From Acidimicrobiales bacterium (lineage in GTDB: Bacteria > Actinomycetota > Acidimicrobiia > Acidimicrobiales > Aldehydirespiratoraceae), in assembly GCA_965116965.1 (NCBI GenBank), contig OZ220743.1, positions 111,262-175,261 on the forward strand: a stretch of DNA of 64,000 bases, read 5' to 3'. Shown piece after piece: positions 1-64,000 of this stretch; within the stretch, counting starts at the first letter, position 1, and every line of letters begins with the position of its first letter. The position numbers were made by a program, and so were the translations under genes. Below the pieces are notes generated by a model, which ran no database searches, was not told the DNA's origin, and worked only from the letters and a program-made list of their open reading frames with translations.

Positions 1-62
1 GCACTACTAAGGGGATTCAACAGGAACTCGGCAAATCACTAACCGGTCATCAGCTAACCCTA

Positions 63-1226
63 ATGATTGATGAGACTTCGGGTAGCAGGGCGCACTTAGT
101 AAGAGACCCCCGCAATGCTATCGCCTGGGTTGATCTGAGCCGCGTCCAGATGAGTCGTGGCCATGTATTAGCGGCCCGCAAGAGTATAGATGTTGCACTC
201 AGCTTAGCGCCACAGAACCGATTTATCCTTCGCGCTGCCGCTGCGTTCTATGCGGGCATTGATGACCCGGATAGAGCGGCGCATATTCTCGCGCCGGCTG
301 CCTCTGCCAGCAGTGATCCATGGATTATGTCGGCTGAAATCGCGGTATCCTCACTCTCAGGAGGAAAGTCTAGGTCGATCATGAAGGGGCGCTCTCAGTT
401 GCGTTCTGGTGTGTGGGACCAACGTTCCTTGTCAGAGTTGGCTTCTGAGATAGCAACGTTGGAAGCCAAGTCTGGCAAGGATAAGAGCGCCAAGAAGCTC
501 TTTGGTATGTCGCTGGTTGAGCCGACTGAGAATGCCGTAGCACAAGCTGCTTATGTATCTATGGATGAACCTACGCTCGTGCCCGATCATCTCTTGATTG
601 AAGGCACACAACATGCTTGGGGTGCTCATGAAGCGCAGGCGATACAGTCAGAGATGGGATCAGACTTTGCTGGTGCAAGCAGGCACTCGGTGGCTTGGTT
701 TGATGATCAACCCTTCTCGTTACGAGCAGCAACATACGCGTCCTACATTGCTGCATCTGGCACGGAAGACTGGCCGCGTGCTATTCACTTAGCGCACAGG
801 GGCCTGATGATACATAGAGAGAACTCACTACTCCTAAACAATCTTGCCTATGCCATGATCGAATCGGGTGGAGATTTGTCTATAGCACGCCGATTGATTG
901 ATCGATCAGAGAAGGGCAAAGATGCGATCACTTTCGCTGCTACTATCGCTGCAACCAAGGGTCTTCTGGAGTATCGCGTCGGCAATACCGCCGTAGGCCG
1001 TCGCTTGTATGATCTTGCGGCTGCCACCGCAAGGAAGGCGAAGGAACGCGACGTTGAGGCTAGAGCATTGGTGATGCACGCACGCGAAGTAGATAATCGT
1101 CGTGACGCCCTCAGGATGCTTGGGCGGGCCGAACGTATCAGCAGTGACAAGGATACAGTTCTGAAGCTCCTACTGGAGCGCGCAGAGAAGTCGATTCGCG
1201 CAGAGAAGTCGGATCGACAGAGTTGA
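63..1226 (+). CDS. TPR-like helical-repeat hypothetical protein (possibly 5'-partial)
   Basis: 387-aa ORF in a visibly less GC-rich patch. It contains repeated Ala/Leu-rich helix-hairpin stretches (AWVDLSRVQMSRGHVLAARKSIDVALSLAPQN; NNLAYAMIESGGDLSIARRLIDRS). The frame has no stop between nt 3 and the ATG at 63, so the true start may lie upstream of the window. Confidence 0.5.
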   Translation: MIDETSGSRAHLVRDPRNAIAWVDLSRVQMSRGHVLAARKSIDVALSLAPQNRFILRAAAAFYAGIDDPDRAAHILAPAASASSDPWIMSAEIAVSSLSGGKSRSIMKGRSQLRSGVWDQRSLSELASEIATLEAKSGKDKSAKKLFGMSLVEPTENAVAQAAYVSMDEPTLVPDHLLIEGTQHAWGAHEAQAIQSEMGSDFAGASRHSVAWFDDQPFSLRAATYASYIAASGTEDWPRAIHLAHRGLMIHRENSLLLNNLAYAMIESGGDLSIARRLIDRSEKGKDAITFAATIAATKGLLEYRVGNTAVGRRLYDLAAATARKAKERDVEARALVMHAREVDNRRDALRMLGRAERISSDKDTVLKLLLERAEKSIRAEKSDRQS

Positions 1227-1241
1227 CTTCTCTTGGCGTAC

Positions 1242-2393
1242 TCACGTCACCCTGCACGACTCCCGGTAGGAGTCCCGGTACGCAAGTTGGGCTTCGTCAT
1301 TTGCCAAGAACTCGGAGCCGACTGTTGCCCGGTTCGCTTCGAGTCGGGAGTTGGCGGTCTCATCGAATCTGAGCTTGTTTGCGGGTCTGGCGGCTTCGAG
1401 GCCGCTGTCGGCGTAGCGGCGATGCCTGTTCCAGTAGGCAGCGAGTACAACCTCTGCGACACCATCAGACTCGAAATTCTTGAAGGCTGCGAGGTCGCCA
1501 AAATGTGCATCGAAGGTGTCCCACGCACGGGAAGCTGCCACCAACTCGGATTCCTCCATCCGTTCATGCCAGGCCGTGTAGGTGATGCGATCCATCCCCT
1601 GAGCTAGCCGATCCATTCTCTCTGCTACTTCCTCTTCTATGCGGTCGCCTGTGTTGTGCAGGCTGATATCGGCATCGAACTGCTCGTCTTCCCTGATGAT
1701 CTGCTCGATCCAATCGACCACACCAGGAGCTAGCTCGGGAAACGCCACTGCGAGCCGTGTCTCCAACGTGTAGTTGAGGAGGTTCTTGCGCCGTTCGTCG
1801 TGCTCCTTCTCTGCGTCCCGGTGGACTTGCTGCGCTACTTCTACGGCTTCCTTCGCTTCCGCAATGTCCAGTTCGTCGGTGGCAGCAGCGAGCACGTCCT
1901 CGGCTGTTTGGAGTTCTGCTGCGGCTACATCAAGCGTCTCTGACGCGAAGTCGAAGCGATCCCAACGAATCTGCACCCTCCCGCACCACTCGAACCGGTC
2001 ACCCAACCGCTCCGGCTCGGGCACCGTCGTGGTCGTGGTCGTGGTTGTGGTGGCGACCGTCGTTGTGGTGGTGCTCTCCGGCTGGTCGGCTTGCTCCTGG
2101 CTTAGATTGGTCGTGGGGTCTTCCTGCCCCGCCTCAGGCTCCGAGACGGGATCAGGTTGCTCTTGCTGCTCTGCTTCCGGGATGGGGTCAGGCTCATCAG
2201 GAGGCTGCTGCTCAACCTCCGGGATGGGGTCAGGGGCGGCGGTGGTCTCCTGATCGGCTTCGGATGCGATGGTAGTCGTGGGGCTTGTGTCGGCTGTCTG
2301 TTCGGGCTGGGGGCTGTCATCACCCCCACAAGCTGTGGAAGCCAGAGAGACGACTAGGGCAGCTACTACGGGGCGGGCACGGAACGCTGGCAT
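1242..2393 (-). CDS. putative secreted lipoprotein with Thr/Pro/Glu-rich linker
   Basis: The N-terminus MPAFRARPVVAALVVSLASTACGG looks like a signal peptide with a lipobox-like Cys. It is followed by a low-complexity PEQ/poly-Thr linker and a roughly 250-aa acidic helical domain of unknown family. Confidence 0.6.
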   Translation of the reverse strand: MPAFRARPVVAALVVSLASTACGGDDSPQPEQTADTSPTTTIASEADQETTAAPDPIPEVEQQPPDEPDPIPEAEQQEQPDPVSEPEAGQEDPTTNLSQEQADQPESTTTTTVATTTTTTTTTVPEPERLGDRFEWCGRVQIRWDRFDFASETLDVAAAELQTAEDVLAAATDELDIAEAKEAVEVAQQVHRDAEKEHDERRKNLLNYTLETRLAVAFPELAPGVVDWIEQIIREDEQFDADISLHNTGDRIEEEVAERMDRLAQGMDRITYTAWHERMEESELVAASRAWDTFDAHFGDLAAFKNFESDGVAEVVLAAYWNRHRRYADSGLEAARPANKLRFDETANSRLEANRATVGSEFLANDEAQLAYRDSYRESCRVT

Positions 2394-2880
2394 GGTGGTT
2401 CCCTCCGGTGCGGGTTTGGGCGTTCGTGCCAGCGAATGCCTGTGACCGAGCCGAAGGGAACCATGGCGAGGCCCACCCGCGGTAGTCCCCGGTCACTGAT
2501 CAGGGGTTGGCATAACCCCCTGCATTCGCTGGCGAGCGGCACCGTAGCTGTACCTGCGGAAGGGGCGCAAGCTGCTTGGGGTGGACCGTTCGCCATGAAC
2601 GTGGTGGATGGGGCCGAGCATCACCTACATGTCGGCGGGGAGGGGTTCCTTTCCGGCGTGGTGTGGGGAGAGCATCAGGGCCTCCACAAGGGAGTCTCCG
2701 TTGCGCCACTAGGCACACAATTCAGACGCTCGCCAGCTCGGGCAGATTCGCTTTCGCGCCGCTCTGACCTCGGAAGACGTGCTCGGGAGATCATGCTGAA
2801 GTTGCAGTGCTGATCCTGGCAGGGCCAAAATCCGTTTCGCTATAGAGAAAATCCGTTGCAGGCCCTCATCGGTGACCCTT

Positions 2881-2908
2881 CAAGATCGTTGAAATCCCAA
2901 CGATCTTG
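2881..2908. repeat. perfect 10-bp inverted repeat (hairpin) in non-coding DNA
   Basis: caagatcgtt-gaaatccc-aacgatcttg. About 40 nt upstream is a second imperfect palindrome (agggcc...ggccct) containing two direct aaatccgtt copies. Confidence 0.5.
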
Positions 2909-3310
2909 GGACTTACACACCAACCCCACGAGGGCGGAGGGTGCGCGAATCACGGCGCGAAATGCGCTGTGAGGCCGCGATGTTGGGATCTGGAGGTTAG
3001 CGGGGCGCTGTTTGGGGTGTCGCTGGGCCGGTTGGGCGCTGTTGGACGTGTCGGCGCGCGGCGGTGTGGCGCGGGGGCGCGCTGGTTCCGTCTCGGTGTC
3101 GGTTTCGAGCCGGTTAGGCCGCTTGTTGGAGGGGTATGTCCCCCGCGGCGATGCGGTGCTTGCCGAACCAGCGGGTCATGTCCGCGCCGGTGTGTTCGTG
3201 GTGCGCCGCCAACGCAGTGACCAGAACATGGATTTGGTACGCGATCTTGGTGAAGTCGACTCTGTTGTGCCCCAGGGCGCGGCAGCGGCGGTTCCACAGC
3301 CTGGATTTGT

Positions 3311-4720
3311 GGCGCTTCGCGTTTGAGGTCGGAGTGGGGGCGGTAGGGGTCCCCGGCTGAACGCGAGGGATCCCCCAGAATCGGCGCTTCGCGACAGCCG
3401 AGATCTGGAGGATCCCTGTGGAGTGCGACCCTACGCGTGTGTGCGAGCTGATGTTGGGACTGGGCGACGTGGAGGTGCTCGGCGTCGAGGGCGAGGCCGG
3501 TGCGCCGCTGCGGGTGCGTGTGCGGCTGCGGGTGCCGAGGCCGGGCTGTGTGGGCTGCGGCGGGCGGCCGTGGTCAAACGGCGACAGCCGGGTGGAGTTG
3601 GTGGACCTGCCGGCGTTCGGGCGGTCTGTGCGGCTGGTGCAGCAGGCGGCGGTGGCGTTGCGGTGACTGCGACTGCGAGGCGGGCACCGTCACCGAGCAG
3701 GACCCGCGGATCGCGCCCGAGCATGGGAGGCTGACGACGCGGGCGGGACGTTGGGCGACGCGCCAGGCCAAGCTGGGCCGCACCGTGGCGGAGGTCGCCG
3801 ACGAGCTCGGGTGCAGCCGGCACCCGGTGAACGCCTCGGTGCGGCGCTGGGGCGAGGCGCTGCTCGAGGCCGACACTGAGCGCATCTCAGCCGTCGTCGC
3901 GCTGGGGCTCGACGAGCACCTGATGTGGCGGCGGGGACGGTCCCGGACCAAGGCCTGGGCCACCGGCATCGTCGACGCGGGCGGGCCAGCTGTTGGACAT
4001 AGTCCCAGGCCGCACCGCCAAAGCACCCGCAGCGTGGCTGCTTGAGCGGCCCCGCAGCTGGTTGGCCGGCATCCGCTGGGCTGTTCTGGACCTCTCAGGC
4101 CCCTACCGCACGGCCTTCGACACCGCGGTGCCCGACGCGGCCCAGGTCGCGGACCCGTTCCACGTCGTGCGGTTGGGCAACACCGCCCTCGACGAGGTCC
4201 GCCGTCGTGTCCAGAACCAGACCCTCGGGCACCGCGGCCACAAACACGACCCGCTGTATCGGGCCCGCAAACTGCTGGTGTCCGCGTCCGAGAAGACCAC
4301 CGACTCCGGACGCGTCCGGCTGCGGGGCCTGCTCGACGCCGACGACCCCTACGGCGAAGTCAAAGACGCCCGGCACCGCTGAAGAAACCCTGCGCAGCAT
4401 CTATGACATCAACGACGCCGAAGTGGGCGCCGCGACCGTGAACCAGCTCGCCAAGGACCTCCAGGACCCCGGCCTGCCGCCCGAGGTCAACCGGCTCGGC
4501 CGCACCCTGTGGACCTGGAAACACCAGATCGCCAACCGGCACACCGCCAAAGTCACCAACGCCGCTGCCGAAGCCGCCAACAACCTCGTCAAACGCGTCA
4601 AACGCGCCGCCTTCGGGTCCACTGACTTCGCCAACTACCGAATCCGAGCCCTCCTCTACGCCGGCAGACCCAACTGGACACTGCTCGACACCCTCACCCC
4701 GACCTGAAACGCGGAGAGCC
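3311..4720 (+). mobile_element. degenerate ISL3-family insertion sequence
   Basis: Imperfect terminal inverted repeats: ggcgcttcgcgtttgaggtcgg (3311-3332) against the reverse complement of 4699-4720, ggctctccgcgtttcaggtcgg (19/22). They enclose the ISL3-type transposase reading frames. No matching 8-bp target duplication is seen. Confidence 0.75.
3418..4707 (+). pseudogene. ISL3-family transposase, broken by at least three frameshifts
   Basis: Transposase-like segments are spread over several frames. Examples: the N-terminal Zn-finger region CVGCGGRPWSNGDSRVELVDLPAFGR; LGLDEHLMWRRG; AVLDLSGPYRTAFDTAVPDAAQVADPFHVVRLGNTALDEVRRRVQ; and the C-terminal NRHTAKVTNAAAEAANNLVKRVKRAAFGSTDFANYRIRALLYAGRPNW. 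Confidence 0.85.
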
Positions 4721-5165
4721 CGATATCTTGCATGTGATTGCGCACGCAGATCACAAGGAACTCGATGTCGGTATCGCGAAGAAGCGCGTCAAGCATCTGA
4801 ACTCGAACGACAAGCAAAGTCGGGCAAGAGAGTAGCTCCGATTGTCATCTCTACCGCGTGTAGCTTCCAGAGCAGCGCGTGGCAGTCTGCATTTCGCACT
4901 GCGGGAGCTCGGCTGCTGATTGGTGCCAGAGGCAAGGTGTCGCTAACGAATGTTACAGCTTTTGACATGTCATTTTATGGCACCTTGCTGTCGTGTGTGT
5001 ACAAGGGTCATTCGACCGAGTACCGTGTCCGCGAGTCCTTCAAGCTAGCCAGGAACCACTACAACGCCATTCATGCTCACGGGGGACGGCCCCCGGCATT
5101 CACTATGGTTCAGCTGTAGTCATTGGATTCCGGCCAACACAAGCGGGCTCCTCCAACGATGGGAG

Positions 5166-5885
5166 TCAGGTCGTCTGCTTCCGGAACAGGCTCCGTCGAC
5201 GGGGTCTCGGTTCGCGGCGCCGTCGGAGGGCGAGGAACACTGACCCGCACGGCTCGTGGTCGAAGAACTCGAGCACGCCCTTCTGGGGGTGATCCTTGTC
5301 GACCGTCCAGATCGACTTCTGCTTCCACGCGTCGGCGGAATCACTCGCCTGCTGGCGATGCTCGGGCAGGAACACCAGAGAGACCTCCGTCTGGAAGGTC
5401 TCCGCGCCATCGCCCGGCTCTGGTCGGTAGCCGCCGACCCAGGCTTGGCCGGTGCTGAACACGGGAGCCATGAAGATGACCCACTCGCGGAACAGGCGCT
5501 CCTCGTCAATTGGAATCCCGGCGGCCTCCTCATCCCGCTCTGGGGAGACGACCCAAGTGACCGGGAGGTCCGTGCCTGGGAGCGCGACGCAATGGTGGCC
5601 GTCGTCGGGCGTCGCGAAAGTGTCCGTCTCGTCCAGTGTCGGCGAGAACGTGAAGCCTTCGCTGCATTCGACGGCGGCCATCTCGTTGAGCAGCCTTGTG
5701 ATCGGCACCGGTCCGGCAGGCGTGGGCGGCGGCGCGAGAAGGCCCAGTTCGGCCAGGGCTCTGACGGTTGCTTCTGCAATGTCGTTGGGGAACGCCGCTG
5801 CTTTGGCCTCATCGTCTTGGGCCTGCACGGCCAACTCTTGCGCGACCTCGACGGCGCGACGGCAGTCGCCAGGCACCTGACCCAC
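5166..5885 (-). CDS. hypothetical protein
   Basis: 239-aa ORF with ordinary amino-acid composition, unlike the Arg/Pro-rich antisense frames around it. No family recognised. Confidence 0.5.
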   Translation of the reverse strand: MGQVPGDCRRAVEVAQELAVQAQDDEAKAAAFPNDIAEATVRALAELGLLAPPPTPAGPVPITRLLNEMAAVECSEGFTFSPTLDETDTFATPDDGHHCVALPGTDLPVTWVVSPERDEEAAGIPIDEERLFREWVIFMAPVFSTGQAWVGGYRPEPGDGAETFQTEVSLVFLPEHRQQASDSADAWKQKSIWTVDKDHPQKGVLEFFDHEPCGSVFLALRRRREPRPRRRSLFRKQTT

Positions 5886-6043
5886 CTGTCAGTCGCTCCG
5901 GGTATTGGGCGCGGGGGACTCGCGGCGGGGACGAGGATGCATGTTCTCGCCGGGGTCAGCCAGGAGAGCGATACACGGCGCAGCGCTTGGAGTCGCCCGC
6001 GTGCCGACGACCGAGTGCCGAGACTGACAACGTTGTAGGGGTA

Positions 6044-6547
6044 TCAGCCAGCGGCGGGCTTGACGCGAGCCGGCGCTGTCCGCGGTCGGGGCGCGGCGAG
6101 CGTCTCCTCGGCCTCGGTCTCGGAAACGCCGTTGGCCCCGACGGGATCCGGGCTGAATGTTCCCAGTGACGCTTCGGCAGGAGCGATGGGCTTGGGATTC
6201 AGATTGTCGAGCACTTCACGCAGGCGCTCCTTGCGATCCTCTGGGACAGTGGGGTCGGCAATCAGGTCCTCGATGGCCCGCGCCCTGTACGCCTCGCGCT
6301 GATCGGCGTTGCCCCCGCGAGCCCCCATGAAGTTCTCGCACGCGCGCATGAGTTCGTCGTCCTGATGGCCGGCCGTCCCACCGTCCTCGGCCATCTCCGG
6401 ACGCATGTACGCGGGCATCGTGGGGTCGAGGCGCAGCACCCGCTGGGCGGCGAACCTCACACGGATGTGAGCGAGCCTCAACAACCGGAGCCGCGGATGA
6501 AGAATCATCGGCGGCGGCTCTCCGTAGACATTGCGCAGAAGTCTCAT
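6044..6547 (-). CDS. hypothetical protein
   Basis: The internal ATG at 6547 (MRLLRNVYGEPPP...) starts the protein-like part of ORF 6044..6778. The upstream extension is Arg/Pro-rich junk. No family recognised. Confidence 0.4.
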   Translation of the reverse strand: MRLLRNVYGEPPPMILHPRLRLLRLAHIRVRFAAQRVLRLDPTMPAYMRPEMAEDGGTAGHQDDELMRACENFMGARGGNADQREAYRARAIEDLIADPTVPEDRKERLREVLDNLNPKPIAPAEASLGTFSPDPVGANGVSETEAEETLAAPRPRTAPARVKPAAG

Positions 6548-7578
6548 GAGCGTCTTCTCCTGGTCGGGTTGGGGTCGGGCGTGCGTCCATGGCAAGAAAC
6601 TTGCGGTGGGCGCGGCGGCAGGCGGCTCTCCTGACGGGGCTTCCCCAATGGGACGGTGCCTGCAATTCTGGGTCGGGTGGCAGCCTGATCCACCGCGGCC
6701 ACAACGCGCGGCTGCTCGAGGCTCCGTGTCGAGGCTGCGAGGCGGTAACGGGTGCCAGTGCTCCCTAGTGGGCGGCACGATGGGGTGTTCGGAGAGGCTT
6801 GAAAGAGGTGAGCAGCGGTGTCGAATGGCATCACTGCCGCACGACGCGCTCCTGTGAAGGCTGCATCGGTTGGTCTCCTCTCGCTGGCGGGACGCTGGCG
6901 AACCGCCAACGCCCTGCGCTCCCGAATGCTACGGGAAGGTGCCAGGCTAAATCGTGGATACGTCGACCACAAGTCCGCGGCCGCCAAGCCGCCGGCACCT
7001 CCCGATCGCAAGGCCCCACATGGGCGTGCCCATTCCACACTGATTTCATGGCCGCCAACCGGCAGTCGTGTCGGCGACCGTTCCGGTCGGCCATCCCGCC
7101 TGGGGATGACGGCCCGCCAATCGCGCCACGCGTTTGGGCCTGTGACCTGGGCTCTCGCACCACACAGGCCAAGAAAGCGTTCCAGGATTTCGCGAAATCC
7201 GTTCCAAGTCCCTCCTAACTCAAGCCGCTGACCTCGGCGTTTGAATTTCGCGCATGTCCCACGAGGGCAGCGATTGTGCGGGATTGTGTGCGGGATTGGC
7301 CGCTGACCCGCACGTGGGTGTGCTGAGGGTAGTCGAAGCCGCTGTCGGGGCCTGATCGGCTCTCCAAAGGCGCGTTTGGCGGCGCTCGACGCGTGTTGGG
7401 GCGCGCCGAACTGGCGGTGTCCGCTTGGTGGAGCGAGCTATGCGGCTATGGGGACTGGTTCGTCGCCTGCTGGTAGCCGCTGGATGCGGACGGGTCCGGC
7501 GCGTGGCTGCCGCGGGGTGAGCAGCGGGCCGCTGGCGGCTGCGGTGCGTTCGTCGTAGGCGGTCTTGGCTGCGGTGAG

Positions 7579-8433
7579 TTACAGGATGCAATAGGTCAAG
7601 ATGTTGAGTCGGGAGTGGTCGTGTTGGCTGGTGCGTAGCCGGGCGGGCTTGAATGGCAGCAGGTCCTTGATGTGGGAGTTGGTTGATTCCACGTCGGGTC
7701 GCAGGCCGCGTATGCGGGCGTATCTGGGGTCGGATGGGGCGATGCTGCGAGAGGCGCGGGTGCGGCGCTTGTGGGGTTTGGCGTTGATTTCTGTGTGGGT
7801 GCTGTTGAACGGGATGATGGCCTGCGCGCCGATGAGAGGCGTCGGGACTAGGGCGTTGTCGGGCATCTCGAACAAGCCGTAGATGGTGTAGCCGTCTTTG
7901 CGGGCGACGCGTTTGCGTTGCTTGCAGTCCAGCGGCACATAGCAGGCGTCGCCGTTGACGTCGGGGAAGACCACGACGGCGGAGCCGGCTATGGCGATCA
8001 CGGTGTGGTAGCTGATGGCGCCGGTGGTGGTCTTGAAGTTGTAGGCGCCGAGATTGGCGGCGGCGTGGTTGCCTGCGGAGGTCTTGCTGGTCGGAACGAC
8101 GGGGTGTTTGCCCCGGTTGAGGATCCGGTCGACGAGCTCTGAGTCCGCGGCTCCGTCATAGACGAGGCCGTGCACGAGTGCGTCGAGGGCCGGGAACTTG
8201 TCGAGGAGGTCGATGTAGCGGTCGCCGCACACGTCGCCGTTGAGGAACCGTTTGCGGGCCCGCATGTGCTGGTAGCGGCTCGGGGCGTTGGCCGACAGGC
8301 GCCGGTTCGGGTCGTCGGGGTACGCCTCCTCGACCGCGTCGACAAGGCGCTGCCAGTTCTTGGGGTCCCGATAGAGGTTGTTGTGAGCACCAAGGAAGGT
8401 CTTGTACACCCACGACGCCGCCTCGAACAACAT
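7579..8433 (-). CDS. DDE-transposase-like protein (probably incomplete)
   Basis: The C-terminal RPDVESTNSHIK fits the R-x3-E-x6-K part of the Y-R-E-K signature of IS4/IS5/IS1380-type DDE transposases, followed by RLNILTYCIL. No other domain recognised. Confidence 0.4.
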   Translation of the reverse strand: MLFEAASWVYKTFLGAHNNLYRDPKNWQRLVDAVEEAYPDDPNRRLSANAPSRYQHMRARKRFLNGDVCGDRYIDLLDKFPALDALVHGLVYDGAADSELVDRILNRGKHPVVPTSKTSAGNHAAANLGAYNFKTTTGAISYHTVIAIAGSAVVVFPDVNGDACYVPLDCKQRKRVARKDGYTIYGLFEMPDNALVPTPLIGAQAIIPFNSTHTEINAKPHKRRTRASRSIAPSDPRYARIRGLRPDVESTNSHIKDLLPFKPARLRTSQHDHSRLNILTYCIL

Positions 8434-8460
8434 GATGTACCGTGGGGTTCAGGCTCCGGC

Positions 8461-9057
8461 ATGGCCATCAGCAACGGCGAAGGCCCTGGCTACGTGTTCT
8501 GCATCCGGGTCGGCGACTGGCCACAACCAGTGTTCCGCTACGTCACCCTCGCTGACCCCGACAACCCCCAGACAATCTCTGACACGCTCGCCTGTCTCGA
8601 CCGCGCACACCCCGCCGCCGGCTTCGACACACCACGGATGCTCAGCGAAGACACCCACCGAGGCCTCTTTGCCGCCTGGCCCCTGGCAGCCGCCGACGTG
8701 CTCGCGCGATGGAACCACCTAGCCGACAAAGCCAACCTCGAACCGCGGCTACCGGCCGCGCTGATGAGAGCAGCCGACATCGTGCGCGACCACGCCCCCG
8801 ACCGTCTCACACAACAGGAGATCGACCGGGCCGTCGACACGCTGTATGCCCCATACCCCGAACGCACCCTACGCAGCTTCCGGACAGCGATGAACTCCAG
8901 CGCTGAACCCGCCGAGCAGGCAGAACTCATCCTGGGGGTCATCCGCGACCTCGGCCTTGAGCCCTACACACCACCAGAGCCGCTGCCGGAGATCACCGAA
9001 GACGACATCCATCTCGTCTGTTGGCTCGCGCTATCCGCACAGGGCGAAGAGCCATGA
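8461..9057 (+). CDS. hypothetical protein, possibly the C-terminal remnant of a larger protein
   Basis: The ATG at 8461 lies 27 nt from the divergent start at 8433, and the ORF upstream of it is antisense to the neighbouring gene. The protein ends ...PPEPLPEITEDDIHLVCWLALSAQGEEP. Family not recognised with confidence. Confidence 0.4.
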   Translation: MAISNGEGPGYVFCIRVGDWPQPVFRYVTLADPDNPQTISDTLACLDRAHPAAGFDTPRMLSEDTHRGLFAAWPLAAADVLARWNHLADKANLEPRLPAALMRAADIVRDHAPDRLTQQEIDRAVDTLYAPYPERTLRSFRTAMNSSAEPAEQAELILGVIRDLGLEPYTPPEPLPEITEDDIHLVCWLALSAQGEEP

Positions 9058-9247
9058 GGCCAGGGCGTGAGAGCGAGCCAGGCACCGAGAGGATCCCGGC
9101 CGGATTCGATCCCCGGCGGTGATTGGCTCCAACGCCCCCGGGGTGTCAGCACCAGACTGGCTTGGCGAGCGGCCCTGTTGATCATCCGCCCGTCGACGGC
9201 TCAGAAGGCCTCAGCGACAAGGAAGGTCAGATACAGGGCCATGAACA

Positions 9248-9466
9248 TCAAGGGCACCTTCCGTTCGACCCACCCCAAGTCCCTGTACTTGCCCCACCAC
9301 GGATGCGGCGCCTTGCCTCAGCCTTCCATCCGGGCGTTGCCTCCTTTATCGACCAGTCCGCTATCTCAAACGGCGAGTCAGGCATCCTCGCTTGGCCGAC
9401 GAGGGCGTCCTTCAGTTCGCTGTCGTGGTCGTAGTCGAAACTGATGAAGACGCGTTGCCTGCCCAC
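9248..9466 (-). pseudogene. truncated TIR-like (DUF1863/MTH538-type) domain fragment
   Basis: The N-terminal RVFISFDYDHDSELKDALVGQARMPDSPFEIADWSIKE matches the VFISF..D beginning of TIR-like domains. Only 72 codons remain and the tail is nonsensical. Confidence 0.5.
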
Positions 9467-9721
9467 TTCCTCACCCTACAGAGACCACCTGACACCGGCG
9501 ACTAGCCCAACAGGCGACAACAACCGCCTCCTACGACGGCCGCTACCCTCCCGGGACTTCGACGGATCAGACATCTGACGCTCCTCTCACAACGCCACGA
9601 TCCCACCCCCAATGCTGCGTGATCAAACACCCCAAAACGGACACAATCCCAGACTCATTGCACTAGGTGTTTCTGGACATAGAGGTTGGTAGCTCCTTGA
9701 TGGGGTGAGCCTCCTGCATGG

Positions 9722-9846
9722 CGTGAGCGGGGCCGCGAGTTCCGGCTATACATCCAGCAATGGGAACAGCCCGCAACGGCGAGATCGAGATCGCCTACGA
9801 GACCTTCGGCTCGGGCGACGACCCTGCGCTGGTGCTGCTCCACGGC
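9722..9846 (+). repeat. direct repeat copy 1 (promoter-proximal region plus first 29 codons of an alpha/beta-hydrolase gene)
   Basis: About 90% identical over about 125 bp to 11185-11309 by manual alignment (about 13 mismatches). Confidence 0.85.
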
Positions 9847-9990
9847 CTCGGCTCGAGCATGCTCGTGTGGCCCGAGGAGATGTGCGCCGGGTTCGTCGAC
9901 CGCGGCTTCTTCGTGCTGCGGATGGACTACCGCGGCTCAGAACTGTCGACAGTGCTTGCCGACGGCGCCCGCTACACCCTCGACGACTGT
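9760..9990 (+). pseudogene. alpha/beta-hydrolase N-terminal fragment
   Basis: MGTARNGEIEIAYETFGSGDDPALVLLHGLGSSMLVWPEEMCAGFVDRGFFVLRMDYRG is a typical alpha/beta-hydrolase N-terminus. Recognisable similarity ends after about 77 codons. Confidence 0.65.
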
Positions 9991-10444
9991 CGTTCGGGTC
10001 GATCTGGCCTCCGCAGTGCGGGGCGGCGACCCCGATCACCCGCCAACGACGCGTTCGGCCCGCCCGGCGCCGCCTGCGCTGCCGGGCCCGACCTCATCAC
10101 CGTGTCGAGTTCGGAGCTCCCCATGCGGGACCGCTACCTGCACTCGAGCGACCAGCCCCTGCCCGAGGTGCAGCCGCGGTCCGCCGCAGCGGCCGCGGTG
10201 CGCGCCGCTACCTGAACCCGGGCGGCCAGACCCTGCTCGTCGCCCTCACCAGCGTGAGGCGACTGTCCGACGAGACGTCGAGCCTCCGGTACCCAAGAGC
10301 GGACCGCTGGGCCGCTTGACCGGTGCGCTGTGTCGTGATGGTTTGACCTTTGAGGTATGATCTCGTTCCAACAGGTCAATTTCCTGTCTCGAGCCTCGTC
10401 GATGTGGCCGGCTCCTCACGCAGCGCTGCGGAAGGAGCGGGCCC

Positions 10445-10726
10445 ATGGCGAGGGGCGTCCATCCCAAGAAGGAGGTCCGCAAGGCACTTGAGGAGTTGCG
10501 GGCGGCGGGCTGGACCATCGAGGTCGCCGTCGGCGGTCATTCCCACCGGTGGGGGACTGCGACATGCCCGCGCCAGCATCCCGACGCCTCGGGTGAGGCG
10601 ACCCGCTGTGTGCATTTCATACGCAGCACTCCGCGAGACGAGAGCAACCATGCAAAGCAGCTTCGGCACGCGCTCAGCGCGTGCCGAAGGAAGGGCCGGC
10701 ACGATCCGAGCAACAGGAGCGGATAG
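10445..10726 (+). CDS. small HicA-like protein (putative toxin)
   Basis: 93 aa with a GGAAGGAG Shine-Dalgarno upstream. ALEELRAAGWTIEVAVGGHSHRWG resembles the L..GW......GSHH core of HicA/YcfA-type proteins. Similarity was judged by eye only. Confidence 0.35.
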   Translation: MARGVHPKKEVRKALEELRAAGWTIEVAVGGHSHRWGTATCPRQHPDASGEATRCVHFIRSTPRDESNHAKQLRHALSACRRKGRHDPSNRSG

Positions 10727-11128
10727 ATGACCAGAACTAGGCGTATCGAATACGACTTCACGCTTGAGACCAGTGGGCGGGACGTCCTCGACGAGGAGGT
10801 CTTCGATGCTCTCACTGAGGCCGGGTGCGACGACGCCCTGATCGGACGCGTCGGCGGAGTCGACCGCCTCAACTTTATTCGCGAGGCCGGGTCCTACTGC
10901 GAGGCGGTGCGCAGCGCCATGGAGGACGTTCAATCGGTGCCGGGCGTTCGCGTGACCCGTGTGATCAACGAGAACGCCGCTGTCGGCGTTGCCTTCGCGG
11001 AGGCGGTCAATACGGTTCTCGGCTCCCCGCAGCAATGCCCCAACGTGCCAGGTGGCGAGGAGCAAGCCGAGTTGAGGCGCATCCGGGAGATGGCCGTGGA
11101 CGCTCCATCCCGAAGCGGCCTCGGCTGA
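10727..11128 (+). CDS. hypothetical partner protein of the HicA-like gene (putative antitoxin)
   Basis: Its ATG directly abuts the stop of the preceding gene (TAGATG). The N-terminal segment VFDALTEAGCDDALIGRVGGVDRLNFIREAGSYCEAVRSAMEDVQSVPGVRVTRV is a domain I have seen at the N-termini of antitoxin-like proteins. This is recalled from memory and was not searched. Confidence 0.35.
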   Translation: MTRTRRIEYDFTLETSGRDVLDEEVFDALTEAGCDDALIGRVGGVDRLNFIREAGSYCEAVRSAMEDVQSVPGVRVTRVINENAAVGVAFAEAVNTVLGSPQQCPNVPGGEEQAELRRIREMAVDAPSRSGLG

Positions 11129-11184
11129 GCGGCGACCGGTCTCGACGACATCGGCGAAGTGGCGCGCTTGCTTCGCGATCGCGC

Positions 11185-11309
11185 CGTGAGCGGGGCCGCG
11201 AGTTCCGGCTATACATCCGGCCATGGGAACAGCCCGCCACGGCGAGATCGAGATCGCCTACGAGAGCTTCGGCGCTGAGGGCGATCCTGCGCTGATCCTG
11301 CTCCACGGC
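11185..11309 (+). repeat. direct repeat copy 2 (alpha/beta-hydrolase 5' region)
   Basis: See 9722-9846. It encodes MGTARHGEIEIAYESFGAEGDPALILLHG. Confidence 0.85.
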
Positions 11310-11312
11310 TGG
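11223..11312 (+). pseudogene. 30-codon alpha/beta-hydrolase 5' stub
   Basis: Hydrolase similarity stops after LLHGW. The long ORF 11223..12491 is an artefactual fusion with the downstream abiEi frame. Confidence 0.6.
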
Positions 11313-11630
11313 GTCGGCAGGCGGGGATCGCGGCTGAACAGGCCGGTCTGGTCGAAGGTCTCGGTCAGTCGGGCGTTGGTGCGGAAGACCTCCCTACGGG
11401 TCGGGTGCACGTCCAGGAACGGGAAGTTGACGTTGGCATCCTCCGGTGCGGGCACGACGTGGCTTGCCGCCGTCGCGGTCTTGGAGCGCTGTAGTCGGTC
11501 CGGCCAGCTCGCAAGGGAGCCGGCCACGAGACGTCCTTCATGTGCGGCGGCATCACGGACCGCCCTGGCGGGGGGACTGCTCGCCAATGCCCCCCTCTGG
11601 TACGGTTCATGTATCAAACAACCGGGTAAG

Positions 11631-12491
11631 ATGTGGGTGATGGGCGCACCCCGGGCGGTCCAGCCGGCAGTTCTGGCCGATTATCTGATCGAACGCGGCG
11701 ACAGGGTCGTCACCACGGAGCAAGTGGCTGCGCTGCTGGGGGTGCGTGCGGAGCGGGTGACGCGCAGCTTGGCTGTGCCCCGGCGCGACAAGCGCATGCT
11801 GTCGGTCACCAAGGGGCTGTGGGCGCCGGTGAGCGCGGCGCGGCGCGCGGCGGGAACCAACCCGCCGGTGGAGTACATCGATGAGATGATGTCTCATCTG
11901 GGGCACCGCTACTGCCTGGGGTATCGCAGCGCCGCAGCCATGTACGGGGCCGCGCACTTCGGATGGTGGGACCTGCAGGTGATCACCACCGCCCGGCTGC
12001 GCAGCCGCCGCCTGGGCGTCTGGCCGCTGGTGTTCGTGACACGCCCCGACCTCGATCGCCTGCCCCAGCGGACCCTCGCCCGTGCGGGCGCGCCCGTGCA
12101 GGTCGCGTCGCCGGAGACGACCGTGTTCGATCTGGTCGCCCGGCCAGATCTGGCGCTGGGCCTGTCGCACACCGCGACCCTCGTCGCTGAACTGTTGACC
12201 CTCGACGCTCTCGACGGCGGCGCGCTTGTGACCGCGGCGCGTCGGCATCCCGCCGCGGTCGTGCGACGCGGCGGGATGCTCCTTGACCGGTTGCAGTCAG
12301 AGCTCGGCTGGGACATGGACAGCCCGCTGGACCTCGAGCCCCTGGCGGAACACGTCAAGGAACTGCCCCAGCGCACGGTGAGGCTCTCGGCCGGCCGGGA
12401 CTCCTGCCTGCGCGTCGGCAGCGGCGCCGAAGAACGCGTCGATTCCCGCTGGGGCGTGCTCGTCGACATGGACATCGAGTACTCGCTGTGA
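11631..12491 (+). CDS. abiEi: type IV toxin-antitoxin / abortive-infection antitoxin, AbiEi family
   Basis: N-terminal wHTH-like VVTTEQVAALLGVRAERVTRSL...VTKGLWAPV and C-terminal VASPETTVFDLVARPDLALGL. A 4-nt overlap (GTGA) joins it to the downstream AbiEii gene. The start at ATG 11631 (or 11640) was chosen because upstream residues are hydrolase stub and junk. Confidence 0.8.
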   Translation: MWVMGAPRAVQPAVLADYLIERGDRVVTTEQVAALLGVRAERVTRSLAVPRRDKRMLSVTKGLWAPVSAARRAAGTNPPVEYIDEMMSHLGHRYCLGYRSAAAMYGAAHFGWWDLQVITTARLRSRRLGVWPLVFVTRPDLDRLPQRTLARAGAPVQVASPETTVFDLVARPDLALGLSHTATLVAELLTLDALDGGALVTAARRHPAAVVRRGGMLLDRLQSELGWDMDSPLDLEPLAEHVKELPQRTVRLSAGRDSCLRVGSGAEERVDSRWGVLVDMDIEYSL

Positions 12492-13462
12492 TCCCCCGCC
12501 ACGAAATCGACGCGGCGGCGCGGCAGCGCCCGGGCTGGGACACTCAGCAAGTCGAGCAGGACATCGTGCTCACACGGCTGATGGCGGAGGTCGCCGACGA
12601 CAAGTACCTGGCCGGCGCGCTCGTGCTCAAGGGAGGCACCTGCCTGCACAAGCTGTGGCTGCCCGAGCCGTGGCGCTACAGCAAAGACCTCGATTATGCC
12701 CGCACCGAGGACACTCCCATGGGCGCGATCTTTGACGCTTTGCGCGCCGCGGGCCAGCGGGTCGGGCTAGACCCGGACAGGACGCGCGTCAACTCTGGAC
12801 GGTTGGTGTCACATGTCACCTACAGGGCCACCTACGCCGACGGCGCGACCATGAAGATCACAGTCGACATCCCCACCAGCCCGTCGGCGGTCCCGGCCCT
12901 GACGCAGACCCGCGTCCTGGCCCTCCCAGGAGGCAGCCACGTCACATCAGTAGAGATCGTCTCGGTCACCCCCGCTGAGATGATCGCCTCCAAAGCAGCC
13001 GCCGTCTTCGGCCGCAGACAGCCCCGCGACGCATACGACGTGTGGGCGGCCGCAACGGCGGGGCTAACCACAGCCCAGCAGGCTGCGGCGCGCTTCCAGC
13101 ACTATCGAGCCCCCGTCTGGAGCCTACGCCGCGCCGTCTCGAACCTCGACGCCAAGTGGGCCGACCCGAACTACCTCGCCGAGATGAAGGCCTTCGGGGC
13201 GCAGGCGCCGGTGCCGTTCGAGCTCGACGCGTGCCGCTCCGCCGTTGACGAGTTGATGGTCGAATGCTCCTTCAACTCGCACCCTGTGGCCAACCCCGCC
13301 TCCTCAGACACAGCCAACGAGCAGCGACCGCAACGACCCGAAGACCTTGACCCAGCAGCGACGAGACCCCAGAACCCCAAACGGCCACAGATCGAAGACG
13401 CGCTCCGCAAAGGCAACAGAACACAGGCCCAGATCGCGAAGGCGCTAGTGGTCCGTCGCTGA
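12488..13462 (+). CDS. abiEii: nucleotidyltransferase toxin, AbiEii/AbiGii family
   Basis: VEQDIVLTRLMAEV...LVLKGGTCLHKLWLPEPWRYSKDLDY matches the characteristic N-terminal nucleotidyltransferase core of AbiEii. The last five codons and the stop lie inside the MITE-like repeat. Confidence 0.85.
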   Translation: MIPRHEIDAAARQRPGWDTQQVEQDIVLTRLMAEVADDKYLAGALVLKGGTCLHKLWLPEPWRYSKDLDYARTEDTPMGAIFDALRAAGQRVGLDPDRTRVNSGRLVSHVTYRATYADGATMKITVDIPTSPSAVPALTQTRVLALPGGSHVTSVEIVSVTPAEMIASKAAAVFGRRQPRDAYDVWAAATAGLTTAQQAAARFQHYRAPVWSLRRAVSNLDAKWADPNYLAEMKAFGAQAPVPFELDACRSAVDELMVECSFNSHPVANPASSDTANEQRPQRPEDLDPAATRPQNPKRPQIEDALRKGNRTQAQIAKALVVRR

Positions 13463-13545
13463 AATGATCGGGGCGTCCGGAGCGCTCTCAAGCAGGGTCT
13501 CGGTCCTGCTGCGCTGCCCTAGCCATTTCGACGACACAGCACTAG
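13445..13545 (+). mobile_element. 93-bp MITE-like element flanked by CTAG duplications (copy 1)
   Basis: About 97% identical to 47778-47878 (3 mismatches). Both copies have identical left and right limits, and CTAG is present on both sides of both copies. Termini are imperfect inverted repeats (tggtccgtcgctga against the reverse complement of the right end, tgctgtgtcgtcga). Confidence 0.6.
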
Positions 13546-13562
13546 CAGGATGAGGAGATGCC

Positions 13563-13811
13563 ATGTCTGAGACACGTAGACAGTACGACCCGGAGTTCAA
13601 GGCGAGTGCTGTGCGGATTGTCCTGGAGACTCGAAGATCGGTCGCTGAGGTGGCCCGAGAGCTGGGGATCGGTGCGGGCACGTTGGGCAATTGGGTCCGC
13701 AGGGACCGCGCTGAGCGCTCGGGCGAGCGTCTCGACGGCGACGAGCGCGTCGAGTTGGTGCGGCTGCGCCGCCGATGCGCCGAGCTCGGCGGCGGGGCCG
13801 CCGGCAGATGA
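13563..13811 (+). pseudogene. IS3-family transposase OrfA fragment
   Basis: MSETRRQYDPEFKASAVRIVLETRRSVAEVARELGIGAGTLGNWVRRDR is the typical IS3/IS911 OrfA HTH. The ORF breaks off in the leucine-zipper region and no OrfB follows. Confidence 0.8.
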
Positions 13812-13824
13812 GCGGGCGCCGGTT

Positions 13825-14020
13825 CATGACCGGGGGAGGCTGCTGGTGCATGCGGCGTTGATGCTCGCGGGCGGTCTGGAGGCTTGCAGCGATACTGGGC
13901 GCCTGCGGGCCCAGCCGGTGCTGTTCGGGGAGGTGGCGTCGGACTCGACGCTGTATCGCACAGTCCATGGGCTGGGCTCCGACGCGGCGGAGCGGGTCGC
14001 CGCGGCCGCGGCCGGTACGC
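13825..14020 (+). pseudogene. IS1380-family transposase internal fragment
   Basis: HDRGRLLVHAALMLAGGLEACSDTGRLRAQPVLFGEVASDSTLYRTV resembles the conserved N-proximal block of actinobacterial IS1380 transposases, from memory. Only about 65 codons are present. Confidence 0.5.
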
Positions 14021-14530
14021 GACATCGAGACGGTGCTCGAGAGCACCTTCGGCCTGTCGCTCGTCGTGGTGGTGCGCTCGCACCGGCAGCTCCGCAATGT
14101 CGTCACCCGGGCACCGGACGGGTTCGGCGCTGCGCCCGACATCCATCACTCCGATGTGATCTTCCTGAAGGCGCCGCTGACGAGCCGTCAAGCTCTGCGA
14201 GCCGTCGAGTTGCGCGACGGCGTCGACCAGGCGTGGCCCGGCACCGGGGTGCTCTACTTCTCGCGCCTCAGCGAGCGGTTGTCGCAGAGCCGGATGAGCC
14301 GGATCGCCAGCACCTCGCAATACCAGAACATGACCATCCGCAACTGGAGGACGACGACCAGGCTGCTGAGCCTCCTCGACGAGCGGAGGGCCGCTCAGGG
14401 CGCTCGGGGCAAGCAGCGTGGCAATCCGGCCGAATCAATGATCAGCGGGGGCGCCGTGTACGGGCCCATAGCCAGCGCACCCCGCCTACGCAAGTCGCTG
14501 TCAGCGTCGCCACCAACAGCACCCACTTGA
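14021..14530 (+). pseudogene. DUF1697-family protein, N-terminally truncated
   Basis: IETVLESTFGLSLVVVVRSHRQLRNVV...VLYFSRLSE...MTIRNWRTTTRLLSLL matches the central and C-terminal DUF1697 pattern. The N-terminal GINVGG region is missing. Confidence 0.6.
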
Positions 14531-14975
14531 CCAAGGTGAACACCGCGGCCGGCCACGCCAGCCGGGACGGCGTGCCGTCGTGGCTCAGCGCCAGCGCCGC
14601 AATGGTGATGTTCTCCAGCGCATCGGCCAGGGCGACGGCCAGCGGCAGCACAAACAGCCGCGGCCCGCCTCGAAACAGCCGGAACAGCAGGACTGCCAAC
14701 AGCAGGCCGTAGCAGGCCGGAAAGACCATGTCGATGGTAAGCGCGGTCGTCGCATAGACAGCCCTGGCGCTCGCGTCGAGCTGGTCGAGGGCATCGAACA
14801 GGGCCGCCGCCTCTTCAGGTGTGTACCAGCCCCGACCGTCAAGCAGGTCCAATCCCGCCAGCCGCGCCTGCCGCCAGGCAAGGCCCGCCGCGCAGCCAAC
14901 GACACCCACCAATGCCGCGACCGCGGTTCGACGGGTCGCCCATCGATCCACGGCGGCACCGATCGAGAACGCCAT
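14442..14975 (-). CDS. hypothetical integral membrane protein (about 4 TM)
   Basis: Its ATG at 14975-14973 overlaps the stop of the upstream MazF-like gene by 1 nt (TGATG). Hydrophobic segments include VAALVGVVGCAAGLAW, MVFPACYGLLLAVLLF, LFVLPLAVALADAL and VFTLVKWVLLVATLTA. Confidence 0.6.
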   Translation of the reverse strand: MAFSIGAAVDRWATRRTAVAALVGVVGCAAGLAWRQARLAGLDLLDGRGWYTPEEAAALFDALDQLDASARAVYATTALTIDMVFPACYGLLLAVLLFRLFRGGPRLFVLPLAVALADALENITIAALALSHDGTPSRLAWPAAVFTLVKWVLLVATLTATCVGGVRWLWARTRRPR

Positions 14976-15310
14976 CAGACCGACCCACCGAGTTCGAGCA
15001 GGTCGGCGATCAGTTCTCGAATCTGTTGCAGCGCGACGGGCCCGATGTTCGTGCCAGCCGTCTCGACGACGCGGTCGACGCTGATGGTCGTCGGCAGGTG
15101 CGCCTGAGCCACACCGAATCCAGCTATGTCGACCTCGCTCAACCATCCTCGCCTCGTGGTCGTGCAGGGCACGACCACGATCGCGTGCTGCCGGAACCCG
15201 AGCACATCATCGGAGGTGACGACGATGGCCGGCCGGACGAACCCCGGCTCGCCCCGCGCCGGCGTCCCGAAGTCGCAGCGGACGACGTCACCGGCTCGCA
15301 TCGGCGACAT
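14975..15310 (-). CDS. PemK/MazF-family type II toxin (mRNA interferase)
   Basis: MRAGDVVRCDFGTPARGEPGFVRPAIVVTSDDVL...AIVVVPCTTT is a typical PemK/MazF N-terminal pattern. Its start overlaps the end of the upstream antitoxin ORF. Confidence 0.8.
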   Translation of the reverse strand: MSPMRAGDVVRCDFGTPARGEPGFVRPAIVVTSDDVLGFRQHAIVVVPCTTTRRGWLSEVDIAGFGVAQAHLPTTISVDRVVETAGTNIGPVALQQIRELIADLLELGGSV

Positions 15311-15515
15311 CGCTCGCAGACGCATCAAGCACAGCCTCGGCGTCAGCATCGAGCGGGACACTGGCAAGCTGAGCCCCCATGATGCGACGACGTTCCCGTC
15401 GGACCAGCTTCTCGATCTGCGCGTCGAAGGTCAGCCCCTCACGATCGGCGAGCTCACGAAGAGCGTCCCGTGTCTGGACGGAGACCTTAATGGTAGTCGT
15501 ATCAGGCATACCCAA
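15288..15515 (-). CDS. type II antitoxin (RHH/MazE-like) paired with the MazF-like toxin
   Basis: 75 aa. TTIKVSVQTRDALRELADREGLTFDAQIEKLV looks like a ribbon-helix-helix N-terminus, and the tail is acidic. It lies immediately upstream of and overlapping the toxin gene. Confidence 0.7.
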   Translation of the reverse strand: MGMPDTTTIKVSVQTRDALRELADREGLTFDAQIEKLVRRERRRIMGAQLASVPLDADAEAVLDASASDVADASR

Positions 15516-15720
15516 AAGTATACCATACGCGGATGGGTGCCGCTGTTAGCCTCGCCGCGTGAGCAGTGTCATACCCGGTGTGCGGCCGGCTTGGGCATCG
15601 GACGAGTTGTATCCCATGTTCGACGAAGAGGAGGTCACCCAACCGGGATTCATCGACTACTTCGCGGGCGCCTGCCGCACGGCCTCGCCCTACATGGAGT
15701 TCCTGACCCAAGCGGTCGGC

Positions 15721-18700
15721 TTACCGTACTGAAGGAGGCTTGAAGTCCGTGGGTGTGACGCTCGAACTCGACTCTGCCCGCGGTGGCGGTGATCCGCTCG
15801 TTGTTGCGATGTAGCTCGACAGGGCCCGGTCCAGCGCGGCGCGGTATTCGCCCGCACGCCGAACCTTGAGCTCCTCGAAGCCGCGGACCCCGTCGGCGAG
15901 GCCGGCGATGCGCACCGCCTCGTCGAGGGCTTGCGCGCAGAGGCCTGTGAGCAGCACGTCGATGGCGCGCTCGTACTCGACGATGAGGGCCCGTTCCAGT
16001 CGTCGCAGGTGTGTGTGCCCGAACGGGTCCAGGGGCGTGCCCCGCAGTCGCCTGCCGGCTGCCAGGACCCCCAGCAGCGGCCGCGACCAGCGGCCGAACC
16101 GCAGCTTGCGCTTCATCCCGAGGGCCCGCAGCAACGGCGGATGGAGATGCCAGACGATGCGACGGCCCGATCCCCCGACTGCTTTGGCCGCGCGGTGTGC
16201 TTCGGGCGCGACCAGCAGTCGCGCCACCTCGTACTCGTCCTTGTATGCCATCAGGCGGTGCAGGCCATGGGCGACCTCGGCGGTGAGCCGGATCGAGCTG
16301 CCGTCAACCGCCTGCTCGGCTCGGGCGGCAGCCTCCACCCGGTCCAAGAACCTCGCCGCGTAGGCAGCGTTCTGGTAGGCGACCAGGTCGGCGGCCCGCA
16401 GTCGCACAGCGGACTGGAGGTCGTCGACCCGTGGAAGGTTGACGATCCGGTCCTCAAGTTCCGCGGGGAGGTCCGGCACGATGACTTCGGTTTCGAGCGA
16501 CGGTGACCTGGTGGCGGCCTCGGCCTCCACCGCAGCCGCGTCGACGGCCCATCTTCGTCCCCACTCGAACGCGGCGAGGTTGTTTTCGACCGCGACTCCG
16601 TTGAGGTTGATGGCCTGTTCGATGGAGGCGACCGACACGGGGATGGCTCCGGCCTGGAGGGCGACGCCGAGCAGGAAGACATTGGCCGGTGTGGCGTCGC
16701 CTATGAGCCGCCGGGTGAGGTCGTTGGCGTCCATCCACAGATCGTTGGCCCCGTCGCGGATGTTGAACCGGGCCAGCAGCTCGTCCTGGGTCGGGTACTG
16801 GACCTGTGGGTTGGCGATCATGGCTCCGGTGGGCGTCGTGTGGATCGATCCGATGATCCGGGTGTGGGTGTGCGCCGCCGCGAGCACACCGTCGCCGGCG
16901 GCGACCAGTTGATCGAGCACCAAGATCGCGTCGGCCTCCCCGGCGCCGATCACGTTGGTGGATCCCGCGCCCGAGCGGCCGATAATGACGTCGGAGACCA
17001 CAGGCCCGGCCTTCTGGGACAGTCCAGTCTGGTCGAGTCCGGCGACGTCCCAGCCGTCGATCATGGCCGCGGTCGACAGGATCTGGGCCACGGTGACCAC
17101 ACCGGTGCCGCCGACGCCGGCGAGCCGCAGCGCCACGCGCTCGCTGCTCGCTCCGGCGGGCTCCGGATCCGGCAGCGGTGGGTGCGGTCCCGCACCGGTG
17201 ATGCGGTCGGACGGGCCGTCGACGGGCACCGTCATGAACGACGGGCAGTCCCCCTCGAGGCATGACAGATCGTGGTTGCATGTGGCCTGATCGATGAGTG
17301 TCTTGCGTCCCAGCGGCGTGTCGAGAGGCTGGACCGACAGGCAGTTGCTCACGTCGCCGCAGTCGCCGCACCCTTCGCAGATCCGATGGTTGATCACGAT
17401 GCGTGTGCGGGGCGCTTCGGCGCGCCCCCGCTTGCGGGCCCGACGCAGTTCCGCAGCACAGGCCTGATGATGAATCAGAACGGTCACGCCCGGAATCCCG
17501 GCAAGGGTCTCCTGCGCCTCGACGATCCGGGAACGGTCCCAAACCTCGACCGACGGCGGCAGCCCGCCACGGTCGTAGGCGCTGGGATCCTCAGTGGTGA
17601 CGAGCACCCTGGCCGCGCCCTGAGCCTCGAGGATCCGAGCGAGTTCCGGCACCCCGAGCCGATGCACCGGCTCCTGTCCTCCGGTCATTGCGACGGTGTC
17701 GTTGTACAGGATCTTGAAGGTCATGGTCGTGCCGGACCCGATGGCGGCCTGGACGGCCAGCTGCGCGGAGTGCAGGTAGGTGCCGTCGCCGACGTTCTGA
17801 ACGGCATGGCGGGCGTCGACGAAGGGCGCCATGCCGATCCAGTGAGCCCCCTCGTTTCCCATGGCGGTGACGCCGATCGTCTCGCCCACCCGTGCCGGGT
17901 CCATGAGCAGTGACATTCCGTGGCATCCGGTGCCCGCACCGACCAGCGTGTCGTCGGGGACCTTCGTGCCCCAGTTGTGCGGGCAGCCCGAGCAGAAGAA
18001 GGGGGTGCGGCCGACCGACAGCGGTATCAGGCTCCGCCGCGGCCGGAGCCGGACCTGCTCGATCGGCGCGAGCCGATCGGCGAGCCGAGTCTCGAGCCGG
18101 GCGCGCAGACCGGCCACGATGGCGTCCGCGTCCATCCGGCCGTAGCTCGGCATCAACGCATCACCCCGCTCGTCAGTCTTGCCGAGCACGGCGGGACGGT
18201 CCGCGGCCGAGTACAGCGCGTCCTTGATGAGCCATTCCAGCGTCGGGTTCTTCTCCTCGACCACCACCACCTCCCGCAGCCCGCGGGCGAAGCGCCGCAC
18301 GAGCCCGCGGTGCAACGGCACCGGCATCCGCAGCTGCAGCAGCCGGATCCCCGCGGCGCGGACGTCGTCCGGGTGGGCGAGTCCCAGCCGGCGCAGAGCC
18401 TCGATGAGCTGCTGGTAGGTGAAGCCGGTGGCGACGAGCCCGATCCACGCGTCGGCAGGATCGACGGTGATGCGGTTGAGTGTGTTGTCCACCCCGTACT
18501 GCTGGGCCAGCACCGACCGCACCTCGCGGAACTCGCGTTCCAGCTCCACCATTCGAGGCCCCAGGAACACCGCGCTGGGCCGGCTCTCCCACCGCCGGCC
18601 GTCGATCTCCCGCTCGGGCATGACCGGCTCGGCGTCCAGCGCGGGCAGGTCGACGGTGCCTGACCCGTCGGCGACCGGCGTCACGATCTTCATCGCCGAC

Positions 18701-19293
18701 CAGAGCCCGGACGCCCGGCTCATCGCCACCGCGTGCAAGCCCAGCTCGAGGCACTCCTGCGTCGTGCCCGGGTACAGGATCGGCATGTGCAGGTCCACGA
18801 GCGCGGCGTCCGACGACGACGGCATCGTCGAGGACTTCGCCATCGGATCGTCGCCGACCATCACGACCGCGCCGCCGAGACGCGACGACCCGGCGAACAC
18901 GCCGTGGCGCATCGCGTCGGTGGCGCGGTCCAGGCCGGGAGCCTTGCCGTACCAGAAACCCACCACGCCCTCGTAGCGGGCGTCGGGCCGGCCCGCCGCC
19001 AACTGGGAACCCATCACCGCAGTAGCCGCAAGCTCCTCGTTCACCGCGGGCTGATGCACGATCGACAGGTCACCGAACCGGCGCACCACCCGGCTCATCT
19101 CCAAGTCGAAGCCGCCGAGAGGAGACCCGGGGTAGCCCGTCACCAACGCCGCGGTGTCGCGGCCGGCGGCACGGTCGATGCGCATCTGGTCCACCGGCAC
19201 CCGGGCCAGGGCCTGCACACCGGTGAGGAATACCCGGCCTGCCTCTGAGTCATAGCGATCAGCGAGCCGGTAGTCACGCACAGCAGTGGACAT
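15721..19293 (-). CDS. indolepyruvate ferredoxin oxidoreductase family protein (fused alpha/beta)
   Basis: 1190 aa. The N-terminus is YRLADRYDSEAGRVFLTGVQALARVPVDQMRIDRAAGRDTAALVTGYPGSPLGG. It has a TPP-binding region and Cys clusters CEGCGDCGDVSNC...CNHDLSCLEGDCPSF, as in 2-oxoacid:ferredoxin oxidoreductases of the IOR type. Confidence 0.9.
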   Translation of the reverse strand: MSTAVRDYRLADRYDSEAGRVFLTGVQALARVPVDQMRIDRAAGRDTAALVTGYPGSPLGGFDLEMSRVVRRFGDLSIVHQPAVNEELAATAVMGSQLAAGRPDARYEGVVGFWYGKAPGLDRATDAMRHGVFAGSSRLGGAVVMVGDDPMAKSSTMPSSSDAALVDLHMPILYPGTTQECLELGLHAVAMSRASGLWSAMKIVTPVADGSGTVDLPALDAEPVMPEREIDGRRWESRPSAVFLGPRMVELEREFREVRSVLAQQYGVDNTLNRITVDPADAWIGLVATGFTYQQLIEALRRLGLAHPDDVRAAGIRLLQLRMPVPLHRGLVRRFARGLREVVVVEEKNPTLEWLIKDALYSAADRPAVLGKTDERGDALMPSYGRMDADAIVAGLRARLETRLADRLAPIEQVRLRPRRSLIPLSVGRTPFFCSGCPHNWGTKVPDDTLVGAGTGCHGMSLLMDPARVGETIGVTAMGNEGAHWIGMAPFVDARHAVQNVGDGTYLHSAQLAVQAAIGSGTTMTFKILYNDTVAMTGGQEPVHRLGVPELARILEAQGAARVLVTTEDPSAYDRGGLPPSVEVWDRSRIVEAQETLAGIPGVTVLIHHQACAAELRRARKRGRAEAPRTRIVINHRICEGCGDCGDVSNCLSVQPLDTPLGRKTLIDQATCNHDLSCLEGDCPSFMTVPVDGPSDRITGAGPHPPLPDPEPAGASSERVALRLAGVGGTGVVTVAQILSTAAMIDGWDVAGLDQTGLSQKAGPVVSDVIIGRSGAGSTNVIGAGEADAILVLDQLVAAGDGVLAAAHTHTRIIGSIHTTPTGAMIANPQVQYPTQDELLARFNIRDGANDLWMDANDLTRRLIGDATPANVFLLGVALQAGAIPVSVASIEQAINLNGVAVENNLAAFEWGRRWAVDAAAVEAEAATRSPSLETEVIVPDLPAELEDRIVNLPRVDDLQSAVRLRAADLVAYQNAAYAARFLDRVEAAARAEQAVDGSSIRLTAEVAHGLHRLMAYKDEYEVARLLVAPEAHRAAKAVGGSGRRIVWHLHPPLLRALGMKRKLRFGRWSRPLLGVLAAGRRLRGTPLDPFGHTHLRRLERALIVEYERAIDVLLTGLCAQALDEAVRIAGLADGVRGFEELKVRRAGEYRAALDRALSSYIATTSGSPPPRAESSSSVTPTDFKPPSVR

Positions 19294-19394
19294 GGGTCAC
19301 CTCCAGCGCATCGCGGGCTCCAAACCGCGGCTGTCGTCTCGCCGGGTACCTGCATCGCGTCGCGAAGCTTCCCCGAGGTGCTCAACAGCGGAGG

Positions 19395-20285
19395 TCATCC
19401 ACGGTGCCCCAGTCGTTGGCTTATCTGGGTCGTCACCGTGCACAGCTGACGCGCCGTTCGGGCAACGTCGAGAACCTGCGAGCCGGCGGTGACCGACACC
19501 GCCCCGAGGACTCTGCCCCGGAACTCGAACAGAGGAGCGGCTACCGAATTGAAGCCGACCACGAACTCTTCCCGCTCGATCGAATAGCCGCGCCGCCTGG
19601 TCTGGGCGAGGTCGGCCGCGAGAGCCGTGGAGTCCACGATGGTGTTCGGCGTGATCGCCGCCAGCGGTCTGGCCAGTATCTCCAGGATCCTGCCTGGGTC
19701 GCCGAAGGCCAGCACCGCCTTGCCGGTGGCTGACGCGTGCAGCACGACACGCTCGCCCACCTGTGTGGGCGTCGGCGTCGTCGACTGCATCTCGAGCTTC
19801 TCCAGATAGAGGTTCGACTCCCCGCGATCCACCGCGAGGTGGATGGTGTGACCCGTTGAGATGAGCAGCTCTTGGAGGTAGGGAAGCGCCAGATCGCGCA
19901 CACGGCGCTGGCTCGGCACATGGGCCCCGAGTTCGAACAGCTTCGGTCCGAGCCGGAAACCGTCGCCGCTGCGCTCCACCACGCCCCATTCGACCAGCTC
20001 GCCGCATAGCCGGTGAACGCTGGATTTCGCCACCCCGCAGCGGCGCGCCAACTCCGACAGCCCCAGTGTTCCGTCGGCAGCACTCAAGGCATCCAGAATG
20101 AGCGCCACCTTCGCAAGCAGCGACACCGGAGCCGCGTCCGGGGTTTCATTGTCCGCGATCTTGCCAGCACCTCCCGCGGGTTGCCGCCGCACTCGCCGCT
20201 GCTCTTCCGCAGGCAAGCTACTGCAAGCACGTCGGGCGAGGCTGTGGGGCGCAAGGACGGACAGCCCCGCACCCCGCAGCGTCAC
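19395..20285 (-). CDS. IclR-family transcriptional regulator
   Basis: HTH region LGLSELARRCGVAKSSVHRLCGELVEWGVVER followed by an IclR effector domain. The true start may be downstream of 20285, because the N-terminal extension is unusually long. Confidence 0.8.
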   Translation of the reverse strand: MTLRGAGLSVLAPHSLARRACSSLPAEEQRRVRRQPAGGAGKIADNETPDAAPVSLLAKVALILDALSAADGTLGLSELARRCGVAKSSVHRLCGELVEWGVVERSGDGFRLGPKLFELGAHVPSQRRVRDLALPYLQELLISTGHTIHLAVDRGESNLYLEKLEMQSTTPTPTQVGERVVLHASATGKAVLAFGDPGRILEILARPLAAITPNTIVDSTALAADLAQTRRRGYSIEREEFVVGFNSVAAPLFEFRGRVLGAVSVTAGSQVLDVARTARQLCTVTTQISQRLGHRG

Positions 20286-20294
20286 CCAGCGGCG

Positions 20295-21734
20295 TTATGG
20301 CGCGTAGGAGAACACGACGTTGCCGACGCTGGCTTCGACGTTCTCCTCGCCGCCGATGTTCTGCACGACGGTGATGCGGGCCGCGCCGCAGTCGCCGAAT
20401 CCGTCGCAGTTGATCGTGCCGATGATGCCGCTGTATCCCTGAACGCTGTTCAGGTGGTCGCGGACGCCCTGGCGGTCGATCATCAGGCTGCCGTCCTCAA
20501 GCCAGGACGCGGCCTTGACGGCATCGAGCAGCAGCGTGGTGGCGTCGTAGCTGTGGGCCCAGAACGGCGCCGCCGGGATCTCGCCGTAGCGCTCCTCGTA
20601 GACGGCCAGGAAGTCGTCGGCGGTCTTGCCGGTGCTCTGGTTGACGTTGGTGCCGAAGCGGGTGTCCGGACCGGACAGGTACATGCCCGCGGTCTGCGGC
20701 AGCGACAGATAGCTGGTGTTCAACAAGCCGTCGGCGGCCATCAGGATCGTGTCCTCCAGCCCCGGAACCCCCGGCGCCTGGTCGGCCACGAAGTCGCCGG
20801 CCGGCTGGAAGATCGGGAAGAACAGCGCAGCCGGGCTGCCTGCGGCGATCTCGGTGAGCGCCGGCACCATGTCGGTGTCCTCCTTGTTGACTGCGGTGAA
20901 GCCCGTGACCGTTCCGCCTTCGGCCTCGAAGGCGTCCGCGAATGCTTGCGCGAGCCCCTGGGTATAGGGGTCGCCGTCATGGATCGCGGCGGCAGCGCCG
21001 ATGCCCAACTCGGAGAACACGAACCTGGCCATGGCCGCGCCCTGGTACAGGTCGTTGTGAGCCGTGCGGTAGTAGCCGACGCTGTAGTTGTTCCCCGGGT
21101 TCCCGACCAGATCAGACGTCAGCGAGGGTGAGGTGTTGCTCGGGGAGATCAGCACCATTCCAGCGTCGGTGATCAGCGGGGCTGCGGCCGTGGCCGCGCC
21201 CGAGCACGACGTGCCGATCACGCCGACCACATCCTCGTCGGCGACGATGGCCTGGGCCGCGGCCTGCCCGCCGTCGGCGGAGCACAGGTCGTCGAGCCCC
21301 GTGCCCAAGTCCACGTCGAAGCCGTGGATCGAGCCGTAGTCCTCAATGGCCAGGGTGCTGGCCCGCTGGTTGGGAAGACCCAGGAAAGCGACGTCGCCGG
21401 AGATCGCCTGAAGCGAACGGATCTGGATCGCGTCACCCGCCTCGACCTCGACGACGCCCAGCGAGCCGTCACCGAGATGCTCCATCATCGCTTCTTCCTC
21501 AGCAGGAGCCTCCTCGTCGGGCTCCGGCGCCTCCTCGTCAGGAGCCTCCTCGTCGGGCTCCGGCGCCTCCTCGTCGGGCGCCTCCTCGGGCTCCGGCGCG
21601 ACCGGCTCTGCGGGCGCGGCAGGAGCGTCGTCGTCGACATCGTCGTCGCTGCAAGCCGCGGCAATGAGCGATAGCGACGCCAACACTCCAAGAGCGGCCA
21701 GCAGACGCCCGAATTTGCTGCGTCGTGGGTTCAT
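20295..21734 (-). CDS. ABC transporter substrate-binding lipoprotein, LivJ/type-I periplasmic binding protein family
   Basis: The internal ATG at 21734 gives MNPRRSKFGRLLAALGVLASLSLIAAACSDDD (signal peptide plus lipobox). An acidic EEAPDEEAPEPD repeat linker follows, then a Leu/Ile/Val-binding-like domain (VIGTSCSGAATAAAPLITDAGMVLISPSNTSP). Confidence 0.85.
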   Translation of the reverse strand: MNPRRSKFGRLLAALGVLASLSLIAAACSDDDVDDDAPAAPAEPVAPEPEEAPDEEAPEPDEEAPDEEAPEPDEEAPAEEEAMMEHLGDGSLGVVEVEAGDAIQIRSLQAISGDVAFLGLPNQRASTLAIEDYGSIHGFDVDLGTGLDDLCSADGGQAAAQAIVADEDVVGVIGTSCSGAATAAAPLITDAGMVLISPSNTSPSLTSDLVGNPGNNYSVGYYRTAHNDLYQGAAMARFVFSELGIGAAAAIHDGDPYTQGLAQAFADAFEAEGGTVTGFTAVNKEDTDMVPALTEIAAGSPAALFFPIFQPAGDFVADQAPGVPGLEDTILMAADGLLNTSYLSLPQTAGMYLSGPDTRFGTNVNQSTGKTADDFLAVYEERYGEIPAAPFWAHSYDATTLLLDAVKAASWLEDGSLMIDRQGVRDHLNSVQGYSGIIGTINCDGFGDCGAARITVVQNIGGEENVEASVGNVVFSYAP

Positions 21735-22113
21735 GGTTCCCCCTCTGTGGCTGCGACCCAAGTTGATGGGCCATGAGAAGCGGCACAATAAGTCGCCTAC
21801 CGAGACACGCGCGGCCCGTCCGGCCTTGGCCGGTCCACTGAGAGGACCACAGCTTGGGGAGACCGCCGCGAGCCACCGCTGGTTGTCGTGCCGGCTGCCG
21901 GAACGAGCCGCGATTGATGCGTAGGAGCGAAACAACCCGACACCCAGGTTTGCTGAACTGTGCCGGTAGCTCCGCAACGGAGGCGCGTCTCGCCCGCTCC
22001 TCCAACCGCGGTCCACTGAGCAGAACGCCTCCTCGATGTCAGGAGCGTCGAGTTGCGCCTCTCGGACGCCCTTGCCGGTGGATGACCTGCTTCGACGGTC
22101 TGGGAACGTCCCG

Positions 22114-24028
22114 CTAGGCCGGGTTGACGGCACGCCAGCCGCGAGCGGCAACGATCAGGCCGCCGACAACCACAAGGAACGCGCTGGCGCCGGGTGACAG
22201 CGCCGGGGTCGCCAAGCGGACGAAGGAGGCGATCCAGGCCACCCCGATGGCCGCGATGGCGCATCCCAGCCCGAACGTCACGAGGCCGAGGTAGCGCTGG
22301 ACGGCGTGGCTGCGCACCAACCGACCGAGGGTCGCCACCAGGGACACGATCGTCAGGACCAGGACTATGTAACCGATCCCCGGTCCTTCGGTATCCAAGC
22401 CGCGGACTACCACCCGGCGCGTCTCGGCCAGGGCTTCGGCCAGCACCTCGGCCGCCAGGCCGCCCTGATCGGCGCCCTCTGCCTCAGCCGCCAGTTCCGC
22501 GGCGATCTGAGCGGCGTCGCTGCGCTGGTCCAGTATCCAGGATCCCGAAGCTCCCGCGAACACGAGGAACAGGGTCAATACGACCATGCCCGTCAACTCG
22601 CGGGTACTGGCACGGGCCGGCTCGTCGGCAGACCTCATCCGTAGGGCCGCACCGGCGCCACCGCCGAGGACGATCAACGCGCCGACCAGTCCCAGCCACA
22701 CGCCGGGGCCGTGACTGTAGTTCTCGCCCCTCGGCGACACCGTCAGGTAGGCCGCCGCCAGCGAGACCAGCACCAGTCCCGCCGAGAGGAAGGCGGCGCC
22801 GCCGGCCATGAACTTGCCTCGGCTGCGCGGCCGCCATAGCGCCGAAGCACCGCCGAAGGCAACAACCACGGAGACGAGGCCGAACACGATCCCGAACCAG
22901 GAGCCGCCCGTCGCGTCCAGCCCGCTGTGGGCGCCGGGAAGGTCGGTGTCGTCGAAGCGGGCGTGTCCCGACAGCAACCCGGCGTCGTTCCCCCAAGTCA
23001 GCAGCACTGAGAACGCGCCGAGCACACCGCCGATGAGAGCAGCTGCGGCCCCGATGCGGTGCGAGGCGCTCAGCCCGGGCTCAGCCGGTGCAACCGGTGC
23101 GACCGGAGTCCCCGGGTCGGCCTCCATGCCGGGCACAGCAGGGACCGGTGGGTCGGTTCGGGTGGTCCAGGCACTCCGTATGCGCGCCAGCAGGCTGCGC
23201 CGGTCGTCGGTGTCCTCGGGCTGCGAGATCCGGTCGAGGAGCACCCCGACGAAATAGAGGCCTGCACCCGCCGACGCGCCGACGGGAATGTCGGCCGTGT
23301 TCAGCGCGGTGAGGATCGGCTTGCCGAGGCCGCCGCCGGCGATGATCGCCACGATCCCCACCATCGACAGCGACAGCAGCAGGGTCTGGTTGAGTCCGGC
23401 CATGATGGCCGGCCGGGCCAGCGGCATCTGCACCTCGCGCAGGATCCGGGTCTCGGTCGCTCCGAACGCCCGGGCCGCCTCGACAACGTCGGAGGGGACC
23501 TGGCGGATCCCCAGGTTGGTGAGCCGAACGATGGGTGGCAGCGCGAAGACCAGCGTTGCCAGCACGCCGGGAGTCCGGCGCACGCCGAACAGGAAGATGA
23601 TGGGCAGCAGGTACACGAAGGGGTGAATCACCTGCATGCCGTCGAGGACGGGACGCAACCGGCTCCAGAACGCGTCAACGCGCGCCGCCAAGATTCCTAA
23701 GGGGATGCCGAGCACCGTGCAGATCAACACGGCCACGATGATCATCCCGAGCGTCTCCATGGTGAGATCCCAGTACTCGTTTTCGAGCAGCCCGCAGATC
23801 AGCAGGCCGGCCGCGCTGCCCAGCCCCACCAGGAAGTTCCGGGTGGCCAACCCCAGCAGGAAGAACAGCACCAGCACGACCGGCCACGGGACCAGTCCTG
23901 GAGGAGGTTGTCGATGATGAGCTCCAGCAGCTTGTCGACGGGCCACTTGACCGCGTCCAGGAATCCCTTGATGTGGGCGGTCAGCCAGAAGACGATCTCG
24001 AACTCGCCCGGTCTCCCGAACCGTCCTA
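22114..24028 (-). pseudogene. ProW/OpuAB-like glycine-betaine-type ABC permease with a roughly 300-aa extra multi-TM C-terminal region; frameshifted and lacking a start
   Basis: Permease core: MQVIHPFVYLLPIIFLFG...LPPIVRLTNLGIRQVPSDVVEAARAFGATETRILREVQMPLARPAIMAGLNQT. The N-terminal FEIVFWLTAHIKGFLDAVKWPVDKLLELIIDNLLQ is in a different frame, with a 1-nt shift near 23,897. No ATG, GTG or TTG is available upstream before the sequence becomes the antisense of a beta-lactamase-like remnant. Confidence 0.6.
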
Positions 24029-24071
24029 CCCGTCGGGCGGCGGCGGGCTCTACAGCACGGCTGAGGACTAA
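24029..24071 (+). pseudogene. beta-lactamase-family serine hydrolase remnant, part left of the IS5 insertion
   Basis: Encodes SYPSGGGGLYSTAED. This continues in frame across the IS as GRFLQMILGRGSRNGVQVL (25052 onward), the GGGL.ST..D..RF motif region of class-C-type serine hydrolases. Confidence 0.55.
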
Positions 24072-25048
24072 GAGCGAGCGCGGATTGATCATGGGTGGGG
24101 GTTCCATCGGTCGCGGTGGTCGATGAGTTTGGCTGTGATAATGAGGGTTATGGCGAGGGAGAGTTGGGCTCGTCGGTGCTGGGGGCGGCGGTCTGTGTTG
24201 CGGCGCATCTGTCCGAAGTTCGACAGCCACGAGTTGGTGCGCTCGACGCTCCAGCGCAGCCCGAGGGGAGCCGTGTTGGGTTTGCGGCGCTTGGCGTGGC
24301 GGGGGCGCTTCTTCGCGCACACGACGTCGTCGATGCCCATCGCGGCGCACACCGCGCGCGCCGGCGCGTTGTCATATCCGCGGTCGAGGTGCAGGGTCTC
24401 CACGTCGGCTAGCAGCCCTTCGGGGGCGGCTCGCAGTGTGGGTTCCAACAAGATGGTGTCGTGTCGGTTGGCGCCGTCGGCGACCGCCGCGACCGGCACC
24501 CCGGCCCGGTCGGCCAATATGGACCACTTCCAGCCCAGTTTGGCCCGGTCAACAGGGCTTTTGGCGGTGCCTTCGCCGCCGCAGGGCGCCTTGTGGATCG
24601 ACCCGTCCACCGACACCTCGGACAAGTCGAGGCCCACGATGCGGTCATAGGCGCGCAGCGCCTCAGACTCCAGGCCCTCAAAGACTCCGGCCTCGACCCA
24701 CTCGTCGCGGCGGGCGCGCATAGTCGTGTCAGACACGCGCCCGCCCAACAGCCTCTCCGCGGTGACCCACGAGCAGCCCGTCACCAACCGGATCAAGATC
24801 CCCCAGAACACGATCTTGTCCGGTATCCGGCGCCGGTGCCCGCCGGTGGGATGGTTGTCCACAGGCACCGGCACAAGCGGCTCGATCGCCGCCCACACCG
24901 GATCCACCACTTCCGACTCCAACGCGCGCATGATGTGTCTGACCTCCACGGTCGTCTCGTTGACAGGACACCCGACATTCCAGTCGGGACAACCAGACGA
25001 CCCGTGGATGGTCAATCCGCGCGGCCTCTAAGGTCGCTTCCTCCAGAT
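24072..25048 (-). mobile_element. IS5-family insertion sequence (977 bp)
   Basis: Imperfect 21-bp terminal inverted repeats gagcgagcgcggattgatcat / gaggccgcgcggattgaccat (17/21). TAA (within CTAAG) is duplicated on both flanks. A single transposase ORF lies inside. Confidence 0.8.
24089..25015 (-). CDS. IS5-family DDE transposase
   Basis: RRIPDKIVFWGILIRLVTGCSWVTAERLL, VDGSIHKAPCGGEGTAKSPVDRAKLGWKWSILADRAGVPV, LHLDRGYDN and LRWSVERTNSWLSNFGQMRRNTDR are hallmark IS5/IS1182-type motifs. The start may be ATG 24931. Confidence 0.9.
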   Translation of the reverse strand: MTIHGSSGCPDWNVGCPVNETTVEVRHIMRALESEVVDPVWAAIEPLVPVPVDNHPTGGHRRRIPDKIVFWGILIRLVTGCSWVTAERLLGGRVSDTTMRARRDEWVEAGVFEGLESEALRAYDRIVGLDLSEVSVDGSIHKAPCGGEGTAKSPVDRAKLGWKWSILADRAGVPVAAVADGANRHDTILLEPTLRAAPEGLLADVETLHLDRGYDNAPARAVCAAMGIDDVVCAKKRPRHAKRRKPNTAPLGLRWSVERTNSWLSNFGQMRRNTDRRPQHRRAQLSLAITLIITAKLIDHRDRWNPHP

Positions 25049-25433
25049 GATCCTGGGTCGGGGCAGCCGCAACGGCGTGCAGGTGCTGCGCCCGTCCACG
25101 GTCGACCAGATGACGGTCAACAACATCGGGGACCTGCGAGTGGTTCCCCTGCACGCGGTGCGGCGAGAGCTCAGCAACGACGCCGAGTTCTTCCCCGGCG
25201 TGGCCAAGACCTGGGCCCTCACGTTCCAGGTCAACGAGGAGCCACTGCCCACAGGCCGCCCCGCCGGCGGGCTCATGTGGGCGGGCATAGCCAACACCTA
25301 CTTCTGGATCGACATGGAGAACCAGGTCGCCGGCGTGTACCTCAGCCAGCAGCTCCCTTTCGCAGACGCCCGCTCGTATCAGCTCTACCTCGACATCGAG
25401 ACCGCTGCCTACGCCCATCTCGGCCGCGGGTAG
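25049..25433 (+). pseudogene. beta-lactamase-family serine hydrolase, C-terminal remnant right of the IS5 insertion
   Basis: MILGRGSRNGVQVLRPSTVDQMTVNNIGDL...GGLMWAGIANTYFWIDMENQVAGVYLSQQLPF is a typical C-terminal third of esterase/PBP-like serine hydrolases. The roughly 300 N-terminal codons are absent from the window. Confidence 0.75.
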
Positions 25434-25507
25434 CGCGGCCGGCACGAGCCTTTGGCTACGGTTGGTCCAAGCCGAGAGAGGCGAGCTGACCATGCGCCGG
25501 AGCTGAC

Positions 25508-26384
25508 TTGCGGATCGGGATCTCACCGTTCGCCACTACACGTGAGACCACCCTGGAGCTGAGCCGGATCGCGGTCGAGGGCGGCCTCGACACGCTGTGG
25601 CTCGGGGACGGCTATCTCGACCGGCCATGACCAACCCCTACATGCGCCACCGGTTCCACACCGCTTCGGCGCTGGCCACGCTTCAGGAGACAGCCCGTGG
25701 CCGCGTGTTCTGCGGCATCACGGCCGGCGGATCCGAGGTCACCGCAGCGGCCCGCATCTCCCGGCGGGACGCGGCGGAGCGAGTCGCCGAACTGGCCGCC
25801 TTCCTCCGCGAGGTGGCCGCCAGCGGGACACTCGACGCGGCGTCCGGCTGCGGTCTCGACCTCGACCTAGATCCCGTCCCGATCCTGATCGCGGGGCGGA
25901 GCGATCAGGTGCTGCGCACCGCGGGCACGGTGGCCGACCGGGTCCTGCTGTGGGCGATCCCGGCGTCGGACCTCGAGCGCTCCGCTTCGATCGTCGAGGA
26001 GGGCGCCGCTAGTCGGCCCCGGCCGCCGGATCTGATCTGGGCCCCGCTCGTCCACCATGAAGACGCCCGCCGGCATCGATCCAGCACGTCGCCGTGTACG
26101 CGTCCCTCAACACGGCAGCCGCGGTCCGGCGCCGGTGGGGGCTCGACGACGCTCGGGCCGAGGCCATAAGGGCGGAACTCGTGCGGGGAGACATGCCGGC
26201 CGCGGCAGCCCTCGTACCGCCCGCCGCGCTAGAGGATCTGGTCTTCAAAGACGTCGACCCGGCTTCGGTCGCCGCCGTCGCCCGCAGGCTCGGCGTGTCG
26301 TCCGTGGCGGTGCCCGGGTTCGACCCGGCAACCGTCGGCAATCACGTCGGCTGGGCCGCCTCGGTCGAGGCCCTGCTCACCTGA
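25508..26384 (+). pseudogene. LLM-class (luciferase-like) F420-type oxidoreductase with internal deletion and frameshift
   Basis: The TTG-started LRIGISPFATTRETTLELSRIAVEGGLDTLWLGDGYLDRP runs into a stop. The next frame continues TNPYMRHRFHTASALATLQETARGRVFCGITAGG...PILIAGRSDQVLRTAG. A third frame carries the C-terminal ...ALVPPAALEDLVFKD.... Confidence 0.7.
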
Positions 26385-26408
26385 GGAACTGCCGACGCGG
26401 AGCCCCCG

Positions 26409-26999
26409 TCAGTCGTTCCTGCTTGCCTCGGTGAAGACCCGGCGGCTGTGCTCGTCGAGGGCGGCGGCCACGGCAATGGCCTGCTCCCGGCCGGAGGCGC
26501 TCATCTTGGCCAGGGTCTTGGCCAAGATTTGGGTCGCTTTGGTGTCGTCGTCGAGCCGATCCAGCACTGGACGCAATTCCGTCTCCAGGAAGGTCAGGCT
26601 CACCGCATCCTCGAAGGTCTGCACCTCGGGGTCGGAGCCCAAGCCCTTCTTGGCCACGATCTGTACAGCCCGAGCCGAGACCGCACCGTCGGCGCCGGCA
26701 GTGTCGAGGATGGCGGCCAGGTCGCGGGCATGGCGCTCCCCCTGAGCCTTCCGCCACCGCAGGTAGCCGGCCCGACCCTCGGGATAGGCCGAGCGGGGCA
26801 ACGCCCAGCGACGAAGGTGGTGGGCCCGGGCGGCCAGCCTCAGCGCGTCCGACGCGGCCGGATCGAGACGGACCACCCACTCCTCGGCCCGCCAGCCCTG
26901 GTCCAGCGCCAGCGGCGTGCCGTCATGCTCACGGGGATCGGTGGCGTTGGCCGCATCGATCGCGGCCCGGGACTCGGCGACGCTGCCGGAATCGCTCAC
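26409..26999 (-). CDS. DUF4202-family protein
   Basis: RAHHLRRWALPRSAYPEGRAGYLRWRKAQGERHA and EDAVSLTFLETEL match my recollection of the conserved DUF4202 blocks. Confidence 0.65.
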   Translation of the reverse strand: MSDSGSVAESRAAIDAANATDPREHDGTPLALDQGWRAEEWVVRLDPAASDALRLAARAHHLRRWALPRSAYPEGRAGYLRWRKAQGERHARDLAAILDTAGADGAVSARAVQIVAKKGLGSDPEVQTFEDAVSLTFLETELRPVLDRLDDDTKATQILAKTLAKMSASGREQAIAVAAALDEHSRRVFTEASRND

Positions 27000-27024
27000 C
27001 TCGTCAAACCCGCTCGCCCCGCAC

Positions 27025-28400
27025 TCACTGGTTGGCGATCTCGTGCTCCAGCCGAGCCTCGATGTGGGCTCGGGCCGCTTCGGTCCGGGTGGGCAGGTGC
27101 ATCGACGGATAGAAGCCGTCGGAGGGCTTGTACCCCTTGAGCACCTGCTTGGCGATGGTGTCCTTGTGGACCTCGGTCGGGCCGTCGGCGATGCCCATGA
27201 TCGGACCCGACATCCACATTTGAGCCAGCGGCATCTGGTTGGACACGCCGAGCGAGCCGTGGGCGTGCATGGCCCGGTACACCACGTCGATCAGCACCCT
27301 GGGCGTGGCCACCTTCACGCCGGCGATGTGGTGGCGGATCTTGGCGTAGTCGCCCACTTCGTCGATCAGCCAGGCGCAATGCAGCACCTGGAGGCGGAAC
27401 TGCTGGATCTGAACCCACGAGTCGGCGATCCAGTGCTGGATAGCCTGCTTCTCAGCGATCAGCGAGCCCTTGGTCTCCCGTGACAGCACCCGCTCGCACA
27501 TCATGTCCAACGCCCGCTGCGCCGTGCCCACCGAGCGCATGGCGTGATGGACCCGGCCCCCGCCCAGGCGGGTCTGGGCGATCTTGAAGCCCGATCCCTC
27601 CTCACCCAGCAGGTTCTCCGCCGGCACCCGCACGTCGTTGAACCGCAGATGGGGATGGTCGCCCTCGCCCAGAGGCTCGGAGCCCAAGCCCACATCGGTC
27701 ACCACCTCCAGGCCCTCCGCGTCCGAAGGCACCAGGACCATCGACGAGCCCCCAGGCCCTCCAGGCCCCTCGCTTGCCAGTCGACGCGGGACAGCCGGGC
27801 GATGGCCTCCACCACCTCGTAGGCCAGCCCGGCCCGGGCGTCCAGGTCCGAGTAGAACGGCTCGGGCCACTCCGGTTCGCTGATCGGCGACCATCCGTCC
27901 ACGTAGTCCATCAGGTAGAAGGCGGCGCCCAGCACGTCGGGGTCGTCGCAGGCACCGGCGGCGCGGGCGTGGGGCACGTCGGTGCCGTCGAGCGCGGCCA
28001 GGATGCGGAACTCGCGCATCATGGTCTCGTTGCGGCCCGGCGGTACCTGCCTCGGCGGGCGGCGCAAGGCCCAGCGATGCCCGCCCCGGCTCACCTCGAA
28101 GATCTCGTTGGACGCCCCGCCTGTGATGAAACGCACCGCCAAGGGCTCGCCGGCGCCGGGCAGACCCTGATCGTCCATCCAGGCACCGAGCCTCTCGGAG
28201 TCGACCAGACCCTCCGTGCGCTCGCCCTCGGGATCCCGCTTACCGGCGCGGCTTGCGGGAGGACCCTCCGTCTGGCGGCCGGTCGGCGGACTCACAGCGA
28301 CCGAACCTACCGGCGGCCGGTCCGCACCCACCTCTAGAGTCGGGCGGAGTGCGGGTCTAGAGTCGGGCGATGCTGCGGTGTTCTGAGTTCGACGAATCAC
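27025..28400 (-). pseudogene. deletion remnant joining the N-terminal part of an APH-type phosphotransferase to the C-terminal half of an acyl-CoA dehydrogenase
   Basis: Upstream frame: LAVRFITGGASNEIFEVSRGGHRWALRRPP...FYLMDYVDGW...VDWQARGLEG (aminoglycoside-phosphotransferase-like). Near 27,740-27,760 the reading switches frame to SMVLVPSDAEGLEVV...GGGRVHHAMRSVGTAQRALDMMCERVLSRETKGSLIAEKQAIQHWIADSW...GPTEVHKDTIAKQVLKGY, an ACAD10/11-type C-terminal half. Confidence 0.6.
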
Positions 28401-29356
28401 TGCGGATCGCGAGTCCGCCGCTGGCCTCGCTGCGGGTCCGGATACTGCGGCTCTCCGCCATCGGGCTGGCCCGAGTCATCGACGGTGCGGCCTGGATCGG
28501 TTCGCGCCTCCCCGCTTGGGTGGCTCACGGTCTGGCTGCACTGGGCGGGAACATCCAATGGGCCCTGCGGCCCAAGCGACGCCGGGCTCTGGCTGCCAAC
28601 CTTTGCCACGCCGTCGGGGCGCCACCCACCCATCGATCGGTCCGACGAGTGGTGCGCGGGGTGATGATCAACGAGGCCCACGCCGCTGCCGACCTGCTCT
28701 GGGCCATCGGGAAGCCAAGGGAGTTCCTGGACACGGTCGTCTACGAGAACTGGCACTTCGTCGACTCCACCGTCGCCCAGGGCCGGGGTCTGATCCTCGC
28801 AGGAACCCACCTCGGCGGATGGGAGGTGGCCACCGCCATCCCCGGAGAGAAGGTTGCGGTGCCCACGAACGTGATCGTGGCCGACAACTGGATCGCCTGG
28901 GCCATCGAGCACGTACGGGCCGGGGTCGGGCTGCGAGTGATGTACCGGCAGACGGCGGCCCTGCGCAGCGTGCGGCGACTCCAGGCCGGTGAGGCGGTGC
29001 TGCTTCTCGGCGACAACAGCGAGTTCGCCGGACACGCCCATACAGTTCGCTTCCTGGACAGCGAGATGCGGATGGCGGCCGGCGTGGCCGCCTTGGCCCG
29101 GCTGGCAGGCTCGCCCATCATCTCGTTCACGGTCCTGCCGCTAGGTCACCGCCGGTGGAGGGCCACAATGGATCCACCCATCGAGCCGCCGTCGCTTGAG
29201 GCGAGCAGGGCCGGCGAGCAGGCTGTGCTCCAGGAACTGGCGGATCGCTGGTCTGACGCAATCAGGGCCAATCCGGAGCACTGGGCGATGGCTGCCCCCC
29301 TCCATTGGATCGAAACAACCGGCGAAGAGAGGGCCCGGAAGGAGCCGCCGGGATGA
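28370..29356 (+). CDS. lysophospholipid/lipid-A-type acyltransferase (HtrB/LpxL-PatA family)
   Basis: GRGLILAGTHLGGWE (the H-x-G-x-W-E acyltransferase motif) and the overall LABLAT-like layout. Confidence 0.75.
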   Translation: MLRCSEFDESLRIASPPLASLRVRILRLSAIGLARVIDGAAWIGSRLPAWVAHGLAALGGNIQWALRPKRRRALAANLCHAVGAPPTHRSVRRVVRGVMINEAHAAADLLWAIGKPREFLDTVVYENWHFVDSTVAQGRGLILAGTHLGGWEVATAIPGEKVAVPTNVIVADNWIAWAIEHVRAGVGLRVMYRQTAALRSVRRLQAGEAVLLLGDNSEFAGHAHTVRFLDSEMRMAAGVAALARLAGSPIISFTVLPLGHRRWRATMDPPIEPPSLEASRAGEQAVLQELADRWSDAIRANPEHWAMAAPLHWIETTGEERARKEPPG

Positions 29357-30012
29357 AGATCCTCCGGGAGTTCGCCATCGGCGCGTTGTGCATCGGCTGC
29401 TATATGGGCGTCCGCCGGCTGGTGTGGAACGACCGGGGGCGGCAGCGGGCCGCCCGCAACGCCGATCGGGTGGTGGCCCTCGAAGAACGTCTCGGTATGC
29501 GAATCGAGCCCGCGGTCCAGCGGGTGGCCCTGCGCCACCGCTGGCTGGTCGACATGCTCAACGTGGGGTACGCGGTCGGCAACCTCAGTTTCAGCGCCGG
29601 GTGGCTGATCGTGCTCCACCGCCGTGGCAGCCCTGCCTTCTTCCGGGAGCGGCGGGCCGCGGTAGCGGCCTACGCCGCGGCCCTGCCCGTATTCCTGGCC
29701 TTTCCCACCGCACCTCCCCGCAACCGCGACGACCAAGTCGACACACTGCTCGACCGGGGCATCGACCTCGAGCACCAGACGCTGGTCAAGCTCTACAACC
29801 CCATCGCGGCCATGCCCAGCCACCATGTGGCCTTCGCGGTGGTCACCGGGCTCGGGATGGGCCGCTTCGCCCGCAATCCGGCGATGCGCGCCGTCGGGGT
29901 CGTCTACCCGGCCGCCGTGGCCGCGGTGGTGGTGGCCACGGGCAACCATTACACCCTGGATGTGGTCGCCGGGGCCGCTCTAGGCGTCGTGGCGAGGATC
30001 GCCACGCGATGA
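29353..30012 (+). CDS. PAP2_3 / sphingomyelin-IPC-synthase-like phosphotransferase membrane protein
   Basis: Its ATG overlaps the upstream stop (ATGA). Motifs AMPSHHVAFAV and NHYTLDVVAGAALG correspond to the S-x-H and H-Y-T-x-D-V motifs of the PAP2/SMS superfamily. Confidence 0.7.
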   Translation: MKILREFAIGALCIGCYMGVRRLVWNDRGRQRAARNADRVVALEERLGMRIEPAVQRVALRHRWLVDMLNVGYAVGNLSFSAGWLIVLHRRGSPAFFRERRAAVAAYAAALPVFLAFPTAPPRNRDDQVDTLLDRGIDLEHQTLVKLYNPIAAMPSHHVAFAVVTGLGMGRFARNPAMRAVGVVYPAAVAAVVVATGNHYTLDVVAGAALGVVARIATR

Positions 30013-31172
30013 GCCGTCAAACCCCCGCCGGCGACCCAACCCCACCCGACCCCCAGGATCCACCTTCGCCCGAGCCGCCAGATCCGCAGGATCCGCCCTC
30101 GACCGAGTCCATGTCGCCGGCCGCGGCGAACCGGCTCGAAGCATTGCGGGCGCTGCGGCCGGGGCAGGTGATCCTGACCGTCGGGGTGGCCGTGATCGTG
30201 ACCACGGTGCTGGTGGTTTCCATCGGTCGGCTGGCCGGGTTCACCAAGTTGAGCGACACGCTCAGCGGCGCCACCTGGGGCTGGCTCGGCCTGTGCGCTG
30301 TCGGCCAGATCGGGGTCTTCGTCGGCTACGCCGGAGCGTTCCGCATGTCGGTGGCCGCCGGCGGCGCTTCCCTTGCCGAGCCTGGCAGCCACCCGCCCCC
30401 GGTGCGGTTCTGGTACTCGCTCAAGGTGGCCCTGGCGGGATTCGGCCTCACCCAGCTTGTTGCCGCGGGCGGTGCTGCCGGCATGGCGTTCACGTTCTGG
30501 GTGTTCCGCCGGCTGGGGTTCTCCAGGCGCAACGCCATGGTTCAGCTCATCGCCCTCAATACTGCGGTCTACTTGGTCTTCGGCCTGCTGGGATGGCTGG
30601 GCGCGCTGGTGGGCCTGCTGGATCCGGCCATACCGGTAGTCATGGCCGGATGCTGGCTGGCCGGCTTCGCCGCGGCGATCGCGCTGGCTCTCTGGTTCAT
30701 CCACCCCGCCCGCAGAGCCCGGTTCACCGCATCCGAGGACTCGTCCCGCGTGCGCCGGGCTCTCGCAGTCGGCGTCTCAGCTGCGGCCCGGGTGCAGGAA
30801 TTCTCGCACACCGCCGACGGGCGCCGGCTGCTCGCCTGGGCGCTGCTGTACTGGGTCGGCGACCTGGTCAGCCTGTGGGCGGCCCTGCAGGCCTTCGGCG
30901 TGACGGTCTCGGCGCCCGCCATCGTGGTCGCCTACGTGCTGGGATACCTGGCCCAGTCGGTGCCTGTCCCGCTCATCGCTACCGGGGGTGTGGACGCGGT
31001 CACCACCTTCACCCTGCGAGCAGTCGGCGTTCCGATCGAAGTGGCCCTGCTGGGAGTAGTGGCCCACCGGGTGTTCGCCTTCTGGCTGCCCGTGATACCG
31101 GGCCTGTGGTCGGCCACGGCGCTGGCCCGAAACGAGATGCGTGCCGCCGCCCCAACCCCGAAATCCCTGTAG
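30009..31172 (+). CDS. UPF0104 / lysylphosphatidylglycerol-synthase-TM-region (flippase-like) membrane protein
   Basis: Its ATG overlaps the upstream stop (ATGA). It has a Pro-rich N-terminus followed by about 8 TM segments. The C-terminal LIATGGVDAVTTFTLRAVGVPIEVALLGVVAHRVFAFWLP is typical of the family. Confidence 0.7.
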   Translation: MSRQTPAGDPTPPDPQDPPSPEPPDPQDPPSTESMSPAAANRLEALRALRPGQVILTVGVAVIVTTVLVVSIGRLAGFTKLSDTLSGATWGWLGLCAVGQIGVFVGYAGAFRMSVAAGGASLAEPGSHPPPVRFWYSLKVALAGFGLTQLVAAGGAAGMAFTFWVFRRLGFSRRNAMVQLIALNTAVYLVFGLLGWLGALVGLLDPAIPVVMAGCWLAGFAAAIALALWFIHPARRARFTASEDSSRVRRALAVGVSAAARVQEFSHTADGRRLLAWALLYWVGDLVSLWAALQAFGVTVSAPAIVVAYVLGYLAQSVPVPLIATGGVDAVTTFTLRAVGVPIEVALLGVVAHRVFAFWLPVIPGLWSATALARNEMRAAAPTPKSL

Positions 31173-31218
31173 TAGAGGACCGCAGGAGTCCCTGCCGGAA
31201 GGGTTCTTGCTCGGAGGC

Positions 31219-32481
31219 CTACCGCGCGAAGGGATCGGCGGCTCCGGAGCGGGCACTCGGAGCGAACGTCACCGGCATCGACACCACGCCGGTCATCAGA
31301 AGGTTGCCCGGGTACGGCTCGAAACCCTCGGCGTCGACCTCGTAGTCGCCGATGCGTCTGAGCACGTCGCCCAGCATCAGCTCGGACTCGATGCGGGCTA
31401 TCGACGACCCGATGCAGCGGTGGCCGCCCAGACCGAAGGCCAAGTGCTTGTTGACGGCACGGTCGATGCGCACCTCGTCGGCTCCGTCGAACACCGACGG
31501 ATCGTGATTGGCGGCCACCCAGCTGATGAACACCACATCGCCCCGGCGGATCTGGCGGCCTCCCAACTCCACGTCGCGGGTGGCAGTGCGGGTGAGCGTC
31601 TCACTGGGGCTGTAGAAGCGCAGGAACTCCTCCACCGCTCCGCCGATGAGGCCGGGATCGGCGATCAGCCGGGTCCGGTCGGCGGGATGGGTGCCGAGGT
31701 GGTGCAGGCCCCACGACACCAGCGACGTCGTCGTGTCGAGACCGCCGGCCACCAAGTTCCACATGATCCCGGTGATCTCGTCATCGGTCAGGGGCCGACC
31801 GTCGATGACCGCGGCGACCAGGGCGGAGGTCACGTCGTCCGCCGGGTTGGCTCGCCGGAAGGCGGCGAAGCCGGCTAGTTCGGCCCACATGTCGTCGCGG
31901 CGGGCCACGGCGCTCCGGAACCTGTCATCGGAGGGCTCGTAGGACGCGGTGGCGTGGAAGAAGTCGGCGTAGTGTCTCCAGTTGGACGAATCCATGCCCA
32001 TCAGCTCGAGGGTCAGCACCGCCGGCACCGGGGTGGCGTAGTCAAGGACCAGATCGGCGGCGCCGGCCTCGGTGATCTGGTCGAGGAACCAGGCCGAGAC
32101 CGCCTCCATCCTCGGTCGCCGGCACTCGATGACACGAGTGGTCATATGCGGGTTGAGCACCCGGCGCAGGTCGGCGTGCTCGGGTCCGTCGACCTCCGAC
32201 ACCCCCATGCGGGGCACATGAGGCGGCCGGGGAATGCCGCAGACGCCGTGGTAGGAGATCCCGTCGTCGGAGTCGGGCTCGTACTTGTGGGCGAAGGTGT
32301 CGTTGTCGCGGGCCACCGCGGCCACCGACTCGTAGTCGGTGACCATCCAGAAGCCCCCGTAGCGCTGGTTGAACACCACCGGGCACCGGTCCCGCAACTC
32401 GGCATATCGGCCGTGGCGATCAGCAATGAAGCTCGGGGCTTGATGGTCAACATCGATGGTGCCGTGGGGCAGGTCTTGCAT
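31219..32481 (-). CDS. cytochrome P450
   Basis: Heme-binding loop FGLGGHRCIGSSIA, the EEFLRFYSP (E-x-x-R) motif and the I-helix NLVAGGLDTT. Confidence 0.9.
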   Translation of the reverse strand: MQDLPHGTIDVDHQAPSFIADRHGRYAELRDRCPVVFNQRYGGFWMVTDYESVAAVARDNDTFAHKYEPDSDDGISYHGVCGIPRPPHVPRMGVSEVDGPEHADLRRVLNPHMTTRVIECRRPRMEAVSAWFLDQITEAGAADLVLDYATPVPAVLTLELMGMDSSNWRHYADFFHATASYEPSDDRFRSAVARRDDMWAELAGFAAFRRANPADDVTSALVAAVIDGRPLTDDEITGIMWNLVAGGLDTTTSLVSWGLHHLGTHPADRTRLIADPGLIGGAVEEFLRFYSPSETLTRTATRDVELGGRQIRRGDVVFISWVAANHDPSVFDGADEVRIDRAVNKHLAFGLGGHRCIGSSIARIESELMLGDVLRRIGDYEVDAEGFEPYPGNLLMTGVVSMPVTFAPSARSGAADPFAR

Positions 32482-32576
32482 AGGTCTGGCCGATCCCGGT
32501 GCCGCGCATCGTACCCCGGTCGAGAGTCGCAGACAGGACCGGCGAGCCCCCCAACCCGGAGGCCGAGCGGGCAGGC

Positions 32577-32815
32577 GCGCGAGTCGGGGCCCAAGCGGGC
32601 GAGGCCGTGGCCCGAGCAGCCCTCAGGTCGCGGGACGCGCGAGTCGGGGCCCAAGCGGGCGAGGCCGTACGGGCGAGCGGCCCTCAGGTCGCGGGACGCG
32701 CGAGTCGGGGCCCAAGCGGGCGAGGCCGTGGCCCGAGCAGCCCTCAGGTCGCGGGACGCGCGAGTCGGGGCCCAAGCGGGCGAGGCCGTACGGGCGAGCG
32801 GCCCTCAGGTCGCAG
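32577..32815 (+). repeat. tandem array, 4 units of 60/61 bp (two alternating variants), related to the dispersed intergenic element
   Basis: gcgcgagtcggggcccaagcgggcgaggccgtggcccgagcagccctcaggtcgcgggac alternates with a ...gtacgggcgagcggcc... variant. Unit starts are at 32577, 32637, 32698 and 32758. The last unit ends ...cgcagcgaacgagatcgggag, as in the single-copy elements. Confidence 0.9.
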
Positions 32816-33000
32816 CGAACGAGATCGGGAGACACTCCGCCGCACCGTGACTGGCTTCTGCGCGCCCGCGCGTGTTCTAGGGTGAAGACGATCCCGGAGC
32901 GGTTCTTCTTGGCGGCTTGCGCACGCCCGCGCGTGTTCTAGGGTCTTCGGCGGTGACTGACCAGCCAGAAGACCAGGCAGCCGGCCGCGCCGCACCGGCC

Positions 33001-34686
33001 ATGACGGTGGCAGAGGCCGACGCCGCCCTCACCGGCCCGGGCGGGTTCTTCGAGATCGTCACCGAGAACGTCGGCGGGATCGAGATGGGAGTGGTGGCCG
33101 GCCCGCACCAGAGCCTGCGAGACCTGCTGGCCGCCTCGGCAAACCACGGCGGCGACGGCTCGGCCCGCTACTACCTCTTCGACGACGGCCGCCGCGCCAC
33201 TTTCGCCGAGAACATCGACCACGCCGCGGCAGTGGCCGCGGCCCTCTCACAGCGCTACGGGGTGGAGCCCGGCGACCGGGTGGGCCTGCTGGGATCCAAC
33301 CAGCCGGGCTGGATCCAGGCATTCTGGGGGACGGTCAGCGCGGGAGCTGTCGCGGTGGCCATGAACGGCTGGTGGAAGGGCGACGAGATCCGCTACGGCC
33401 TCGGGCTGACCGAGCCCAAGGTGCTGATCGCCGACCGCCGGCGCCTGGAGCGCCTCCACCACGATCCAGGTGTGCCGGTGATCGCCATGGATCCTGATCC
33501 GGACGCGGCGGCAACGATCGACGGCCTGGTCGACGCCTATGCCGGCACTCCCCTTCCCGACTGTGAGATCGCCATCGACGACCCAGCCGCCATCCTGTTC
33601 ACCTCAGGCACGACGGGCAGGCCCCGGGGCGCCATCCAGACCCAGCGCAACTTCTTCGCCTATCTGACCTGCGCTTTCATGATCGGCGCCCGCCAGTTCA
33701 TGCGCTTCCCGGGCGAGACGATGGACGTCGGCGGGCCGACCCTGGCGTGCAGCCCCCTGTTCCACGTGTCCGGCCTGCACGCCTGCGCGGTGATGGCCGT
33801 CGGAGCCGGCTTCAACCATCTGTGGACCACCGGCCGCTACGACGCCGAGAAGATCTTGCGCCTCACCGAGGAGCACGGCATCGCCCGCTGGTCGGGAGTG
33901 ACCACCCAGGTCTGGCGACTGATCGAGCATCCTCGGTTGAGCGACTACGACACCTCGTCAGTCACCAGCATCGGCGGCGGCGGGTCTGTCTGGTCGCCGG
34001 AGCTGCAGGAGACATGCCGGACCGCCCTGCCCCACGCCCGCATCAGCGTCACCATCGGCTACGGGCTCACCGAGAGCTCGGGTCTGGCCACCAGCGCAGC
34101 CGACGATGTGCTGAAGGCCCATCCCGACTCGGTGGGCTACCCGCTGCCCACCGTCGGTGTGCGCATCACCGACGACGACGGCCGCGAGCTTCCCACCGGC
34201 GAGGTCGGCAACATCTGCCTGTCCGGTCCGGTGGTCACCCCCGGCTACTGGAACGACGCCGCCGCCACCGCGGAGACCATCCGCGACGGCTGGCTGCGCA
34301 CCGGCGACTACGGATACCTCCGGGACGGGCTGCTGTTCCTGGTGAGCCGGCGCAGCGACCTCATCATCCGCGGCGGCGAGAACATCTACCCCGCCGAGAT
34401 CGAGCAGCGCCTCGACGCCCACCCCGCGGTGGCCGAGTCGGCCGTGGTGGGCGTGGAGCACCGGGAGCTGGGCCAGGAGGTGAAGGCAGTCGTGGTGGTC
34501 GGCGAGGAGCCGCCCGCCGCCGACCTGATCGGAGAACTCGAGGCCTGGGTGGCCGCTACATTGGCCGACATCAAGGTTCCGGCCCACTGGGAATTGCGGA
34601 CCGGCCCGCTGCCCCGGAACGCCACCGGCAAGATCCTCAAGCAAGTCGTGCGGGGCGACGCCGACTACGACTTCATCGAGGAGTAG
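33001..34686 (+). CDS. AMP-dependent acyl-CoA synthetase/ligase
   Basis: AMP-binding motifs ILFTSGTTGRPRGA, GYGLTESSG and TGDYGYLRDGLLFLVSRRSDLIIRGGENIYPAEIE. The start is set at ATG 33001; the ORF is open from 32917. Confidence 0.85.
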   Translation: MTVAEADAALTGPGGFFEIVTENVGGIEMGVVAGPHQSLRDLLAASANHGGDGSARYYLFDDGRRATFAENIDHAAAVAAALSQRYGVEPGDRVGLLGSNQPGWIQAFWGTVSAGAVAVAMNGWWKGDEIRYGLGLTEPKVLIADRRRLERLHHDPGVPVIAMDPDPDAAATIDGLVDAYAGTPLPDCEIAIDDPAAILFTSGTTGRPRGAIQTQRNFFAYLTCAFMIGARQFMRFPGETMDVGGPTLACSPLFHVSGLHACAVMAVGAGFNHLWTTGRYDAEKILRLTEEHGIARWSGVTTQVWRLIEHPRLSDYDTSSVTSIGGGGSVWSPELQETCRTALPHARISVTIGYGLTESSGLATSAADDVLKAHPDSVGYPLPTVGVRITDDDGRELPTGEVGNICLSGPVVTPGYWNDAAATAETIRDGWLRTGDYGYLRDGLLFLVSRRSDLIIRGGENIYPAEIEQRLDAHPAVAESAVVGVEHRELGQEVKAVVVVGEEPPAADLIGELEAWVAATLADIKVPAHWELRTGPLPRNATGKILKQVVRGDADYDFIEE

Positions 34687-34723
34687 AAGTAAGGCCAGAG
34701 GCCGAGCGGACAGGAAGAGACCC

Positions 34724-34816
34724 ATGAGCAGCTTCGCGAGGCAGACAGCGAGGCCGTGGCCCGAGCGGCCCGCGAGCGCAGCGAACAAGAGCGGGAGTGA
34801 CGCCCCATGGACATGA
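34724..34816 (+). CDS. 30-codon intercistronic mini-ORF carried by the dispersed element
   Basis: Encodes MSSFARQTARPWPERPASAANKSGSDAPWT. Its TGA (34814-34816) overlaps the second ATG (34813) of the downstream amidohydrolase as ATGA. It is homologous to the mini-ORF at 48705-48797. Confidence 0.45.
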   Translation: MSSFARQTARPWPERPASAANKSGSDAPWT

Positions 34817-36081
34817 ACGACATGATCCTGGTGAGCGTCGACGATCACTTGTGCGAGCCGCCTGACATGTTCGACCATCACCTGCCGGCCAAGTGGCGCG
34901 ACGAGGCCCCCAAGATCCTCCACACCGACAACGGCGACGACGTGTGGACCTTCAACGGCTCGATCATCCCCAACATCGGCCTCAACGCGGTGGCCGGCCG
35001 GCCCAAGGAGGAGTACGGCATCGAGCCGACCAGCTTCGACGAGATCCGGCCCGGCTGCTACAACGTCGGCGAGCGTGTCAAGGACATGAGCGCGGGCGGG
35101 GTGCTCGGATCGATGTGCTTCCCGTCGTTCCCCGGCTTCGCCGGGCGGCTGTTCGCCAACCACCCCGACAAGGACTTCGCGGCCGACCTGATCCGGGCCT
35201 ACAACGACTGGCACATCGGCGAGTGGTGCGGCGCCTACCCGGGCCGGTTCATCCCGATGGCGCTGCCCATGATCTGGTCGGCCGACGAGTGCGCGGCCGA
35301 GGTGCGCCGGGTGTCGGAGTTGGGCTGCCACTCGATGACCTTCACCGAGAACCCGGTCCCGCTGGGCCGGCCCAGCTTCCACGACCGCTACTGGGACCCG
35401 CTGTGGGAGGCCCTGGTGGACTGCGGGACGGTGCTGTCCATCCACCTGGGGTCGTCGGGCCAGATGGTGGTGAGCGCACCCGACGCGCCCATGGACGTGA
35501 TGATCCACATGCAGCCCATGAACACGTCGATCGCGGCCTCCGACCTCTTATGGTCGACGGTGCCGAGGCGGTATCCAGGGCTGAAGATCGCCCTGTCGGA
35601 GGGCGGGTCCGGCTGGGTTCCGTACTTCATGGACCGGGCCGACAAGACCTACGACATGCACCACCTGTGGACCGGCCAGTCCTTCGGCGACCTCAAGCCC
35701 AGCGACGTGTTCCGGCGCAACTTCCTCACCTGCTTCATCTCCGACCCGGTGGGGGTGGCCCTGCGTCACGAGATCGGCATCAACAACCTCTGCTGGGAGA
35801 TGGACTACCCCCACTCGGATTCGAACTGGCCCGAAGCCCCCGAGGAGCTGGTGGAGGTGTTCGAGGGCGTGCCCGACGCCGATATCGACCGGATCACCCA
35901 CCTCAACGCCATGGACTGGTTCAACTACGACCCGTTCTCGGTGCTGGACCGCTCAGACTGCACGGTGGGGGCGCTGCGGGCGTCGGTGGCCGGCCACGAC
36001 GTGTCGATCCAGTCGCGCGACACCGGCCGTCACGGCGGCAAGAACACGTCCCTCCAGGACTTCGCCGTCAAGACCCGCTGA
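34807..36081 (+). CDS. amidohydrolase-2 (ACMSD-like metal-dependent hydrolase/decarboxylase) family protein
   Basis: LVSVDDHLCEPPDMF..., MCFPSFPG..., WEMDYPHSDSNWP are typical amidohydrolase_2 blocks. The alternative start ATG 34813 is coupled to the mini-ORF stop. Confidence 0.8.
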   Translation: MDMNDMILVSVDDHLCEPPDMFDHHLPAKWRDEAPKILHTDNGDDVWTFNGSIIPNIGLNAVAGRPKEEYGIEPTSFDEIRPGCYNVGERVKDMSAGGVLGSMCFPSFPGFAGRLFANHPDKDFAADLIRAYNDWHIGEWCGAYPGRFIPMALPMIWSADECAAEVRRVSELGCHSMTFTENPVPLGRPSFHDRYWDPLWEALVDCGTVLSIHLGSSGQMVVSAPDAPMDVMIHMQPMNTSIAASDLLWSTVPRRYPGLKIALSEGGSGWVPYFMDRADKTYDMHHLWTGQSFGDLKPSDVFRRNFLTCFISDPVGVALRHEIGINNLCWEMDYPHSDSNWPEAPEELVEVFEGVPDADIDRITHLNAMDWFNYDPFSVLDRSDCTVGALRASVAGHDVSIQSRDTGRHGGKNTSLQDFAVKTR

Positions 36082-36093
36082 GCCCCCACCCCA

Positions 36094-36147
36094 CCGAAAT
36101 TGATGCGGATATTGGGTGTGGGCTACCCAATTCGTCGCCAATTTCGG
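36094..36147. repeat. long imperfect palindrome (copy 1 of a two-copy element)
   Basis: The outer stem ccgaaattg/caatttcgg and inner stem attgggt/acccaat lie between convergent stops (36081 and 36166). The homologous copy is at 57415-57467. Confidence 0.7.
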
Positions 36148-36165
36148 GGGATGAGCGAGGATGGG

Positions 36166-37389
36166 CTAGCGGGCGGAGGCTGACAGCAATTCGTAGGCGT
36201 TGTCCCGCATCACCTTGCGGACCTCGTCGTCGCTGAAGCCGGCGATGTCGTCCAGGTAGGAGGCCGGCTCGGCCAGACCCTCGGCGTGGGGGTAGTCCGA
36301 GCCGAACAGCATCCGGTCGGCCCCGATGCAGTCCTTGATGAGGGCCATGTCGTCCTCGAAGTAGGGCGACACCCACACGTTCTCGATGAAGACCTCCACC
36401 GGGTGGCGCTTGAACTCCCACGGCATCTTGCCGTGGCAGATCTTGAGGTTGCGCAACAGGTCGGGGACCCACATGGCCCCGTTCTCGATGGTGGCCAGGC
36501 GCAGATCGGGGAAGCGGTCGAGCACGCCGTGGCAGATCAGGGCCGCGAACGTGTCGGAGATCGAGCGGTCCGAGAAGGCCACCAGCGGGAAGGCCATGTG
36601 CTTGAACGCCTCGAACTGGCCCCGGGACGGCTCCCACACCTTGCCGTACTGGACGGTGCCGTTGAGGCCGGCGTGCATGGCCAGCGGCACCCCGGCCTCC
36701 TCCAGCCGGGCCCAGATCGGGTCGTAGTCGGCCATGCCCGGCGACTGGTAGCCGCTTCCGGTGGGCACCGGGCCGGGAACGGTGCACACGATGCGGGCGC
36801 CCATCCCCAGCAGCCGCTCCAGCTCGACCACCGCCAGCTCCGGGTCGGCGAAGGTGAGCATGGGCACAGCGAAGATGCGGCCGTCGCGGTCGAAGCCCCA
36901 GTCCTCGTCGAGCCAGTTGTTGAACGCGCTGAAGGCGGCGTGCAGGGCTGCAATGTCACGCTTGAGGGCCTCCTGCATGCCCACGCCCTGGGTGGGGAAC
37001 AGCAGCACCGACTCCAAACCCTGGCTGTCCATCAGCTCGACGCGGGCGTCGCGGTCGCGGAAGCCGGGGTGGTCCTCTAGGGGATCGAGGTCGCCGAACA
37101 TGGCCGCGATGTCGCGCCCCTCCAGGTTGCGGCCCCGGAAGTAATCCTCGAGGCTGCCCGGCTTGGCGATCGGGTCGAAGGTCGGGTTGGGGATGAACTT
37201 GTTGACCTTGCCGGCCACCATGAAGCGCTTTCGACCGTCGATCTCCGCCCACTGCATGCAGCGCTTCTTCATGGACGGGTCGATGTGGCGAATGAAGGCG
37301 TCGGGCGCCTCGTAGTAGTGCTCGTCCACATCGAACGCCCGGAATCCCAGTGCGGCTTGGGTCGTCATTGCTTCGAGGCTACCGGCCAC
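36166..37389 (-). CDS. amidohydrolase-2 family protein
   Basis: FDVDEHYYEAPDAF..., LLFPTQG..., FGSDYPHAEG. It is a paralog of 61628..62806. The start may be ATG 37368. Confidence 0.8.
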   Translation of the reverse strand: MAGSLEAMTTQAALGFRAFDVDEHYYEAPDAFIRHIDPSMKKRCMQWAEIDGRKRFMVAGKVNKFIPNPTFDPIAKPGSLEDYFRGRNLEGRDIAAMFGDLDPLEDHPGFRDRDARVELMDSQGLESVLLFPTQGVGMQEALKRDIAALHAAFSAFNNWLDEDWGFDRDGRIFAVPMLTFADPELAVVELERLLGMGARIVCTVPGPVPTGSGYQSPGMADYDPIWARLEEAGVPLAMHAGLNGTVQYGKVWEPSRGQFEAFKHMAFPLVAFSDRSISDTFAALICHGVLDRFPDLRLATIENGAMWVPDLLRNLKICHGKMPWEFKRHPVEVFIENVWVSPYFEDDMALIKDCIGADRMLFGSDYPHAEGLAEPASYLDDIAGFSDDEVRKVMRDNAYELLSASAR

Positions 37390-37481
37390 CCTGCCCAGCG
37401 AATCCCAGCATAACCAGCATTATCAGTTTTTTTTTGTGATTATTGTTATATTTCAATATGCACTCTGCTAACTTGCCTGTC

Positions 37482-37841
37482 ATGGACCCGGCGATAACCG
37501 CCACCGTCATCGGCGTGCTGCTAACCGTCGCCTTCGGCGCCTTCGCTACCGCGTTCGCCTGGTTCAGGTCCGACGTGATCGCTCGCTTGGACAAGATGGA
37601 TGAGAAGTCAGACAGCCGGTTCGAGAAGATCGACGGCAGGTTCGAGAAGATCGACGGCAGGTTCGAAGAGATCGACGGCAGGTTCGAAGAGATCGACGGC
37701 AGGTTCGAGAAGATCGACGCCCGGTTCGAGAAGATCGACGCCCGGTTCGACCGGCTGGAGACGACCGTTCAGACCCTGATTGTGACGCTCGCCCAGAGAG
37801 GGCATTTGACGGACCCAGACGACTCGGGGCCCGAAGACTGA
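37482..37841 (+). CDS. small membrane-anchored coiled-coil protein with six and a half 21-bp (heptad) repeats
   Basis: MDPAITATVIGVLLTVAFGAFATAFAWFRSDV (one TM helix), then RFEKIDG x2, RFEEIDG x2, RFEKIDA x2, RFDRLET, and a C-terminal LAQRGHLTDP. It lies behind a roughly 90-bp AT-rich tract. TAACTT sits 7 nt upstream of the ATG, and I saw no Shine-Dalgarno. Confidence 0.65.
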   Translation: MDPAITATVIGVLLTVAFGAFATAFAWFRSDVIARLDKMDEKSDSRFEKIDGRFEKIDGRFEEIDGRFEEIDGRFEKIDARFEKIDARFDRLETTVQTLIVTLAQRGHLTDPDDSGPED

Positions 37842-37848
37842 AGTAGAT

Positions 37849-38025
37849 GTGATCCTTGCCGCCATCGTCATCGGCGGGCTGTACCCGGCCTCACTCGCTG
37901 CCTTCATCATTCAGTTCGTCCGGCTGCGGTCTGACATGCACGCGGGTTTCGACAGGCTCGAGACCCGCTTCGACGAACTGTTCGACCGGCTGGAGAGTCA
38001 GGTGCCGATGACTGACTCTCCGTAA
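37849..38025 (+). CDS. small membrane-anchored coiled-coil protein (58 aa, GTG start; below the ORF-track cutoff)
   Basis: My own translation: VILAAIVIGGLYPASLAAFIIQFVRLRSDMHAGFDRLETRFDELFDRLESQVPMTDSP. It has the same TM, LRSD and RLE layout as the neighbouring paralog. The 3' end overlaps the convergent LLM gene. Confidence 0.4.
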   Translation: MILAAIVIGGLYPASLAAFIIQFVRLRSDMHAGFDRLETRFDELFDRLESQVPMTDSP

Positions 38026-38909
38026 TGCTGGAGGGCCTCTAGGGAGCGGTTCAGGGAGTCGGCGGGGATGGGGGCCGCGCACCAGGTGACGCCTAGCTCG
38101 GCCAACTCCTGCAGGGCCTCCGAGTGGGCGTCGGGATTGAAGTCGTCGGCGACGGGGCTACCGCCGGCCAAGGTCATGAACGAGACGTCGATCTCTGCGG
38201 GGTCGCGACCGGCTGACTCGGCTTGACGCCATAGGTCGTCCAGCATCGCTCTCAAGTCGTCGAGTGTCTCCAGCGGGACCGTTCGGGCGGTGGTGGCCAG
38301 CCGTCGGGGGGCGGGGAACGGGACCCAACCGTCGGCGACGGTCGCGACACGCCGGCGGCTGAGGCGGCTGTTGCCTCCGATCCAGATCGGGATCGGCCGC
38401 TCCGGCTTGGGGTTGGCGGTCTGGCCCCGGGCCGTGAAGTTGCGGCCCTCGTAACTGAAGTCGTCGGTGGTCCACACGCCCCGCACGACCTCGATGGCCT
38501 CGTCGAACAGGTCGTTGCGCTCTTCGAAGTCCACTCCGAGGGCCCGGTACTCGCCCTTGAGGTAGCCGGTGCCCACGGCCAGCACGAACCGGCCGTCGGA
38601 CATAGCGTCGATGGTGGCCGCCGACTTAGCCACCAGGAACGGGTTGCGGTAGGGCAGCACCACCACGTTGGGGATCAACTGCACGCGCTCCGTGACCGCG
38701 GCCGTGAAGGCCAGCGCCGCGAAGGGATCGAGCGCGTCGTGGCCGCCGGCCGCCATCCAGCGGTGAGTCGGGGCGGGATGATCGGTGAAGCCAATCCCGT
38801 CGAAGCCGGCCTCCTCGGCCGCCCGGGCGAACTCCACGAGCCCTTGGCGCGTCGCGAACTCGGGGCTGCAGCGGCCCGCGGCCAGCGGGTACGTCACCGA
38901 GAACTTCAC
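37998..38909 (-). CDS. LLM-class F420-dependent oxidoreductase
   Basis: MKFSVTYPL..., FDGIGFTDHP, VVLPYRNPFLVAKSAATIDAMSDGRFVLAVGTGY and PIWIGGNS are luciferase-like monooxygenase family blocks. It uses a GTG start. Confidence 0.85.
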   Translation of the reverse strand: MKFSVTYPLAAGRCSPEFATRQGLVEFARAAEEAGFDGIGFTDHPAPTHRWMAAGGHDALDPFAALAFTAAVTERVQLIPNVVVLPYRNPFLVAKSAATIDAMSDGRFVLAVGTGYLKGEYRALGVDFEERNDLFDEAIEVVRGVWTTDDFSYEGRNFTARGQTANPKPERPIPIWIGGNSRLSRRRVATVADGWVPFPAPRRLATTARTVPLETLDDLRAMLDDLWRQAESAGRDPAEIDVSFMTLAGGSPVADDFNPDAHSEALQELAELGVTWCAAPIPADSLNRSLEALQHYGESVIGT

Positions 38910-39234
38910 GAACGAACCCTCCCGGCTGCCAACGCGAACCCGGCGATAGGCAAGAGCGCCACCGAGAACTTCACGAACGAACCCTCCCAGCTGCCAACGC
39001 GAACCCGGCGATAGGCAAGAGCGCCACCGAGAACTTCACGAACGAACCCTCCCAGCTGCCAACGCGAACCCGGCGATAGGCAAGAGCGCCACCGAGAACT
39101 TCACGAACGAACCCTCCCAGCTGCCAACGCGAACCCGGCGATAGGCAAGAGCGCCACCGAGAACGTCACGAACGAACTCTCCCAGCTCCCAGCTCGAACG
39201 CAACGGCAGGCACGAGCATCACCGAGAACTTCAC
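38906..39234 (-). repeat. tandem array of five 65-bp units, each a 22-codon mini-cistron (relay between the FGGY kinase stop and the LLM start)
   Basis: Unit starts (GTG) are at 39234, 39169, 39104, 39039 and 38974. Each reads GTG AAG/ACG TTC TCG GTG ... GGG AGG GTT CGT TCG TGA (MKFSVALLPIAGFALAAGRVRS). Each TGA overlaps the next GTG, and the final TGA overlaps the LLM GTG at 38909. Confidence 0.9.
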
Positions 39235-40559
39235 CGGTCGGCGCCCTCACGGAAGCGGCGGTAGCGCCCCTCGGCGCCGGCGGCGTGCCCGGCGCGGGGC
39301 TCCAACCGATGCGACACCCGGCCCCAGCGCCGGGCCTGCGACGTGTCGGCCTCCAGTCCGGCGGTGACCCGGCTGTGGTAGGCCGCACCGAGAGCGGCGC
39401 TATAGGGCTCGGCCGACACGTCCACGGCCAGGCCTGTCGTGTCGGCCAGCGCCTGCATCCAGGCCGGCGACTGGGTCCCGCCGCCGACGGCGACGATCCG
39501 CGAGGCGTCGAGACCGGAGAGCTCTACGTGGTGGCGCACCACGAAGCCGGCCGCCTCGTAGGCGGCCATCAGGACATGGGCCGATGTGTGGCCGACGTGA
39601 AGGTCGAGCAACTCGGCCCGGCGATCGGGATCGTGCAACGGGGTGCGCTCCCCTCTCGGATAGGGCAGCCACACGGGTAGGTCGTCACCGTCGAGCGCCA
39701 GCAGATCTCCAGAGTCCGGGTCGCCCACCAGAGCCCGGACCCGGTCGACGAACAGGCCGCCGGCGTTACTGGCCCCGCCCACGGCCATGATGCCGGCCCG
39801 GGCCGAGGGGAACGTCCACAACCCGTCGACCTCGACCCACTGATCGGTCATCACCCACGGCAGCAGCGTGGTTCCGCACATCACCAGCACGTCGCCGGCA
39901 TCGCCGCAGGGCGCGACGAGCTGCTCCCCCAGCACGTCGATGGTCCCGGCCGACACCAGGGCGCCGTCACGCTCGCCGATGGCGGCCGCCCCCGGGCTGA
40001 TGGCCGGGAGCTGCTCCGAGGTCATGCCGATCTCATCGAGCAACTCGGGCGCCCAGCCCTGCCCGTCGGACATCGGGGTCAGAGCCATGGCGGTGGAGGA
40101 GTCGAGGGCGGCCACGCCGCACAGGGCGCGGTTGGCCGCGGCCTGTGCCGGCCACAGAGCCTCCACCCCGTCACAGCCGGCCAACCAGCGAGCAAACCCG
40201 ACGGCCTCCCCGTCAGTGGCCTCAGTACCGGTTCCGACGCCTCGGCCGCGAGCGTCACCGTAGAGCAGACCAACGGTGACCGGCGTTCCGGCCGAGTCGA
40301 CTCCGCACATGGACGGCACCATGGCGGAGACGGTGACGGCGGCGATGGATCGATCGGCGGTGCCGGCCAGCATCTGGTCCCAGGCGCCGAGCACGCCGTC
40401 GATCCACGCGCCCTGAGGATCGTGCTCGAACTGGCCGGGATCGGTCGACACGACCCGGTGAGGGATCCGGGCCCGGGCCAGGACCGCACCGTCGCCGTCG
40501 GCGGCCACAGCCTTGACCGAGGTCGTCCCGATGTCGATCCCTACCGTCACCTCGTCCAT
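39231..40559 (-). CDS. FGGY-family carbohydrate kinase (xylulokinase-like)
   Basis: N-terminal VTVGIDIGTTSVKAVA, and C-terminal VAVGGGTQSPAWMQALADTTGLAV. Confidence 0.85.
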   Translation of the reverse strand: MDEVTVGIDIGTTSVKAVAADGDGAVLARARIPHRVVSTDPGQFEHDPQGAWIDGVLGAWDQMLAGTADRSIAAVTVSAMVPSMCGVDSAGTPVTVGLLYGDARGRGVGTGTEATDGEAVGFARWLAGCDGVEALWPAQAAANRALCGVAALDSSTAMALTPMSDGQGWAPELLDEIGMTSEQLPAISPGAAAIGERDGALVSAGTIDVLGEQLVAPCGDAGDVLVMCGTTLLPWVMTDQWVEVDGLWTFPSARAGIMAVGGASNAGGLFVDRVRALVGDPDSGDLLALDGDDLPVWLPYPRGERTPLHDPDRRAELLDLHVGHTSAHVLMAAYEAAGFVVRHHVELSGLDASRIVAVGGGTQSPAWMQALADTTGLAVDVSAEPYSAALGAAYHSRVTAGLEADTSQARRWGRVSHRLEPRAGHAAGAEGRYRRFREGADR

Positions 40560-40785
40560 ACGCCCTCCTCGCCACGGATGACTGCCACCCTTCGAACATC
40601 TCCGCGACAGTCATCTCCGCAACAGTCATCCCCGCTCCCTGACGCTACGCCACCGAAGCCACGCTTTGGTCCGATTCTTGCCGTGAAGCGGCCTCCTCAC
40701 CCCGAAGAGCCGCAAGACGGTCAACATCTCGGTCGAGTTGGCCGACAAGCCCCACGACGGGTAATGCGCTGGCTACGGTGGCGGT

Positions 40786-41691
40786 ATGAGTTCGCCGATT
40801 TGGGATCCGCACGGGCCAAGCCTCGTAGTGCTGAGGGACAATCTCCCCATACTCGCCGAACTCCCGGACGAGTCAATCACGTTGGTGTACATCGACCCTC
40901 CGTTCAACACCGGCCGTCGGCAGTCGAGGCAGACGCTGCGAACCACCAGAAGCGAGAAAGGCGATCGCGTCGGGTTCAAGGGTGCAACCTACAAGACAGT
41001 GAAGGGCTCGCTGTCGGCATATGACGACGCCTTCGGTGACTACTGGTCGTTCTTGGAGCCCAGGCTGGAGCAGGCATGGCGACTGCTGACAGACGATGGC
41101 ACGCTGTACCTGCACCTCGACTACCGCGAAGTCCACTACGCCAAGGTCGTGCTTGACTCACTGTTTGGCCGGGAGTGTTTCCTGAACGAGATTATTTGGG
41201 CCTACGACTACGGTGCTCGGGCGCGAAGCCGCTGGCCAGCCAAGCACGACAACATCCTCGTCTACGTGAAGAACCCCGACGCCTACCACTTCGACAACGC
41301 CACCGTCGACCGCGAGCCCTACATGGCTCCGGGCCTAGTAACACCCGAGAAGGCGGCCAAAGGCAAGTTGCCCACCGATGTCTGGTGGCACACCATCGTG
41401 TCGCCGACAGGCAAAGAGAAGACCGGCTATCCAACTCAGAAACCCGAGGGCATCCTCCGCCGTATCGTGCAAGCCAGCAGCCGACAGGGCGACTGGGTGC
41501 TCGACTTCTTCGCTGGCAGTGGCACGGCTGGTGCTGTCGCGGCTCAACTCGACCGTCGCTTCATAATGGTCGACAACAACCCAGAGGCCTACGAAGTGAT
41601 GCAAAGGCGCCTCGGGAACGGAGGGTTGCTAACATCGATCAAGTATCTGGACCTAAGCACCGACCAGCCCGCGGAGCAGACGGTTGCCTGA
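40786..41691 (+). CDS. type II DNA methyltransferase, beta-class amino-methyltransferase (N6-A or N4-C)
   Basis: Motif IV LVYIDPPFNTG near the N-terminus. TGYPTQKPEGILRRIV and AdoMet motif I VLDFFAGSGTAGAVA near the C-terminus. Confidence 0.85.
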   Translation: MSSPIWDPHGPSLVVLRDNLPILAELPDESITLVYIDPPFNTGRRQSRQTLRTTRSEKGDRVGFKGATYKTVKGSLSAYDDAFGDYWSFLEPRLEQAWRLLTDDGTLYLHLDYREVHYAKVVLDSLFGRECFLNEIIWAYDYGARARSRWPAKHDNILVYVKNPDAYHFDNATVDREPYMAPGLVTPEKAAKGKLPTDVWWHTIVSPTGKEKTGYPTQKPEGILRRIVQASSRQGDWVLDFFAGSGTAGAVAAQLDRRFIMVDNNPEAYEVMQRRLGNGGLLTSIKYLDLSTDQPAEQTVA

Positions 41692-42238
41692 CCACGAGAT
41701 TATAGATCCGGAGGTCACCCTCCTAGCGGAGATCGCGACGACACTCGAAGGTCAGTATTCAGACGACTTTTCGATGTGGGCGGGGAGTCCGTTCCGCTGG
41801 ATCAAGACCCGGCCATCAAGACACGTCGGTGCCATAGCCGAGAAGCTCGTGAGCCATTGGTGTGCCGCCAAGGATCTGAACGTGTCACGTTCCCCGGATA
41901 GCCAGGCCGACCTTGTGATCGACGGGGCGAGGGTAGAAGTGAAGTACTCCAGCCTCTGGACCGACAACGGCATCTACAAGTTCCAACAGATTCGAGACCA
42001 GAATTACGACTACTGCTTCTGTCTGGGCGTCTCGCCATTCGAAGCACACGCCTGGTTCATTCCAAAGCCGGTGTTGATGACAGACAAGCCGCCGTCTTTG
42101 GTGCCACAGCATGGCGGGCAAGCCGGTCGAGATACGAAGTGGCTGTCGTTTCCCGCCACCTCGCCCCCGGATTGGCTGGCCCCGTTCGGTGGCACGCTTT
42201 CGGAGGTTCAAGGGCTGATCTTGGAGGCCGTCCGCTAG
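41684..42238 (+). CDS. putative type II restriction endonuclease (PD-(D/E)XK-like)
   Basis: It overlaps the methyltransferase stop by 8 nt. The candidate catalytic core is PDSQADLVIDGARVEVKYSS (D...E-x-K). No other family similarity recognised. Confidence 0.5.
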   Translation: MPDHEIIDPEVTLLAEIATTLEGQYSDDFSMWAGSPFRWIKTRPSRHVGAIAEKLVSHWCAAKDLNVSRSPDSQADLVIDGARVEVKYSSLWTDNGIYKFQQIRDQNYDYCFCLGVSPFEAHAWFIPKPVLMTDKPPSLVPQHGGQAGRDTKWLSFPATSPPDWLAPFGGTLSEVQGLILEAVR

Positions 42239-42247
42239 TTTCGGCTC

Positions 42248-43219
42248 ATGAGTCGGCCTCGGGTGTTGGTTACCGCGCCCCTTCGGGGCCCTGCCCTCGA
42301 CGAGTTGCGCGACATCGCCGACGTGGTGTTCGAACCCTGGATCGAACACCAGCCGATCAAGCTCTACCGATCCCGAGACTTCGCGGCCAAGATCCGCCAC
42401 GAGGGAGCCGACATCGTCGTGTGCGAGGCCGACTCGTGCAAGGGTCCGGTGCTGGAGCTGCCGCTGACGGCCATCGCCTCCACCCGGGCCCGGCCCACCA
42501 ACGTCGATGTCGACGCGGCCACCGCGGCCGGCATTCCCGTGCTGCGCACACCTGGCCGCAACTCCGACGCCGTGGCCGAGATGACGGTGGCTCTGCTGAT
42601 GGCAGTGACCCGGTTCGTGGTCGCCGGCGACCGCGACGTGCGAGCGGGCACGATGTTCGGCGAGACCCTCCCCTACCAGCGCTACCGGGCCTGGCAGGTG
42701 GCGGGACGCACTGCCGGGCTGGTGGGACTGGGTGCCGTGGGTCGGGCCGCCAAGTGGCGCCTGGAGGGCCTGGGCATGACGATGATCGCCGCCGATCCCT
42801 ATGCCGCCGACGCCACCCACGGCCTCGACGACCTCCTGGCGACCGCTGACGTGGTGTCGATGCACGCCGCCGTAACGCCGGAGACGTCACAGATGATGGG
42901 CTCGGACCAGTTCGCGGCGATGAAGCCGGGGGCGATCTACCTCAACACGGCTCGGGCCGCACTGCACGACACCGACGCCCTGGTGGCCGCCCTGGAGTCG
43001 GGCCATCTGGCCGGCGCCGGCCTCGACCACTTCGAGGGCGAGATCCTGCCCACCGACCATCCCCTCACCGCCATGGACAACGTGGTGCTCACACCTCACA
43101 TCGGCGGGGCCACCTACGACGTGGAGAGCAAGCAGGCGGCCATCGTGGTGGCCGACATCAAGGCCATCCTGTCGGGCGGCAAGCCGCTCCACTGCGCCAA
43201 CCCGGAGGTCCTCGAGTGA
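42248..43219 (+). CDS. D-isomer-specific 2-hydroxyacid dehydrogenase (phosphoglycerate-dehydrogenase-like)
   Basis: NAD-binding GRTAGLVGLGAVGRAAKWRLEGLGM, catalytic region NTARAALHDTDALVAAL and TPHIGGAT. Confidence 0.85.
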   Translation: MSRPRVLVTAPLRGPALDELRDIADVVFEPWIEHQPIKLYRSRDFAAKIRHEGADIVVCEADSCKGPVLELPLTAIASTRARPTNVDVDAATAAGIPVLRTPGRNSDAVAEMTVALLMAVTRFVVAGDRDVRAGTMFGETLPYQRYRAWQVAGRTAGLVGLGAVGRAAKWRLEGLGMTMIAADPYAADATHGLDDLLATADVVSMHAAVTPETSQMMGSDQFAAMKPGAIYLNTARAALHDTDALVAALESGHLAGAGLDHFEGEILPTDHPLTAMDNVVLTPHIGGATYDVESKQAAIVVADIKAILSGGKPLHCANPEVLE

Positions 43220-43260
43220 GCATCGCTGCCAGCCATCCCAACCCGGAGGTCCTCGAGTGA
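43216..43260 (+). repeat. 41-bp duplicated gene junction forming one 14-codon relay mini-cistron
   Basis: caacccggaggtcctcgagtgagcatcg occurs at 43198 and again at 43239. GTG AGC ATC GCT GCC AGC CAT CCC AAC CCG GAG GTC CTC GAG TGA encodes MSIAASHPNPEVLE. Its GTG overlaps the dehydrogenase TGA, and its TGA overlaps the aldolase GTG at 43257. Confidence 0.85.
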
Positions 43261-43916
43261 GCATCGAAGGAGACCGTCAGGATCCTGTCCACCAGGAGGT
43301 AGCCGACGTCTCGCAGCAGATGGAGCGGGCCGGACTGGTGGTGGGCACGGCCGGCAACGTGTCGGGCCGCCGCAGCGACGGCTCGGTCTGCCTCACCCCG
43401 TCGTCCACCCCCTACCCCGACGTCACCGCCGGCAACCTCGCCGTCCTCAGCCTCGAGGGCGAGCACCTGGCCGGATCGGGCCAGCCGTCCACCGAGAAGG
43501 CCATGCACCTGGCCTGCTACAACGCCTTCGAAGAGGTCGGCGGCGTCGTCCACTGCCATCCGCCCCACGCCTCGATGTTCGCGGTGGCCCACCAGCCCAT
43601 CCCGGCCAGCATCGAGGAGGTGATCGTCTACGTGGGCGGCGACGTGCCGGTGGCCGACTACGCCACCACCGGCACCGACGAACTGGCCGCAGAGGTGGTG
43701 CGCCACCTGGCCGACCGGGGCGCGGTGCTGATGGCCAACCACGGCCTGCTGTGCGTGGGCAAGTCGCCGTCCGACGCGCTGCACACTGCCCTGGTGGTGG
43801 AGCACACCGCCAAGATCATGTTCGGGGCCCGCGTCCTGGGCGGCGTCGTATCCCTGCCCGAGAAGATCGCCAGGGACTTCGCCGGCATTTACGGCTACAT
43901 CCGCAGCACCTGGTGA
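43257..43916 (+). CDS. class II aldolase/adducin-family protein
   Basis: GTAGNVSGRR..., EKAMHLACY and HCHPPHASMFA are motifs of L-fuculose-phosphate-aldolase-like proteins. Confidence 0.85.
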   Translation: MSIEGDRQDPVHQEVADVSQQMERAGLVVGTAGNVSGRRSDGSVCLTPSSTPYPDVTAGNLAVLSLEGEHLAGSGQPSTEKAMHLACYNAFEEVGGVVHCHPPHASMFAVAHQPIPASIEEVIVYVGGDVPVADYATTGTDELAAEVVRHLADRGAVLMANHGLLCVGKSPSDALHTALVVEHTAKIMFGARVLGGVVSLPEKIARDFAGIYGYIRSTW

Positions 43917-43930
43917 CCGAAGGAGGACAC

Positions 43931-44770
43931 ATGCAGCACATGCTCTACGAGACCGACGGGCGGGTGGCGGTGATCACCCTTAACCGTCCCGAGAAAGCCA
44001 ACGCGGTCAGCGGCCTGACGCTCAACGAGATGGACGAGTGCTTCACCCGAGCCGCCGACGACGCCGACGTGAGGGTGATCGTGCTGCGGTCGGTCGGCAA
44101 GCACTTCTGCGCCGGTCACGACCTCTCCGGCAGCGACGAGGCCCTGGAGAAGGCCGCGGCAGGCGAGGGCAGCCCGGCCAAGGGCAGCTTCGTGGACTGG
44201 AAGGAGCGGGGCCTCGAAGCCATCTACGAATGGGAGACGATCCACTACCTCGGCTACAGCCGGCGCTGGCGCGACATCCCCAAGCCCACCATCGCGGCGG
44301 TGCAGGGCCAGTGCATCGCCGGGGGACTGATGCTGTGCTGGCCCTGCGATCTGATCATCGCCGCCGACAACGCCATGTTCTCCGATCCGGTGGCCCGCAT
44401 GGGCATCGGCGGGGTGGAGTACCACGGCCACACCTGGGAGCTCGGCCCCCGCAAGGCCAAGGAGATGCTGTTCACCGCTCGCCGGATCGGCGCGGCGGAG
44501 GCCGAGGCGGCCGGCATGGTCAACAGGGTCGTTCCCCTCGACGACCTCCACACCGAGACCATGGCGCTGGCCCATGAGATCGCCCAGATGCACCCCTTCG
44601 CTCTGGCCCAGTCCAAGCGGGCCGTCAACCGCACCATGGACATCCAGGGCTTCTACTCGGCGCTCCAGGCCGTGTTCGACATCCACCAGACGGGCCACGG
44701 CAACGCCCTGTCGGTGGGCGGATACCCGATCCTCACCGGCCTGACCGACATGAAGAAGTCCCAGTCCTGA
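43931..44770 (+). CDS. enoyl-CoA hydratase/isomerase (crotonase) family protein
   Basis: AGGAGGA lies upstream of ATG 43931. VAVITLNRPEKANAV, FCAGHDL and AAVQGQCIAGGLML are crotonase blocks. Confidence 0.85.
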   Translation: MQHMLYETDGRVAVITLNRPEKANAVSGLTLNEMDECFTRAADDADVRVIVLRSVGKHFCAGHDLSGSDEALEKAAAGEGSPAKGSFVDWKERGLEAIYEWETIHYLGYSRRWRDIPKPTIAAVQGQCIAGGLMLCWPCDLIIAADNAMFSDPVARMGIGGVEYHGHTWELGPRKAKEMLFTARRIGAAEAEAAGMVNRVVPLDDLHTETMALAHEIAQMHPFALAQSKRAVNRTMDIQGFYSALQAVFDIHQTGHGNALSVGGYPILTGLTDMKKSQS

Positions 44771-44810
44771 GAACCGTCAGCTAGGGGAGCCCCCCACCGG
44801 CTGACCTAGC

Positions 44811-46394
44811 GTGAGCCGTGTGAGTCTCTGGGAGCGGCCGGACGTTCACGCCCGGCGCTGGTTCCTGCTCGGCGTGCTGAGCCTGACCCTGGTGCTGGTG
44901 GTCATGTCGGTCTCGGGCCTGAACGTGGCCCTGGCCACCTTGCAGCGGGATGTGGGTGTCACCGGGCCGCAGCTGCAGTGGATCGTCAACACCTACGCGC
45001 TCGCCTTCGGCGGGCTGCTGATGACCGGCGGAGCCATCGGCGACCGCTACGGCCGCAAGGGCGCCCTGCTCGGAGGCCTGCTCGTGTTCGGGCTCGGCGC
45101 GCTCCTCGGAGGCTTGGCCGACTCGGCCGAGGTCATCCTGGTCGCCCGGGGAGCCATGGGGGTGGCGGCCGCCTTCGTCATGCCGGCCACGCTGTCGCTG
45201 CTGATCGAGATCTTCCCGCCGCCGGAGAGGCCGACCGCCATCGCGGTGTGGTCGGGCTTCGCCGGGGGCGGCGCCGCCATCGGGCCCGCGCTGACCGGCC
45301 TGTTCGTGACCGGATGGTGGTTCGTGCCGTCGTGGGGCTGGGAGGCCGGCTTCCTCTACAACGTCCCGGTGGTGGCGGTGGTGATGGTCGCGGTGGTGCT
45401 GTGGCTGCCCCGATCCCGGGACGAGCACCCCCGGCATCTCGACCCTGCCGGAGCGGCGCTGTCCATCGTGGCCATGACCGCCCTCATCTACGGCATCATC
45501 GAGGGACCCGAGCAGGGCTGGACATCGGCACCGGTGCTCTCGGCCTTCGCGGTGGCGGTCGTCTTCGGTGCGGTCCTGCTGGGGTGGCAGCAGCGAGCCC
45601 GCCATCCGATGCTGCCGCTGGAACTGTTCGGCGACCGGCGCTTCAGCATCGGCTCGGCCGTGGTCACCATGACGTTCGTCGTGATGATCGGGTTCTGGTT
45701 CCTGTTCGCGCTCTACGTGCAGTTCGTCCTGGGATACTCCGCCCTGGAGGCGGGGCTGGCGACCATGCCGGAGGCGCTGGCGTCGATGGTTGTGGCCCCG
45801 TTCACCGCCCCGCTCGCCGCCAGGTACGGATCGCGCCGGATCATGGCGGTCGGCTTCGCGGTGTTGGCGCTCACATTCCTGCCGCTGGCGATGGTCGACA
45901 CCGATACCAGCTATTGGTTCCTTCTGGGACCGCTGGTGCTGGCCGGGGCGGGTCTCAGCCTGGCCATGACCCCGGCCACCAACGACATCATGGTCGCCAC
46001 TCCCTACGACAAGGCCGGCATCGGCTCGGCCGTCAACGACACCGCCCGCGAGCTGGGGGCGGCGCTGGGCATCGCCACGCTGGGCGCCCTGTCCACCTCG
46101 ATCTACCGCAGCACGGTGGACGTGGCCCAGCTACCGCCCGAGGTGGCCTCCCCGGCGGCCGAGTCGATGGGTGCGGCCATCGAGGCCGCCTACCAGCTGT
46201 CCCGATCGGGCACGCTGGGCGAGGCCGCGGCTCAGGCGACGATCACCGAGACGGGGCAGGCCTTCACCACTGCCTTCGCCCAGACGATGGCGATATCGGG
46301 CGTAGTGTCGGCCCTGGCCGCGGTCGCGCTGCTAGTCGGCCACCTCGCCGAGGCCCGCGCCCGCCCCAGAGGCCGACTGGTAGGCGGCGGATGA
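44811..46394 (+). CDS. MFS transporter, DHA2 (EmrB/QacA, 14-TM) type
   Basis: 527 aa with about 14 hydrophobic segments. Motif GAIGDRYGRKGALLGGL (the MFS motif A-like G-x-x-x-D-R-x-G-R-K). Confidence 0.85.
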   Translation: MSRVSLWERPDVHARRWFLLGVLSLTLVLVVMSVSGLNVALATLQRDVGVTGPQLQWIVNTYALAFGGLLMTGGAIGDRYGRKGALLGGLLVFGLGALLGGLADSAEVILVARGAMGVAAAFVMPATLSLLIEIFPPPERPTAIAVWSGFAGGGAAIGPALTGLFVTGWWFVPSWGWEAGFLYNVPVVAVVMVAVVLWLPRSRDEHPRHLDPAGAALSIVAMTALIYGIIEGPEQGWTSAPVLSAFAVAVVFGAVLLGWQQRARHPMLPLELFGDRRFSIGSAVVTMTFVVMIGFWFLFALYVQFVLGYSALEAGLATMPEALASMVVAPFTAPLAARYGSRRIMAVGFAVLALTFLPLAMVDTDTSYWFLLGPLVLAGAGLSLAMTPATNDIMVATPYDKAGIGSAVNDTARELGAALGIATLGALSTSIYRSTVDVAQLPPEVASPAAESMGAAIEAAYQLSRSGTLGEAAAQATITETGQAFTTAFAQTMAISGVVSALAAVALLVGHLAEARARPRGRLVGGG

Positions 46395-46556
46395 GCGGCG
46401 CCTCTCACCCACCCAGCGAGGCCGTGGCCCGAGCGGCCCGTGAGCGAAGCGAACAACAGCGGGAAGCAACATGCTTCATCGCGACGTCGTTCGATTCATT
46501 TGCACGGACCGGATAACCGTCGAACAACAGCGGGAAGCAACACGCCTCATCGCGAC
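46395..46556 (+). repeat. copy of the dispersed intergenic element plus an internal 36-nt direct duplication
   Basis: agcgaggccgtggcccgagcggcccgtgagcgaagcgaacaacagcggga, then cgaacaacagcgggaagcaaca(t/c)gc(t/c)tcatcgcgac at 46450 and 46521. Confidence 0.8.
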
Positions 46557-46564
46557 TCCGTCAT

Positions 46565-46580
46565 GGCCCAATGATGGGCC
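46565..46580. terminator. short perfect hairpin between convergent MFS genes (possible bidirectional terminator)
   Basis: ggccca-atga-tgggcc. No U-tract follows, so a terminator function is only a guess. Confidence 0.25.
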
Positions 46581-46608
46581 ACGGGCCAGTGCGATGGGGT
46601 CAGCGGAG

Positions 46609-47754
46609 TCAGAAGCGGTCGGCTACACAGATCGACACGGCTGCGCCGGCCACCGACGAGGCAGCCACGGCCAGCCACATCGCCGGGTAGCCGGAGTGCT
46701 CGATCAGCCATCCCGTGACCAGAGGCCCGATGAATACCCCTACGTAGACGCCCATCTGCGTGATCCCGGTGGCGCTGCCGGCAGCCCGGGGGTTGGCCCG
46801 CACGATCCCGTAGTTGGTGAACACCGGCCAGATCCAGCCGCATCCGAACGACAGCAGCATGGCGGCCACATGGGTGGCCGGCGAGCGCAGCGCCAGCCCG
46901 GCCATGCCTATCGAGCCGAACAGGGCGGTGATGCCCCCCACCCGGAACGGCTTGACCCTCATCGTGTCCGACAGCCGGCCGCTCGCCACTCTCATCGCGA
47001 TGCCGGTGGCCGCCCCGACACTAAGGAACAGTCCGGCGGTGCCGGGTCCCAGCCCGGCGTCGACGCCGGAGCCGACCCCCCACGCGACGAGCGATCCAGC
47101 ACTGAAGGCCAGGAACGCACCCACCGCGGCGCCCAGGAAGAGGTCCCGGGACGACGACTCCGGCTCGGCTGCGCGGGCCGGAGTCCGGAACACCGACGAC
47201 CCGACGGCCGCCCTGACCAGCACCAGCGACATCAGCGCGAACACCGCGCCGGCCACATAGGCCCAGCGCCAGCCCACACCGACGGCCAGCGAGGGCACTG
47301 CGAAGCCCGCCAGCAGGGTGGCCGTGGGCAGGCCCGACTGCTTGATCGACACGGCCAGACCCAGCCGAGGCAGTTGAGCCTGGGCCAGGGCCAGGTTGAC
47401 CGACGTCTGGTTGGCGGCGTTGGCCAGCCCGGCCAGCACCAGGAAGCCGATCACCGCCAGGAACGAGCGGGCGCTGGCGGCCAGAGCCAGCTGCACCGCT
47501 ATGGACACTGAGAGCGCGAGGGTCATCTGGTTGAGCGGCCCGATCCGCTGGGCCAGCCGGCCCAGCATGACCGACCCGACCATGGCGGCCCCGAAGAACG
47601 ATCCGAGACCCCATCCGTACACCCCCTCGGAGACGCCCATCTCCGCACTCACCTGCACCGACATGGCGCCGATGAGGAACCCGGGCAGCACGGTGGACAC
47701 GGTGGCCATCACCGCGGCACCGATCACCAGGGACGGACGCGCTTCAGCAGACAC
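46609..47754 (-). CDS. MFS transporter (12-TM type)
   Basis: The start is set at GTG 47754, with GAGAGGGAAG upstream. The longer ORF to 47859 would read through the MITE-like repeat. Multiple TM segments are present throughout. Confidence 0.75.
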   Translation of the reverse strand: MSAEARPSLVIGAAVMATVSTVLPGFLIGAMSVQVSAEMGVSEGVYGWGLGSFFGAAMVGSVMLGRLAQRIGPLNQMTLALSVSIAVQLALAASARSFLAVIGFLVLAGLANAANQTSVNLALAQAQLPRLGLAVSIKQSGLPTATLLAGFAVPSLAVGVGWRWAYVAGAVFALMSLVLVRAAVGSSVFRTPARAAEPESSSRDLFLGAAVGAFLAFSAGSLVAWGVGSGVDAGLGPGTAGLFLSVGAATGIAMRVASGRLSDTMRVKPFRVGGITALFGSIGMAGLALRSPATHVAAMLLSFGCGWIWPVFTNYGIVRANPRAAGSATGITQMGVYVGVFIGPLVTGWLIEHSGYPAMWLAVAASSVAGAAVSICVADRF

Positions 47755-47777
47755 GGCGCGAACTCTTCCCTCTCGCT

Positions 47778-47878
47778 CTAGTGGTCCGTCGCTGAAATGA
47801 TCGGGGTGTCCGGAGCGCTCCCAAGCAGGGTCTCGGTCCTGCTGCGCTGCCCTAGCCATTTCGACGACACAGCTCTAG
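47778..47878 (+). mobile_element. 93-bp MITE-like element flanked by CTAG duplications (copy 2)
   Basis: See 13445-13545. It occupies almost the whole spacer between the thioesterase stop (the right-hand CTAG contains that stop codon) and the MFS start. Confidence 0.6.
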
Positions 47879-48705
47879 CCCAGGTCGATGGGACGGATCA
47901 TGCACTCCTGGGCGAAGGAGGCGAGCAGCGCACCGCCGGCGTCGAAGGCGTGGCCCTGGCCGAAGCCCCGGGCCCGGGCCAGCGTGGGCGAGTGCTGCGT
48001 GATCAGGCACCACTGGTCGAGGCGGAACGGGCGGTGGAACCAGACGGTGTGGCTGGTCACTGCGGTGTGGAGGGTGCGGTAGGAGTCGGCCTGGCTCACG
48101 CCCTCGACCGGGAGCAGCACGGTCCCGACGATGGTGAGGTCGGTGGCGTGGGCCAGCAGCGCCTGGTGAACGGCCGGGTCGTCGCCCAACCTCCGGTCCT
48201 CGACGCGGGTCCAGAAGGCGTAGCGGGGAGGAGCCGGTGCGGGGTCCCGCAGGTCTGCGCCGCCCGTCACCCTGGTCGTCCAGGGGATCATGGACATCTC
48301 CGTCGCGGCGGCCTCGTCGGGGTGGCCCGCCTCGGGGGCGGGCTTCTGATGCTCGAAGGCCGACGCGGGCTCCAGCGCGTGCATCGAGAGCAGGGCGGCG
48401 AAGATGGTCCTGCCATGCTGGCCGGCCCGGACCCGGCGCAGCGCGAAGGTCCGTCCGGTCTGGGTCTCCTCCACCTCGAACTCGATTGGATCGGTGGTCG
48501 AACCCTCCCGCGGGAACAGGCAGCTCAACGACTTGACAACCTTGCCCTCGGTGGTGGCCGCCCCCAGCGCGACCGCTTGGGCCAGTAGCTGGCCGCCGAA
48601 GATCCGGGGATAGTCCATCTCGATGTTGGGCGCGGTCCACACGCCCGGCCGCACCGGCTCCACTTCCAGGCAGCCGAGCAGGTCGTCGATGGTGATGACC
48701 GCCAT
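47875..48705 (-). CDS. acyl-CoA thioesterase II (TesB-like, double hot-dog)
   Basis: IFGGQLLAQAV..., SLSCLFPREG... and HTVWFHRPFRLDQW are characteristic of TesB-type thioesterases. Confidence 0.85.
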   Translation of the reverse strand: MAVITIDDLLGCLEVEPVRPGVWTAPNIEMDYPRIFGGQLLAQAVALGAATTEGKVVKSLSCLFPREGSTTDPIEFEVEETQTGRTFALRRVRAGQHGRTIFAALLSMHALEPASAFEHQKPAPEAGHPDEAAATEMSMIPWTTRVTGGADLRDPAPAPPRYAFWTRVEDRRLGDDPAVHQALLAHATDLTIVGTVLLPVEGVSQADSYRTLHTAVTSHTVWFHRPFRLDQWCLITQHSPTLARARGFGQGHAFDAGGALLASFAQECMIRPIDLG

Positions 48706-48797
48706 CAGGACGTCTCGGCGGTTTCATGCCCGCTCTTGTTCGCTGCGCTCACGGGCCGCTCGGGCCACGGCCTCGCTGAGCGTCTCGCCGGGATCAC
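48705..48797 (-). CDS. 30-codon intercistronic mini-ORF carried by the dispersed element
   Basis: Its GTG (48797-48795) overlaps the DUF35 stop (GTGA). It encodes VIPARRSARPWPERPVSAANKSGHETAETS. Its TGA (48707-48705) overlaps the thioesterase ATG at 48705 (TGATG). Confidence 0.5.
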   Translation of the reverse strand: MIPARRSARPWPERPVSAANKSGHETAETS

Positions 48798-49231
48798 CGG
48801 GCGTCACCGCCCAACCGCTCGGCCTCTGCAGGACGGAACAGCGGAACGTGCCACTCGCCGCTCTCCTCGAACAGCACCTCGACCCGCATCCCGATCTCGA
48901 CCTCGTCGATGTCGCAGTCCACGATGTTGGTGCCGATCCGCACCGTCGGATCCTCGTCGAGTTCGACGAGCGCGAAGACATAGGGCGGCGTGAACCCCGG
49001 GATCCACTCCTTGCGATTGATCGTGTACGTGGCCACGGTGCCGGTTCCGGCCACCGGCTCGGGGCCGACCCGGCGCGAGTGGCAGAAGGGGCAGGCCGGG
49101 CCGGGCGGGTGGACCCAGCGGGAGCATTCGCCGCAACGCTGGATCCTGAGCCGGCCGTCGGCCCCGGAACGCCAGTAGAACTCGCTCTCGGGCGAGGCCA
49201 GCACGAACCGGGGCGGGTTGTCCGCGCTCAT
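48794..49231 (-). CDS. Zn-ribbon/OB-fold protein (DUF35), thiolase partner
   Basis: Rubredoxin-like CGECSRWVHPPGPACPFC followed by an OB-fold region. It lies immediately downstream of an SCP-x-type thiolase. Confidence 0.85.
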   Translation of the reverse strand: MSADNPPRFVLASPESEFYWRSGADGRLRIQRCGECSRWVHPPGPACPFCHSRRVGPEPVAGTGTVATYTINRKEWIPGFTPPYVFALVELDEDPTVRIGTNIVDCDIDEVEIGMRVEVLFEESGEWHVPLFRPAEAERLGGDAR

Positions 49232-49511
49232 GACGGTCCCCTGGTCAGCCGGTTGTCCGCGCTCACGACAGGCACCGAGTCAGCCGGTTGTCCGCGCTCA
49301 TGACGGTCCCCTGGTCAGCCGGTTGTCGGCGCTCACGACAGGCACCGAGTCAGCCGGTTGTCCGCGCTCATGACGGTCCCCTGGTCAGCCGGTTGTCGGC
49401 GCTCACGACAGGCACCGAGTCAGCCGGTTGTCCGCGCTCATGACGGTCCCCTGGTCAGCCGGTTGTCGGCGCTCACGACAGGCACCGAGTCAGCCGGTTG
49501 TCGGCGCTCAT
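49228..49511 (-). repeat. tandem array of eight 35-bp units (four 70-bp double units), each a 12-codon mini-cistron (relay between the thiolase stop and the DUF35 start)
   Basis: Starts at 49511, 49476, 49441, 49406, 49371, 49336, 49301 and 49266 alternate ATG and GTG. ATG AGC GCS GAC AAC CGG CTG ACT CGG TGC CTG TCG TGA encodes MSADNRLTRCLS, and GTG AGC GCC GAC AAC CGG CTG ACC AGG GGA CCG TCA TGA encodes SADNRLTRGPS. Every stop overlaps the next start, and the last overlaps the DUF35 ATG at 49231. Confidence 0.9.
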
Positions 49512-50686
49512 GACGGTCCCCTGGTCAGCAGCAGGCATCCGGTCTCGGGGCCGCCGCCGGCTCCGACCGCGACCACCTCGCAGCCGGGGACCTGGACGTT
49601 GGCTGTGCCCCGCAACTGCATCACTGCCTCGTGAAGGTGGCCGAAGCCGTGCAGCCGGCCCGCGGAGAGCTGGCCGCCGGACGTGTTGAGCGGCGCCGGG
49701 CCGTCGGGGCCGATGTTGGCGCCGCCCTCCACGAAGGCCCCGCTCTCCCCCTTGCCGCAGAAGCCCATGGCCTCGATCCAGGCCAGGGTCAACCAGCTGA
49801 AGCCGTCGTACAGCTGAGCGGTGTCCACGTCGTCGACCGTCAGCTCGGTGCGCTCCCACATCGAGGCGGCGGTGTGGCGCATCATCATCGACGTCAGGTC
49901 GTCGAACTGGTCCCAGGAGGGCCGGCCCCGGATGGCGGTCCCCATGGCGTTGACGCCGACCGCGCCCGCCGGGGCGTCGGGTGAGTGGTCGCGGTGCGAG
50001 ACCACCACCGCGGTGGACCCGTCGCAGGGAACATCACAGTCGTAGAGGCACAGCGGGTCGCTGATCATCCGCACGGCCAGGTAGTCGTCGATGGTCATGG
50101 GATCGGTGTAGACGGCCTGGGGGTTGGCCGCCGCGTTGGCCCGCCCGTTGATCGCAATGGCGCCGAGCTGCGTGCGGGTGGTGCCGTAGTCGTGCATGTG
50201 GCGGCGGGCGTAGCAGGCGACCCAGCAGGCGGCCGACGCCGCTCCGTAGGGGATCATGAACTGGAACGGACCGGCCGAGCCGGCCATCGGGCCGCCCCCA
50301 CCGCCGCCGCCGGGGCGCAACGGCCCTCCGCTGCCCTCCACCACGGTGCGGAACACCAGCACGTGGCGAGCCAGGCCGGTCGCCACCGCCAGGATGGCGT
50401 TGTGGACCGCGCCCAGCGGGCCGGCAGTCTCCACGCCCGAGCTGCGCCAGTTGAGCGCCAACCGCAGCGCCTCGTGCAGTTCAGCCCCCATGGCCCCTCC
50501 GAAGGAGCCGCCGAAGCCCGGATAGGTGGACACCCCGTCGATGTCGGCCGTCGTCAGCCCGGCGTCGGCGACCGCCCGGAGTGCGGCCTCGACGGTGAGG
50601 TCGATGCCGGTGCGGTACAGCCGGCGGCCGATCTCAGACTGGGCCGCGCCGCTGATAACGGCCCGCCGCTCCCGAGGCTCACCCAT
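49508..50686 (-). CDS. thiolase-like lipid-transfer (SCP-x-type) protein
   Basis: 392 aa with a thiolase-superfamily fold pattern (VISGAAQSEIGR..., GVSTYPG..., CDVPCDGSTAVVV, GGQLSAGRLHGFGHLHEAVMQLRG). It is paired with a DUF35 gene. Confidence 0.8.
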   Translation of the reverse strand: MGEPRERRAVISGAAQSEIGRRLYRTGIDLTVEAALRAVADAGLTTADIDGVSTYPGFGGSFGGAMGAELHEALRLALNWRSSGVETAGPLGAVHNAILAVATGLARHVLVFRTVVEGSGGPLRPGGGGGGGPMAGSAGPFQFMIPYGAASAACWVACYARRHMHDYGTTRTQLGAIAINGRANAAANPQAVYTDPMTIDDYLAVRMISDPLCLYDCDVPCDGSTAVVVSHRDHSPDAPAGAVGVNAMGTAIRGRPSWDQFDDLTSMMMRHTAASMWERTELTVDDVDTAQLYDGFSWLTLAWIEAMGFCGKGESGAFVEGGANIGPDGPAPLNTSGGQLSAGRLHGFGHLHEAVMQLRGTANVQVPGCEVVAVGAGGGPETGCLLLTRGPS

Positions 50687-50783
50687 CAGCCTCGCCTCCG
50701 GCGACCGATCGAACTCCTGTCAAGAATCCACCTCTCAGGTGGGAGACCCGCGGGTAGTTCGGCCCGAGGCTCCGCAACCATCA

Positions 50784-51512
50784 TCAACGGGCTGCTCCCG
50801 ACTCGAACAGGCGGGATTCCAGGAGGGCTCCTGCCTCGGCCGTCGGGCCCTGCCAGGTGATCAGCCCGTGCTCCAGGACTGCAGCCCGGTCGCACAGTTC
50901 CAGCGCGTGGCCGACCTGCTGCTCCACGATCAGCAAAGCTGTCCCCGCCCCCCGGATCTGCGAGAGCGTCCCGAACACCTGGTCCACAACCATCGGAGCG
51001 AGACCGAGGGAGAGTTCGTCGGCGATCAGCAGCCGGGGCGACTCCACCAGCACCCGGGCCAGCGAGAGCATCCTCTGCTCGCCGCCCGACATCGTGCCGG
51101 CCATCTGGCCGCGGCGCTCGCCCAGCCGGGGGAACAGCTCGTAGGCCCGGTCCAGCCCGCCGGCCAGCCCGGCTCGGCCGAAGGCCCTTTGGAACGACAG
51201 CGCCAGATTCTCCTGCACGGTCAGCGAAGCGAACACCGAGCGACCCTCGGGCGCATGGGCCACCCCTCGGCGCACGAAGTACCAGGCCGACGAGCGGCCG
51301 TCCGAGACCGGCTCGCCGTCCACCAGCACCCGCCCCGCCGTCGGCGTTACCAGCCCGCTGGCTACCCGGGCCAGAGTGGTCTTGCCCGCGCCGTTGGCAC
51401 CGACCAAGGCCACCGCCTCTCCCAGGCCGACCGACAGGGACACGCCGAACAGCGCCCGGAACGGGCCATAGCCGGCCTCCACGTCGCGCAACTCAAGGAT
51501 CGGCGCGCTCAC
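50784..51512 (-). CDS. ABC transporter ATP-binding protein, LivF-like
   Basis: Walker A GANGAGKTT, signature SGGEQRML and Walker B LLIADE. GTG 51512 (GGAGA upstream) is preferred over ATG 51566, which would add an atypical N-terminal extension. Confidence 0.8.
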   Translation of the reverse strand: MSAPILELRDVEAGYGPFRALFGVSLSVGLGEAVALVGANGAGKTTLARVASGLVTPTAGRVLVDGEPVSDGRSSAWYFVRRGVAHAPEGRSVFASLTVQENLALSFQRAFGRAGLAGGLDRAYELFPRLGERRGQMAGTMSGGEQRMLSLARVLVESPRLLIADELSLGLAPMVVDQVFGTLSQIRGAGTALLIVEQQVGHALELCDRAAVLEHGLITWQGPTAEAGALLESRLFESGAAR

Positions 51513-51614
51513 GACACGATCTCCCCAGGCCTGGGTCAGCGCAAGAAGGCGCGCGTGCCGCCGCATTCCGCACAGAGAACCTCACAACGCGCCGAAACGG
51601 GCCTTCGCACCTGC

Positions 51615-52382
51615 TCACGAGACCTCGAAGCTACCGAGATAGGCCCGACGGACCGAGGGATCGGCCAGCACGCCCGCGGTTGAACCCTCCGCGATGAGCG
51701 CGCCGGAGTCGAGCACGTAGGCCCGTTCAGTGAAATCGGCCACCAACGACACATCATGCTCCACCAGCAGCACCGCATAGCCGCGGGCGTCCTGCACGGC
51801 CCGCAGGGTGGCGGCCAAGGCCTGGGTCTCGTCCCGGTCGAGTCCCGACGAGGGCTCGTCGAGCAGCAGGACCTGTGGACCCGTCATCAGCGCCCGCCCG
51901 ACCTCCACCAGCCGGCTCTGCCCCAGGCTGAGCGACTCGACCGGCTTGGCGGCGAGATCGGCGACGCCCAGCAGTTCCAGCACCTCGTCGCACGCGGCGA
52001 CCTCGTCGGGCGTCGGCCGGCCCCGGCCGATCAGGTCCTTCCAGAATGCGCCCGTGCCGTTGCGGATCCGCTCCGCGATCAGCAGGTGCTCGCGCACGGT
52101 GGTGTCGGCGAACAGCTCGACCCGCTGGAACGTCCGGCCCATGCCGGCGCGGGCCCGGCGATGGGCGGGCCAGCCGCCGACATCGACGCCGTTGAGCAAC
52201 ACCCGACCGGCGTCGGGCCGCAGAATCCCGAGCAGGCAGTTGAACAGAGTGGTCTTGCCCGCGCCGTTGGGGCCGATCAGACCCACGCGCTCCGTGGCCG
52301 CGACGCTCACGCTCACATCGTCGAGGGCGCGGATACCCGCAAAGGCCACACTCACGCCGGAAACCTCCAGCAGCCGCGTCAT
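51615..52382 (-). CDS. ABC transporter ATP-binding protein, LivG-like
   Basis: Walker A GPNGAGKTT, signature LSLGQSRLVEV and Walker B LLLDEPSSGL. Its ATG overlaps the permease stop (ATGA). Confidence 0.9.
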   Translation of the reverse strand: MTRLLEVSGVSVAFAGIRALDDVSVSVAATERVGLIGPNGAGKTTLFNCLLGILRPDAGRVLLNGVDVGGWPAHRRARAGMGRTFQRVELFADTTVREHLLIAERIRNGTGAFWKDLIGRGRPTPDEVAACDEVLELLGVADLAAKPVESLSLGQSRLVEVGRALMTGPQVLLLDEPSSGLDRDETQALAATLRAVQDARGYAVLLVEHDVSLVADFTERAYVLDSGALIAEGSTAGVLADPSVRRAYLGSFEVS

Positions 52383-54433
52383 GTCGCGGCCCCCTGGCGG
52401 GCCTCGAGCCAGCGGTTGATGCGGGCAGCCGAGCGCCGCTTGCCGTGCTCCACCAGGCCCTCGGGATGGCGGGCGAACTGCATGGCCATGAGACCGAACA
52501 GGATCAGCCGCCAGTTGCCCGACAGGGGGAAGAACTCAGGGAGACGCTCCTCCCCCCGCACGATCCAGCCGAGCAGCTCGCCCTGCAGTATCAGCGGCTC
52601 GAACAGGGCGAAGGCCGCACCGGCCTGGATGGCTCCCTCCACGGTGCGAGCCCCGAGCGCGACCACCACCACCAGCCAGAACAACGCGACGACAGGAGCG
52701 AAGTTGAGCGCGTAGTTCACATTCTGCTGATGCATCGCCAGCAGCGCTCCGCCCAACCCGGCGATGGCGGCCGACACCGCGAAGGCGACGATGCGGGCCC
52801 GAGCCGCGGAGACGCCGATCGACGCGGCGGCCACCTCGCTGCCCCGGAGGGCGGCCAGAGTGCGCCCGATCGTGCCCTCGCGCAGCTGTATCACCACCAC
52901 CGACGCCACCACCAGCGCCACCACCGCCAGCACCAGGAAGGCCCGGTCGCTGGCGAAGTCGATCGGCCCGATCAGCGGGCGGGGCACCTGGGTGCCGGTG
53001 AGCAGGGCGGTGCTTCCGCCGCCCACCCAGGAGAACCTCACCATCACCGCGTCGAAGAAGAAGGCGAACGCCAGCGTGGCGATGGCGAGCCACACTCCCC
53101 CCAACCGCAGGACCGGAAGCGACAGCAACGCTCCGACTACAGCGGCCAGGGCCGCTCCGATCAGCGCGGCGGCCAGAACCGACATGTTGAACCGGTCCGC
53201 CATCTGGAAGACGGTGAAGCCTCCGATGGCCGCGAACGTCCCCTGGCACAGCGAGATCTGGCCGCCCATGCCGGTGATGACGGTGACCGACAGGTAGATG
53301 AGCGCGATGATCACCGCCTTCGTCACGAGGCTCATCCACAGGACGTCGGCCCGGAACCACACCACCAGCCCGACGACGGTCACGAAGAACACCCCGAACA
53401 GCCTGGTGAACAGCGTCAACTGGGGGTGACGCTCGAGGGCGGCCAACGCCGGAGGCGGGGGGTCCACGCCGGCCAGGGGATCGGACGCCTCGCGCTGCCG
53501 GCCGACGGCGCGCCACAGCACGAGGATGGCGAACAGCACGACGAACGGCAGCGACGGGGTGAGATTCTCCTGGAAGGGCCGCAGCCAGGTGTGGTCGTCG
53601 GCCAGTCCGGGCAGGAAGGTGTTGAACACCGCGATGAACCATCCCAGTCCGAGCCCGCCCAGCAGAGCCCGGGGCAGGCTGACGAGCAGTCCTGTGGCCG
53701 CCGCGGCCACCGCGATGATCACCAGCGTGAAGTAGTCCCCCGAGCTGAGCGAGTTGAACCGGGGCGCGATCAGCACGCCGGCCATGCCCGCGAACGTGCT
53801 CGACAGGGCCCAGGCGAACGCCGAGACCCGGTCGGCGTTGATGCCGCTCAACTCGGTCATCCGGGGACTCTCCACCACCGCCCGCATGGACAGGCCCATC
53901 ATCGTGAAGCGGAACAGGGCGGCCAACAGCAGCGTGCCGGCCAGCGCCACCGCCATCATGGCCACCTCGTCGCGGTTGAAGCGGTAGACCCCGAACGGGT
54001 CGTAGTACACGCCGGCGCCGTCACCCACGATGCCGGTTATCCGCCGACCGGCGACGGCGCTGAACCGGGCTGCCCAGTTGAAGATCTCGGGCAGGGCCAC
54101 GCTGAGACCGATGGTGACGACCAGCTTCGACACCGCCGAAGCGGTGCGGAGGTGGCGGAAGACAGCTCGCTCGAGCACCAGGCCCACCAGCGGCGCCAGC
54201 ACGAACACCGACACGAGGAGGGCCGCCCACTTGGGCCAGCCCCACACGCTGTGGGCTTTGAAGTACATGGCGGCCGAGATGTAGGCCTGCGCGCCGAACG
54301 CCAGGTTGAACACGCCGGAGGTCTTGTAGGTGAGCACGAAGCCGAGGGCGATGAGCGCGTAGACCGCTCCGGGCGGCGTGCCCTGCAAGACGCCTCGGAA
54401 GAGGTCCTCGAAGAACCCGGAAGCGAGGATCAC
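52379..54433 (-). CDS. fused branched-chain-amino-acid-type ABC permease (LivH-LivM fusion)
   Basis: The GTG 54433 start gives VILASGFFEDLFRGVLQGTPPGAVYALIALGFVLTYKTSGVFNLAFGAQ (LivH-like), then a second permease domain (...GGQISLCQGTFAAIGGF..., LivM-like). 684 aa. Confidence 0.8.
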   Translation of the reverse strand: MILASGFFEDLFRGVLQGTPPGAVYALIALGFVLTYKTSGVFNLAFGAQAYISAAMYFKAHSVWGWPKWAALLVSVFVLAPLVGLVLERAVFRHLRTASAVSKLVVTIGLSVALPEIFNWAARFSAVAGRRITGIVGDGAGVYYDPFGVYRFNRDEVAMMAVALAGTLLLAALFRFTMMGLSMRAVVESPRMTELSGINADRVSAFAWALSSTFAGMAGVLIAPRFNSLSSGDYFTLVIIAVAAAATGLLVSLPRALLGGLGLGWFIAVFNTFLPGLADDHTWLRPFQENLTPSLPFVVLFAILVLWRAVGRQREASDPLAGVDPPPPALAALERHPQLTLFTRLFGVFFVTVVGLVVWFRADVLWMSLVTKAVIIALIYLSVTVITGMGGQISLCQGTFAAIGGFTVFQMADRFNMSVLAAALIGAALAAVVGALLSLPVLRLGGVWLAIATLAFAFFFDAVMVRFSWVGGGSTALLTGTQVPRPLIGPIDFASDRAFLVLAVVALVVASVVVIQLREGTIGRTLAALRGSEVAAASIGVSAARARIVAFAVSAAIAGLGGALLAMHQQNVNYALNFAPVVALFWLVVVVALGARTVEGAIQAGAAFALFEPLILQGELLGWIVRGEERLPEFFPLSGNWRLILFGLMAMQFARHPEGLVEHGKRRSAARINRWLEARQGAAT

Positions 54434-54480
54434 ACTGCGGCGCTCAAGGCTCGGCTGCGGTCGAGCGAGCGTGCCAGGGG

Positions 54481-56028
54481 TCAGGCTGCGAAGTCGGTGG
54501 GCGCCGGCTCGGACCATTCCTCGGTGTCGCCGGGCCAGCACATCCACGGCGCGGGTTGGAACCCGACGAATCCCCCGCCCTCGATCCGCACCGAGGACGT
54601 GCAATGAAGCTCGTAAGCGTGGTCGTAGACGAACGGCTCGACCGCGGTGTGCTGGCGGCTCCAGTCGACGGGGTTGATCAGGCCGCCGGCGTCGTAGGTG
54701 ATCTGGTTGAGCGAGTCGATGACGGACTGCCGGTCGAATTCGGGACCGGCCTCCAACAGGCCGGTGACGAACAGGTCGGCGTTGATCCAGCCGATCAGCG
54801 TCTGCTCGGCCACCGGGCCTCCGTTGGCCGGCACCCACTGGTCGTAGGCCCGGCGCAGCGGGCTGTCGACCTCGTACTCGAACGCGGCGAACACCAGCAG
54901 GGCGTAGTCGCCATCGAACAGATCGCCGGCCGCCGCCACGAACTCATAGTTGTAGGAGTTCGGATGGAGCAGCGTGATCTGGTCCCTCGCGCCCTGGCGC
55001 TCGAGTTCCTGGGCCAGGGTCAGCATGGCGTTCAGGTCCATGCAGGTGGCGATGAAGTCGACGCCTGCGTCGATCATCTGGGTCACCTCGGGCCCGATGC
55101 CGTTGGGCAGGCCGTAGGCCATGTCGTCGTTGAAGTAGGCGACCTCCATACCGAGCGCAGGCCCGTAGAGGTCGATCGAGTCGGAGAAGGCTTTGGCGCA
55201 CACCTTGGAGGTCTCGGTGATGCCGTAGCCGAGCAGCCCGACCCTGGTGGCGCCGGCCTGTGACGCGATCCAGACGAAGCTCCGGATGGTGCAGGGGGGG
55301 CATCCGATGACGTGGTTGCCGAAGATGTTGTCGCGGTTGACGGCGTCGGCGCCGTGGATGTTCCACACGAAGGTCGGAACCCCTGCGTCGTTGAGGTCGC
55401 CCCATCCCGAGGGAAGGAGCGTCGCCTGGAAAGCTGCCAGGCTGCTGTTGTCGGCGATGACCTTGAGGGCGTGCTCCTGGTTGCGGAACAGCTCGTCGTC
55501 GAGGATCTCGTCGATGACCAGGTTGCGGCCGTAGACGCCGCCCGAGTCGTTGACGTAGTCGAAGTAGGACTGGATCCCGGTGACGTAGCAGTCGAGAATG
55601 CAGGTTCCCAGCGGGTTGTTCTGCTTGATGCCCACGACCGACGCCCGGATCTCGTCGTCGGCGACTCCCGGCACGCCCTCGAGGGCCACGAACGTGTGGC
55701 GCTCCGGGTAGGGGTCGACCGGCTCCTCGACGATGACCTCCACGGCAAGAGTGGTAGTTGATTCCGCGGGTTCGGGTGCCTCGTCACTGGTGGCGCCGGT
55801 CCCAGGGGCCTCGTCGGGAGCGTCCGGAGTCGCCGCGACGGTCTCGGTCGGCTCGGGAGCGGGCTCCTCGCCGGGAGCGGCCGGTGCGGCCGCGGTCGGA
55901 GCGGCCGTAGTCGGAGCGGCCGGGTCGGGGGTCGGGGAGACTCCGTCGCCGCTGGGGCTGTTGCCGCAGGCCGCGGCCAGCATGGCTGTGGCGAAGAGGG
56001 CTGTGAGTGTGCGTCGGCCTCGATTCAT
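54481..56028 (-). CDS. ABC transporter substrate-binding lipoprotein (LivJ-like type-I PBP)
   Basis: MNRGRRTLTALFATAMLAAACGNS (signal peptide plus lipobox), an Ala/Pro-rich linker, then a periplasmic-binding-protein-like domain. Confidence 0.8.
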   Translation of the reverse strand: MNRGRRTLTALFATAMLAAACGNSPSGDGVSPTPDPAAPTTAAPTAAAPAAPGEEPAPEPTETVAATPDAPDEAPGTGATSDEAPEPAESTTTLAVEVIVEEPVDPYPERHTFVALEGVPGVADDEIRASVVGIKQNNPLGTCILDCYVTGIQSYFDYVNDSGGVYGRNLVIDEILDDELFRNQEHALKVIADNSSLAAFQATLLPSGWGDLNDAGVPTFVWNIHGADAVNRDNIFGNHVIGCPPCTIRSFVWIASQAGATRVGLLGYGITETSKVCAKAFSDSIDLYGPALGMEVAYFNDDMAYGLPNGIGPEVTQMIDAGVDFIATCMDLNAMLTLAQELERQGARDQITLLHPNSYNYEFVAAAGDLFDGDYALLVFAAFEYEVDSPLRRAYDQWVPANGGPVAEQTLIGWINADLFVTGLLEAGPEFDRQSVIDSLNQITYDAGGLINPVDWSRQHTAVEPFVYDHAYELHCTSSVRIEGGGFVGFQPAPWMCWPGDTEEWSEPAPTDFAA

Positions 56029-56192
56029 GAGTCCCCCTAGGTGTCGCGCCGCAATACTGCCGTCCCGGCGCGGATCAGGGCGACTCGCGCCGCGGTCAGA
56101 TGCCTTCCCATCGCTGATGCTAGAGGGAGCCCTCCACTCGGCCTCTGACGGCTTGCCGATACAGTCGCTCCGGTGGACGCCCGGGGGATGGT

Positions 56193-57395
56193 GTGCGGCT
56201 GACCTATACCTCAGAGGTCGAGGCGTTCAGGGCTGAGTTCTCGGCCTGGCTCGACGCCAACCTGCCCGACCCGGCCTCCACGACGGTGCGGCCGCGGTCG
56301 AGCGGCGACATCCCGGCCTGGGCTCGGGAATTCCAGCGCCGCATGTTCGACGACGGCTGGCTGGTGCCGGGATACCCGCCCGAGTTCGGTGGGCGCAACG
56401 CCGGCCTCTACGAGCAGGCGGCGTTCTGGGAGGAGCTGGGCCGGCGCCGGGTGACCCAGAGCTTCAACCCCCAGGGTCTGGGCATCGTCAGCGCCTCGAT
56501 CATCACCTTCGGCACTGAGGAGCAGAAGCACCGCTGGGCGGTGCCGATCATGCGGGCGGAGAGGACCGCCGCGCTGGGCATGAGCGAGCCGGGCGCGGGC
56601 AGCGACCTGGCCGGGCTGTCCACCCGGGCCGTTCTCGACGGCGACCGCTTCATCGTCAACGGCCAGAAGGTGTGGACCTCCGGCGCCCATCAAGCCGACG
56701 TCCTGCTGGCCTTCGTGCGCACCGATCCCGATGTGCCCAAGCACAAGGGCATCTCGGCGCTGATCATCGAGACCGACACGCCCGGTCTGGAGCGCCGGCC
56801 GTTCCAGGACATCACGGCCCGTCAGCCCGACTTCAACGAGGTGTTCTTCGACGATGTGGAGGTGCCGGCCGAGAATCTGGTCGGTGAGCTCAACGACGGC
56901 TGGCGGGTCTGCACCGGCTCACTGGCCCACGAGCGCGAGATGCTGTGGATCCTGTGGTCGCAGGGCCTCGACCAGATGCTGGACGCCATGCTGTCGCAGC
57001 TGAACGACGGGGCCGGCGCGGGGGCGGCCGACGATCCGGTGGTGCTCGACGGGTTGGGAAGCTCGATCATGGACTCCTGGGCCCTGCGCCTGCTGGGCCA
57101 GCGTCAACTGGCCCGCAGCCAGAGAGGCCTGCACGTGGCCGACCAGTCGCTGCTGAAGCTGCTGGGCTCGGAGGCCCAGCAGAAGCTGGCGCTGCTGATG
57201 CTGGAGTCGCTGGGCCCGGCCGCGCTGGACCGCAGCGTGCCCGAAGGTGCGCAGTCGCCCTACGAGAGCGACCGTTCGGCGCTGTCGTGGGCCGACCGGT
57301 ACTGGTTCACATTCGCCGGCACCATCAGCGGGGGCACCAGCGAGATCCACCGCAACATCATCGCCGAGCGCGTCCTCGGCCAGCCCAGGGGCTAG
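56193..57395 (+). CDS. acyl-CoA dehydrogenase family protein
   Basis: ALGMSEPGAGSDLAGLSTRA, NGQKVWTSGA and C-terminal GGTSEIHRNIIAERVLG. Confidence 0.85.
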   Translation: MRLTYTSEVEAFRAEFSAWLDANLPDPASTTVRPRSSGDIPAWAREFQRRMFDDGWLVPGYPPEFGGRNAGLYEQAAFWEELGRRRVTQSFNPQGLGIVSASIITFGTEEQKHRWAVPIMRAERTAALGMSEPGAGSDLAGLSTRAVLDGDRFIVNGQKVWTSGAHQADVLLAFVRTDPDVPKHKGISALIIETDTPGLERRPFQDITARQPDFNEVFFDDVEVPAENLVGELNDGWRVCTGSLAHEREMLWILWSQGLDQMLDAMLSQLNDGAGAGAADDPVVLDGLGSSIMDSWALRLLGQRQLARSQRGLHVADQSLLKLLGSEAQQKLALLMLESLGPAALDRSVPEGAQSPYESDRSALSWADRYWFTFAGTISGGTSEIHRNIIAERVLGQPRG

Positions 57396-57414
57396 GGCGA
57401 TGACCACCACCGCT

Positions 57415-57467
57415 CGAAATTGGTGCGGATCCGGGCCCTCAGAGGGCCGATTCGTCGTCAGTTTCGG
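57415..57467. repeat. long imperfect palindrome (copy 2 of the two-copy element)
   Basis: The outer stem cgaaattg/cagtttcg is conserved with copy 1. The inner stem is replaced by ggccc/gggcc. The flanks caccac...cgaaat and tttcgg...ggggctag are shared with 36085-36170. Confidence 0.7.
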
Positions 57468-57495
57468 CCGGGGGCGTCACCGGAGGGGCTAGACG

Positions 57496-58617
57496 ATGGA
57501 GTTCGAGTTCACCGACGACCAGTTGGAGCTCCAACGAGCGGTGCGCGACGTACTAGACGCCGAGGCGCCGCCCGAGCTGGCCCGGGCGGTGGCCGACGGC
57601 CAGTCCGACGCCGCCGACCTCTGGCAGACGCTGGCGAGCCTGGAATGGCCCGCCATGGCGCTGCCGACCGATGCCGGCGGCCTCGGCTACGGCTGGGTGG
57701 AGCTGGCCATCGTGCTGGAGGAGCTGGGCCGCCACGCCGCGCCGGGTCCGTTCGTGGCCACCGTCACCCAGTTCGCCTCGCTGGTGGCCGAAGCCGCCGC
57801 GCCCTCCCAGGCCACTGAGCTGCTGGCGCCGGTGGCCGCGGGCCGAACCACCGGCACCATCGCGGTCGACGAGGGCGCCGGAACCTGGGATCCGGCAGAG
57901 GTGAGCGCCACCGCTCGCCGCGACGGCGACGATCTGGTGCTGTCAGGCACGAAGCAATATGTGCTCGACGGAGCCACCGCCGATGAGATCGCGGTCGCGG
58001 TCCGGATCGACGGCGAGTTGCGGGTGGTCACCGTGCCGGGCTCGTCGGTCCAAGCCACCGGCGGCATCCCCGTGGATCCCGGCGTCCGCCACGCCACCGT
58101 CACCCTCGACGGGGTGCGCGTGCCCGCCGAGAGACTGCTCGGCGACGGCGACGCCGCCGATGCGGTCCGCCGGGCGCTGGAGGAGTCGGTGACCGCGGTC
58201 GCCGCGGTCACGCTGGGCGCCTGCCAGCGGATCTTCGACATCATCAACGGCTACGCCAAGGAGCGCATCCAGTTCGGCGTGCCCATCGGCTCGTTCCAGG
58301 CCGTGAAGCACAAGCTGGCCGACATGTACCGCGACATCGAACGGGCCCGGGTGCTCGTCTACTACGCGGCCCTGACCCTGGCCGAGGACCACCCGGACCG
58401 GACGCTGGCCGCCTCGATGGCCAAGGCGGCTACGGGCGAGGCCCAACGCCGTTGCGTGCAGGACGGACTCCAGCTCGCGGGCGGGATCGGCTACACCTGG
58501 GAGCACGACCTGCACCTGTTCCTGCGCCGGGCCAAGGTGGGCGAGCTCCACTTCGGCTCGGCCTCCCACCACCGCCGGAGAGTCGCCCGCCTAGCCCTCC
58601 AATCCCAGCCCGCCTAG
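57496..58617 (+). CDS. acyl-CoA dehydrogenase family protein
   Basis: MEFEFTDDQLELQRAVRDVL..., ERIQFGVPIGSFQAVKHKLADM and GGIGYTWEHDLHLFLRRAK. Confidence 0.85.
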   Translation: MEFEFTDDQLELQRAVRDVLDAEAPPELARAVADGQSDAADLWQTLASLEWPAMALPTDAGGLGYGWVELAIVLEELGRHAAPGPFVATVTQFASLVAEAAAPSQATELLAPVAAGRTTGTIAVDEGAGTWDPAEVSATARRDGDDLVLSGTKQYVLDGATADEIAVAVRIDGELRVVTVPGSSVQATGGIPVDPGVRHATVTLDGVRVPAERLLGDGDAADAVRRALEESVTAVAAVTLGACQRIFDIINGYAKERIQFGVPIGSFQAVKHKLADMYRDIERARVLVYYAALTLAEDHPDRTLAASMAKAATGEAQRRCVQDGLQLAGGIGYTWEHDLHLFLRRAKVGELHFGSASHHRRRVARLALQSQPA

Positions 58618-58817
58618 GCCGGCGCCGAGTCCGCCGGCGGCTCCGGCATCTGAGGGTCGGTCAGATAGCCAGACCCGGCCAACGCCAGAACCAGATTGTC
58701 CAGCTTGCCTTCCACTCGACGGATGTCGGAGCGAAGCAGATGGAACGCCCCCGTCAGCACGCCAACGAGTGCGCTCCCCAGCACGCCGATGAGAGTCGCG
58801 GCGATCGCTGGATCCAC
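58614..58817 (-). CDS. small membrane-anchored coiled-coil protein (67 aa)
   Basis: VDPAIAATLIGVLGSALVGVLTGAFHLLRSDIRRVEGKLDNLVLALAGSGYLTDP. GTG start with AGGAA upstream. Paralog of 58827..59081 and 37482..37841. Confidence 0.6.
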   Translation of the reverse strand: MDPAIAATLIGVLGSALVGVLTGAFHLLRSDIRRVEGKLDNLVLALAGSGYLTDPQMPEPPADSAPA

Positions 58818-58826
58818 GACGCGTTC

Positions 58827-59081
58827 CTAACCCTGCGGCTCGGCAGGCGGCTGCGGCGGCTGGGGTTGGGCAGGGAATCCGGCTTGTGCCATCGCCCAGA
58901 TCAGCCCGTCCAGCTTCCCCTCGAGCCGGTCGATCCTCCGGTTGGTTTCGCGATGGTCGGCGCGGTTCTCGGCGCGCAACTCCTTGAGATCGGAGCGAAG
59001 TAGATGAAACGCGCCAGTTAGCACGCCGATGAGCCCAGTGCCCAAGACGCCGATGAGCGTTGCTGCGATGGCGGGGTCCAT
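58827..59081 (-). CDS. small membrane-anchored coiled-coil protein (84 aa)
   Basis: MDPAIAATLIGVLGTGLIGVLTGAFHLLRSDLKELRAENRADHRETNRRIDRLEGKLDGLIWAMAQAGF with a Pro/Gln-rich tail. It appears to be leaderless. Confidence 0.65.
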   Translation of the reverse strand: MDPAIAATLIGVLGTGLIGVLTGAFHLLRSDLKELRAENRADHRETNRRIDRLEGKLDGLIWAMAQAGFPAQPQPPQPPAEPQG

Positions 59082-59087
59082 GCAGTC

Positions 59088-59116
59088 ACATTACTGGCAG
59101 ACGCTCACTGGTGCAA
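59088..59116 (-). promoter_or_regulatory. sigma-70-like promoter positioned for a leaderless transcript of the small-protein gene
   Basis: On the minus strand: TTGCAC, 17 nt, TAATGT, 6 nt (gactgc), then ATG. A perfect palindrome CATGAT-n5-ATCATG (59120-59136) and a TTGACA lie just upstream in an AT-rich tract. Confidence 0.5.
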
Positions 59117-59163
59117 CTACATGATATGAAATCATGTCAAAAAGACTTTAAGACTGGGCAGAT

Positions 59164-60375
59164 TCACGGCGGGTCGAAGAGGACCGGGAGGCTCAGGGGG
59201 CCGCGGAAGGCGTAGCCGCTGATGGTCGGGGCCTCGGCGTGGGGGTCGAGGCGCAGATTGGGCAGGCGGTCGAGCACTGCGTTGATCCCCACCTCGAGTT
59301 CCATGCGGGCCAGGTGCATGCCCAGGCACTGGTGCGGCCCGGTGCCGAAGGCCATGTGCCGCTGCGGCTCCCGGTCGAGGTCCCACTCCCCGGGATCGTC
59401 CCAGCGGGCCTCGTCGTGTGATGCCGAGCCGTTCATCACCGAGACCGATGATCCCGCCGGCACCGGGCAGCCGCCGATCTCCGTGCCAGCTGCCGCCACC
59501 CGGGCCACCATCGTCACCGACGTCTCCCAGCGCAATGTCTCCTCAACCGCGGCGGGCACCAGCGACCGGTCGGCCCGCACCCGGGCCATCGCCTCGGCAC
59601 GCTCCAGCAGGGCCAGCAGGCAGGATCCGAAGGCCCGGTAGGTGGTCTCGGCCCCCGCCGGCAGCAGCAGCCGCAGGAACCCGTAGATCTTCTCGTCGGT
59701 GAGGCGGGCACCGTCGATCTCGGCGTGCACCAGCTCCGAGAGCAGGTCGCCGGTGGGCTCCGTCCGTCTGGCTTCCACCAGCGGCTCCAGGTAGTCGCGC
59801 ATGGCCTGGGACGCGGCCCGTCCCTCCTCGGGGTACAGCGGCCCGTAGTTGATTCGCATGGCCCAGTCGTTGAACTTCTCGTGGTCGGTGGTGGGCACGC
59901 CCACGATCCCGCAGATCACCTGCACCGGGAACTTGCTGGTGACCTGGTCGACCAGGTCGGCCCGCCCGGCCGGGGCTATGGAGTCCAGCAGCGTCTGGAT
60001 CACGGGCTCCACCAGCTCGCCCCGCCACCGTTCCAGGGTCGAGCGGCGGAAGGCGTAGGCCACCAGGTTGCGGTAGCGGCGGTGCTCGTCGCCGTCGAGG
60101 CCGAGCATCAGCTCCCCCATGTAGGGACCCATGACCTCGCCGTTGATCGACGCCGAGAACGAGCGCCAGTCCCGCAGCACCTGGTCGGCGTCGTCGAAAG
60201 TCGTGACCGTGAACCTCGGCAGCGCCGGATCCTCGGTGAGACTGAACCCCTCCTCCCGGATGACGGGGCAGTGCCGGCGGGCATGGTCCCACTGGCCGTA
60301 GGGCTGGGCCGAATCCCACTGGTCGTAAGGAGGCGCCGAGTAGTCCATCGCGTCCTCCACGTCGGCGCTCTCCAT
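59164..60375 (-). CDS. cytochrome P450
   Basis: Heme loop FGTGPHQCLGMHLA, E-x-x-R motif AVEETLRWET and I-helix LLLPAGAETT. Confidence 0.9.
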   Translation of the reverse strand: MESADVEDAMDYSAPPYDQWDSAQPYGQWDHARRHCPVIREEGFSLTEDPALPRFTVTTFDDADQVLRDWRSFSASINGEVMGPYMGELMLGLDGDEHRRYRNLVAYAFRRSTLERWRGELVEPVIQTLLDSIAPAGRADLVDQVTSKFPVQVICGIVGVPTTDHEKFNDWAMRINYGPLYPEEGRAASQAMRDYLEPLVEARRTEPTGDLLSELVHAEIDGARLTDEKIYGFLRLLLPAGAETTYRAFGSCLLALLERAEAMARVRADRSLVPAAVEETLRWETSVTMVARVAAAGTEIGGCPVPAGSSVSVMNGSASHDEARWDDPGEWDLDREPQRHMAFGTGPHQCLGMHLARMELEVGINAVLDRLPNLRLDPHAEAPTISGYAFRGPLSLPVLFDPP

Positions 60376-60377
60376 AC

Positions 60378-61601
60378 CTAGAGGATGGCTCCGCGGGACT
60401 TGAGAGCGGCGATCTCGTCCCAGTCGATGCCCAGCTCGGCCAGCACCAGCTCAGTGTGCTCGCCCAGCTCCGGCGCCCGGTCCACTTCCACAGGCGTCTC
60501 GTCGAACTGGGCGGGGCTGGCCACGAGCTGAACCGGGTTCCCGGCGGCGTCCTCGGTGGCGGGCAGGTAGTTGTTGGCCACCACCTGGGGGTCGTCGTGG
60601 AGCTCGGCCAGGGTCTGGAACGGGGTCCACACCCCCTCGAAGTCGGCCAGTCGCTCCCTCCACTCTTCGAGAGTGCGCCCGGCGAAGGCCTCGTCGATGA
60701 TGTCGATGCACTCCGGTCCGTTCTTCGAGCGGGCCTCGGAGGTGTTGAACCGCTCGTCGTCCACCAGGATCGGCCGCTCCAGCCGGGCCGCGAAGTCGTC
60801 CCAGTACCGGTCGCTCTGCAGCAGGATGAGGCTGATGTAGCGGTCGTCGGCGGTGCGGAACACGCCCACCCCCGGATTGGGGTTCCTGCGCCGGTCGCCC
60901 CGGGGCAGCGAGGTGAGCCCGAACAGCTTGGCCGCCACCACCAGCGGCGAGACCTGCCACATCGCGGTGGCCAGCAGCGACACGTCGATCACGCTGGGCT
61001 CGCCGGTGCGCTCCCGCTTGAGCAGCGCCGCGGCGATGGCGCCGGCCAGCGCCATTCCTCCCATCACGTCGCCGAAGGCCGGGGAGGGCTGGCCCTGGGG
61101 CCAGCCGGCCGCGTCGGGCGGGAACACCGCGGCCACCGCGCCCCGGGCCCAGAACGAGGCCCCGTCGAAACCGCCCTTCTCCGCGTCGGGACCGGCCGGA
61201 CCCTGCCCGGTGCCCCGGGCGATGACGATGGACGGGTTGCGGGCCCGGATCGCCTCGTTGTCGACGCCCAACCGGCGCCGCACCGGCTCCAGGTAGTTGG
61301 TGAGGAACACGTCGGCCGTCTCGACCAGCTTCATCAGGGCCTCCCGGCCGTCGGGGTGGGCGATGTTGAGCGCCGCCGAGCGCTTTCCCCGGTTGGGCTG
61401 CTCGACCATGAAGTTCACGGTGCCGGCTGGGATCAGCCCGGAGGTGATCAGACCCCGCTGCGGGTCGCCGCCGGCCGGGTTCTCGACCTTGATGACGTCG
61501 GCGCCCCAGTCCACCAGCACCGACCCGCCCGAGGGCACGAACATCCAGGACGCGACCTCGACGACCCTGACGCCCTCCAAGGGCCCCGCCACGGTTGGCA
61601 C
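60378..61601 (-). CDS. CaiB/BaiF family III CoA-transferase
   Basis: GVRVVEVASWMFVPSGGSVLVDWGADVIKVENPAGGDP and ADVFLTNYLEPVRRRLG are typical family III CoA-transferase N-terminal blocks. Confidence 0.85.
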   Translation of the reverse strand: MPTVAGPLEGVRVVEVASWMFVPSGGSVLVDWGADVIKVENPAGGDPQRGLITSGLIPAGTVNFMVEQPNRGKRSAALNIAHPDGREALMKLVETADVFLTNYLEPVRRRLGVDNEAIRARNPSIVIARGTGQGPAGPDAEKGGFDGASFWARGAVAAVFPPDAAGWPQGQPSPAFGDVMGGMALAGAIAAALLKRERTGEPSVIDVSLLATAMWQVSPLVVAAKLFGLTSLPRGDRRRNPNPGVGVFRTADDRYISLILLQSDRYWDDFAARLERPILVDDERFNTSEARSKNGPECIDIIDEAFAGRTLEEWRERLADFEGVWTPFQTLAELHDDPQVVANNYLPATEDAAGNPVQLVASPAQFDETPVEVDRAPELGEHTELVLAELGIDWDEIAALKSRGAIL

Positions 61602-61627
61602 GCTAATGGTGTGTCGCGCGCCGGCGG

Positions 61628-62806
61628 TCAGACCGCCAGCAGCTCCTTCAGGTTCCCGCCCATGATCTTGGCGGTATCGGCCCGCGGCAGCGACAGCGGC
61701 AGGTCGTCGTAGAAGCTCACCGGATCGCCCAGGCCCTCGGGGTGGGGGTAGTCGGAGCCGAACAGGATCCGGTCGGGGCTCATGACGTCGATCAGCCCCT
61801 CCAGCCCGTCCTCCCAGAAGGGATTGACGTAGACGTTGCGCCGGAACGCCTCGAGGGGATGCTCACCGAAGTCCTGAGGCAGCTTCTTGTAGACGCCCTC
61901 GAGCTTCTCCAGAAGGGGCCTCACCCAGGTGCCGCCGTTCTCGATGGTGGCGATGCGCAGGTCGGGGAACCGGGTGAAGGCCCCGTGGCAGATCATCGCG
62001 GTCATCATGTCGCTGACGGCCCGGTTCTGCATCACCAGCAGGCGCAGAGGGTTGGGCTTGAACGGCAGGAACTCGGTCTTGCCCTCCCAGATCGAGGCCA
62101 GGTCGGCGTAGCCCGAGTCCGACGCGTGCATGCCCACCAGCACCCCGGCCTCCTGCACCCGGGCCCAGAACGGATCGAACTCGGGCAGGCCCGGCGAGCG
62201 CGGCCCCCGCAGGCCCCAGGCCGGGGCGGGACGGATCAGGATGCAGCGGGCGCCCTTGTCCAGGCACCAGTCCAGTTCCTCGATGGCCTTCTCCACGATG
62301 GGCAGGGTGATGATGGGGGTGGCGAAGATCCGGTCGCGGTAGTTGAACGTCCACTCGTCGTAGATCCACTCGTTGAATGAATGGACGACCACGTGGGTCA
62401 GGTCGGGATCGTCGCGCATGCGCTCCTCGAGCAGGCTGGCCAGCGTCGGGAACATGAGCGAGCCCTGGATGCCGAGTTCGTCGAGATGGGGCAGCCGGGC
62501 CTCGGCGTTGCGGGCCCAGTCGGGACAGCGGATGGGCTCGCCGAAGATCTCCCGCAGCGACTTTCCCTCGGGGTTGCCGTGCCGGTAGTACTCCTCCTGA
62601 GCGCCGGGAGGGGCCACCACCTCGAAGGTCGGGTTGGGTATGTAATCCGATATCAGGCCCTTGATGGCGATCTTGGTGCGGCCGTCGACCTGCACGTAGC
62701 GGATGGCGCCCTTGTAGTCGGCGGGGAGATGCCGGGTGAAGGCGTCCTCCGTCTCGTACATGTGGTTGTCGGAGTCGTATACCGGAAAGCCGAGGTCGCG
62801 AGCCAT
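61628..62806 (-). CDS. amidohydrolase-2 family protein
   Basis: ATG 62806 is preceded by GAAGGAGGG. MARDLGFPVYDSDNHMYE..., LFGSDYPHPEG. Paralog of 36166..37389. Confidence 0.8.
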   Translation of the reverse strand: MARDLGFPVYDSDNHMYETEDAFTRHLPADYKGAIRYVQVDGRTKIAIKGLISDYIPNPTFEVVAPPGAQEEYYRHGNPEGKSLREIFGEPIRCPDWARNAEARLPHLDELGIQGSLMFPTLASLLEERMRDDPDLTHVVVHSFNEWIYDEWTFNYRDRIFATPIITLPIVEKAIEELDWCLDKGARCILIRPAPAWGLRGPRSPGLPEFDPFWARVQEAGVLVGMHASDSGYADLASIWEGKTEFLPFKPNPLRLLVMQNRAVSDMMTAMICHGAFTRFPDLRIATIENGGTWVRPLLEKLEGVYKKLPQDFGEHPLEAFRRNVYVNPFWEDGLEGLIDVMSPDRILFGSDYPHPEGLGDPVSFYDDLPLSLPRADTAKIMGGNLKELLAV

Positions 62807-62924
62807 GACGGTCCCTCCTTCACGGACGCCGATAGATCTCCAACCATATCCGTGCTCGGTCCTGGTCGGCATGAGCGTGCGCTGGATCTGCTGGCCATAT
62901 CAGGTTATTTGATGCTTTTTAGTG

Positions 62925-62954
62925 TTGCATCATTGCGCTGCGGCCTTCTATAGT
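62925..62954 (+). promoter_or_regulatory. sigma-70-like promoter positioned for a leaderless transcript of the small-protein gene
   Basis: TTGCAT (62925), 18 nt, TATAGT (62949), 6 nt (gacgct), then GTG 62961. A T-rich tract lies upstream. The layout and part of the sequence are shared with the promoter at 59088-59116. Confidence 0.5.
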
Positions 62955-62960
62955 GACGCT

Positions 62961-63458
62961 GTGGACGCGATCACGCTCACGGACCTCTTGGCAGTCGTAG
63001 CCGCTGTCCTCGGCCCGACGCTGGCCGCCGTCTTGGCTTTGGCCCGTTACCAGCACAAGGACAGCATCGAGACCCACCGATTGATCGCAGAGGCCAGAGA
63101 CGAGTTCCGCACCGGGATCGCAGAGGCCAGAGACGAGTTCCGCACCGGGATCGCAGAGGCCAGAGACGAGTTCCGCACCGGGATCGCAGAGGCCAGAGAC
63201 GAGTTCCGCACCGGGATCGCAGAGGCCAGAGACGAAACCCGCCAACTGTTCGACAAGGCCGTCGACGAAACCCGCAACCTGTTCGGAGAGGCCAGGGACG
63301 AGAACCGCGAGCACCGCCGCGAGAACGGTGAGATCCTCAAGGAAGTGATCCGGAGCCTCGCCGACGCCCGCGAGAGGCTGGCGCGCATCGAGGGACACTT
63401 CGGCATCGGGGGGAGTCCGAGAGACGAGGATGGTCGAGGCACGGCTGACGCCGCCTGA
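62961..63458 (+). CDS. membrane-anchored coiled-coil protein with four and a half 33-bp (11-residue) repeats
   Basis: The GTG start gives VDAITLTDLLAVVAAVLGPTLAAVLALA (TM), then IAEARDEFRTG x4, IAEARDETRQLF..., and RERLARIEGHFGIGG. The start was chosen by analogy with the MDPAI... N-termini of the paralogs and by the promoter spacing. Confidence 0.55.
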   Translation: MDAITLTDLLAVVAAVLGPTLAAVLALARYQHKDSIETHRLIAEARDEFRTGIAEARDEFRTGIAEARDEFRTGIAEARDEFRTGIAEARDETRQLFDKAVDETRNLFGEARDENREHRRENGEILKEVIRSLADARERLARIEGHFGIGGSPRDEDGRGTADAA

Positions 63459-64000
63459 GAGACCGCTGGAGCCGAGCACTCGTGGCGCGGTTGGCCACGA
63501 CTCGGAGGAGAGACGGGTCCGGGAGCCCGCGTACCTGCCAACCGCTGAGCGATTCGTGCGCCATGTGGCGGGTGAATGGGGGGACCGGGCCTTGGTGCTG
63601 CTGGGCGAGCGACGCTTGAGCTACCGGGAGCTGGAGGCGGAGTCCCGGCGGATGGCGCGGGCTCTGCTGGCGAGCGGCGTGACCCGCGGCAGCCGGGTGG
63701 GGCTGCTGGCGCCGAACGGGCCGGAGTGGGTGGTGGCCTGGCTGGCCGCGGCCCGGATCGGGGCCGTGGTGGTGCTGCTCAACACGTTCTACAAGGCGCG
63801 GGAGCTGGGCTGGGCGCTGGCCCACTGCGAAGCCGAGGTGCTGCTCACCGTGGACCGGTACCTCAACCACGACTACGCCGCCCGGCTGGAAGAAGCCATG
63901 GGAGGCCTGGCCGGCGCGAGCCGCGAGACGCTCTCCTGCGGGACCCATCCGCGCCTGCGGTCGGTGTGGATGTGGAGCGACGCCGGGTCCGCGCCGTCCT
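63430..64000 (+). CDS. AMP-dependent acyl-CoA synthetase/ligase, 3'-partial (runs off the window)
   Basis: My own translation has no stop from ATG 63430 to the window end: ...PTAERFVRHVAGEWGDRALVLLGERRLSYRELEAESRRMARALLASGVTRGSRVGLLAPNGPEWVVAWLAAARIGAVVVLLNTFYKARELGWAL. This is a typical N-terminal region of adenylate-forming enzymes. The start position is uncertain. Confidence 0.65.
   Translation, partial: MVEARLTPPERPLEPSTRGAVGHDSEERRVREPAYLPTAERFVRHVAGEWGDRALVLLGERRLSYRELEAESRRMARALLASGVTRGSRVGLLAPNGPEWVVAWLAAARIGAVVVLLNTFYKARELGWALAHCEAEVLLTVDRYLNHDYAARLEEAMGGLAGASRETLSCGTHPRLRSVWMWSDAGSAPS

Follow-up and report, generated by a model that had tools for sequence, protein, structure and literature searches.

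The ligase–amidohydrolase spacer

The DNA analysed here is a stretch of 64 kb with a G+C content of 68% (hereafter the window). At about 34.7 kb, a short spacer separates an AMP-binding gene from an Amidohydro_2 gene, and the two genes and the spacer comprise the following features:

32953–34686, plus strand: AMP-binding (acyl-CoA ligase-like) gene, the 5' neighbour of the spacer (Pfam PF00501 and PF13193, ORF list); stop TAG at 34684–34686
34697–34804, plus strand: 3'-truncated class-B copy of a repeat (alignment with 140 other copies; nhmmer match 34696–34830)
34724–34816, plus strand: 30-codon ORF with the translation MSSFARQTARPWPERPASAANKSGSDAPWT; stop TGA at 34814–34816, in codons 3–4 of the amidohydrolase gene
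34793–34797, plus strand: GGGAG, derived from the element by its sequence, 9 nt 5' of ATG 34807
34807–36081, plus strand: Amidohydro_2 gene (Pfam PF04909); start ATG 34807 (MDMNDMILVSVDDHL), N-terminus kept in homologues

The spacer copy begins with the 5' terminus AGAGGCCGAGCGG, followed by an arm of 52 nt, the invariant core GAGGCCGTGGCCCGAGCGGCCC (34750–34771) and finally GCGAGCGCAGCGAACAAGAGCGGGAGTGACGCC; in the alignment of family copies it proved to lack the 3' arm (classes A and B of the family are described below). An earlier note on this DNA had read a 30-codon ORF in the spacer, and this ORF is present with the translation given there; its ATG is a motif of a class-B subfamily, and its frame stays open across the GC-rich core. 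The ATGA described as an overlap between the TGA of this ORF and an ATG of the downstream gene is likewise there, but ATG 34813 is not the start codon of that gene, as it is ATG 34807 that is conserved in relatives.

Synteny comparison revealed the same junction without the element in three related loci (L149, L197 and L198), whose amidohydrolases share 95% (L149) or 93% (L197 and L198) protein identity with that of the window. In all three the protein starts with MDMNDMIL or a near variant, equivalent to ATG 34807 and not to 34813, and the N-terminus M-x-M-N-D-M-I-L is common to relatives at 78–95% identity. The junction reads ...GAGGAG TAG ccaccccgcagcaAGGAGGaccgcc ATGGACATGAACGAC... in L149, ...TAG cggggaatcggacaaccgcaaggaatcGAGGAGcagcgcc ATGGACATGAAC... 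in L198 and TAG aagtaaggcc(element)cc ATGGACATGAAC in the window. Given the true start at 34807, which lies 7 nt 5' of the mini-ORF stop, the TGA of the mini-ORF falls inside codons 3–4, within ATGGACATGAAC; since relatives without the element carry the same codons, both this TGA and the ATGA belong to the coding part of the host gene and are older than the insertion. The native Shine-Dalgarno sequence found at this junction in relatives, AAGGAGGA (AGGAGG) or GAGGAG, is gone in the window, where GGGAG at 34793–34797 is the sole remaining Shine-Dalgarno-like sequence before the amidohydrolase gene. An exact look-up of the window amidohydrolase protein returned no record, and the element was not found in 419 kb around amidohydrolase homologues from metagenomes.

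Further copies within the window

A repeat finder and nhmmer located the family at four loci in the 64 kb; the recurrence at 32.5–32.8, 46.4 and, inverted, 48.7 kb that had been noticed before was thereby borne out. Besides the spacer copy, these loci are:

32558–32880, plus strand: full-length copy with its interior amplified four times, between divergent P450 and ligase genes (repeat finder, nhmmer)
46368–46505, plus strand: roughly full-length copy between convergent MFS genes (repeat finder, nhmmer, Pfam)
48710–48827, minus strand: 3'-truncated class-B copy between co-directional minus-strand genes, ChsH2-like OB-fold and acyl-CoA thioesterase

The 48-nt string at 34750–34797 recurs at 48727–48774 on the minus strand with 3 mismatches, and shuffled versions of the window gave no match. 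In the copy at 32558–32880, internal units of 60/61 nt span 32576–32813 and the 3' end ...GCGCGTGTTCTAG abuts GGT; a partial duplicate of this 3' end lies at about 32917–32945. The copy at 46368–46505 contains the final codons and the stop (46392–46394) of the upstream gene, and a partial repeat of its 3' part is found at about 46519–46565. At 48710–48827, the upstream gene stops 33 nt inside the element, and an ORF at 48797–48705 encodes VIPARRSARPWPERPVSAANKSGHETAETS up to its stop in the same relative frame as the 34.7-kb ORF, just as the earlier note had it. This ORF overlaps both of its neighbours, its GTG sharing bases with the TGA of the upstream gene (GTGA) and its TGA with the ATG of the downstream gene (TGATG). 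According to Pfam, the neighbours of the window copies are functionally unrelated (P450, AMP-binding ligase, Amidohydro_2, two MFS, thioesterase and ChsH2-like OB-fold).

Anatomy of the repeat family

Family alignments comprised 141 core-containing and 60 full-length copies. A full-length element measures about 140 nt in class A, the commoner class (consensus AGAGGCCGAGCGGATAGGCGAGCGAATCCGGCCCATACGGGCGAGGCCGTGGCCCGAGCGGCCCGTGAGCGCAGCGAACAAGAGCGGGAAACACACCGCTGCGACGCGACGGGCTCTCACCTATCCGCGCACGCTCTAA), and about 151 nt in the longer class B; the core lies 41–42 nt from the 5' terminus in the former and 51–53 nt from it in the latter. Elements start with (C)T-N-A-GAGGCCGAGCGGATAGG and finish with CCTATCCGCgcacgCTC-T-N-A(G), with the near-invariant core GAGGCCGTGGCCCGAGCGGCCCGTGAGCGCAGCGAACAAGAGCGGGA in between. 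Their ends form imperfect terminal inverted repeats (AGAG..GCGGATAGG versus CCTATCCGC..CTCT): across 16 terminal pairs of the 60-copy alignment, 76% of cells were paired compared with 35–49% when the partner was slid by 1–3 columns, and the terminal helix contained 47 double-change cells compared with 15–34 in the slid controls. T-N-A is present on both flanks, within C-T-N-A-G, and its middle base was the same on the two sides in 8 of 14 evaluable copies, where about 0.29 would be expected by chance (hand tally, our own estimate); such flanks with matching middle base suggest a 3-bp target duplication. Identity amounts to at least 90% in the 5' terminus and the core versus about 60–70% in the 3' arm, and the arms in between are variable as well; conservation of the core is partly a matter of ascertainment because the loci were retrieved via the core pattern.

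Overall, copies span 60–160 nt. The 3' arm is missing from 47 of the 125 copies that bear the 3' motif of the core, with divergence setting in right after ...GAGCGGGA; in a form of about 62 nt the 5' end is joined straight to the core, and solo cores and core arrays exist as well (e.g. L085:1555–1727). Single copies are in the majority; where the unit is repeated in tandem, the period is 60/61 nt (window), 94 nt (L075) or about 43 nt (L085). Common loss of the 3' arm at one boundary, together with solo cores and arrays, implies that the basic unit may consist of the 5' end with the core and not of a transposon with two ends. In three genomes, a second small insertion, about 95–100 nt long, was seen to break the core at an identical position.

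Rfam gave no match on the element, neither with the whole window at gathering thresholds nor with five loci of full-length copies at E values up to 1, and RNAalifold applied to the 60 full-length copies returned only invariant GGCC-type pairs and no covariation. Folds of the plus strand were no more stable than those of the minus strand, and the terminal helix contained 77 G-T versus 105 A-C cells; a strand-specific RNA structure was rejected on these two grounds, the missing strand signature being as expected of inverted repeats that act at the DNA level. A scan for promoters and terminators in 32400–35000 yielded nothing above shuffled expectation.

Distribution and mobility

When one genome per species was scanned, the 22-nt core pattern matched at least 116 blocks of 8 kb; the 41 assemblies to which these belong are all Acidimicrobiia MAGs, and none of the matches listed was mycobacterial. 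Hosts among the matches listed include Ca. Aldehydirespirator, Ca. Poriferisodalis and bins labelled SB06xx, APA, CAR and RHO, which we take to be sponge-derived. The element is spread throughout uncultured, largely sponge-associated Acidimicrobiia, and its carriers include complete chromosomes such as OZ242033.1, OZ244832.1 and OY759762.1. The nhmmer profile detected at least 173 copies in 958 kb from the 41 assemblies; with the selecting copy of each block discounted, the density was about 0.06 per kb and equal to that in the window (4 loci in 64 kb), and a genome would be expected to carry a couple of hundred copies. No paper on the core sequences or the family turned up in the searchable literature, and the repeat family is a new, MITE-like one.

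Blocks from L040, L077 and L109 are syntenic with the window at 82–93% nucleotide identity, and comparison of the window with L040, L109, L149, L197 and L198 revealed five polymorphic sites in about 20 kb of synteny. The ligase–amidohydrolase site is occupied in the window and empty in L149, L197 and L198, and the P450–ligase site is occupied in the window and empty in L040, L197 and L198. Conversely, L198:240–391 and L197:6506–6655 are occupied where the window is empty, and the aldolase–enoyl-CoA hydratase site (window position 43916) is occupied in L109 and empty in the window. In L109 this insertion separates the stop codon from the AGGAGG of the gene that follows, and the two loci form the one clean empty/occupied pair, with TGA on both sides and a 5' junction that is 2 nt short. 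Flanks common to L024, L035 and L066, and likewise to L036 and L088, mark apparently orthologous copies; such shared copies along with polymorphic sites make the family look old and long active, and the repeat is probably mobile. A search of the 958 kb for an autonomous element with the same termini found none. Genes lying between inverted 5' termini were considered as an autonomous partner and rejected, as the pairs, 0.8–2.8 kb apart, enclose only ordinary genes (sensor kinase, alpha/beta hydrolases). A partner transposase gene would be expected to lie between GAGGCCGAGCGG...CCGC...CTC termini.

Gene context and stop codons

After removal of duplicate matches, the contexts of 117 copies were counted: 50 lie in sense and 24 in antisense orientation between co-directional genes, 22 between divergent and 21 between convergent genes. 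The 2:1 ratio of sense over antisense (50 versus 24, p = 0.003) indicates some selection or insertion preference at the transcript level. Orientation relative to the flanking genes, which the earlier note had named as a check on its proposal, thus turned out to be biased, but 67 of the 117 copies (57%) are antisense, divergent or convergent and therefore placed where a hand-off on the sense strand is impossible.

Of 79 co-oriented upstream genes, 30 have a stop codon that falls on the 5' terminus of the element (TAA/GAGG, TAG/AGG, TGA/GG), and 7 of 21 converging genes have one that falls on the 3' terminus. A T-N-A target would account for this placement, as stops are a guaranteed source of T-N-A in a genome of 68% G+C and a duplicated stop would leave the gene intact. 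At the downstream side, the terminal stop overlaps or abuts an ATG in 4 of the 30 full-length copies that precede a gene start (TGATG twice, TCATGA and CTAATG), so that the predicted overlap with flanking genes was seen for upstream and converging stops but only rarely for downstream starts. Intragenic copies number 2 of about 150, both in frame (L022 in a priA-like gene, L092 in an XdhC interdomain linker); the family, at times amplified in tandem, is thus overwhelmingly intergenic, which agrees with its original description as a dispersed intergenic element. Donation of a Shine-Dalgarno sequence as a general trait of truncated copies was rejected, since among the 47 such copies the distance from GGGAG to a start ranges from 6 to more than 100 nt, or no gene follows.

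The mini-ORF in the family

The earlier note had taken the ORF to be conserved and to serve as a device that passes ribosomes to the amidohydrolase gene. Neither claim was supported by comparison with the family. Of 41 class-B copies, 11 have an ATG at position −26, and in 4 of these a stop closes the frame ahead of the core; class A is devoid of this start. Among 59 full-length copies, 19 retain an open frame between the core and the terminal stop, and across family copies four of the five remaining frames are at least as open as that of the 34.7-kb ORF. The core-to-end distance is 94–97 nt and the 5' arm 41 versus 42 or 51–53 nt; as these lengths differ by indels of 1–2 nt and not by multiples of three, the copies do not keep a common frame. 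What supplies the stop and the ATGA at 34.7 kb are the host codons also found in relatives without the element. A protein-coding reading was rejected on the combined data on frame openness, starts and stops, and arm lengths. The 30-codon ORF is an accident of the spacer copy and not a conserved ribosome-passing device.

A subset of class B carries GGGAGCGAT(T/C)(C/G)ATG, i.e. a Shine-Dalgarno-like sequence and a start at the fixed position −26. In L084, L091 and L109 the ORF of this subset runs to the terminal T-N-A, in L109 ending directly before the AGGAGG of the next gene, and a minority of class B may form a relay-competent subfamily.

Origin of the spacer copy

We consider it probable, at about 0.8, that the spacer holds a small interspersed repeat of non-autonomous, MITE-like type, in a copy truncated at its 3' end. 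This reading is based on the dispersed copies with their inverted repeats and T-N-A flanks, the occupied and empty sites, the unrelated neighbours, the occurrence in all four gene contexts and the poor conservation of the ORF. Some features fit it less well: the 958 kb yielded no autonomous element with the same termini, the 3' arm is far less conserved than the core, which is unusual for a MITE recognised by a transposase, 8 of 14 copies suggest, but do not prove, a target-site duplication, 47 of 125 copies are without 3' arm and solo cores and arrays occur, and there is the sense bias. On the MITE-like reading, the element would have entered the ligase–amidohydrolase spacer once the lineage had diverged from the closest relatives sampled, and the copy would then have lost its 3' third along with the native spacer and its AGGAGG Shine-Dalgarno sequence, losses that would have left GGGAG of the element 9 nt before the unchanged start at 34807. 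The 30-codon ORF would be a by-product of the subfamily ATG, a stop-free GC-rich frame and a stop contributed by host codons 3–4. Judging from the sequence, GGGAG at 34793–34797 may act as Shine-Dalgarno sequence of the amidohydrolase gene, whose translation might now rely on it, on termination–reinitiation after the mini-ORF, or on both; any such putative effect would be local and incidental.

An element built for translation, in which a short ORF relays ribosomes from an upstream stop to a downstream start, would have a precedent in MIRUs, for which this concept is on record (PMC12548453). In its favour, both truncated copies of the window hold a 30-codon ORF in the same frame, the one at 48.7 kb overlapping both neighbours; a class-B subset combines a Shine-Dalgarno-like sequence with the −26 ATG, and the ORFs of L084, L091 and L109 reach the terminal T-N-A; the commonest core-to-end distance sets the terminal stop in the frame of the 34.7-kb ORF; and sense copies prevail 2:1. 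We nevertheless regard a relay function of the family as very improbable, given that the start is confined to 11 of 41 class-B copies, with 4 of these stopping before the core, and to none of class A, that only 19 of 59 full-length copies are open from the core to the terminal stop in a frame no more open than four others, that indels of 1–2 nt are common, that 57% of copies are in contexts barring a sense relay, and that the 34.7-kb ORF owes its stop and the ATGA to a host gene whose real start lies 7 nt 5' of that stop. The idea of a multi-copy gene family for a small protein (...ARPWPERPVSAANKSG...) draws on the recurrence of the peptide motif wherever the frame is open, but conservation is at the nucleotide level and extends to all three codon positions, most copies are without a start codon, the positions of starts and stops vary, and the two in-frame intragenic copies are read in a different frame (EAVARAARERSEQERE), so that this idea is effectively refuted.

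The high conservation of the core and the 5' end may leave room for a recruited role at the DNA or RNA level. A cis element recruited by the host in the manner of REP/BIME or ERIC, with core and 5' end as a protein site or RNA stem-loop, could influence mRNA stability, termination or chromosome organisation and would be compatible with a mobile origin. It could account for the variable arms next to a core and a 5' terminus that are at least 90% identical in 41 species-level assemblies, for the persistence of solo cores and core arrays, for the invariant 6-bp hairpin GGCCGT/GCGGCC predicted in most copies, for the orthologous copies apparently kept across species and for the moderate sense bias. 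We still think it unlikely: the element has no Rfam match, covariation in the core is impossible because its columns are invariant, neither fold energy nor the G-T versus A-C cells show a strand asymmetry, no terminator- or promoter-like signal was seen, and the conservation of the core is inflated by the way the loci were retrieved. A mobile element that has adapted to gene boundaries has, in our estimate, a small chance of being the right description; it would regenerate stops from T-N-A at either end and on either strand, include the relay subfamily and keep a second frame open inside PriA and XdhC. If this were true, the class-B subfamily with Shine-Dalgarno sequence, ATG and ORF would represent an independently evolved MIRU-like relay.

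Relay-type arrays elsewhere in the window and significance

Two other loci of the window hold what by their sequence appear to be MIRU-style relay arrays, with 3n+2 periods (65 and 35 nt) and mini-ORFs chained by NTGA:

38906–39234, minus strand: tandem array of five 65-nt units with a 22-codon ORF each, each TGA overlapping the next GTG
49228–49511, minus strand: tandem array of eight 35-nt units of 12 codons each, from the ATGA of the upstream gene (49511) to ATG 49231

The chain at 38906–39234 leads from the GTGA of the upstream gene (39234) to the real start at 38909, and L109 has a plain ATGA junction where the window has this array. Array periods in L197 are 35, 47 and 41 nt, all of them 2 mod 3. 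These arrays at 38.9–39.2 and 49.2–49.5 kb would be a better place for testing ribosome relay outside mycobacteria than the repeat in the spacer.

For annotation, the repeat adds a new family in a poorly studied, uncultured lineage, where gene callers otherwise yield spurious small proteins (...RPWPERPVSAANKSG...) and over-extended ORFs, as exemplified by L064 and L077. Sites that are occupied or empty between close relatives could be a useful marker for strain typing in sponge symbionts, and the insertion at 34.7 kb, which appears to have replaced the native ribosome-binding site of a gene, amounts to a natural experiment.

Comparison with known repeat systems

REP/BIME sequences, which are associated with RAYT, are palindromes of 20–40 nt with a GTAG-type head that occur in alternating clusters near a RAYT gene; the unit described here is far longer and usually single. 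With Rickettsia palindromic elements (RPEs) the family shares the two copies that lie unbroken and in frame within genes (L022 priA-like, L092 XdhC), but it is overwhelmingly intergenic (2 of about 150 intragenic) and unrelated in host and sequence. Correia elements of Neisseria and ERIC/IRU of enterobacteria are imperfect palindromes of 100–155 nt at gene boundaries that are co-transcribed with their neighbours, exist in full-length and internally deleted forms, can alter the expression of adjacent genes and target TA. Our element resembles them as an imperfect palindrome at gene boundaries with full-length and deleted forms; it differs in having no sequence relationship to them, no sign of a promoter or of RNase III processing or IHF sites, and apparently T-N-A instead of TA as target.

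For MIRUs, Supply et al. are said to have found in 1997 that the repeats have the same orientation as the flanking co-directional genes. MIRUs are restricted to mycobacteria (M. tuberculosis complex, M. leprae; PMC4213456), insert at start codons with an internal ORF coupled at −4 nt spacing (PMC12548453) and have units of 77 and 53 bp (PMC2453075). The same principle in another sequence family, as the earlier note had envisaged, is recognisable in the intergenic location, the ends on flanking stops, the occasional tandem copies, the probable mobility and some ORFs that reach the next start. The resemblance ends with the hosts, which are Acidimicrobiia and not Mycobacterium, with the coupled ORF, which is not conserved, with the orientation bias of only 2:1, and with the unit, which mostly occurs singly and between inverted repeats; where it is arrayed, the periods (60/61, 94 and about 43 nt) do not fit the 2 mod 3 pattern of the 77- and 53-bp units. 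It is by such described features, rather than by sequence comparison, that the element is set apart from MIRUs.

Tourist-like MITEs duplicate a T-N-A target and are mobilised by transposases of the PIF/Harbinger or IS5 families. The present family deviates from MITEs of this kind in that no cognate transposase was found in the 958 kb, that many copies are without the 3' arm, that the 3' inverted repeat is poorly conserved around a near-invariant internal core, and that the hosts are uncultured Acidimicrobiia. It has the generic features of MITEs, being short, multi-copy and dispersed without a transposase of its own, with terminal inverted repeats and insertion polymorphism. MITEs with T-N-A flanks, the Tourist-like ones, thus appear to be the closest known kind, in line with a length of 60–160 nt, terminal inverted repeats, C-T-N-A-G flanks, a copy number estimated at a couple of hundred per genome, sites that are occupied or empty among relatives, and deletion derivatives such as the one in the ligase–amidohydrolase spacer.

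Relay arrays at gene junctions

Two tandem arrays in the window, and three in a relative that is 93% identical (locus L197), bear on the relay proposed for mycobacterial interspersed repetitive units (MIRUs), in which mini-ORFs pass ribosomes from an upstream stop to a downstream start.

38906-39234, minus strand: tandem array of five 65-nt units (65 = 3n+2)
49228-49511, minus strand: tandem array of eight 35-nt units (35 = 3n+2)
L197:9912-9994, 17199-17449, 20635-20742: tandem arrays with periods of 35, 47 and 41 nt

Each 65-nt unit encodes a 22-codon ORF, VKFSVALLPIAGFALAAGRVRS, with a 4-nt overlap between its TGA and the GTG that follows. The resulting chain begins where gene 39231..40559 terminates (GTGA at 39234) and finishes at GTG 38909, the real start of gene 37998..38909. 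The array at 38906-39234 is a true MIRU-style relay array. The corresponding junction in the relative L109 consists of ATGA only, and the 65-nt unit is also present, as at least one unit, at L196:3104-3166. The 35-nt units encode 12-codon ORFs, MSADNRLTRCLS / VSADNRLTRGPS, with starts alternating between ATG and GTG; linked via NTGA overlaps, these connect the stop codon of 49508..50686 (ATGA at 49511) with the ATG (49231) of the ChsH2-like OB-fold gene.

Among the tandem arrays found in L197, three of four have periods that are 2 mod 3 (35, 47 and 41 nt), the fourth (14225-14338) having a period of 33. These periods suggest that stop/start junctions tend, across the lineage, to grow by steps that preserve the relay. 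The 35-nt array of L197 is a duplicated ligase stop region within the ligase-amidohydrolase spacer that holds an element copy in the window, and the 47-nt unit, as read from the unit consensus, carries GGACGATGA with an ATGA overlap.

Surroundings of the element and other repeats

32875-32953: 3' junction of the 32.5-kb copy of the dispersed, MITE-like element, and ligase upstream region
L081:7147-7250; L056 ~1250-1345 (minus strand); L109:2839-2940: insertion of ~95-100 nt in the element core
13442-13546; 47775-47879: 105-nt intergenic repeat, CTAG-bounded, copies 96% identical
9722-9846; 11185-11309: 125-nt repeat, copies 90% identical
L013:2091-2190; L013:5127-5201: Rfam PYLIS_3 match and tRNA gene

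At the 32.5-kb copy, the 3' end ...GTGTTCTAG joins GGT to create TAGGGT, and 25 nt including this motif recur 60 nt downstream, 8 nt 5' of the ligase GTG at 32953; the relatives L040, L077, L197 and L198 have TAGTGT at the equivalent place. These features suggest that the ligase transcript is leaderless, with its -10 box at the element junction.

The element core is itself targeted by something: a second small insertion, TAGCCCTATGTCAAGCTC...CTCTAC.GAT..., splits it directly after GCGGCCCGTGAG in three genomes; on either side of this insertion, 7-16 nt of the core are directly repeated.

The 105-nt repeat is unrelated to the element, was absent from all fetched loci and had no Rfam match. The 125-nt repeat appears to take in the sequence upstream of two neighbouring ORFs together with their first codons (ATGGGAACAGCCCGC...). 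Locus L013, from a Ca. Aldehydirespirator MAG, contains a match to PYLIS_3, the mttB pyrrolysine insertion sequence (44.9 bits versus a gathering score of 38); 30 nt separate a tRNA gene from a full-length element copy.

Element copies within and at the ends of genes

46392-46394: end of the MFS transporter gene inside an element copy
48794-48796: end of the ChsH2-like gene inside an element copy
L022:7657-7797; L092:6238-6336: in-frame intragenic element copies

The MFS transporter and ChsH2-like genes terminate within element copies and so take their final 8-11 codons, along with the stop, from the element. The frame read through both intragenic copies is ...EAVARAARERSEQERE.... In L022 the surrounding ORF is priA-like; the PriA 3'BD domain lies upstream of the copy, and both sides have coding GC3. 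The L092 copy occupies the linker separating the XdhC_CoxI and XdhC_C domains. Such in-frame copies inside apparently intact genes resemble the Rickettsia palindromic elements.

Follow-up and report, generated by a model that had tools for sequence, protein, structure and literature searches.

What are the two small reading frames that follow an AT-rich tract beside an amidohydrolase gene in this Acidimicrobiales DNA, and what might the in-frame repeats of the first one do? We addressed this question for P1 and P2, the two frames of locus 1, and for the proteins said to resemble them elsewhere in the window, which is the whole stretch of 64,000 nucleotides that was analysed. The features of locus 1 are the following.

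36166-37389, minus strand: amidohydrolase gene, divergent from P1.
37400-37481, no strand: AT-rich intergenic region between the amidohydrolase gene and P1, holding a T9 run and the predicted P1 promoter.
37446-37451, plus strand: -35-like hexamer of P1, TTATAT (TTGTAT or TTGCAT in relatives), 17 nt from the -10 hexamer.
37469-37474, plus strand: -10 hexamer of P1, TAACTT, 7 nt before the ATG.
37482-37841, plus strand: P1, an ORF of 119 aa with its ATG at 37482 and its stop ending at 37841; its TM helix covers residues ~4-27 and is followed by FRSD (28-31), the repeat stalk, the C-terminal module RFDRLETTVQTLIVTLAQRGHLTDP and an acidic tail.
37617-37763, plus strand: in-frame 21-bp tandem array of P1, from a unit table, a mismatch matrix and TRF.
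37849-38025, plus strand: P2, an ORF of 58 aa with a GTG start, 7 nt after the P1 stop; TM helix, LRSD and three FD(R/E)L units, without the C-terminal LIxALAxxG module.

An earlier note on this DNA described P1 as one TM helix followed by a heptad array of 21-bp units, and the sequence, TRF and the AlphaFold model agree with that description. Six near-identical units, differing from one another by 0-4 mismatches, occupy 37617-37742 and encode, in order, RFEKIDG twice, RFEEIDG twice and RFEKIDA twice; a seventh, diverged unit, RFDRLET, lies at 37743-37763. TRF reported a period of 21, 7.1 copies and 92% matches. The P1 model is one helix spanning residues 3-105, with a mean pLDDT of 76. The repeat leaves other reading frames open too. 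TRF also found several further near-perfect tandem arrays in the window genome, so that a general instability of repeats, not selection on length, may account in part for the large P1 array.

The note also listed P2 as a GTG-started paralog of 58 codons, and this reading holds. The 3' end of P2 overlaps a convergent LLM oxidoreductase gene by 28 nt, and NCBI/ENA hold a protein identical to it. The family HMM matches P2 with E=2.9e-15 and P1 with E=6e-33. In L001 the ortholog of P2 is 100 aa long and has the same C-terminus, without the LIxALAxxG part; in L003 it is 84 aa long and has the full C-terminal module. These longer orthologs at the same position confirm that P2 is a gene.

Relatives had likewise been claimed at 58.6-59.1 kb, and BLASTP and the family HMM identify the two proteins of this second locus as true paralogs.

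58827-59081, minus strand: P3, 84 aa, first gene of locus 2.
58614-58817, minus strand: P4, 67 aa, a minimal paralog without repeats, 9 nt after the P3 stop.

BLASTP aligned P1 with P3 at E=5e-10 and P2 with P3 at E=1e-3, and the family HMM matches all four of P1, P2, P3 and P4. The AlphaFold model of P3 is one helix, residues 3-67, with a mean pLDDT of 89. Proteins of the P4 type are always 67 aa long across nine genomes, with a dN/dS of 0.04 in the TM segment.

Full-length members share one layout: an N-terminal TM helix, LRSD, 0-8 repeat units of 7 or 11 residues, a C-terminal module and a short tail that is Pro-rich or acidic. The TM helix has a small-xxx-small face of five successive turns (A7, G11, S/T15, G19 and G/T23), and these positions are small in ~100% of 167 aligned sequences. 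LRSD, which sits at the membrane exit, is invariant, and its R29 is present in 167/167. The C-terminal module consists of R-h-x-x-h-E followed by KxDxLIxALAxxGxLxDP. Its first part is the R-hxxhE motif, Arg(g)-h(a)-x-x-h(d)-Glu(e), in the wording with which PMC3653964 cites Kammerer et al. (2005); the motif has been defined and linked to parallel trimers (PMC3653964, PMC6173795) and also occurs in some dimers (PMC3653964). The strict form, R[ILVM]xx[LIV]E, was found in 127 of 172 unique members versus 3.6 in shuffles. P3 carries it as RIDRLE, and P1 and P2 have RFDRLE, in which Phe at 'a' falls outside the strict set; it is absent from P4 and from the P1 repeat units (RFEKID). The shared motifs that had been listed for all the proteins are thus present in P1, P3 and P4, while P2 lacks L.LA..G.LTDP and the protein at 62.96-63.46 kb (P5) lacks both that motif and (L/F)RSD.

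The copy-number variability that had been suggested from the perfect DNA repeats was confirmed by comparing repeat numbers between genomes. The orthologs found at the syntenic site of P1 are 66-113 aa long, and with P1 included the lengths span 66 to 119 aa. Recent in-frame arrays with differing units are present in L001, L012, L018 and the window, indicating that the expansions are recent and independent in several genomes. The spacer equals 6+7a+11b residues in 165 of 175 unique sequences, with only 33 of the 63 integers in the range being representable. Periodicity of 11 residues is found in P3-type members, P5 and some P1-type members. The minimal members of 66-67 aa, which have no repeats, are the most conserved. 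A rod whose length shifts only by heptad or hendecad steps between conserved ends is what one expects of a rigid coiled-coil spacer. The distant members P0136, P0139 and P0142 have Pro/Ser/Thr-rich tails of up to ~70 aa.

Comparative data show that P1 and P2 are real genes under purifying selection. The earlier note associated an absence of homologs elsewhere with spurious ORFs; we found 366 homologs and conserved synteny, so the genes stand. The family is small, with 80 clusters in a set of 1.84 billion representatives. The clear members that we found all came from marine and sponge-associated Acidimicrobiia, as MAGs of Aldehydirespiratoraceae and their relatives; this lineage includes sponge symbionts. 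Related Acidimicrobiia MAGs, of Ca. Aldehydirespirator and its relatives, carry orthologs of P1 and P2 at the matching syntenic site, where the flanking enzymes are 79-98% identical to those of the window. The dN/dS is ~0.2 overall and 0.04-0.23 in the TM segment. It is hardly conceivable that the frames are spurious or a repeat artefact of a tandem-repeat-prone genome, an explanation that could draw on the other near-perfect arrays in this genome, on the frames that the repeat keeps open and on the lack of a functional name in the sources. The comparative data refute it, as these homologs share not only synteny and low dN/dS (down to 0.04 in the TM segment) but also a conserved promoter geometry, every array is in frame and the lengths are quantized.

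The core family is confined to two syntenic sites among catabolic genes, with amidohydrolase, LLM oxidoreductase, P450 and ACAD genes as flanks, and the distant members are found either on contigs that are short and uninformative or in one further syntenic block, near crgA. A search for partners by genomic context gave no neighbour with an evident link, the neighbours being catabolic enzymes. The few names recorded for the family read 'hypothetical protein', and the sources give no function. Small membrane proteins are poorly annotated, and the P1 family is a well-defined conserved case.

The AT-rich tract with its T9 run (37427-37435), another observation of the earlier note, is evident in both the sequence and the GC profile, GC being 0.39 at 37400-37499 versus ~0.65-0.70 in the surroundings. 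The tract is AT-rich and alignable in L001 and L003. The first genes of the loci share a consensus layout of TTGNNN, ~17 nt, TANNNT, 6-7 nt and start codon. TANNNT precedes the start by 6-7 nt in 28 of 30 unique first-gene upstream regions and by 8 nt in the remaining two, and TTG lies 16-19 nt from the -10 in 26 of the 28 regions with a -10 hexamer; P1 of the window has TTA. Upstream of P3 we found TTGCAC (59116-59111), 17 nt, TAATGT (59093-59088), 6 nt and ATG, and the distant relative P0140 has the same geometry. These results indicate that the tract is a conserved promoter of P1. This call rests on comparative conservation; a promoter and terminator scan with the E. coli consensus did not call the plus-strand promoters. 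Rfam (E<=1) and tRNA scans of the locus gave no match, and an RNA element in the tract was rejected on these grounds.

No Shine-Dalgarno-like motif was found in the first-gene upstream regions (0/30). From this and the conserved -10 hexamer 6-7 nt from the start, we infer that the first gene of each locus gives rise to a leaderless mRNA that starts at or next to the start codon. The downstream paralogs start within 1-12 nt of the preceding gene; none of 21 has a -10 hexamer and 10 of 21 have a Shine-Dalgarno motif, as does P4, whose TAGGAA overlaps the stop. They are probably translationally coupled. The 30 aligned promoters of putative leaderless mRNAs, which come from an uncultivated actinobacterial lineage, may aid gene-start annotation there.

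The earlier note had counted five proteins in the family, including the one at 62.96-63.46 kb. This part of the claim was not supported.

62961-63458, plus strand: P5, 165 aa, GTG start at 62961; the annotated protein P0211 begins at the same GTG.

P5 has an N-terminal TM helix, 11-residue repeats that include four perfect 33-bp units (63084-63215), and a conserved module SLADARERLARIEGH; its promoter has TATAGT (62949-62954), 6 nt and GTG. BLASTP gave no alignment between P5 and P1-P4, the family HMM did not match P5, and hhalign of the two families gave a probability of 3.7% over 8 columns. These comparisons place P5 in a family of its own, whose conserved termini differ, and homology with P1-P4 could not be demonstrated. 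The metagenomic proteins P0154, P0163 and P0168, however, join a P1-like N-terminus to a P5-like 'GERLARIEAHL' end, which leaves a very remote or modular link conceivable.

To what known family might P1-P4 belong? The earlier note could not place them, and nor can we: scans of Pfam and NCBIfam with the window proteins, ten distant members and 62 family members gave only sub-threshold coiled-coil matches. PADLOC gave DruC at 18.6 bits and JetC at 13.2 bits for P1, weak matches for P5 and none for P2-P4. A PDB profile search returned nothing significant, the best match being Lpp (E=0.24, 14.6 bits), and Foldseek of the P3 model against the PDB returned 0 matches, as expected because the model is a lone helix. 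PHROG matches (best phrog_6701, E=1e-10) were to families of unknown function and ran through the repeat or coiled-coil region only. In tblastn against phages P3 had no match, and P1 matched tail-anchored DUF1640-like hypothetical proteins through its repeats only, outside lysis cassettes. A phage origin was rejected because P3 has no phage match and those of P1 are confined to the repeats. P1-P4 thus form an unnamed family of a known general kind.

The resemblance to YtxH, DUF948 and XhlA that had been proposed was not supported. YtxH (PF12732) and DUF948 (PF06103) also place a helical repeat region after an N-terminal TM helix, but they have no counterpart of LRSD or of the C-terminal module, and neither matched the window proteins at E<=1 or the 62 members at E<=0.1. 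XhlA has an N-terminal coiled coil and a C-terminal TM helix and belongs to a prophage lysis cassette. Both XhlA and the P1 family are short, with R(L/I)(D/E)xLE-type heptads, but in the P1 family the TM helix is N-terminal and the flanks are catabolic. XhlA (PF10779, cut-off 34.7 bits) gave no match at E<=1 for P1-P5, reached 21.9 bits only in the distant P0163 and is missing from the 25 families that the scan of the 62 members listed. The most recurrent weak Pfam match of the P1 family is to the haloarchaeal DUF7310 coiled-coil proteins, which are also short, with one TM helix and R(L/I)(D/E)xLE heptads (PF23991, cut-off 40 bits; P1 22.8 bits, best distant members 33.7-34.9 bits, 9 of 62 members at E<=0.1). 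DUF1640/CCDC90-like proteins (PF07798, cut-off 33.5 bits) are a precomputed or weak match for a few family members (26.5 bits in P0160; 1 of 62 members at E<=0.1). One of them, QIQ62515.1 of Xylella phage Xfas53, has the P1-like heptads QRFEKID and RFDRLE beside its single TM helix, but the order is opposite to that of the P1 family: its soluble domain is N-terminal, the coiled coil comes next and the TM helix is C-terminal.

Architecture offers two further comparisons. In subunit b of ATP synthase a short N-terminus on the outside leads into a single TM helix and then into a long helix in the cytoplasm, of 11-residue periodicity, whose C-terminal end binds a partner; its tether region tolerates changes in length. 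The P1 family resembles subunit b and peripheral stalks in this design, but its proteins are much smaller and lack an ATP-synthase operon context. The many weak matches to subunits b and b', AhaH, FliH and YscL (e.g. 15.5 bits versus a cut-off of 131) concern P5, not P1-P4. Braun's lipoprotein, Lpp, a trimeric coiled-coil tether of the envelope, is like the P1 family small, anchored in the membrane at its N-terminus and almost entirely one helix, a heptad coiled coil with a trimer signature. The length of Lpp sets a distance, the periplasmic width; once its signal peptide has been cleaved, Lpp is anchored by lipid at a lipobox Cys, and its C-terminal Lys is attached to peptidoglycan. P1-family proteins, in contrast, are anchored by a true TM helix, lack both a signal peptide and a terminal Lys, and are predicted to face the cytoplasm. 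Their N-termini read MDPAI..., with no n-region and no Cys at the expected place, and the last residue of the chain is G, A, D, P or S. Unlike the P1 family, Lpp is not known to have a natural repeat-number polymorphism.

Based on these results, we propose a model, which we consider somewhat probable, in which P1-P4 are expressed as small bitopic membrane proteins and assemble into parallel, probably trimeric, coiled-coil rods anchored in the cytoplasmic membrane, with the conserved C-terminal module held at a distance set by the repeats. The K+R count is 0 on the N-side of the TM helix versus 4.06 in the 15 residues on its C-side. This charge bias, read by the positive-inside rule as the sole basis, predicts an N-out/C-in topology, which would put the three N-terminal residues outside and the rod inside, in the cytoplasm; the long Pro/Ser/Thr-rich tails of distant members would suit an extracytoplasmic, wall-spanning site too. 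The TM helices would pack through their small-residue face, and the cytosolic helix would continue as a parallel coiled coil. We favour a trimer as the most likely state because of the R-hxxhE motif; P1-type proteins, which have Phe at every 'a' position, could form a higher-order assembly. The rod would then serve as a spacer or tether that presents the C-terminal module to a partner; each heptad would extend its reach by ~1 nm and each 11-mer by ~1.6 nm, over a range of ~20 to ~80 helical residues beyond the membrane. The natural length variants make the spacer hypothesis directly testable by swapping.

Could the rod instead point outwards? If the topology were N-in/C-out, the proteins might be extracytoplasmic spacers or surface stalks, a membrane-anchored counterpart of Lpp, and repeat number would tune envelope spacing or vary a surface structure met by phages or the sponge host. 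We regard this as unlikely. The non-significant Lpp match (E=0.24) does include 'MRSDVQAA..RANQRLD' against 'LRSDLKEL..RETNRRID'; tails rich in Pro or in P/S/T are a usual mark of wall-spanning segments, as fast length variation is of surface proteins, and the lineage contains sponge symbionts. However, there is no positively charged n-region, signal peptide or lipobox, the C-termini are without the terminal Lys of Lpp, and an N-terminus of M-D-P with 0 K/R, versus 4 K/R past the TM helix, favours C-in by the positive-inside rule.

The membrane helix suggests another reading, which we judge improbable: that these are membrane-active small proteins (holin-, toxin-like or channel-forming) whose conserved glycine-zipper-like TM face forms a pore or disturbs the membrane under the control of the charged C-terminal helix, with the long and short paralogs as effector and inhibitor. 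Small-xxx-small faces are common in homo-oligomeric channel-forming helices, and here the face is highly conserved over its five consecutive turns; the tiny size, the tandem paralogs, the strong autonomous promoter and weak PHROG matches to 'hol-like' and holin families would also fit. On the other hand, we found no endolysin, spanin, lysis cassette or prophage context, only conserved chromosomal catabolic flanks, and the proteins lack a passing PADLOC match; P3 is without a phage homolog, and the phage matches of P1 are repeat-only and in non-lysis regions. Toxin cassettes are not usually inherited vertically and stably at two syntenic loci, nor do they usually keep a conserved C-terminal module. 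Alternatively, the proteins might be stress-protective amphipathic-repeat proteins (YtxH, LEA or apolipoprotein-like), with 11-residue repeats lying on or stabilising the membrane surface and no rod. The 11-residue periodicity and the weak Apolipoprotein-domain matches of P5 and distant members (19-23 bits) point that way. These matches are far under the cut-off of 90 bits, YtxH and DUF948 did not match, the repeats are dispensable in the best conserved members, and the units have only two hydrophobic positions together with the coiled-coil R-hxxhE signature. We therefore consider this reading very improbable.

Within the proposed model of membrane-anchored rods, the distance spanned by the rod would change when the in-frame DNA repeats undergo slippage or recombine unequally, and selection would keep only the register-preserving steps of 7 or 11 residues. 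It is tempting, though decidedly doubtful, to go further and view the family as a new class of genetically length-tunable molecular rulers. In-frame repeats of 21 and 33 bp would behave like contingency loci and reset, in register-preserving steps of 1-1.6 nm, how far from the membrane an anchored trimeric rod holds its conserved tip; the P5 type would be a second such system, evolved independently and present in the same genomes. If this were true and the rod were outward-facing, it would mean a tuning of envelope architecture or of host and phage interaction in sponge-associated Acidimicrobiia. The proteins may also turn out to be ordinary structural accessories.

The last part of the model is that neighbouring long and short paralogs may co-assemble. 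An A22T change is present in both P3 and P4, in the window genome only. P3 and P4 use different codons for it and also differ at the flanking synonymous sites, so that gene conversion was rejected as its source. The parallel change thus possibly points to co-assembly of the two proteins.

P1-P4, the small proteins encoded in pairs at two loci of the window, are a genuine and previously undescribed protein family whose general kind is known. It combines clean natural length variation with a conserved, predicted leaderless promoter. At locus 1 (P1 and P2), the AT-rich tract, T9 run, ORFs and repeat array described in the earlier note are all present. The GC content is 0.39 at 37400-37499, compared with about 0.65-0.70 in the surroundings, and the T9 run occupies 37427-37435. 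The P1 ORF has 119 codons (ATG at 37482, end at 37841), and the P2 ORF has 58, starting with GTG at 37849, 7 nt past the P1 stop. P1 contains the following repeats.

37617-37742, + strand: 21-bp array of six near-identical units, 0-4 mismatches between units
37743-37763, + strand: seventh, diverged unit, RFDRLET

The six units encode RFEKIDG, RFEEIDG and RFEKIDA, each twice; TRF reports period 21, 7.1 copies and 92% matches. Extra ORFs spanning the array (e.g. 37600-37779, +; 37608-37910, -) are open solely because of the repeat.

In BLASTP, P3 of locus 2 (58827-59081, - strand) matches both P1 (E=5e-10) and P2 (E=1e-3). A P1-P4 profile matched 366 proteins at E<=0.01 in a search of 5.8 billion clusters; none of these matches carried a source name, and 3 of the 120 matches listed had a precomputed Pfam domain. 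When 1.84 billion representatives were searched exhaustively with an HMM, no more than 80 clusters scored E<=1e-3, and 20 scored E<=1e-10. The peptide pattern AF(H/A)(L/W)LRSD occurred at 26 loci in 185,579 reference genomes, a scan limited to this pattern, so that divergent members elsewhere would escape it. Each of the 26 belongs to an Acidimicrobiia MAG (Ca. Aldehydirespirator, Acidimicrobiales, Acidimicrobiaceae), and nearly all are orthologs of locus 1 or locus 2. This lineage (UBA11606, Aldehydirespiratoraceae) has both sponge-symbiotic and free-living members (PMC11706023). Gene order at the two loci is as follows.

Locus 1: amidohydrolase, family gene(s), LLM oxidoreductase and FGGY kinase
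Locus 2: CoA-transferase, P450, one to three family genes, convergent acyl-CoA dehydrogenase

The flanking enzymes at orthologous loci are 79-98% identical to their window counterparts. In indel-free ortholog sets, Nei-Gojobori dN/dS was about 0.2 overall, and 0.04 (P4 type), 0.08 (P3 type) and 0.23 (P1 type) in the transmembrane (TM) segment. P2 is confirmed as a gene by orthologs in two regions from other genomes: one of 100 aa (L001), with the same C-terminal end ...FDRLESQVPMTDSP, and one of 84 aa (L003), with a complete C-terminal module. The view that these are spurious ORFs is refuted and retains almost no probability. L021 has a frameshift in its P2 ortholog, L025-L029 lack the gene, and the number of tandem family genes at locus 2 runs from one to three between genomes (L002, L006, L007, L012, L014, L015, L016; ~5750-6800). 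Thus, gene number varies, besides repeat number.

After the FGGY kinase, the window has a DNA methyltransferase gene (40786-41691), an arrangement shared by L021 and L025; L001 and L003 have a 2-hydroxyacid dehydrogenase and no DNA methyltransferase at that position. The mid-distance relatives P0136 and P0140 lie in another conserved block (L035 6001-7924; L037-L039 6001-7067), with the order thiolase, family gene, a 110-aa protein with two TM helices and a zinc-ribbon-like C-terminal CxxC...HC motif, and convergent cell-division gene crgA. As this is a single additional syntenic context, we claim no functional link.

The upstream regions, anchored on the start codon, comprised 30 unique first-gene regions and 21 downstream paralogs. 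A TANNNT hexamer ended 6-7 nt before the start in 28 of the 30 first genes and at 8 nt in the other two; TTG lay 16-19 nt (mostly 17) 5' of the hexamer in 26 of those 28. A Shine-Dalgarno (SD)-like motif was found in 0/30 first genes. Downstream paralogs had TANNNT in 0/21 and an SD-like motif in 10/21; they start 1-12 nt past the stop of the gene before, and the start often follows a TAGGAG-like motif that overlaps this stop. The predicted promoters in the window are:

P1, + strand: TTATAT (37446-37451), 17 nt, TAACTT (37469-37474), 7 nt, ATG
P3, - strand: TTGCAC, 17 nt, TAATGT, 6 nt, ATG
P5 (a 165-aa protein), + strand: TATAGT, 6 nt, GTG (62961)

The distant relative P0140 has the same promoter-to-start geometry as the first genes. 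An E. coli-consensus promoter scanner made no call at these sites, and Rfam and tRNA scans found nothing in the tract or locus. Leaderless genes are generally known in actinobacteria. From this background and the start-codon geometry, we infer that a leaderless mRNA is transcribed from a promoter in the AT-rich tract. At the 58817-58830 junction and its equivalents in L004-L019, the upstream paralog ends in ...PQG codons and a stop (cagGGTTAGGAgc). This conserved sequence appears to form the SD of the next paralog, in which case protein tail and translation signal overlap.

Ortholog lengths bear out the copy-number variability that the earlier note had suspected from the perfect repeats. Locus-1 orthologs range from 66 aa without repeats (L025, L027-L029) to 119 aa, P1 itself being the longest seen; P3-type proteins range from 73 to 131 aa, and P4-type proteins have 67 aa without exception. 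Of 175 unique sequences, 165 have 6+7a+11b residues between LRSD and the KxDxL anchor, and only 33 of 63 integers in the observed range can be so represented; sequences off the rule form a +4, +15, +26 series. Thus, length changes in heptads and hendecads, and both steps keep coiled-coil register. In DNA sequence, the expansions are recent and independent of one another. All unit lengths are divisible by 3:

Window (P1): 21 bp x 6-7, 92% (TRF)
L018: 21 bp x 3.2, 100% identity
L012: 33 bp x 3.6, 94% identity
L001, first: 33 bp x 3.0, 95% identity
L001, second: 66 bp x 1.9, 95% identity
L001, third: 12 bp x 2.5, 100% identity

Tandem duplication seems to be a general tendency of the window genome. 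Other near-perfect arrays in it suggest that general repeat instability contributes to the length variation:

32576-32813: 60/121 bp x 3.9/2.0
49216-49529: 35/70 bp x 9/4.5, long period 99-100%
21496-21599: 36 bp x 3

A further such array, 65 bp x 5.2 (38895-39234, 94% matches), takes up the space that separates the FGGY kinase stop from the LLM oxidoreductase start. L001 has a single copy of the unit there, bounded by a 15-bp direct repeat, CACCGAGAACTTCAC; this repeat contains the LLM start in reverse complement (GTGAAGTTCTCGGTG), so that about five LLM 5' ends with their upstream regions are present in the window.

Among 167 N-terminally aligned unique sequences, residues 1-3 are M-D-P and residues 7, 11, 15, 19 and 23 are A, G, S/T/A, G and G/T/S, a small-xxx-small face over five successive helical turns. 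F25 is nearly invariant and L28-R29-S30-D31 essentially so. A variable region follows, then the conserved module R(I/F)(D/E)RLE(G/A)K(L/V)DxLIxALAxxG(F/H/Y)LxDP and a Pro-rich or acidic tail of 10-20 residues (P/S/T-rich and up to ~70 aa in distant members). AlphaFold, given family alignments, predicts one unbroken helix in P3 (residues 3-67, mean pLDDT 89) and P1 (residues 3-105, mean pLDDT 76), with non-helical tails of confidence dropping toward the C-terminus. Of 172 unique members, 127 carry R[ILVM]xx[LIV]E, the trimerization motif in its strict form (3.6 expected from shuffles). Defined as Arg(g)-h(a)-x-x-h(d)-Glu(e), this motif directs the assembly of parallel three-stranded coiled coils and is found in some dimers too (PMC3653964, PMC6173795).

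In the best-supported reading, which we favour with moderate confidence, the proteins form a rod that is anchored in the membrane, parallel and probably trimeric. We propose that the small-residue face would bundle the TM helices and that the rod would extend on into the cytoplasm, its repeat number setting the distance at which the C-terminal module is held. Neighbouring long and short paralogs may co-assemble, as hinted by a parallel A22T substitution. Residue 22, adjoining the small-residue face, is Thr in both P3 (ACT) and P4 (ACG) of this genome only (58614-59081) and Ala (GCN) in all relatives examined; synonymous sites around the codon differ between P3 and P4, which rules out gene conversion and indicates parallel substitution. 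The two TM helices may thus pack together.

N-terminal to the TM helix the K+R count is 0, and over the 15 residues behind the helix it is 4.06; the positive-inside rule, the basis for TM orientation, then predicts N-out/C-in. An outward-facing envelope or surface stalk is unlikely.

The best match among solved structures (PDB sequence search) was Lpp, at E=0.24; Foldseek found no match. Functionally, the nearest designs are membrane-anchored coiled-coil tethers (Lpp) and peripheral-stalk proteins (ATP synthase subunit b); the features tested exclude the family from both, since it lacks a lipobox or terminal Lys, reaches no significant HMM score and lacks the operon context.

We consider a holin- or toxin-like, membrane-active role improbable. 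The phage proteins resembling the P1 repeats are tail-anchored, DUF1640-like and outside lysis cassettes, with a domain order reversed relative to P1. Two of them, the hypothetical proteins QIQ62515.1 of Xylella phage Xfas53 (L033 2845-3357) and orf73 of Streptococcus phage IPP34 (L034 2342-2821), have QRFEKID / GFEKID heptads and a C-terminal TM helix, and adjoin replication or lysogeny genes rather than lysis genes. The best PHROGs match, phrog_6701 (E=1e-10), and the other top matches are families of unknown function matched via the coiled-coil region. The suggested likeness to YtxH, DUF948 or XhlA fell away: Pfam gave no match to YtxH or DUF948, and XhlA reached 21.9 bits (cut-off 34.7) in one distant member only. 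Least probable of these roles is a stress-protective one of the amphipathic-repeat type. That the family could not be placed still holds, as nothing reached a curated cut-off in Pfam or NCBIfam (best Pfam scores: DUF7310, 22.8-34.9 bits against 40; CCDC90-like, 26.5 against 33.5), NCBIfam and PADLOC gave generic coiled-coil matches only, and the databases searched offered no function.

P5 (62961-63458, +), previously proposed as a fifth member, belongs elsewhere: hhalign aligned P5 with the P1-P4 profile over 8 columns at a probability of 3.7%, making it an architectural analogue rather than a demonstrated paralog. Its family (58 matches, 100-181 aa) has a variable number of 11-residue repeats, a conserved N-terminus, ...AAVLGPML...MRYQHxDSxKTR, and an invariant C-terminus, SLADARERLARIEGH. 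Four 33-bp repeat units in P5 are perfect (63084-63215), and P0211, as the protein is annotated, begins precisely at GTG 62961. In a few metagenomic proteins (P0154, P0163 and P0168), an N-terminus like that of P1 occurs together with a GERLARIEAHL end, which may mark a remote or modular link between P5 and P1-P4. The P5 family is as unannotated as that of P1-P4, and Amidohydro_2 genes lie divergent to both P5 (61628-62872) and P1 (36166-37389).

Follow-up and report, generated by a model that had tools for sequence, protein, structure and literature searches.

A probable locally derived, translationally coupled mini-cistron repeat between the FGGY kinase and luciferase-like monooxygenase genes of an Acidimicrobiales bacterium

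Introduction

Mycobacterial interspersed repetitive units (MIRUs; Supply et al. 1997, Mol Microbiol 26:991) are, according to the summaries in PMC12548453, PMC3184786, PMC4213456 and PMC2453075, a single sequence family with about 40-50 dispersed loci per genome, and are thought to be mobile. The same sources give unit lengths of 77 and 53 bp for the MIRU between senX3 and regX3, and 1-7 copies for ETR-D/MIRU04.

Here we describe a tandem array of five 65-bp units between two co-oriented genes in a 64,000-nucleotide stretch of an Acidimicrobiales contig (OZ220743.1), which we refer to as the window. The upstream gene encodes an FGGY-family carbohydrate kinase (FGGY), and the downstream gene a luciferase-like monooxygenase (LLM). 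The serial mini-cistron design of this array is already described for mycobacterial MIRUs, which an earlier note on this DNA had omitted. Compared on their described architecture, MIRUs resemble the array in being tandem units of 40-100 bp in intercistronic positions within operons, and in carrying a small ORF per unit with ends that overlap its neighbours at -4 spacing, as do the six GTGA overlaps of the window. The unit lengths at senX3-regX3 are 2 mod 3, as is 65; copy number is variable, which here is seen between related species (0, 1, 2, 3 or 5 units); and tetranucleotide direct repeats flank the units. MIRUs differ in forming a dispersed family, whereas the units described here are junction-specific, apparently drawn from their own flanks, and occur at a single locus in a sample of about 1.5 Mb. 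They also differ in host, which is Mycobacterium (M. tuberculosis complex, M. leprae) for MIRUs and an Acidimicrobiia lineage for the array in the window.

The array can also be compared with several other systems. As in -4 (NTGA) coupled gene pairs, all six links are canonical NTGA overlaps whose Shine-Dalgarno motif is located in the preceding ORF, and the ancestral junction is of the same kind; here, however, the link is serially repeated via apparently non-functional mini-ORFs, instead of joining two protein genes directly. In bicistronic design (BCD) cassettes, as they are outlined in work cited in PMC12548453, a short leader ORF likewise carries the downstream Shine-Dalgarno motif, and its stop overlaps the downstream start, delivering the ribosome, whereas the relay in the window is natural, serially repeated and apparently generated by duplication. 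Bacterial VNTR and contingency loci share near-identical tandem units, with a copy number that varies between close lineages, most probably via slippage, but the classic repeats switch genes via frame shifts or promoter spacing, while here any copy number preserves the frame relation. REP/BIME and MITE-like repeats are also short repeats between operon genes, but the window array contains no palindrome or stable hairpin and is not dispersed. Our literature searches found no report of the same phenomenon outside mycobacteria.

Results

Analysis of the window with Tandem Repeats Finder gave an array at 38895-39234 with a period of 65, 5.2 copies, 94% matches and a score of 582. The array lies on the minus strand. 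The upstream FGGY gene (39231..40559, minus strand, 442 aa) was assigned from the ORF list, Pfam (FGGY_N, E = 1.8e-12; FGGY_C, E = 2.2e-22) and 78 related loci, and the downstream LLM gene (37998..38909, minus strand, 303 aa) from Pfam (Bac_luciferase, E = 5e-51) and tblastn. The LLM start, MKFSVTYPLAAGR, is conserved in relatives, and the tblastn alignments begin at residue 1 in at least 30 loci.

The FGGY ORF terminates in ...GAC CGG TGA, and this stop (39231-39233) is overlapped by a GTG at 39234, which opens the first of five 22-codon ORFs on the minus strand. These ORFs start at 39234, 39169, 39104, 39039 and 38974, with the TGA of each overlapping the GTG of the next, and the TGA of the fifth overlapping the LLM GTG at 38909. 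Six consecutive GTGA overlaps thus join FGGY via five mini-cistrons to LLM. Mini-cistron 1 (39166..39234, unit 39170-39234) encodes VKFSVMLVPAVAFELGAGRVRS and contains GGGAGA at 39178-39183, and mini-cistron 2 (39101..39169, unit 39105-39169) encodes VTFSVALLPIAGFALAAGRVRS and contains GGGAGG at 39113-39118. The remaining three all encode VKFSVALLPIAGFALAAGRVRS and contain GGGAGG, namely mini-cistron 3 (39036..39104, unit 39040-39104, motif at 39048-39053), mini-cistron 4 (38971..39039, unit 38975-39039, motif at 38983-38988) and mini-cistron 5 (38906..38974, unit 38910-38974, motif at 38918-38923). The motif in mini-cistron 5 is the predicted Shine-Dalgarno motif of LLM. A scan for such motifs also detected GAGGG in the 3' end of FGGY (39244..39248, minus strand), 9 nt upstream of the GTG that opens mini-cistron 1.

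Units 3 and 4 are identical, and units 1, 2 and 5 carry private substitutions. Any two of units 2-5 have 0-2 differences between them, compared with 12-13 between unit 1 and the others; mini-cistron 1 is the putatively older, diverged copy. The earlier note had claimed five 65-bp units with 22-codon mini-ORFs, serial GTGA overlaps, the peptide sequences and near-identical inner units, all of which agree with the ORF list and the sequence. Its checked details all held, with a deviation of a single unit in two of them. GGGAGG, said to precede the next start by 8 nt in every unit, is located exactly 8 nt 5' of the next GTG in units 2-5, but is replaced by GGGAGA in unit 1; and the first 15 nt of LLM, said to begin each unit, are common to LLM and units 1, 3, 4 and 5, but match unit 2 at 14/15 positions.

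Other readings of the repeat itself were examined. No reading frame is open through the entire array (38895-39234) on either strand, and an in-frame coding tandem repeat of one protein was rejected on these grounds. An RNA-structure element was rejected because the array (MFE -159.7, compared with -167.3 ± 5.9 for shuffles, z = +1.27) and the single unit (z = +1.08) fold no better than shuffles, and the same z values led us to reject a REP- or MITE-like palindromic hairpin unit. A consensus scan of 37900-40700 showed no promoter- or terminator-like sites, where an actinobacterial -10-only promoter may nevertheless be present, and no Rfam family passed the gathering thresholds in the whole window.

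The junction was compared in related loci. The closest of these, with up to 93% identity in FGGY, are from MAGs of Acidimicrobiia that bear the label 'Candidatus Aldehydirespirator'. The host of the window is a sponge-associated actinobacterium, and its clade consists of sponge-associated Acidimicrobiia. A direct NTGA overlap of FGGY and LLM, with zero units, is present in 9 distant relatives (57-60% FGGY identity) and in 12 close-clade loci, and is the ancestral state of the junction. Units are present in 13 other clade loci, with one to three in each. A single unit of 65 bp is found in L001, L002, L003, L010 and L020, and single units of other lengths in L017 (179 bp), L018 and L036 (62 bp), L019 (44 bp) and L024 (50 bp), where the single-unit state of L001-3 and L036 comes from short-read assemblies in which an array may have collapsed. 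Two units are found in L009 (50 + 62 bp) and L011 (44 + 65 bp), and three units of 62 bp in L012. Together with the window, the junction has 0, 1, 2, 3 or 5 units across species, with unit lengths of 44, 50, 62, 65 and 179 bp. In the 13 loci, every unit is bounded by NTGA on both sides, and all chains terminate on the LLM start, that of L036 on a second, in-frame GTGA. The lone unit of the nearest relatives (L001, L002) shares 95.7% identity with the inner units of the window. The expansion of an overlapping GTGA junction into a relay, as proposed in the earlier note, is supported by these loci, and the recent amplification that it also proposed fits this identity and the few differences among units 2-5.

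In short-read contigs, 325 bp of near-identical units would be collapsed or cause a break, and copy numbers from such contigs would therefore be unreliable. Multi-copy relays are present in single-contig MAG chromosomes (L012, OZ244832.1; L017, OZ252146.1), which indicates that the design is not merely a short-read artefact. Exact-protein look-ups with LLM, the product of ORF 43257..43916 and the DUF35 protein returned no match to a second genome of the window's species, and a metagenome scan for further alleles returned zero-unit relatives only. In L013, a 132-aa ORF is inserted at the FGGY/LLM junction; a similarity of this ORF to the window ORF 37443..37841 was considered, and was unsupported by BLASTP.

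The window contains two further relays. The second relay (49232..49511, minus strand) has the same design as the FGGY/LLM array, and consists of eight 35-bp units forming 12-codon mini-cistrons, with peptides that alternate between MSADNRLTRCLS and VSADNRLTRGPS, each followed by a stop. It is flanked by an upstream thiolase-like gene (49508..50686) and a downstream ChsH2/DUF35-like gene (48794..49231), and its 35-bp unit joins 16 nt from the start of the downstream gene to the final 19 nt of the upstream one. The thiolase-like and DUF35-like proteins may form a complex that is sensitive to their stoichiometry. The third relay (43217..43261, plus strand) is one 41-bp unit with a 14-codon mini-cistron encoding VSIAASHPNPEVLE, with GTGA overlaps at both ends. 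It is flanked by ORF 42248..43219, which ends in ...HCANPEVLE and a stop, and by ORF 43257..43916, which starts with VSIEGDR; we take these to be dehydrogenase-like and aldolase-like, respectively, by appearance only.

In the window and its relatives, the relay units at these two other junctions have lengths of 35, 44, 47, 20, 41, 59 and 86 bp, and are chimeric, combining the 5' end of the downstream gene with the 3' end of the upstream one, as in MTT+ETGCLLLTRGPS of L017. Copy number varies among close species at all three junctions. A 74-bp array in L012 (4729-5055) has a relay-like period, but joins no two genes and was left uncounted. The window also contains a distinct, truly dispersed element of about 50 bp, which is sometimes located inside coupled mini-ORFs.

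Away from the FGGY/LLM junction, the composition of the 35-, 41- and 44-bp units points unambiguously to an origin by junction duplication. In the 65-bp unit, 17-25 of the first 30 nt are identical to the 5' end of LLM in the same genome, while local alignments of its 3' half to the present FGGY 3' end were mostly no better than shuffles, with only CGGGAGGG in common. The earlier note had described the unit as a duplicate of the original junction; this holds for the 5' part, but the similarity of the 3' half to the FGGY end is not significant. With no traceable FGGY source for the 3' half, the 65-bp family cannot be put down with certainty to a simple duplication of the junction. The array seems to be of local origin, with LLM's own start as at least part of its source. 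A blastn search of the window and the 78 related loci (a sample of about 1.5 Mb) matched the 65-bp unit only at the orthologous FGGY/LLM junction, and blastn matched the 35-bp unit only at its own junction. A dispersed or mobile unit was rejected because both units are confined to their own junctions in the sequence searched.

The unit length is 3n-4 (2 mod 3) for every unit at the FGGY/LLM junction and the two others, which extends the relation 65 = 69-4 pointed out in the earlier note. The length variants of 65, 62, 50, 44 and 179 bp differ from each other by multiples of 3, as expected if frame is selected. Tandem arrays in the same loci that are neither relays nor inside ORFs have periods of 73, 73, 67, 28, 60, 72 and 66. 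Such periods can be of any residue, so that mutation itself shows no preference for 2 mod 3.

All 34 FGGY/LLM relay links across species (34/34) have at least 4/5 matches to GGAGG at 4-12 nt upstream, and 20/34 have a perfect match. The corresponding values for control NTG triplets within these FGGY genes are 18% and 1.9%, respectively. Comparison of the mini-ORFs with orthologous units gave dN/dS values of 0.8-2.9 (about 1), estimated from 3-25 substitutions, compared with 0.13-0.28 for LLM and FGGY. The mini-peptides are apparently unconstrained, and what is retained is the frame, the start, the stop and the putative Shine-Dalgarno motif.

Discussion

We propose that the array is probably a locally derived, translationally coupled mini-cistron repeat, and that its copy number has come to vary among related species. 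FGGY and LLM ancestrally overlapped, stop on start, in NTGA, and a short segment starting with the LLM start region would have entered this junction as a tandem copy. With a length of 3n-4, the copied start would open a mini-ORF whose TGA falls exactly on the next start. The copy number may then have changed through slippage or unequal recombination and, in the lineage of the window, amplification of the LLM-proximal unit may have produced the four near-identical copies that now accompany a single older one. Ribosomes leaving FGGY would terminate and reinitiate at each GTGA, aided by the Shine-Dalgarno motif of each unit, until LLM is reached. The peptides would be by-products, with selection acting on the frame, start, stop and Shine-Dalgarno motif. 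Such arrays are proposed to persist because their geometry avoids fusion to the downstream protein and out-of-frame ribosomes passing over the downstream start. We infer the translation of the mini-ORFs and reinitiation between them from sequence, and copy number may in turn affect LLM output. Because each unit has a strong Shine-Dalgarno motif, LLM could also be initiated de novo, independently of the relay.

The identity of units 3 and 4 might suggest that the assembler created the array or inflated its copy number. This is highly improbable, since the private substitutions in units 1, 2 and 5 anchor the array, 13 independent assemblies also have a unit at this junction, and multi-copy relays occur in single-contig chromosomes. 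Transposition of a mobile MIRU-type element, a member of a dispersed family, into the LLM start codon would make the flanking GTGA a target-site duplication, and would agree with the mobility, start-codon insertion, -4 coupling and tetranucleotide direct repeats described for MIRUs (PMC12548453; PMC3184786), and with the presence in the window of another element that is truly dispersed. We consider it very unlikely, because no further copy of the 65-bp unit exists in the window or in about 1.5 Mb of related loci, the start of the unit resembles the 5' end of LLM in the same genome, and the other junctions bear different units made from their own flanking genes. It is also quite unlikely that the array is a neutral, untranslated intergenic repeat, with LLM translated solely from its own Shine-Dalgarno motif and the overlaps passively inherited from the duplicated junction. 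A duplication that includes GTGA would copy the start and stop anyway, a strong Shine-Dalgarno motif is present 5' of LLM, and the lack of peptide constraint fits such a repeat; yet only one third of random duplication lengths would make a relay, and at least eight separately derived unit types at three junctions all comply. The differences of multiples of 3 between length variants, the retention of the Shine-Dalgarno motif at every link, and the absence of such a length bias in the other arrays point in the same direction.

The 22-residue peptides of the window have a hydrophobic stretch (MKFSVALLPIAGFALAAGRVRS) followed by a basic tail, as might be expected of functional small membrane proteins whose dosage is raised by the array. 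With dN/dS at about 1, this is barely plausible; in addition, orthologous units encode unrelated non-hydrophobic peptides (MRGSMTCERAPSEPRVGRVRG in L018) or are missing, and at the other junctions the peptides are pieced together from the ends of the adjacent proteins. We also considered an adaptive rheostat, in which partial passage of ribosomes at each step lets the number of units set the LLM:FGGY ratio, and slippage provides fast evolvability. The variation in copy number between close species at three junctions would fit this, as would the stoichiometry that we presume may matter in a possible thiolase/DUF35 complex. Context and spacing are moreover known to influence how efficient coupling is (PMC12548453). 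We nonetheless regard such an adaptive role as rather unlikely, since the patchy presence and absence of units is equally consistent with neutral gain and loss, and the Shine-Dalgarno motif of each unit could reset initiation, flattening any dose effect.

The MIRU design, in which operon genes are linked by serial mini-ORFs with -4 overlaps, is not restricted to mycobacteria, and a MIRU-like design can apparently emerge de novo from a gene junction, with stages of 0, 1, 2, 3, 5 and 8 units surviving in related genomes. The series of units would be a natural set for measuring the efficiency of ribosome reinitiation over successive stop-start overlaps. The relays also offer a testable model of MIRU origin, and may serve as hypervariable markers for typing uncultured sponge symbionts. 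They also carry a warning for annotation, as gene callers will call relay arrays intergenic spacers or spurious small genes. A broader and more tentative idea, which has some chance of being right but which we would not expect to hold as a whole, is that overlapping junctions in this clade repeatedly become variable mini-cistron repeats by duplication, that copy number acts as a heritable and rapidly adjustable dial on the protein ratio of neighbouring genes in an operon, and that local duplication with a 3n-4 filter may have been the origin of MIRU-type elements before their dispersal.

Structure of the FGGY/LLM junction

On the minus strand, the FGGY-family kinase gene (FGGY; 39231..40559, 442 aa) and the downstream luciferase-like monooxygenase gene (LLM; 37998..38909, 303 aa, GTG start at 38909), both identified by Pfam, are joined by a tandem array at 38895-39234 (Tandem Repeats Finder: period 65, 5.2 copies, 94% matches, score 582). 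The 3' end of FGGY reads ...GAC CGG TGA, and a GTG at 39234, beginning with the G preceding this TGA, opens the first of five 22-codon mini-ORFs. These start at 39234, 39169, 39104, 39039 and 38974, with each TGA overlapping the next GTG, and the TGA of the fifth overlaps the GTG of LLM at 38909. No open frame spans the whole array on either strand. Pairwise differences amount to 0-2 bases among units 2-5 and to 12-13 between these and unit 1.

A relay of five 22-codon ORFs with GTGA overlaps and near-identical inner units, as described in an earlier note made from the sequence alone, was therefore borne out by both the array and the minus-strand reading, and all of its factual statements that were checked were correct. 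Its finer details apply to most units: units 2-5 carry GGGAGG 8 nt ahead of the following start, with GGGAGA in its place in unit 1, and the first 15 nt of LLM open units 1, 3, 4 and 5, but match unit 2 at 14/15 positions. Its interpretation is supported, qualified by the known design of mycobacterial interspersed repetitive units (MIRUs) and by a half-proven origin through junction duplication.

At the 5' end of LLM (38894-38909), GTGA occurs twice in frame at a distance of 12 nt (GTGAAGTTCTCGGTGACG), and either copy can form the junction. In the related loci L009 and L036, stop and start overlap at the second copy, which accounts for the occurrence of 62-bp and 50-bp unit variants.

Neither promoter-like nor terminator-like sites were found in 37900-40700, and Rfam gave no match across the window. 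Folding of the array RNA was no better than that of shuffled sequences (z +1.27), as was that of single units (z +1.08 for the 65-bp unit, z -0.46 for a 35-bp unit from a second array).

The FGGY/LLM junction in related genomes

A query of species-representative genomes with the FGGY protein returned 78 loci, and a metagenome scan a further 38. The nearest, with 75-93% FGGY identity, belong to Acidimicrobiia MAGs, many labelled 'Candidatus Aldehydirespirator', and several are single-contig chromosomes. In each locus the chain of overlapping starts was followed one by one, beginning at the FGGY stop and ending at the start of LLM. A direct NTGA overlap was present in 9/9 distant relatives possessing the gene pair (57-60% FGGY identity; L026, L027, L029, L035, L082, L083, L085, L086, L105) and in 12 close-clade loci (L004-L008, L014-L016, L022, L023, L079, L081), and is therefore the ancestral state.

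In 13 other clade loci the junction contains extra sequence, forming a perfect relay in 13/13. The relays comprise 1x65 bp (L001-L003, L010, L020), 1x62 bp (L018, L036), 1x50 bp (L024), 1x44 bp (L019), 50+62 bp (L009), 44+65 bp (L011), 3x62 bp (L012) and 1x179 bp (L017, 11407-11589). Collapse of an array to fewer units is possible in the short-read assemblies L001-L003 and L036; L009, L010, L012, L017-L019 and L024 lie on large contigs or complete chromosomes. All lengths are 2 mod 3 with NTGA at every junction, and every chain terminates on the LLM start, that of L036 on the second, in-frame GTGA. The frame rule proposed in the earlier note (69 - 4 = 65) thus held, no relative having a relay unit off 2 mod 3. 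The 179-bp mini-ORF carries a 39-bp segment (TCLWALGGPRVAT) four times in frame, so that this relay unit has a repeat of its own inside it.

A single alignable family comprises the units of 65, 62 and 50 bp, together with the ends of the 179-bp unit; it has an LLM-like 5' part and a 3' block ...GCCGGGAGGGTTCG..NTGA, and the unit lengths are offset from one another by multiples of 3. The 44-bp units, in L019 and L011, seem to form a second family. Identity between the inner units of the window and the single unit present in L001 and L002 is 95.7%, in agreement with the recent amplification suggested previously; the lineage of the window therefore appears to have amplified an already existing unit.

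The sole clade exception, L013, has a 610-bp insertion with larger ORFs. At 11405-12013, 52-codon and 132-codon ORFs are chained by GTGA overlaps, the latter containing 33-bp repeats (QEFQRGQRSLRKE), and a non-overlapping spacer separates them from LLM. BLASTP showed no similarity between this repeat ORF and the repeat-containing ORF 37443..37841 of the window.

Relays at two further junctions

Eight 35-bp units, each a 12-codon mini-cistron, occupy 49232-49511 (minus) between a thiolase-like gene (49508..50686, C-terminus ...LTRGPS) and a ChsH2/DUF35-like gene (48794..49231, N-terminus MSADNPPRF). Units encoding MSADNRLTRCLS and VSADNRLTRGPS, each followed by a stop, alternate, linked through GTGA and ATGA overlaps. 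The 70-bp dimer is 99% repeated, and a Shine-Dalgarno (SD)-like AGGGGA occurs only in every second unit. Each unit fuses the opening 16 nt of the downstream gene to the final 19 nt of the upstream gene. Among relatives, this junction has 2x44 bp in L017 (MTT+ETGCLLLTRGPS; chromosome OZ252146.1), which is a textbook junction duplication, 1x47 bp in six loci and 1x20 bp in L022; units are absent from 12 clade loci and from 6/6 distant relatives.

One 41-bp unit, encoding VSIAASHPNPEVLE and a stop, lies at 43217-43261 (plus) between ORFs 42248..43219 (C-terminus ...HCANPEVLE) and 43257..43916 (N-terminus VSIEGDR), which for convenience we label DH (dehydrogenase-like) and aldolase-like, respectively. 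Like the 35-bp units, it joins the downstream start to the upstream end. Relatives contain 1x41, 80+7x59 (L012), 83+3x47 (L013), 137+5x47 (L017), and 68+47 or 86 bp, and units are absent from 15 clade loci and ~20 distant relatives.

Length rule, constraint and origin of the units

Across the three junctions, at least eight unit types of separate derivation are all 2 mod 3, which for eight types has a chance probability of ~1.5e-4 by our arithmetic under a 1/3 null that leaves in-frame length variants uncounted. In the same loci, tandem arrays that are neither relays nor within ORFs have periods of 73, 73, 67, 28, 60, 72 and 66 bp, and arrays within ORFs have periods of 0 mod 3, so the rule is probably a junction-specific filter rather than a mutational bias.

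An SD-like motif (at least 4/5 to GGAGG, 4-12 nt upstream) is present at 34/34 FGGY/LLM relay links, 20 of them perfect; of the NTG triplets taken from these genes as controls, 18% reach 4/5 and 1.9% are perfect. The mini-peptides appear to be without constraint: dN/dS against orthologous units, from small counts, was 0.78 (L001), 2.9 (L003), 1.7 (L011), 0.98 (L010) and 1.6 (L020), compared with 0.13-0.28 for LLM and FGGY in the same pairs, and mini-peptides of other species are unrelated in character (e.g. MRGSMTCERAPSEPRVGRVRG in L018).

Origin by junction duplication is evident for the 35-, 41- and 44-bp units from their identity, in sequence or peptide, to the two flanking genes, and for the 47- and 59-bp units from chimeric peptides. 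For the 65-bp unit, the repeated duplication proposed earlier is traceable in the 5' part, which across the family agrees at 17-25 positions with the first 30 nt of LLM in the respective genome, but not in the 3' half, which has only CGGGAGGG in common with the FGGY end, local alignments being mostly no better than shuffles. Either this half has diverged past recognition, which is plausible because mini-ORF dN/dS is ~1, or the unit had an origin other than simple duplication. Searched by blastn against the window and related loci (~1.5 Mb), it matched only the orthologous junction, with no dispersed copies.

Other repeats in the window

Minisatellites are generally abundant in the source genome. 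A dispersed ~50-bp element (core CAGCGAGGCCGTGGCCCGAGCGGCCCGTGAGCGCAGCGAACAAGAGCGGG) has three window copies, at 48729-48778 (-), 34746-34795 (+) and 46414-46463 (+), and many in relatives (L007, L013, L017, L018, L020, L028 and others), sometimes in tandem (41 bp x 6.8 in L018). Two copies are contained in 30-codon ORFs: one at 48705-48797 in a mini-ORF that is GTGA-coupled to the DUF35 stop and joined by TGATG to the next gene, the other at 34724-34816 in an ORF whose end forms ATGA with a 422-aa ORF. The element showed no significant hairpin (z -1.4 to +0.3).

Degenerate pieces of the element occur at 32576-32813, in a tandem array with a period of 60 or 121 bp (3.9 or 2.0 copies, 100% repeated at 121 bp). 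This array forms no relay and has a short stretch in common with the element. It sits in the divergent intergenic region between ORFs 31219..32481 (-) and 32917..34686 (+), which by appearance we take to be P450-like and an acyl-CoA synthetase, respectively. ORF 37443..37841 (+), small and convergent with LLM, contains a 21-bp in-frame repeat x 7 at 37602-37750, encoding (F/I)EKIDGR heptads, with a weak sub-threshold Pfam match to the coiled-coil family DUF7310 (E 1.8e-4). Further repeats within long open frames, their periods again divisible by 3, are 33 bp x 4.6 at 63083-63306 (100% identity, extending as 66/99-bp periods) and 36 bp x 3.0 at 21496-21599.

Comparison with MIRUs and proposed mechanism

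MIRUs are 40-100-bp intercistronic tandem units whose small-ORF ends overlap the ends of neighbouring genes; start codons are given as their insertion sites, with -4 spacing (PMC12548453, PMC3184786). Those of senX3-regX3 are 77 and 53 bp, in 1-7 copies across the complex (PMC4213456, PMC2453075), both 2 mod 3 like the relay units of the window. Intercistronic tandem units and small ORFs with overlapping ends are common to both systems. However, MIRUs form one sequence family at ~40-50 loci in Mycobacterium, whereas the window array is not dispersed in the ~1.5 Mb searched and its host is not Mycobacterium. The array works like a MIRU array, but two defining features, the dispersed family and the mycobacterial host, are absent, and it thus lies outside the MIRU family. 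In being interspersed, the ~50-bp element, unrelated in sequence to the 65-bp unit, is the closer analogue. The leader used in synthetic 'bicistronic design' likewise has a natural counterpart in each relay unit. Our literature search found no report of such relays from hosts other than mycobacteria, nor from this clade.

The loci compared show an ancestral -4 overlap, followed by insertion of units whose length holds each stop on the next start; start, stop, frame and SD motif have been kept, and copy number has changed between species. Ribosomes ending FGGY would reinitiate at the overlapping GTG, traverse the five mini-cistrons and reach LLM; coupling is efficient at -4 to +3 nt spacing, with a role for the SD motif (PMC12548453). 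A duplication of 0 mod 3 length would add an N-terminal extension to LLM, and one of 1 mod 3 would send out-of-frame ribosomes over the LLM start, which would explain why only 3n-4 units occur. The SD motif of each unit may allow fresh initiation, which bears on any attenuation of LLM by copy number. Copy number could conceivably act as an evolvable dial on operon stoichiometry, and such a route could be the origin of MIRU-type elements, a proposal that we consider unlikely.
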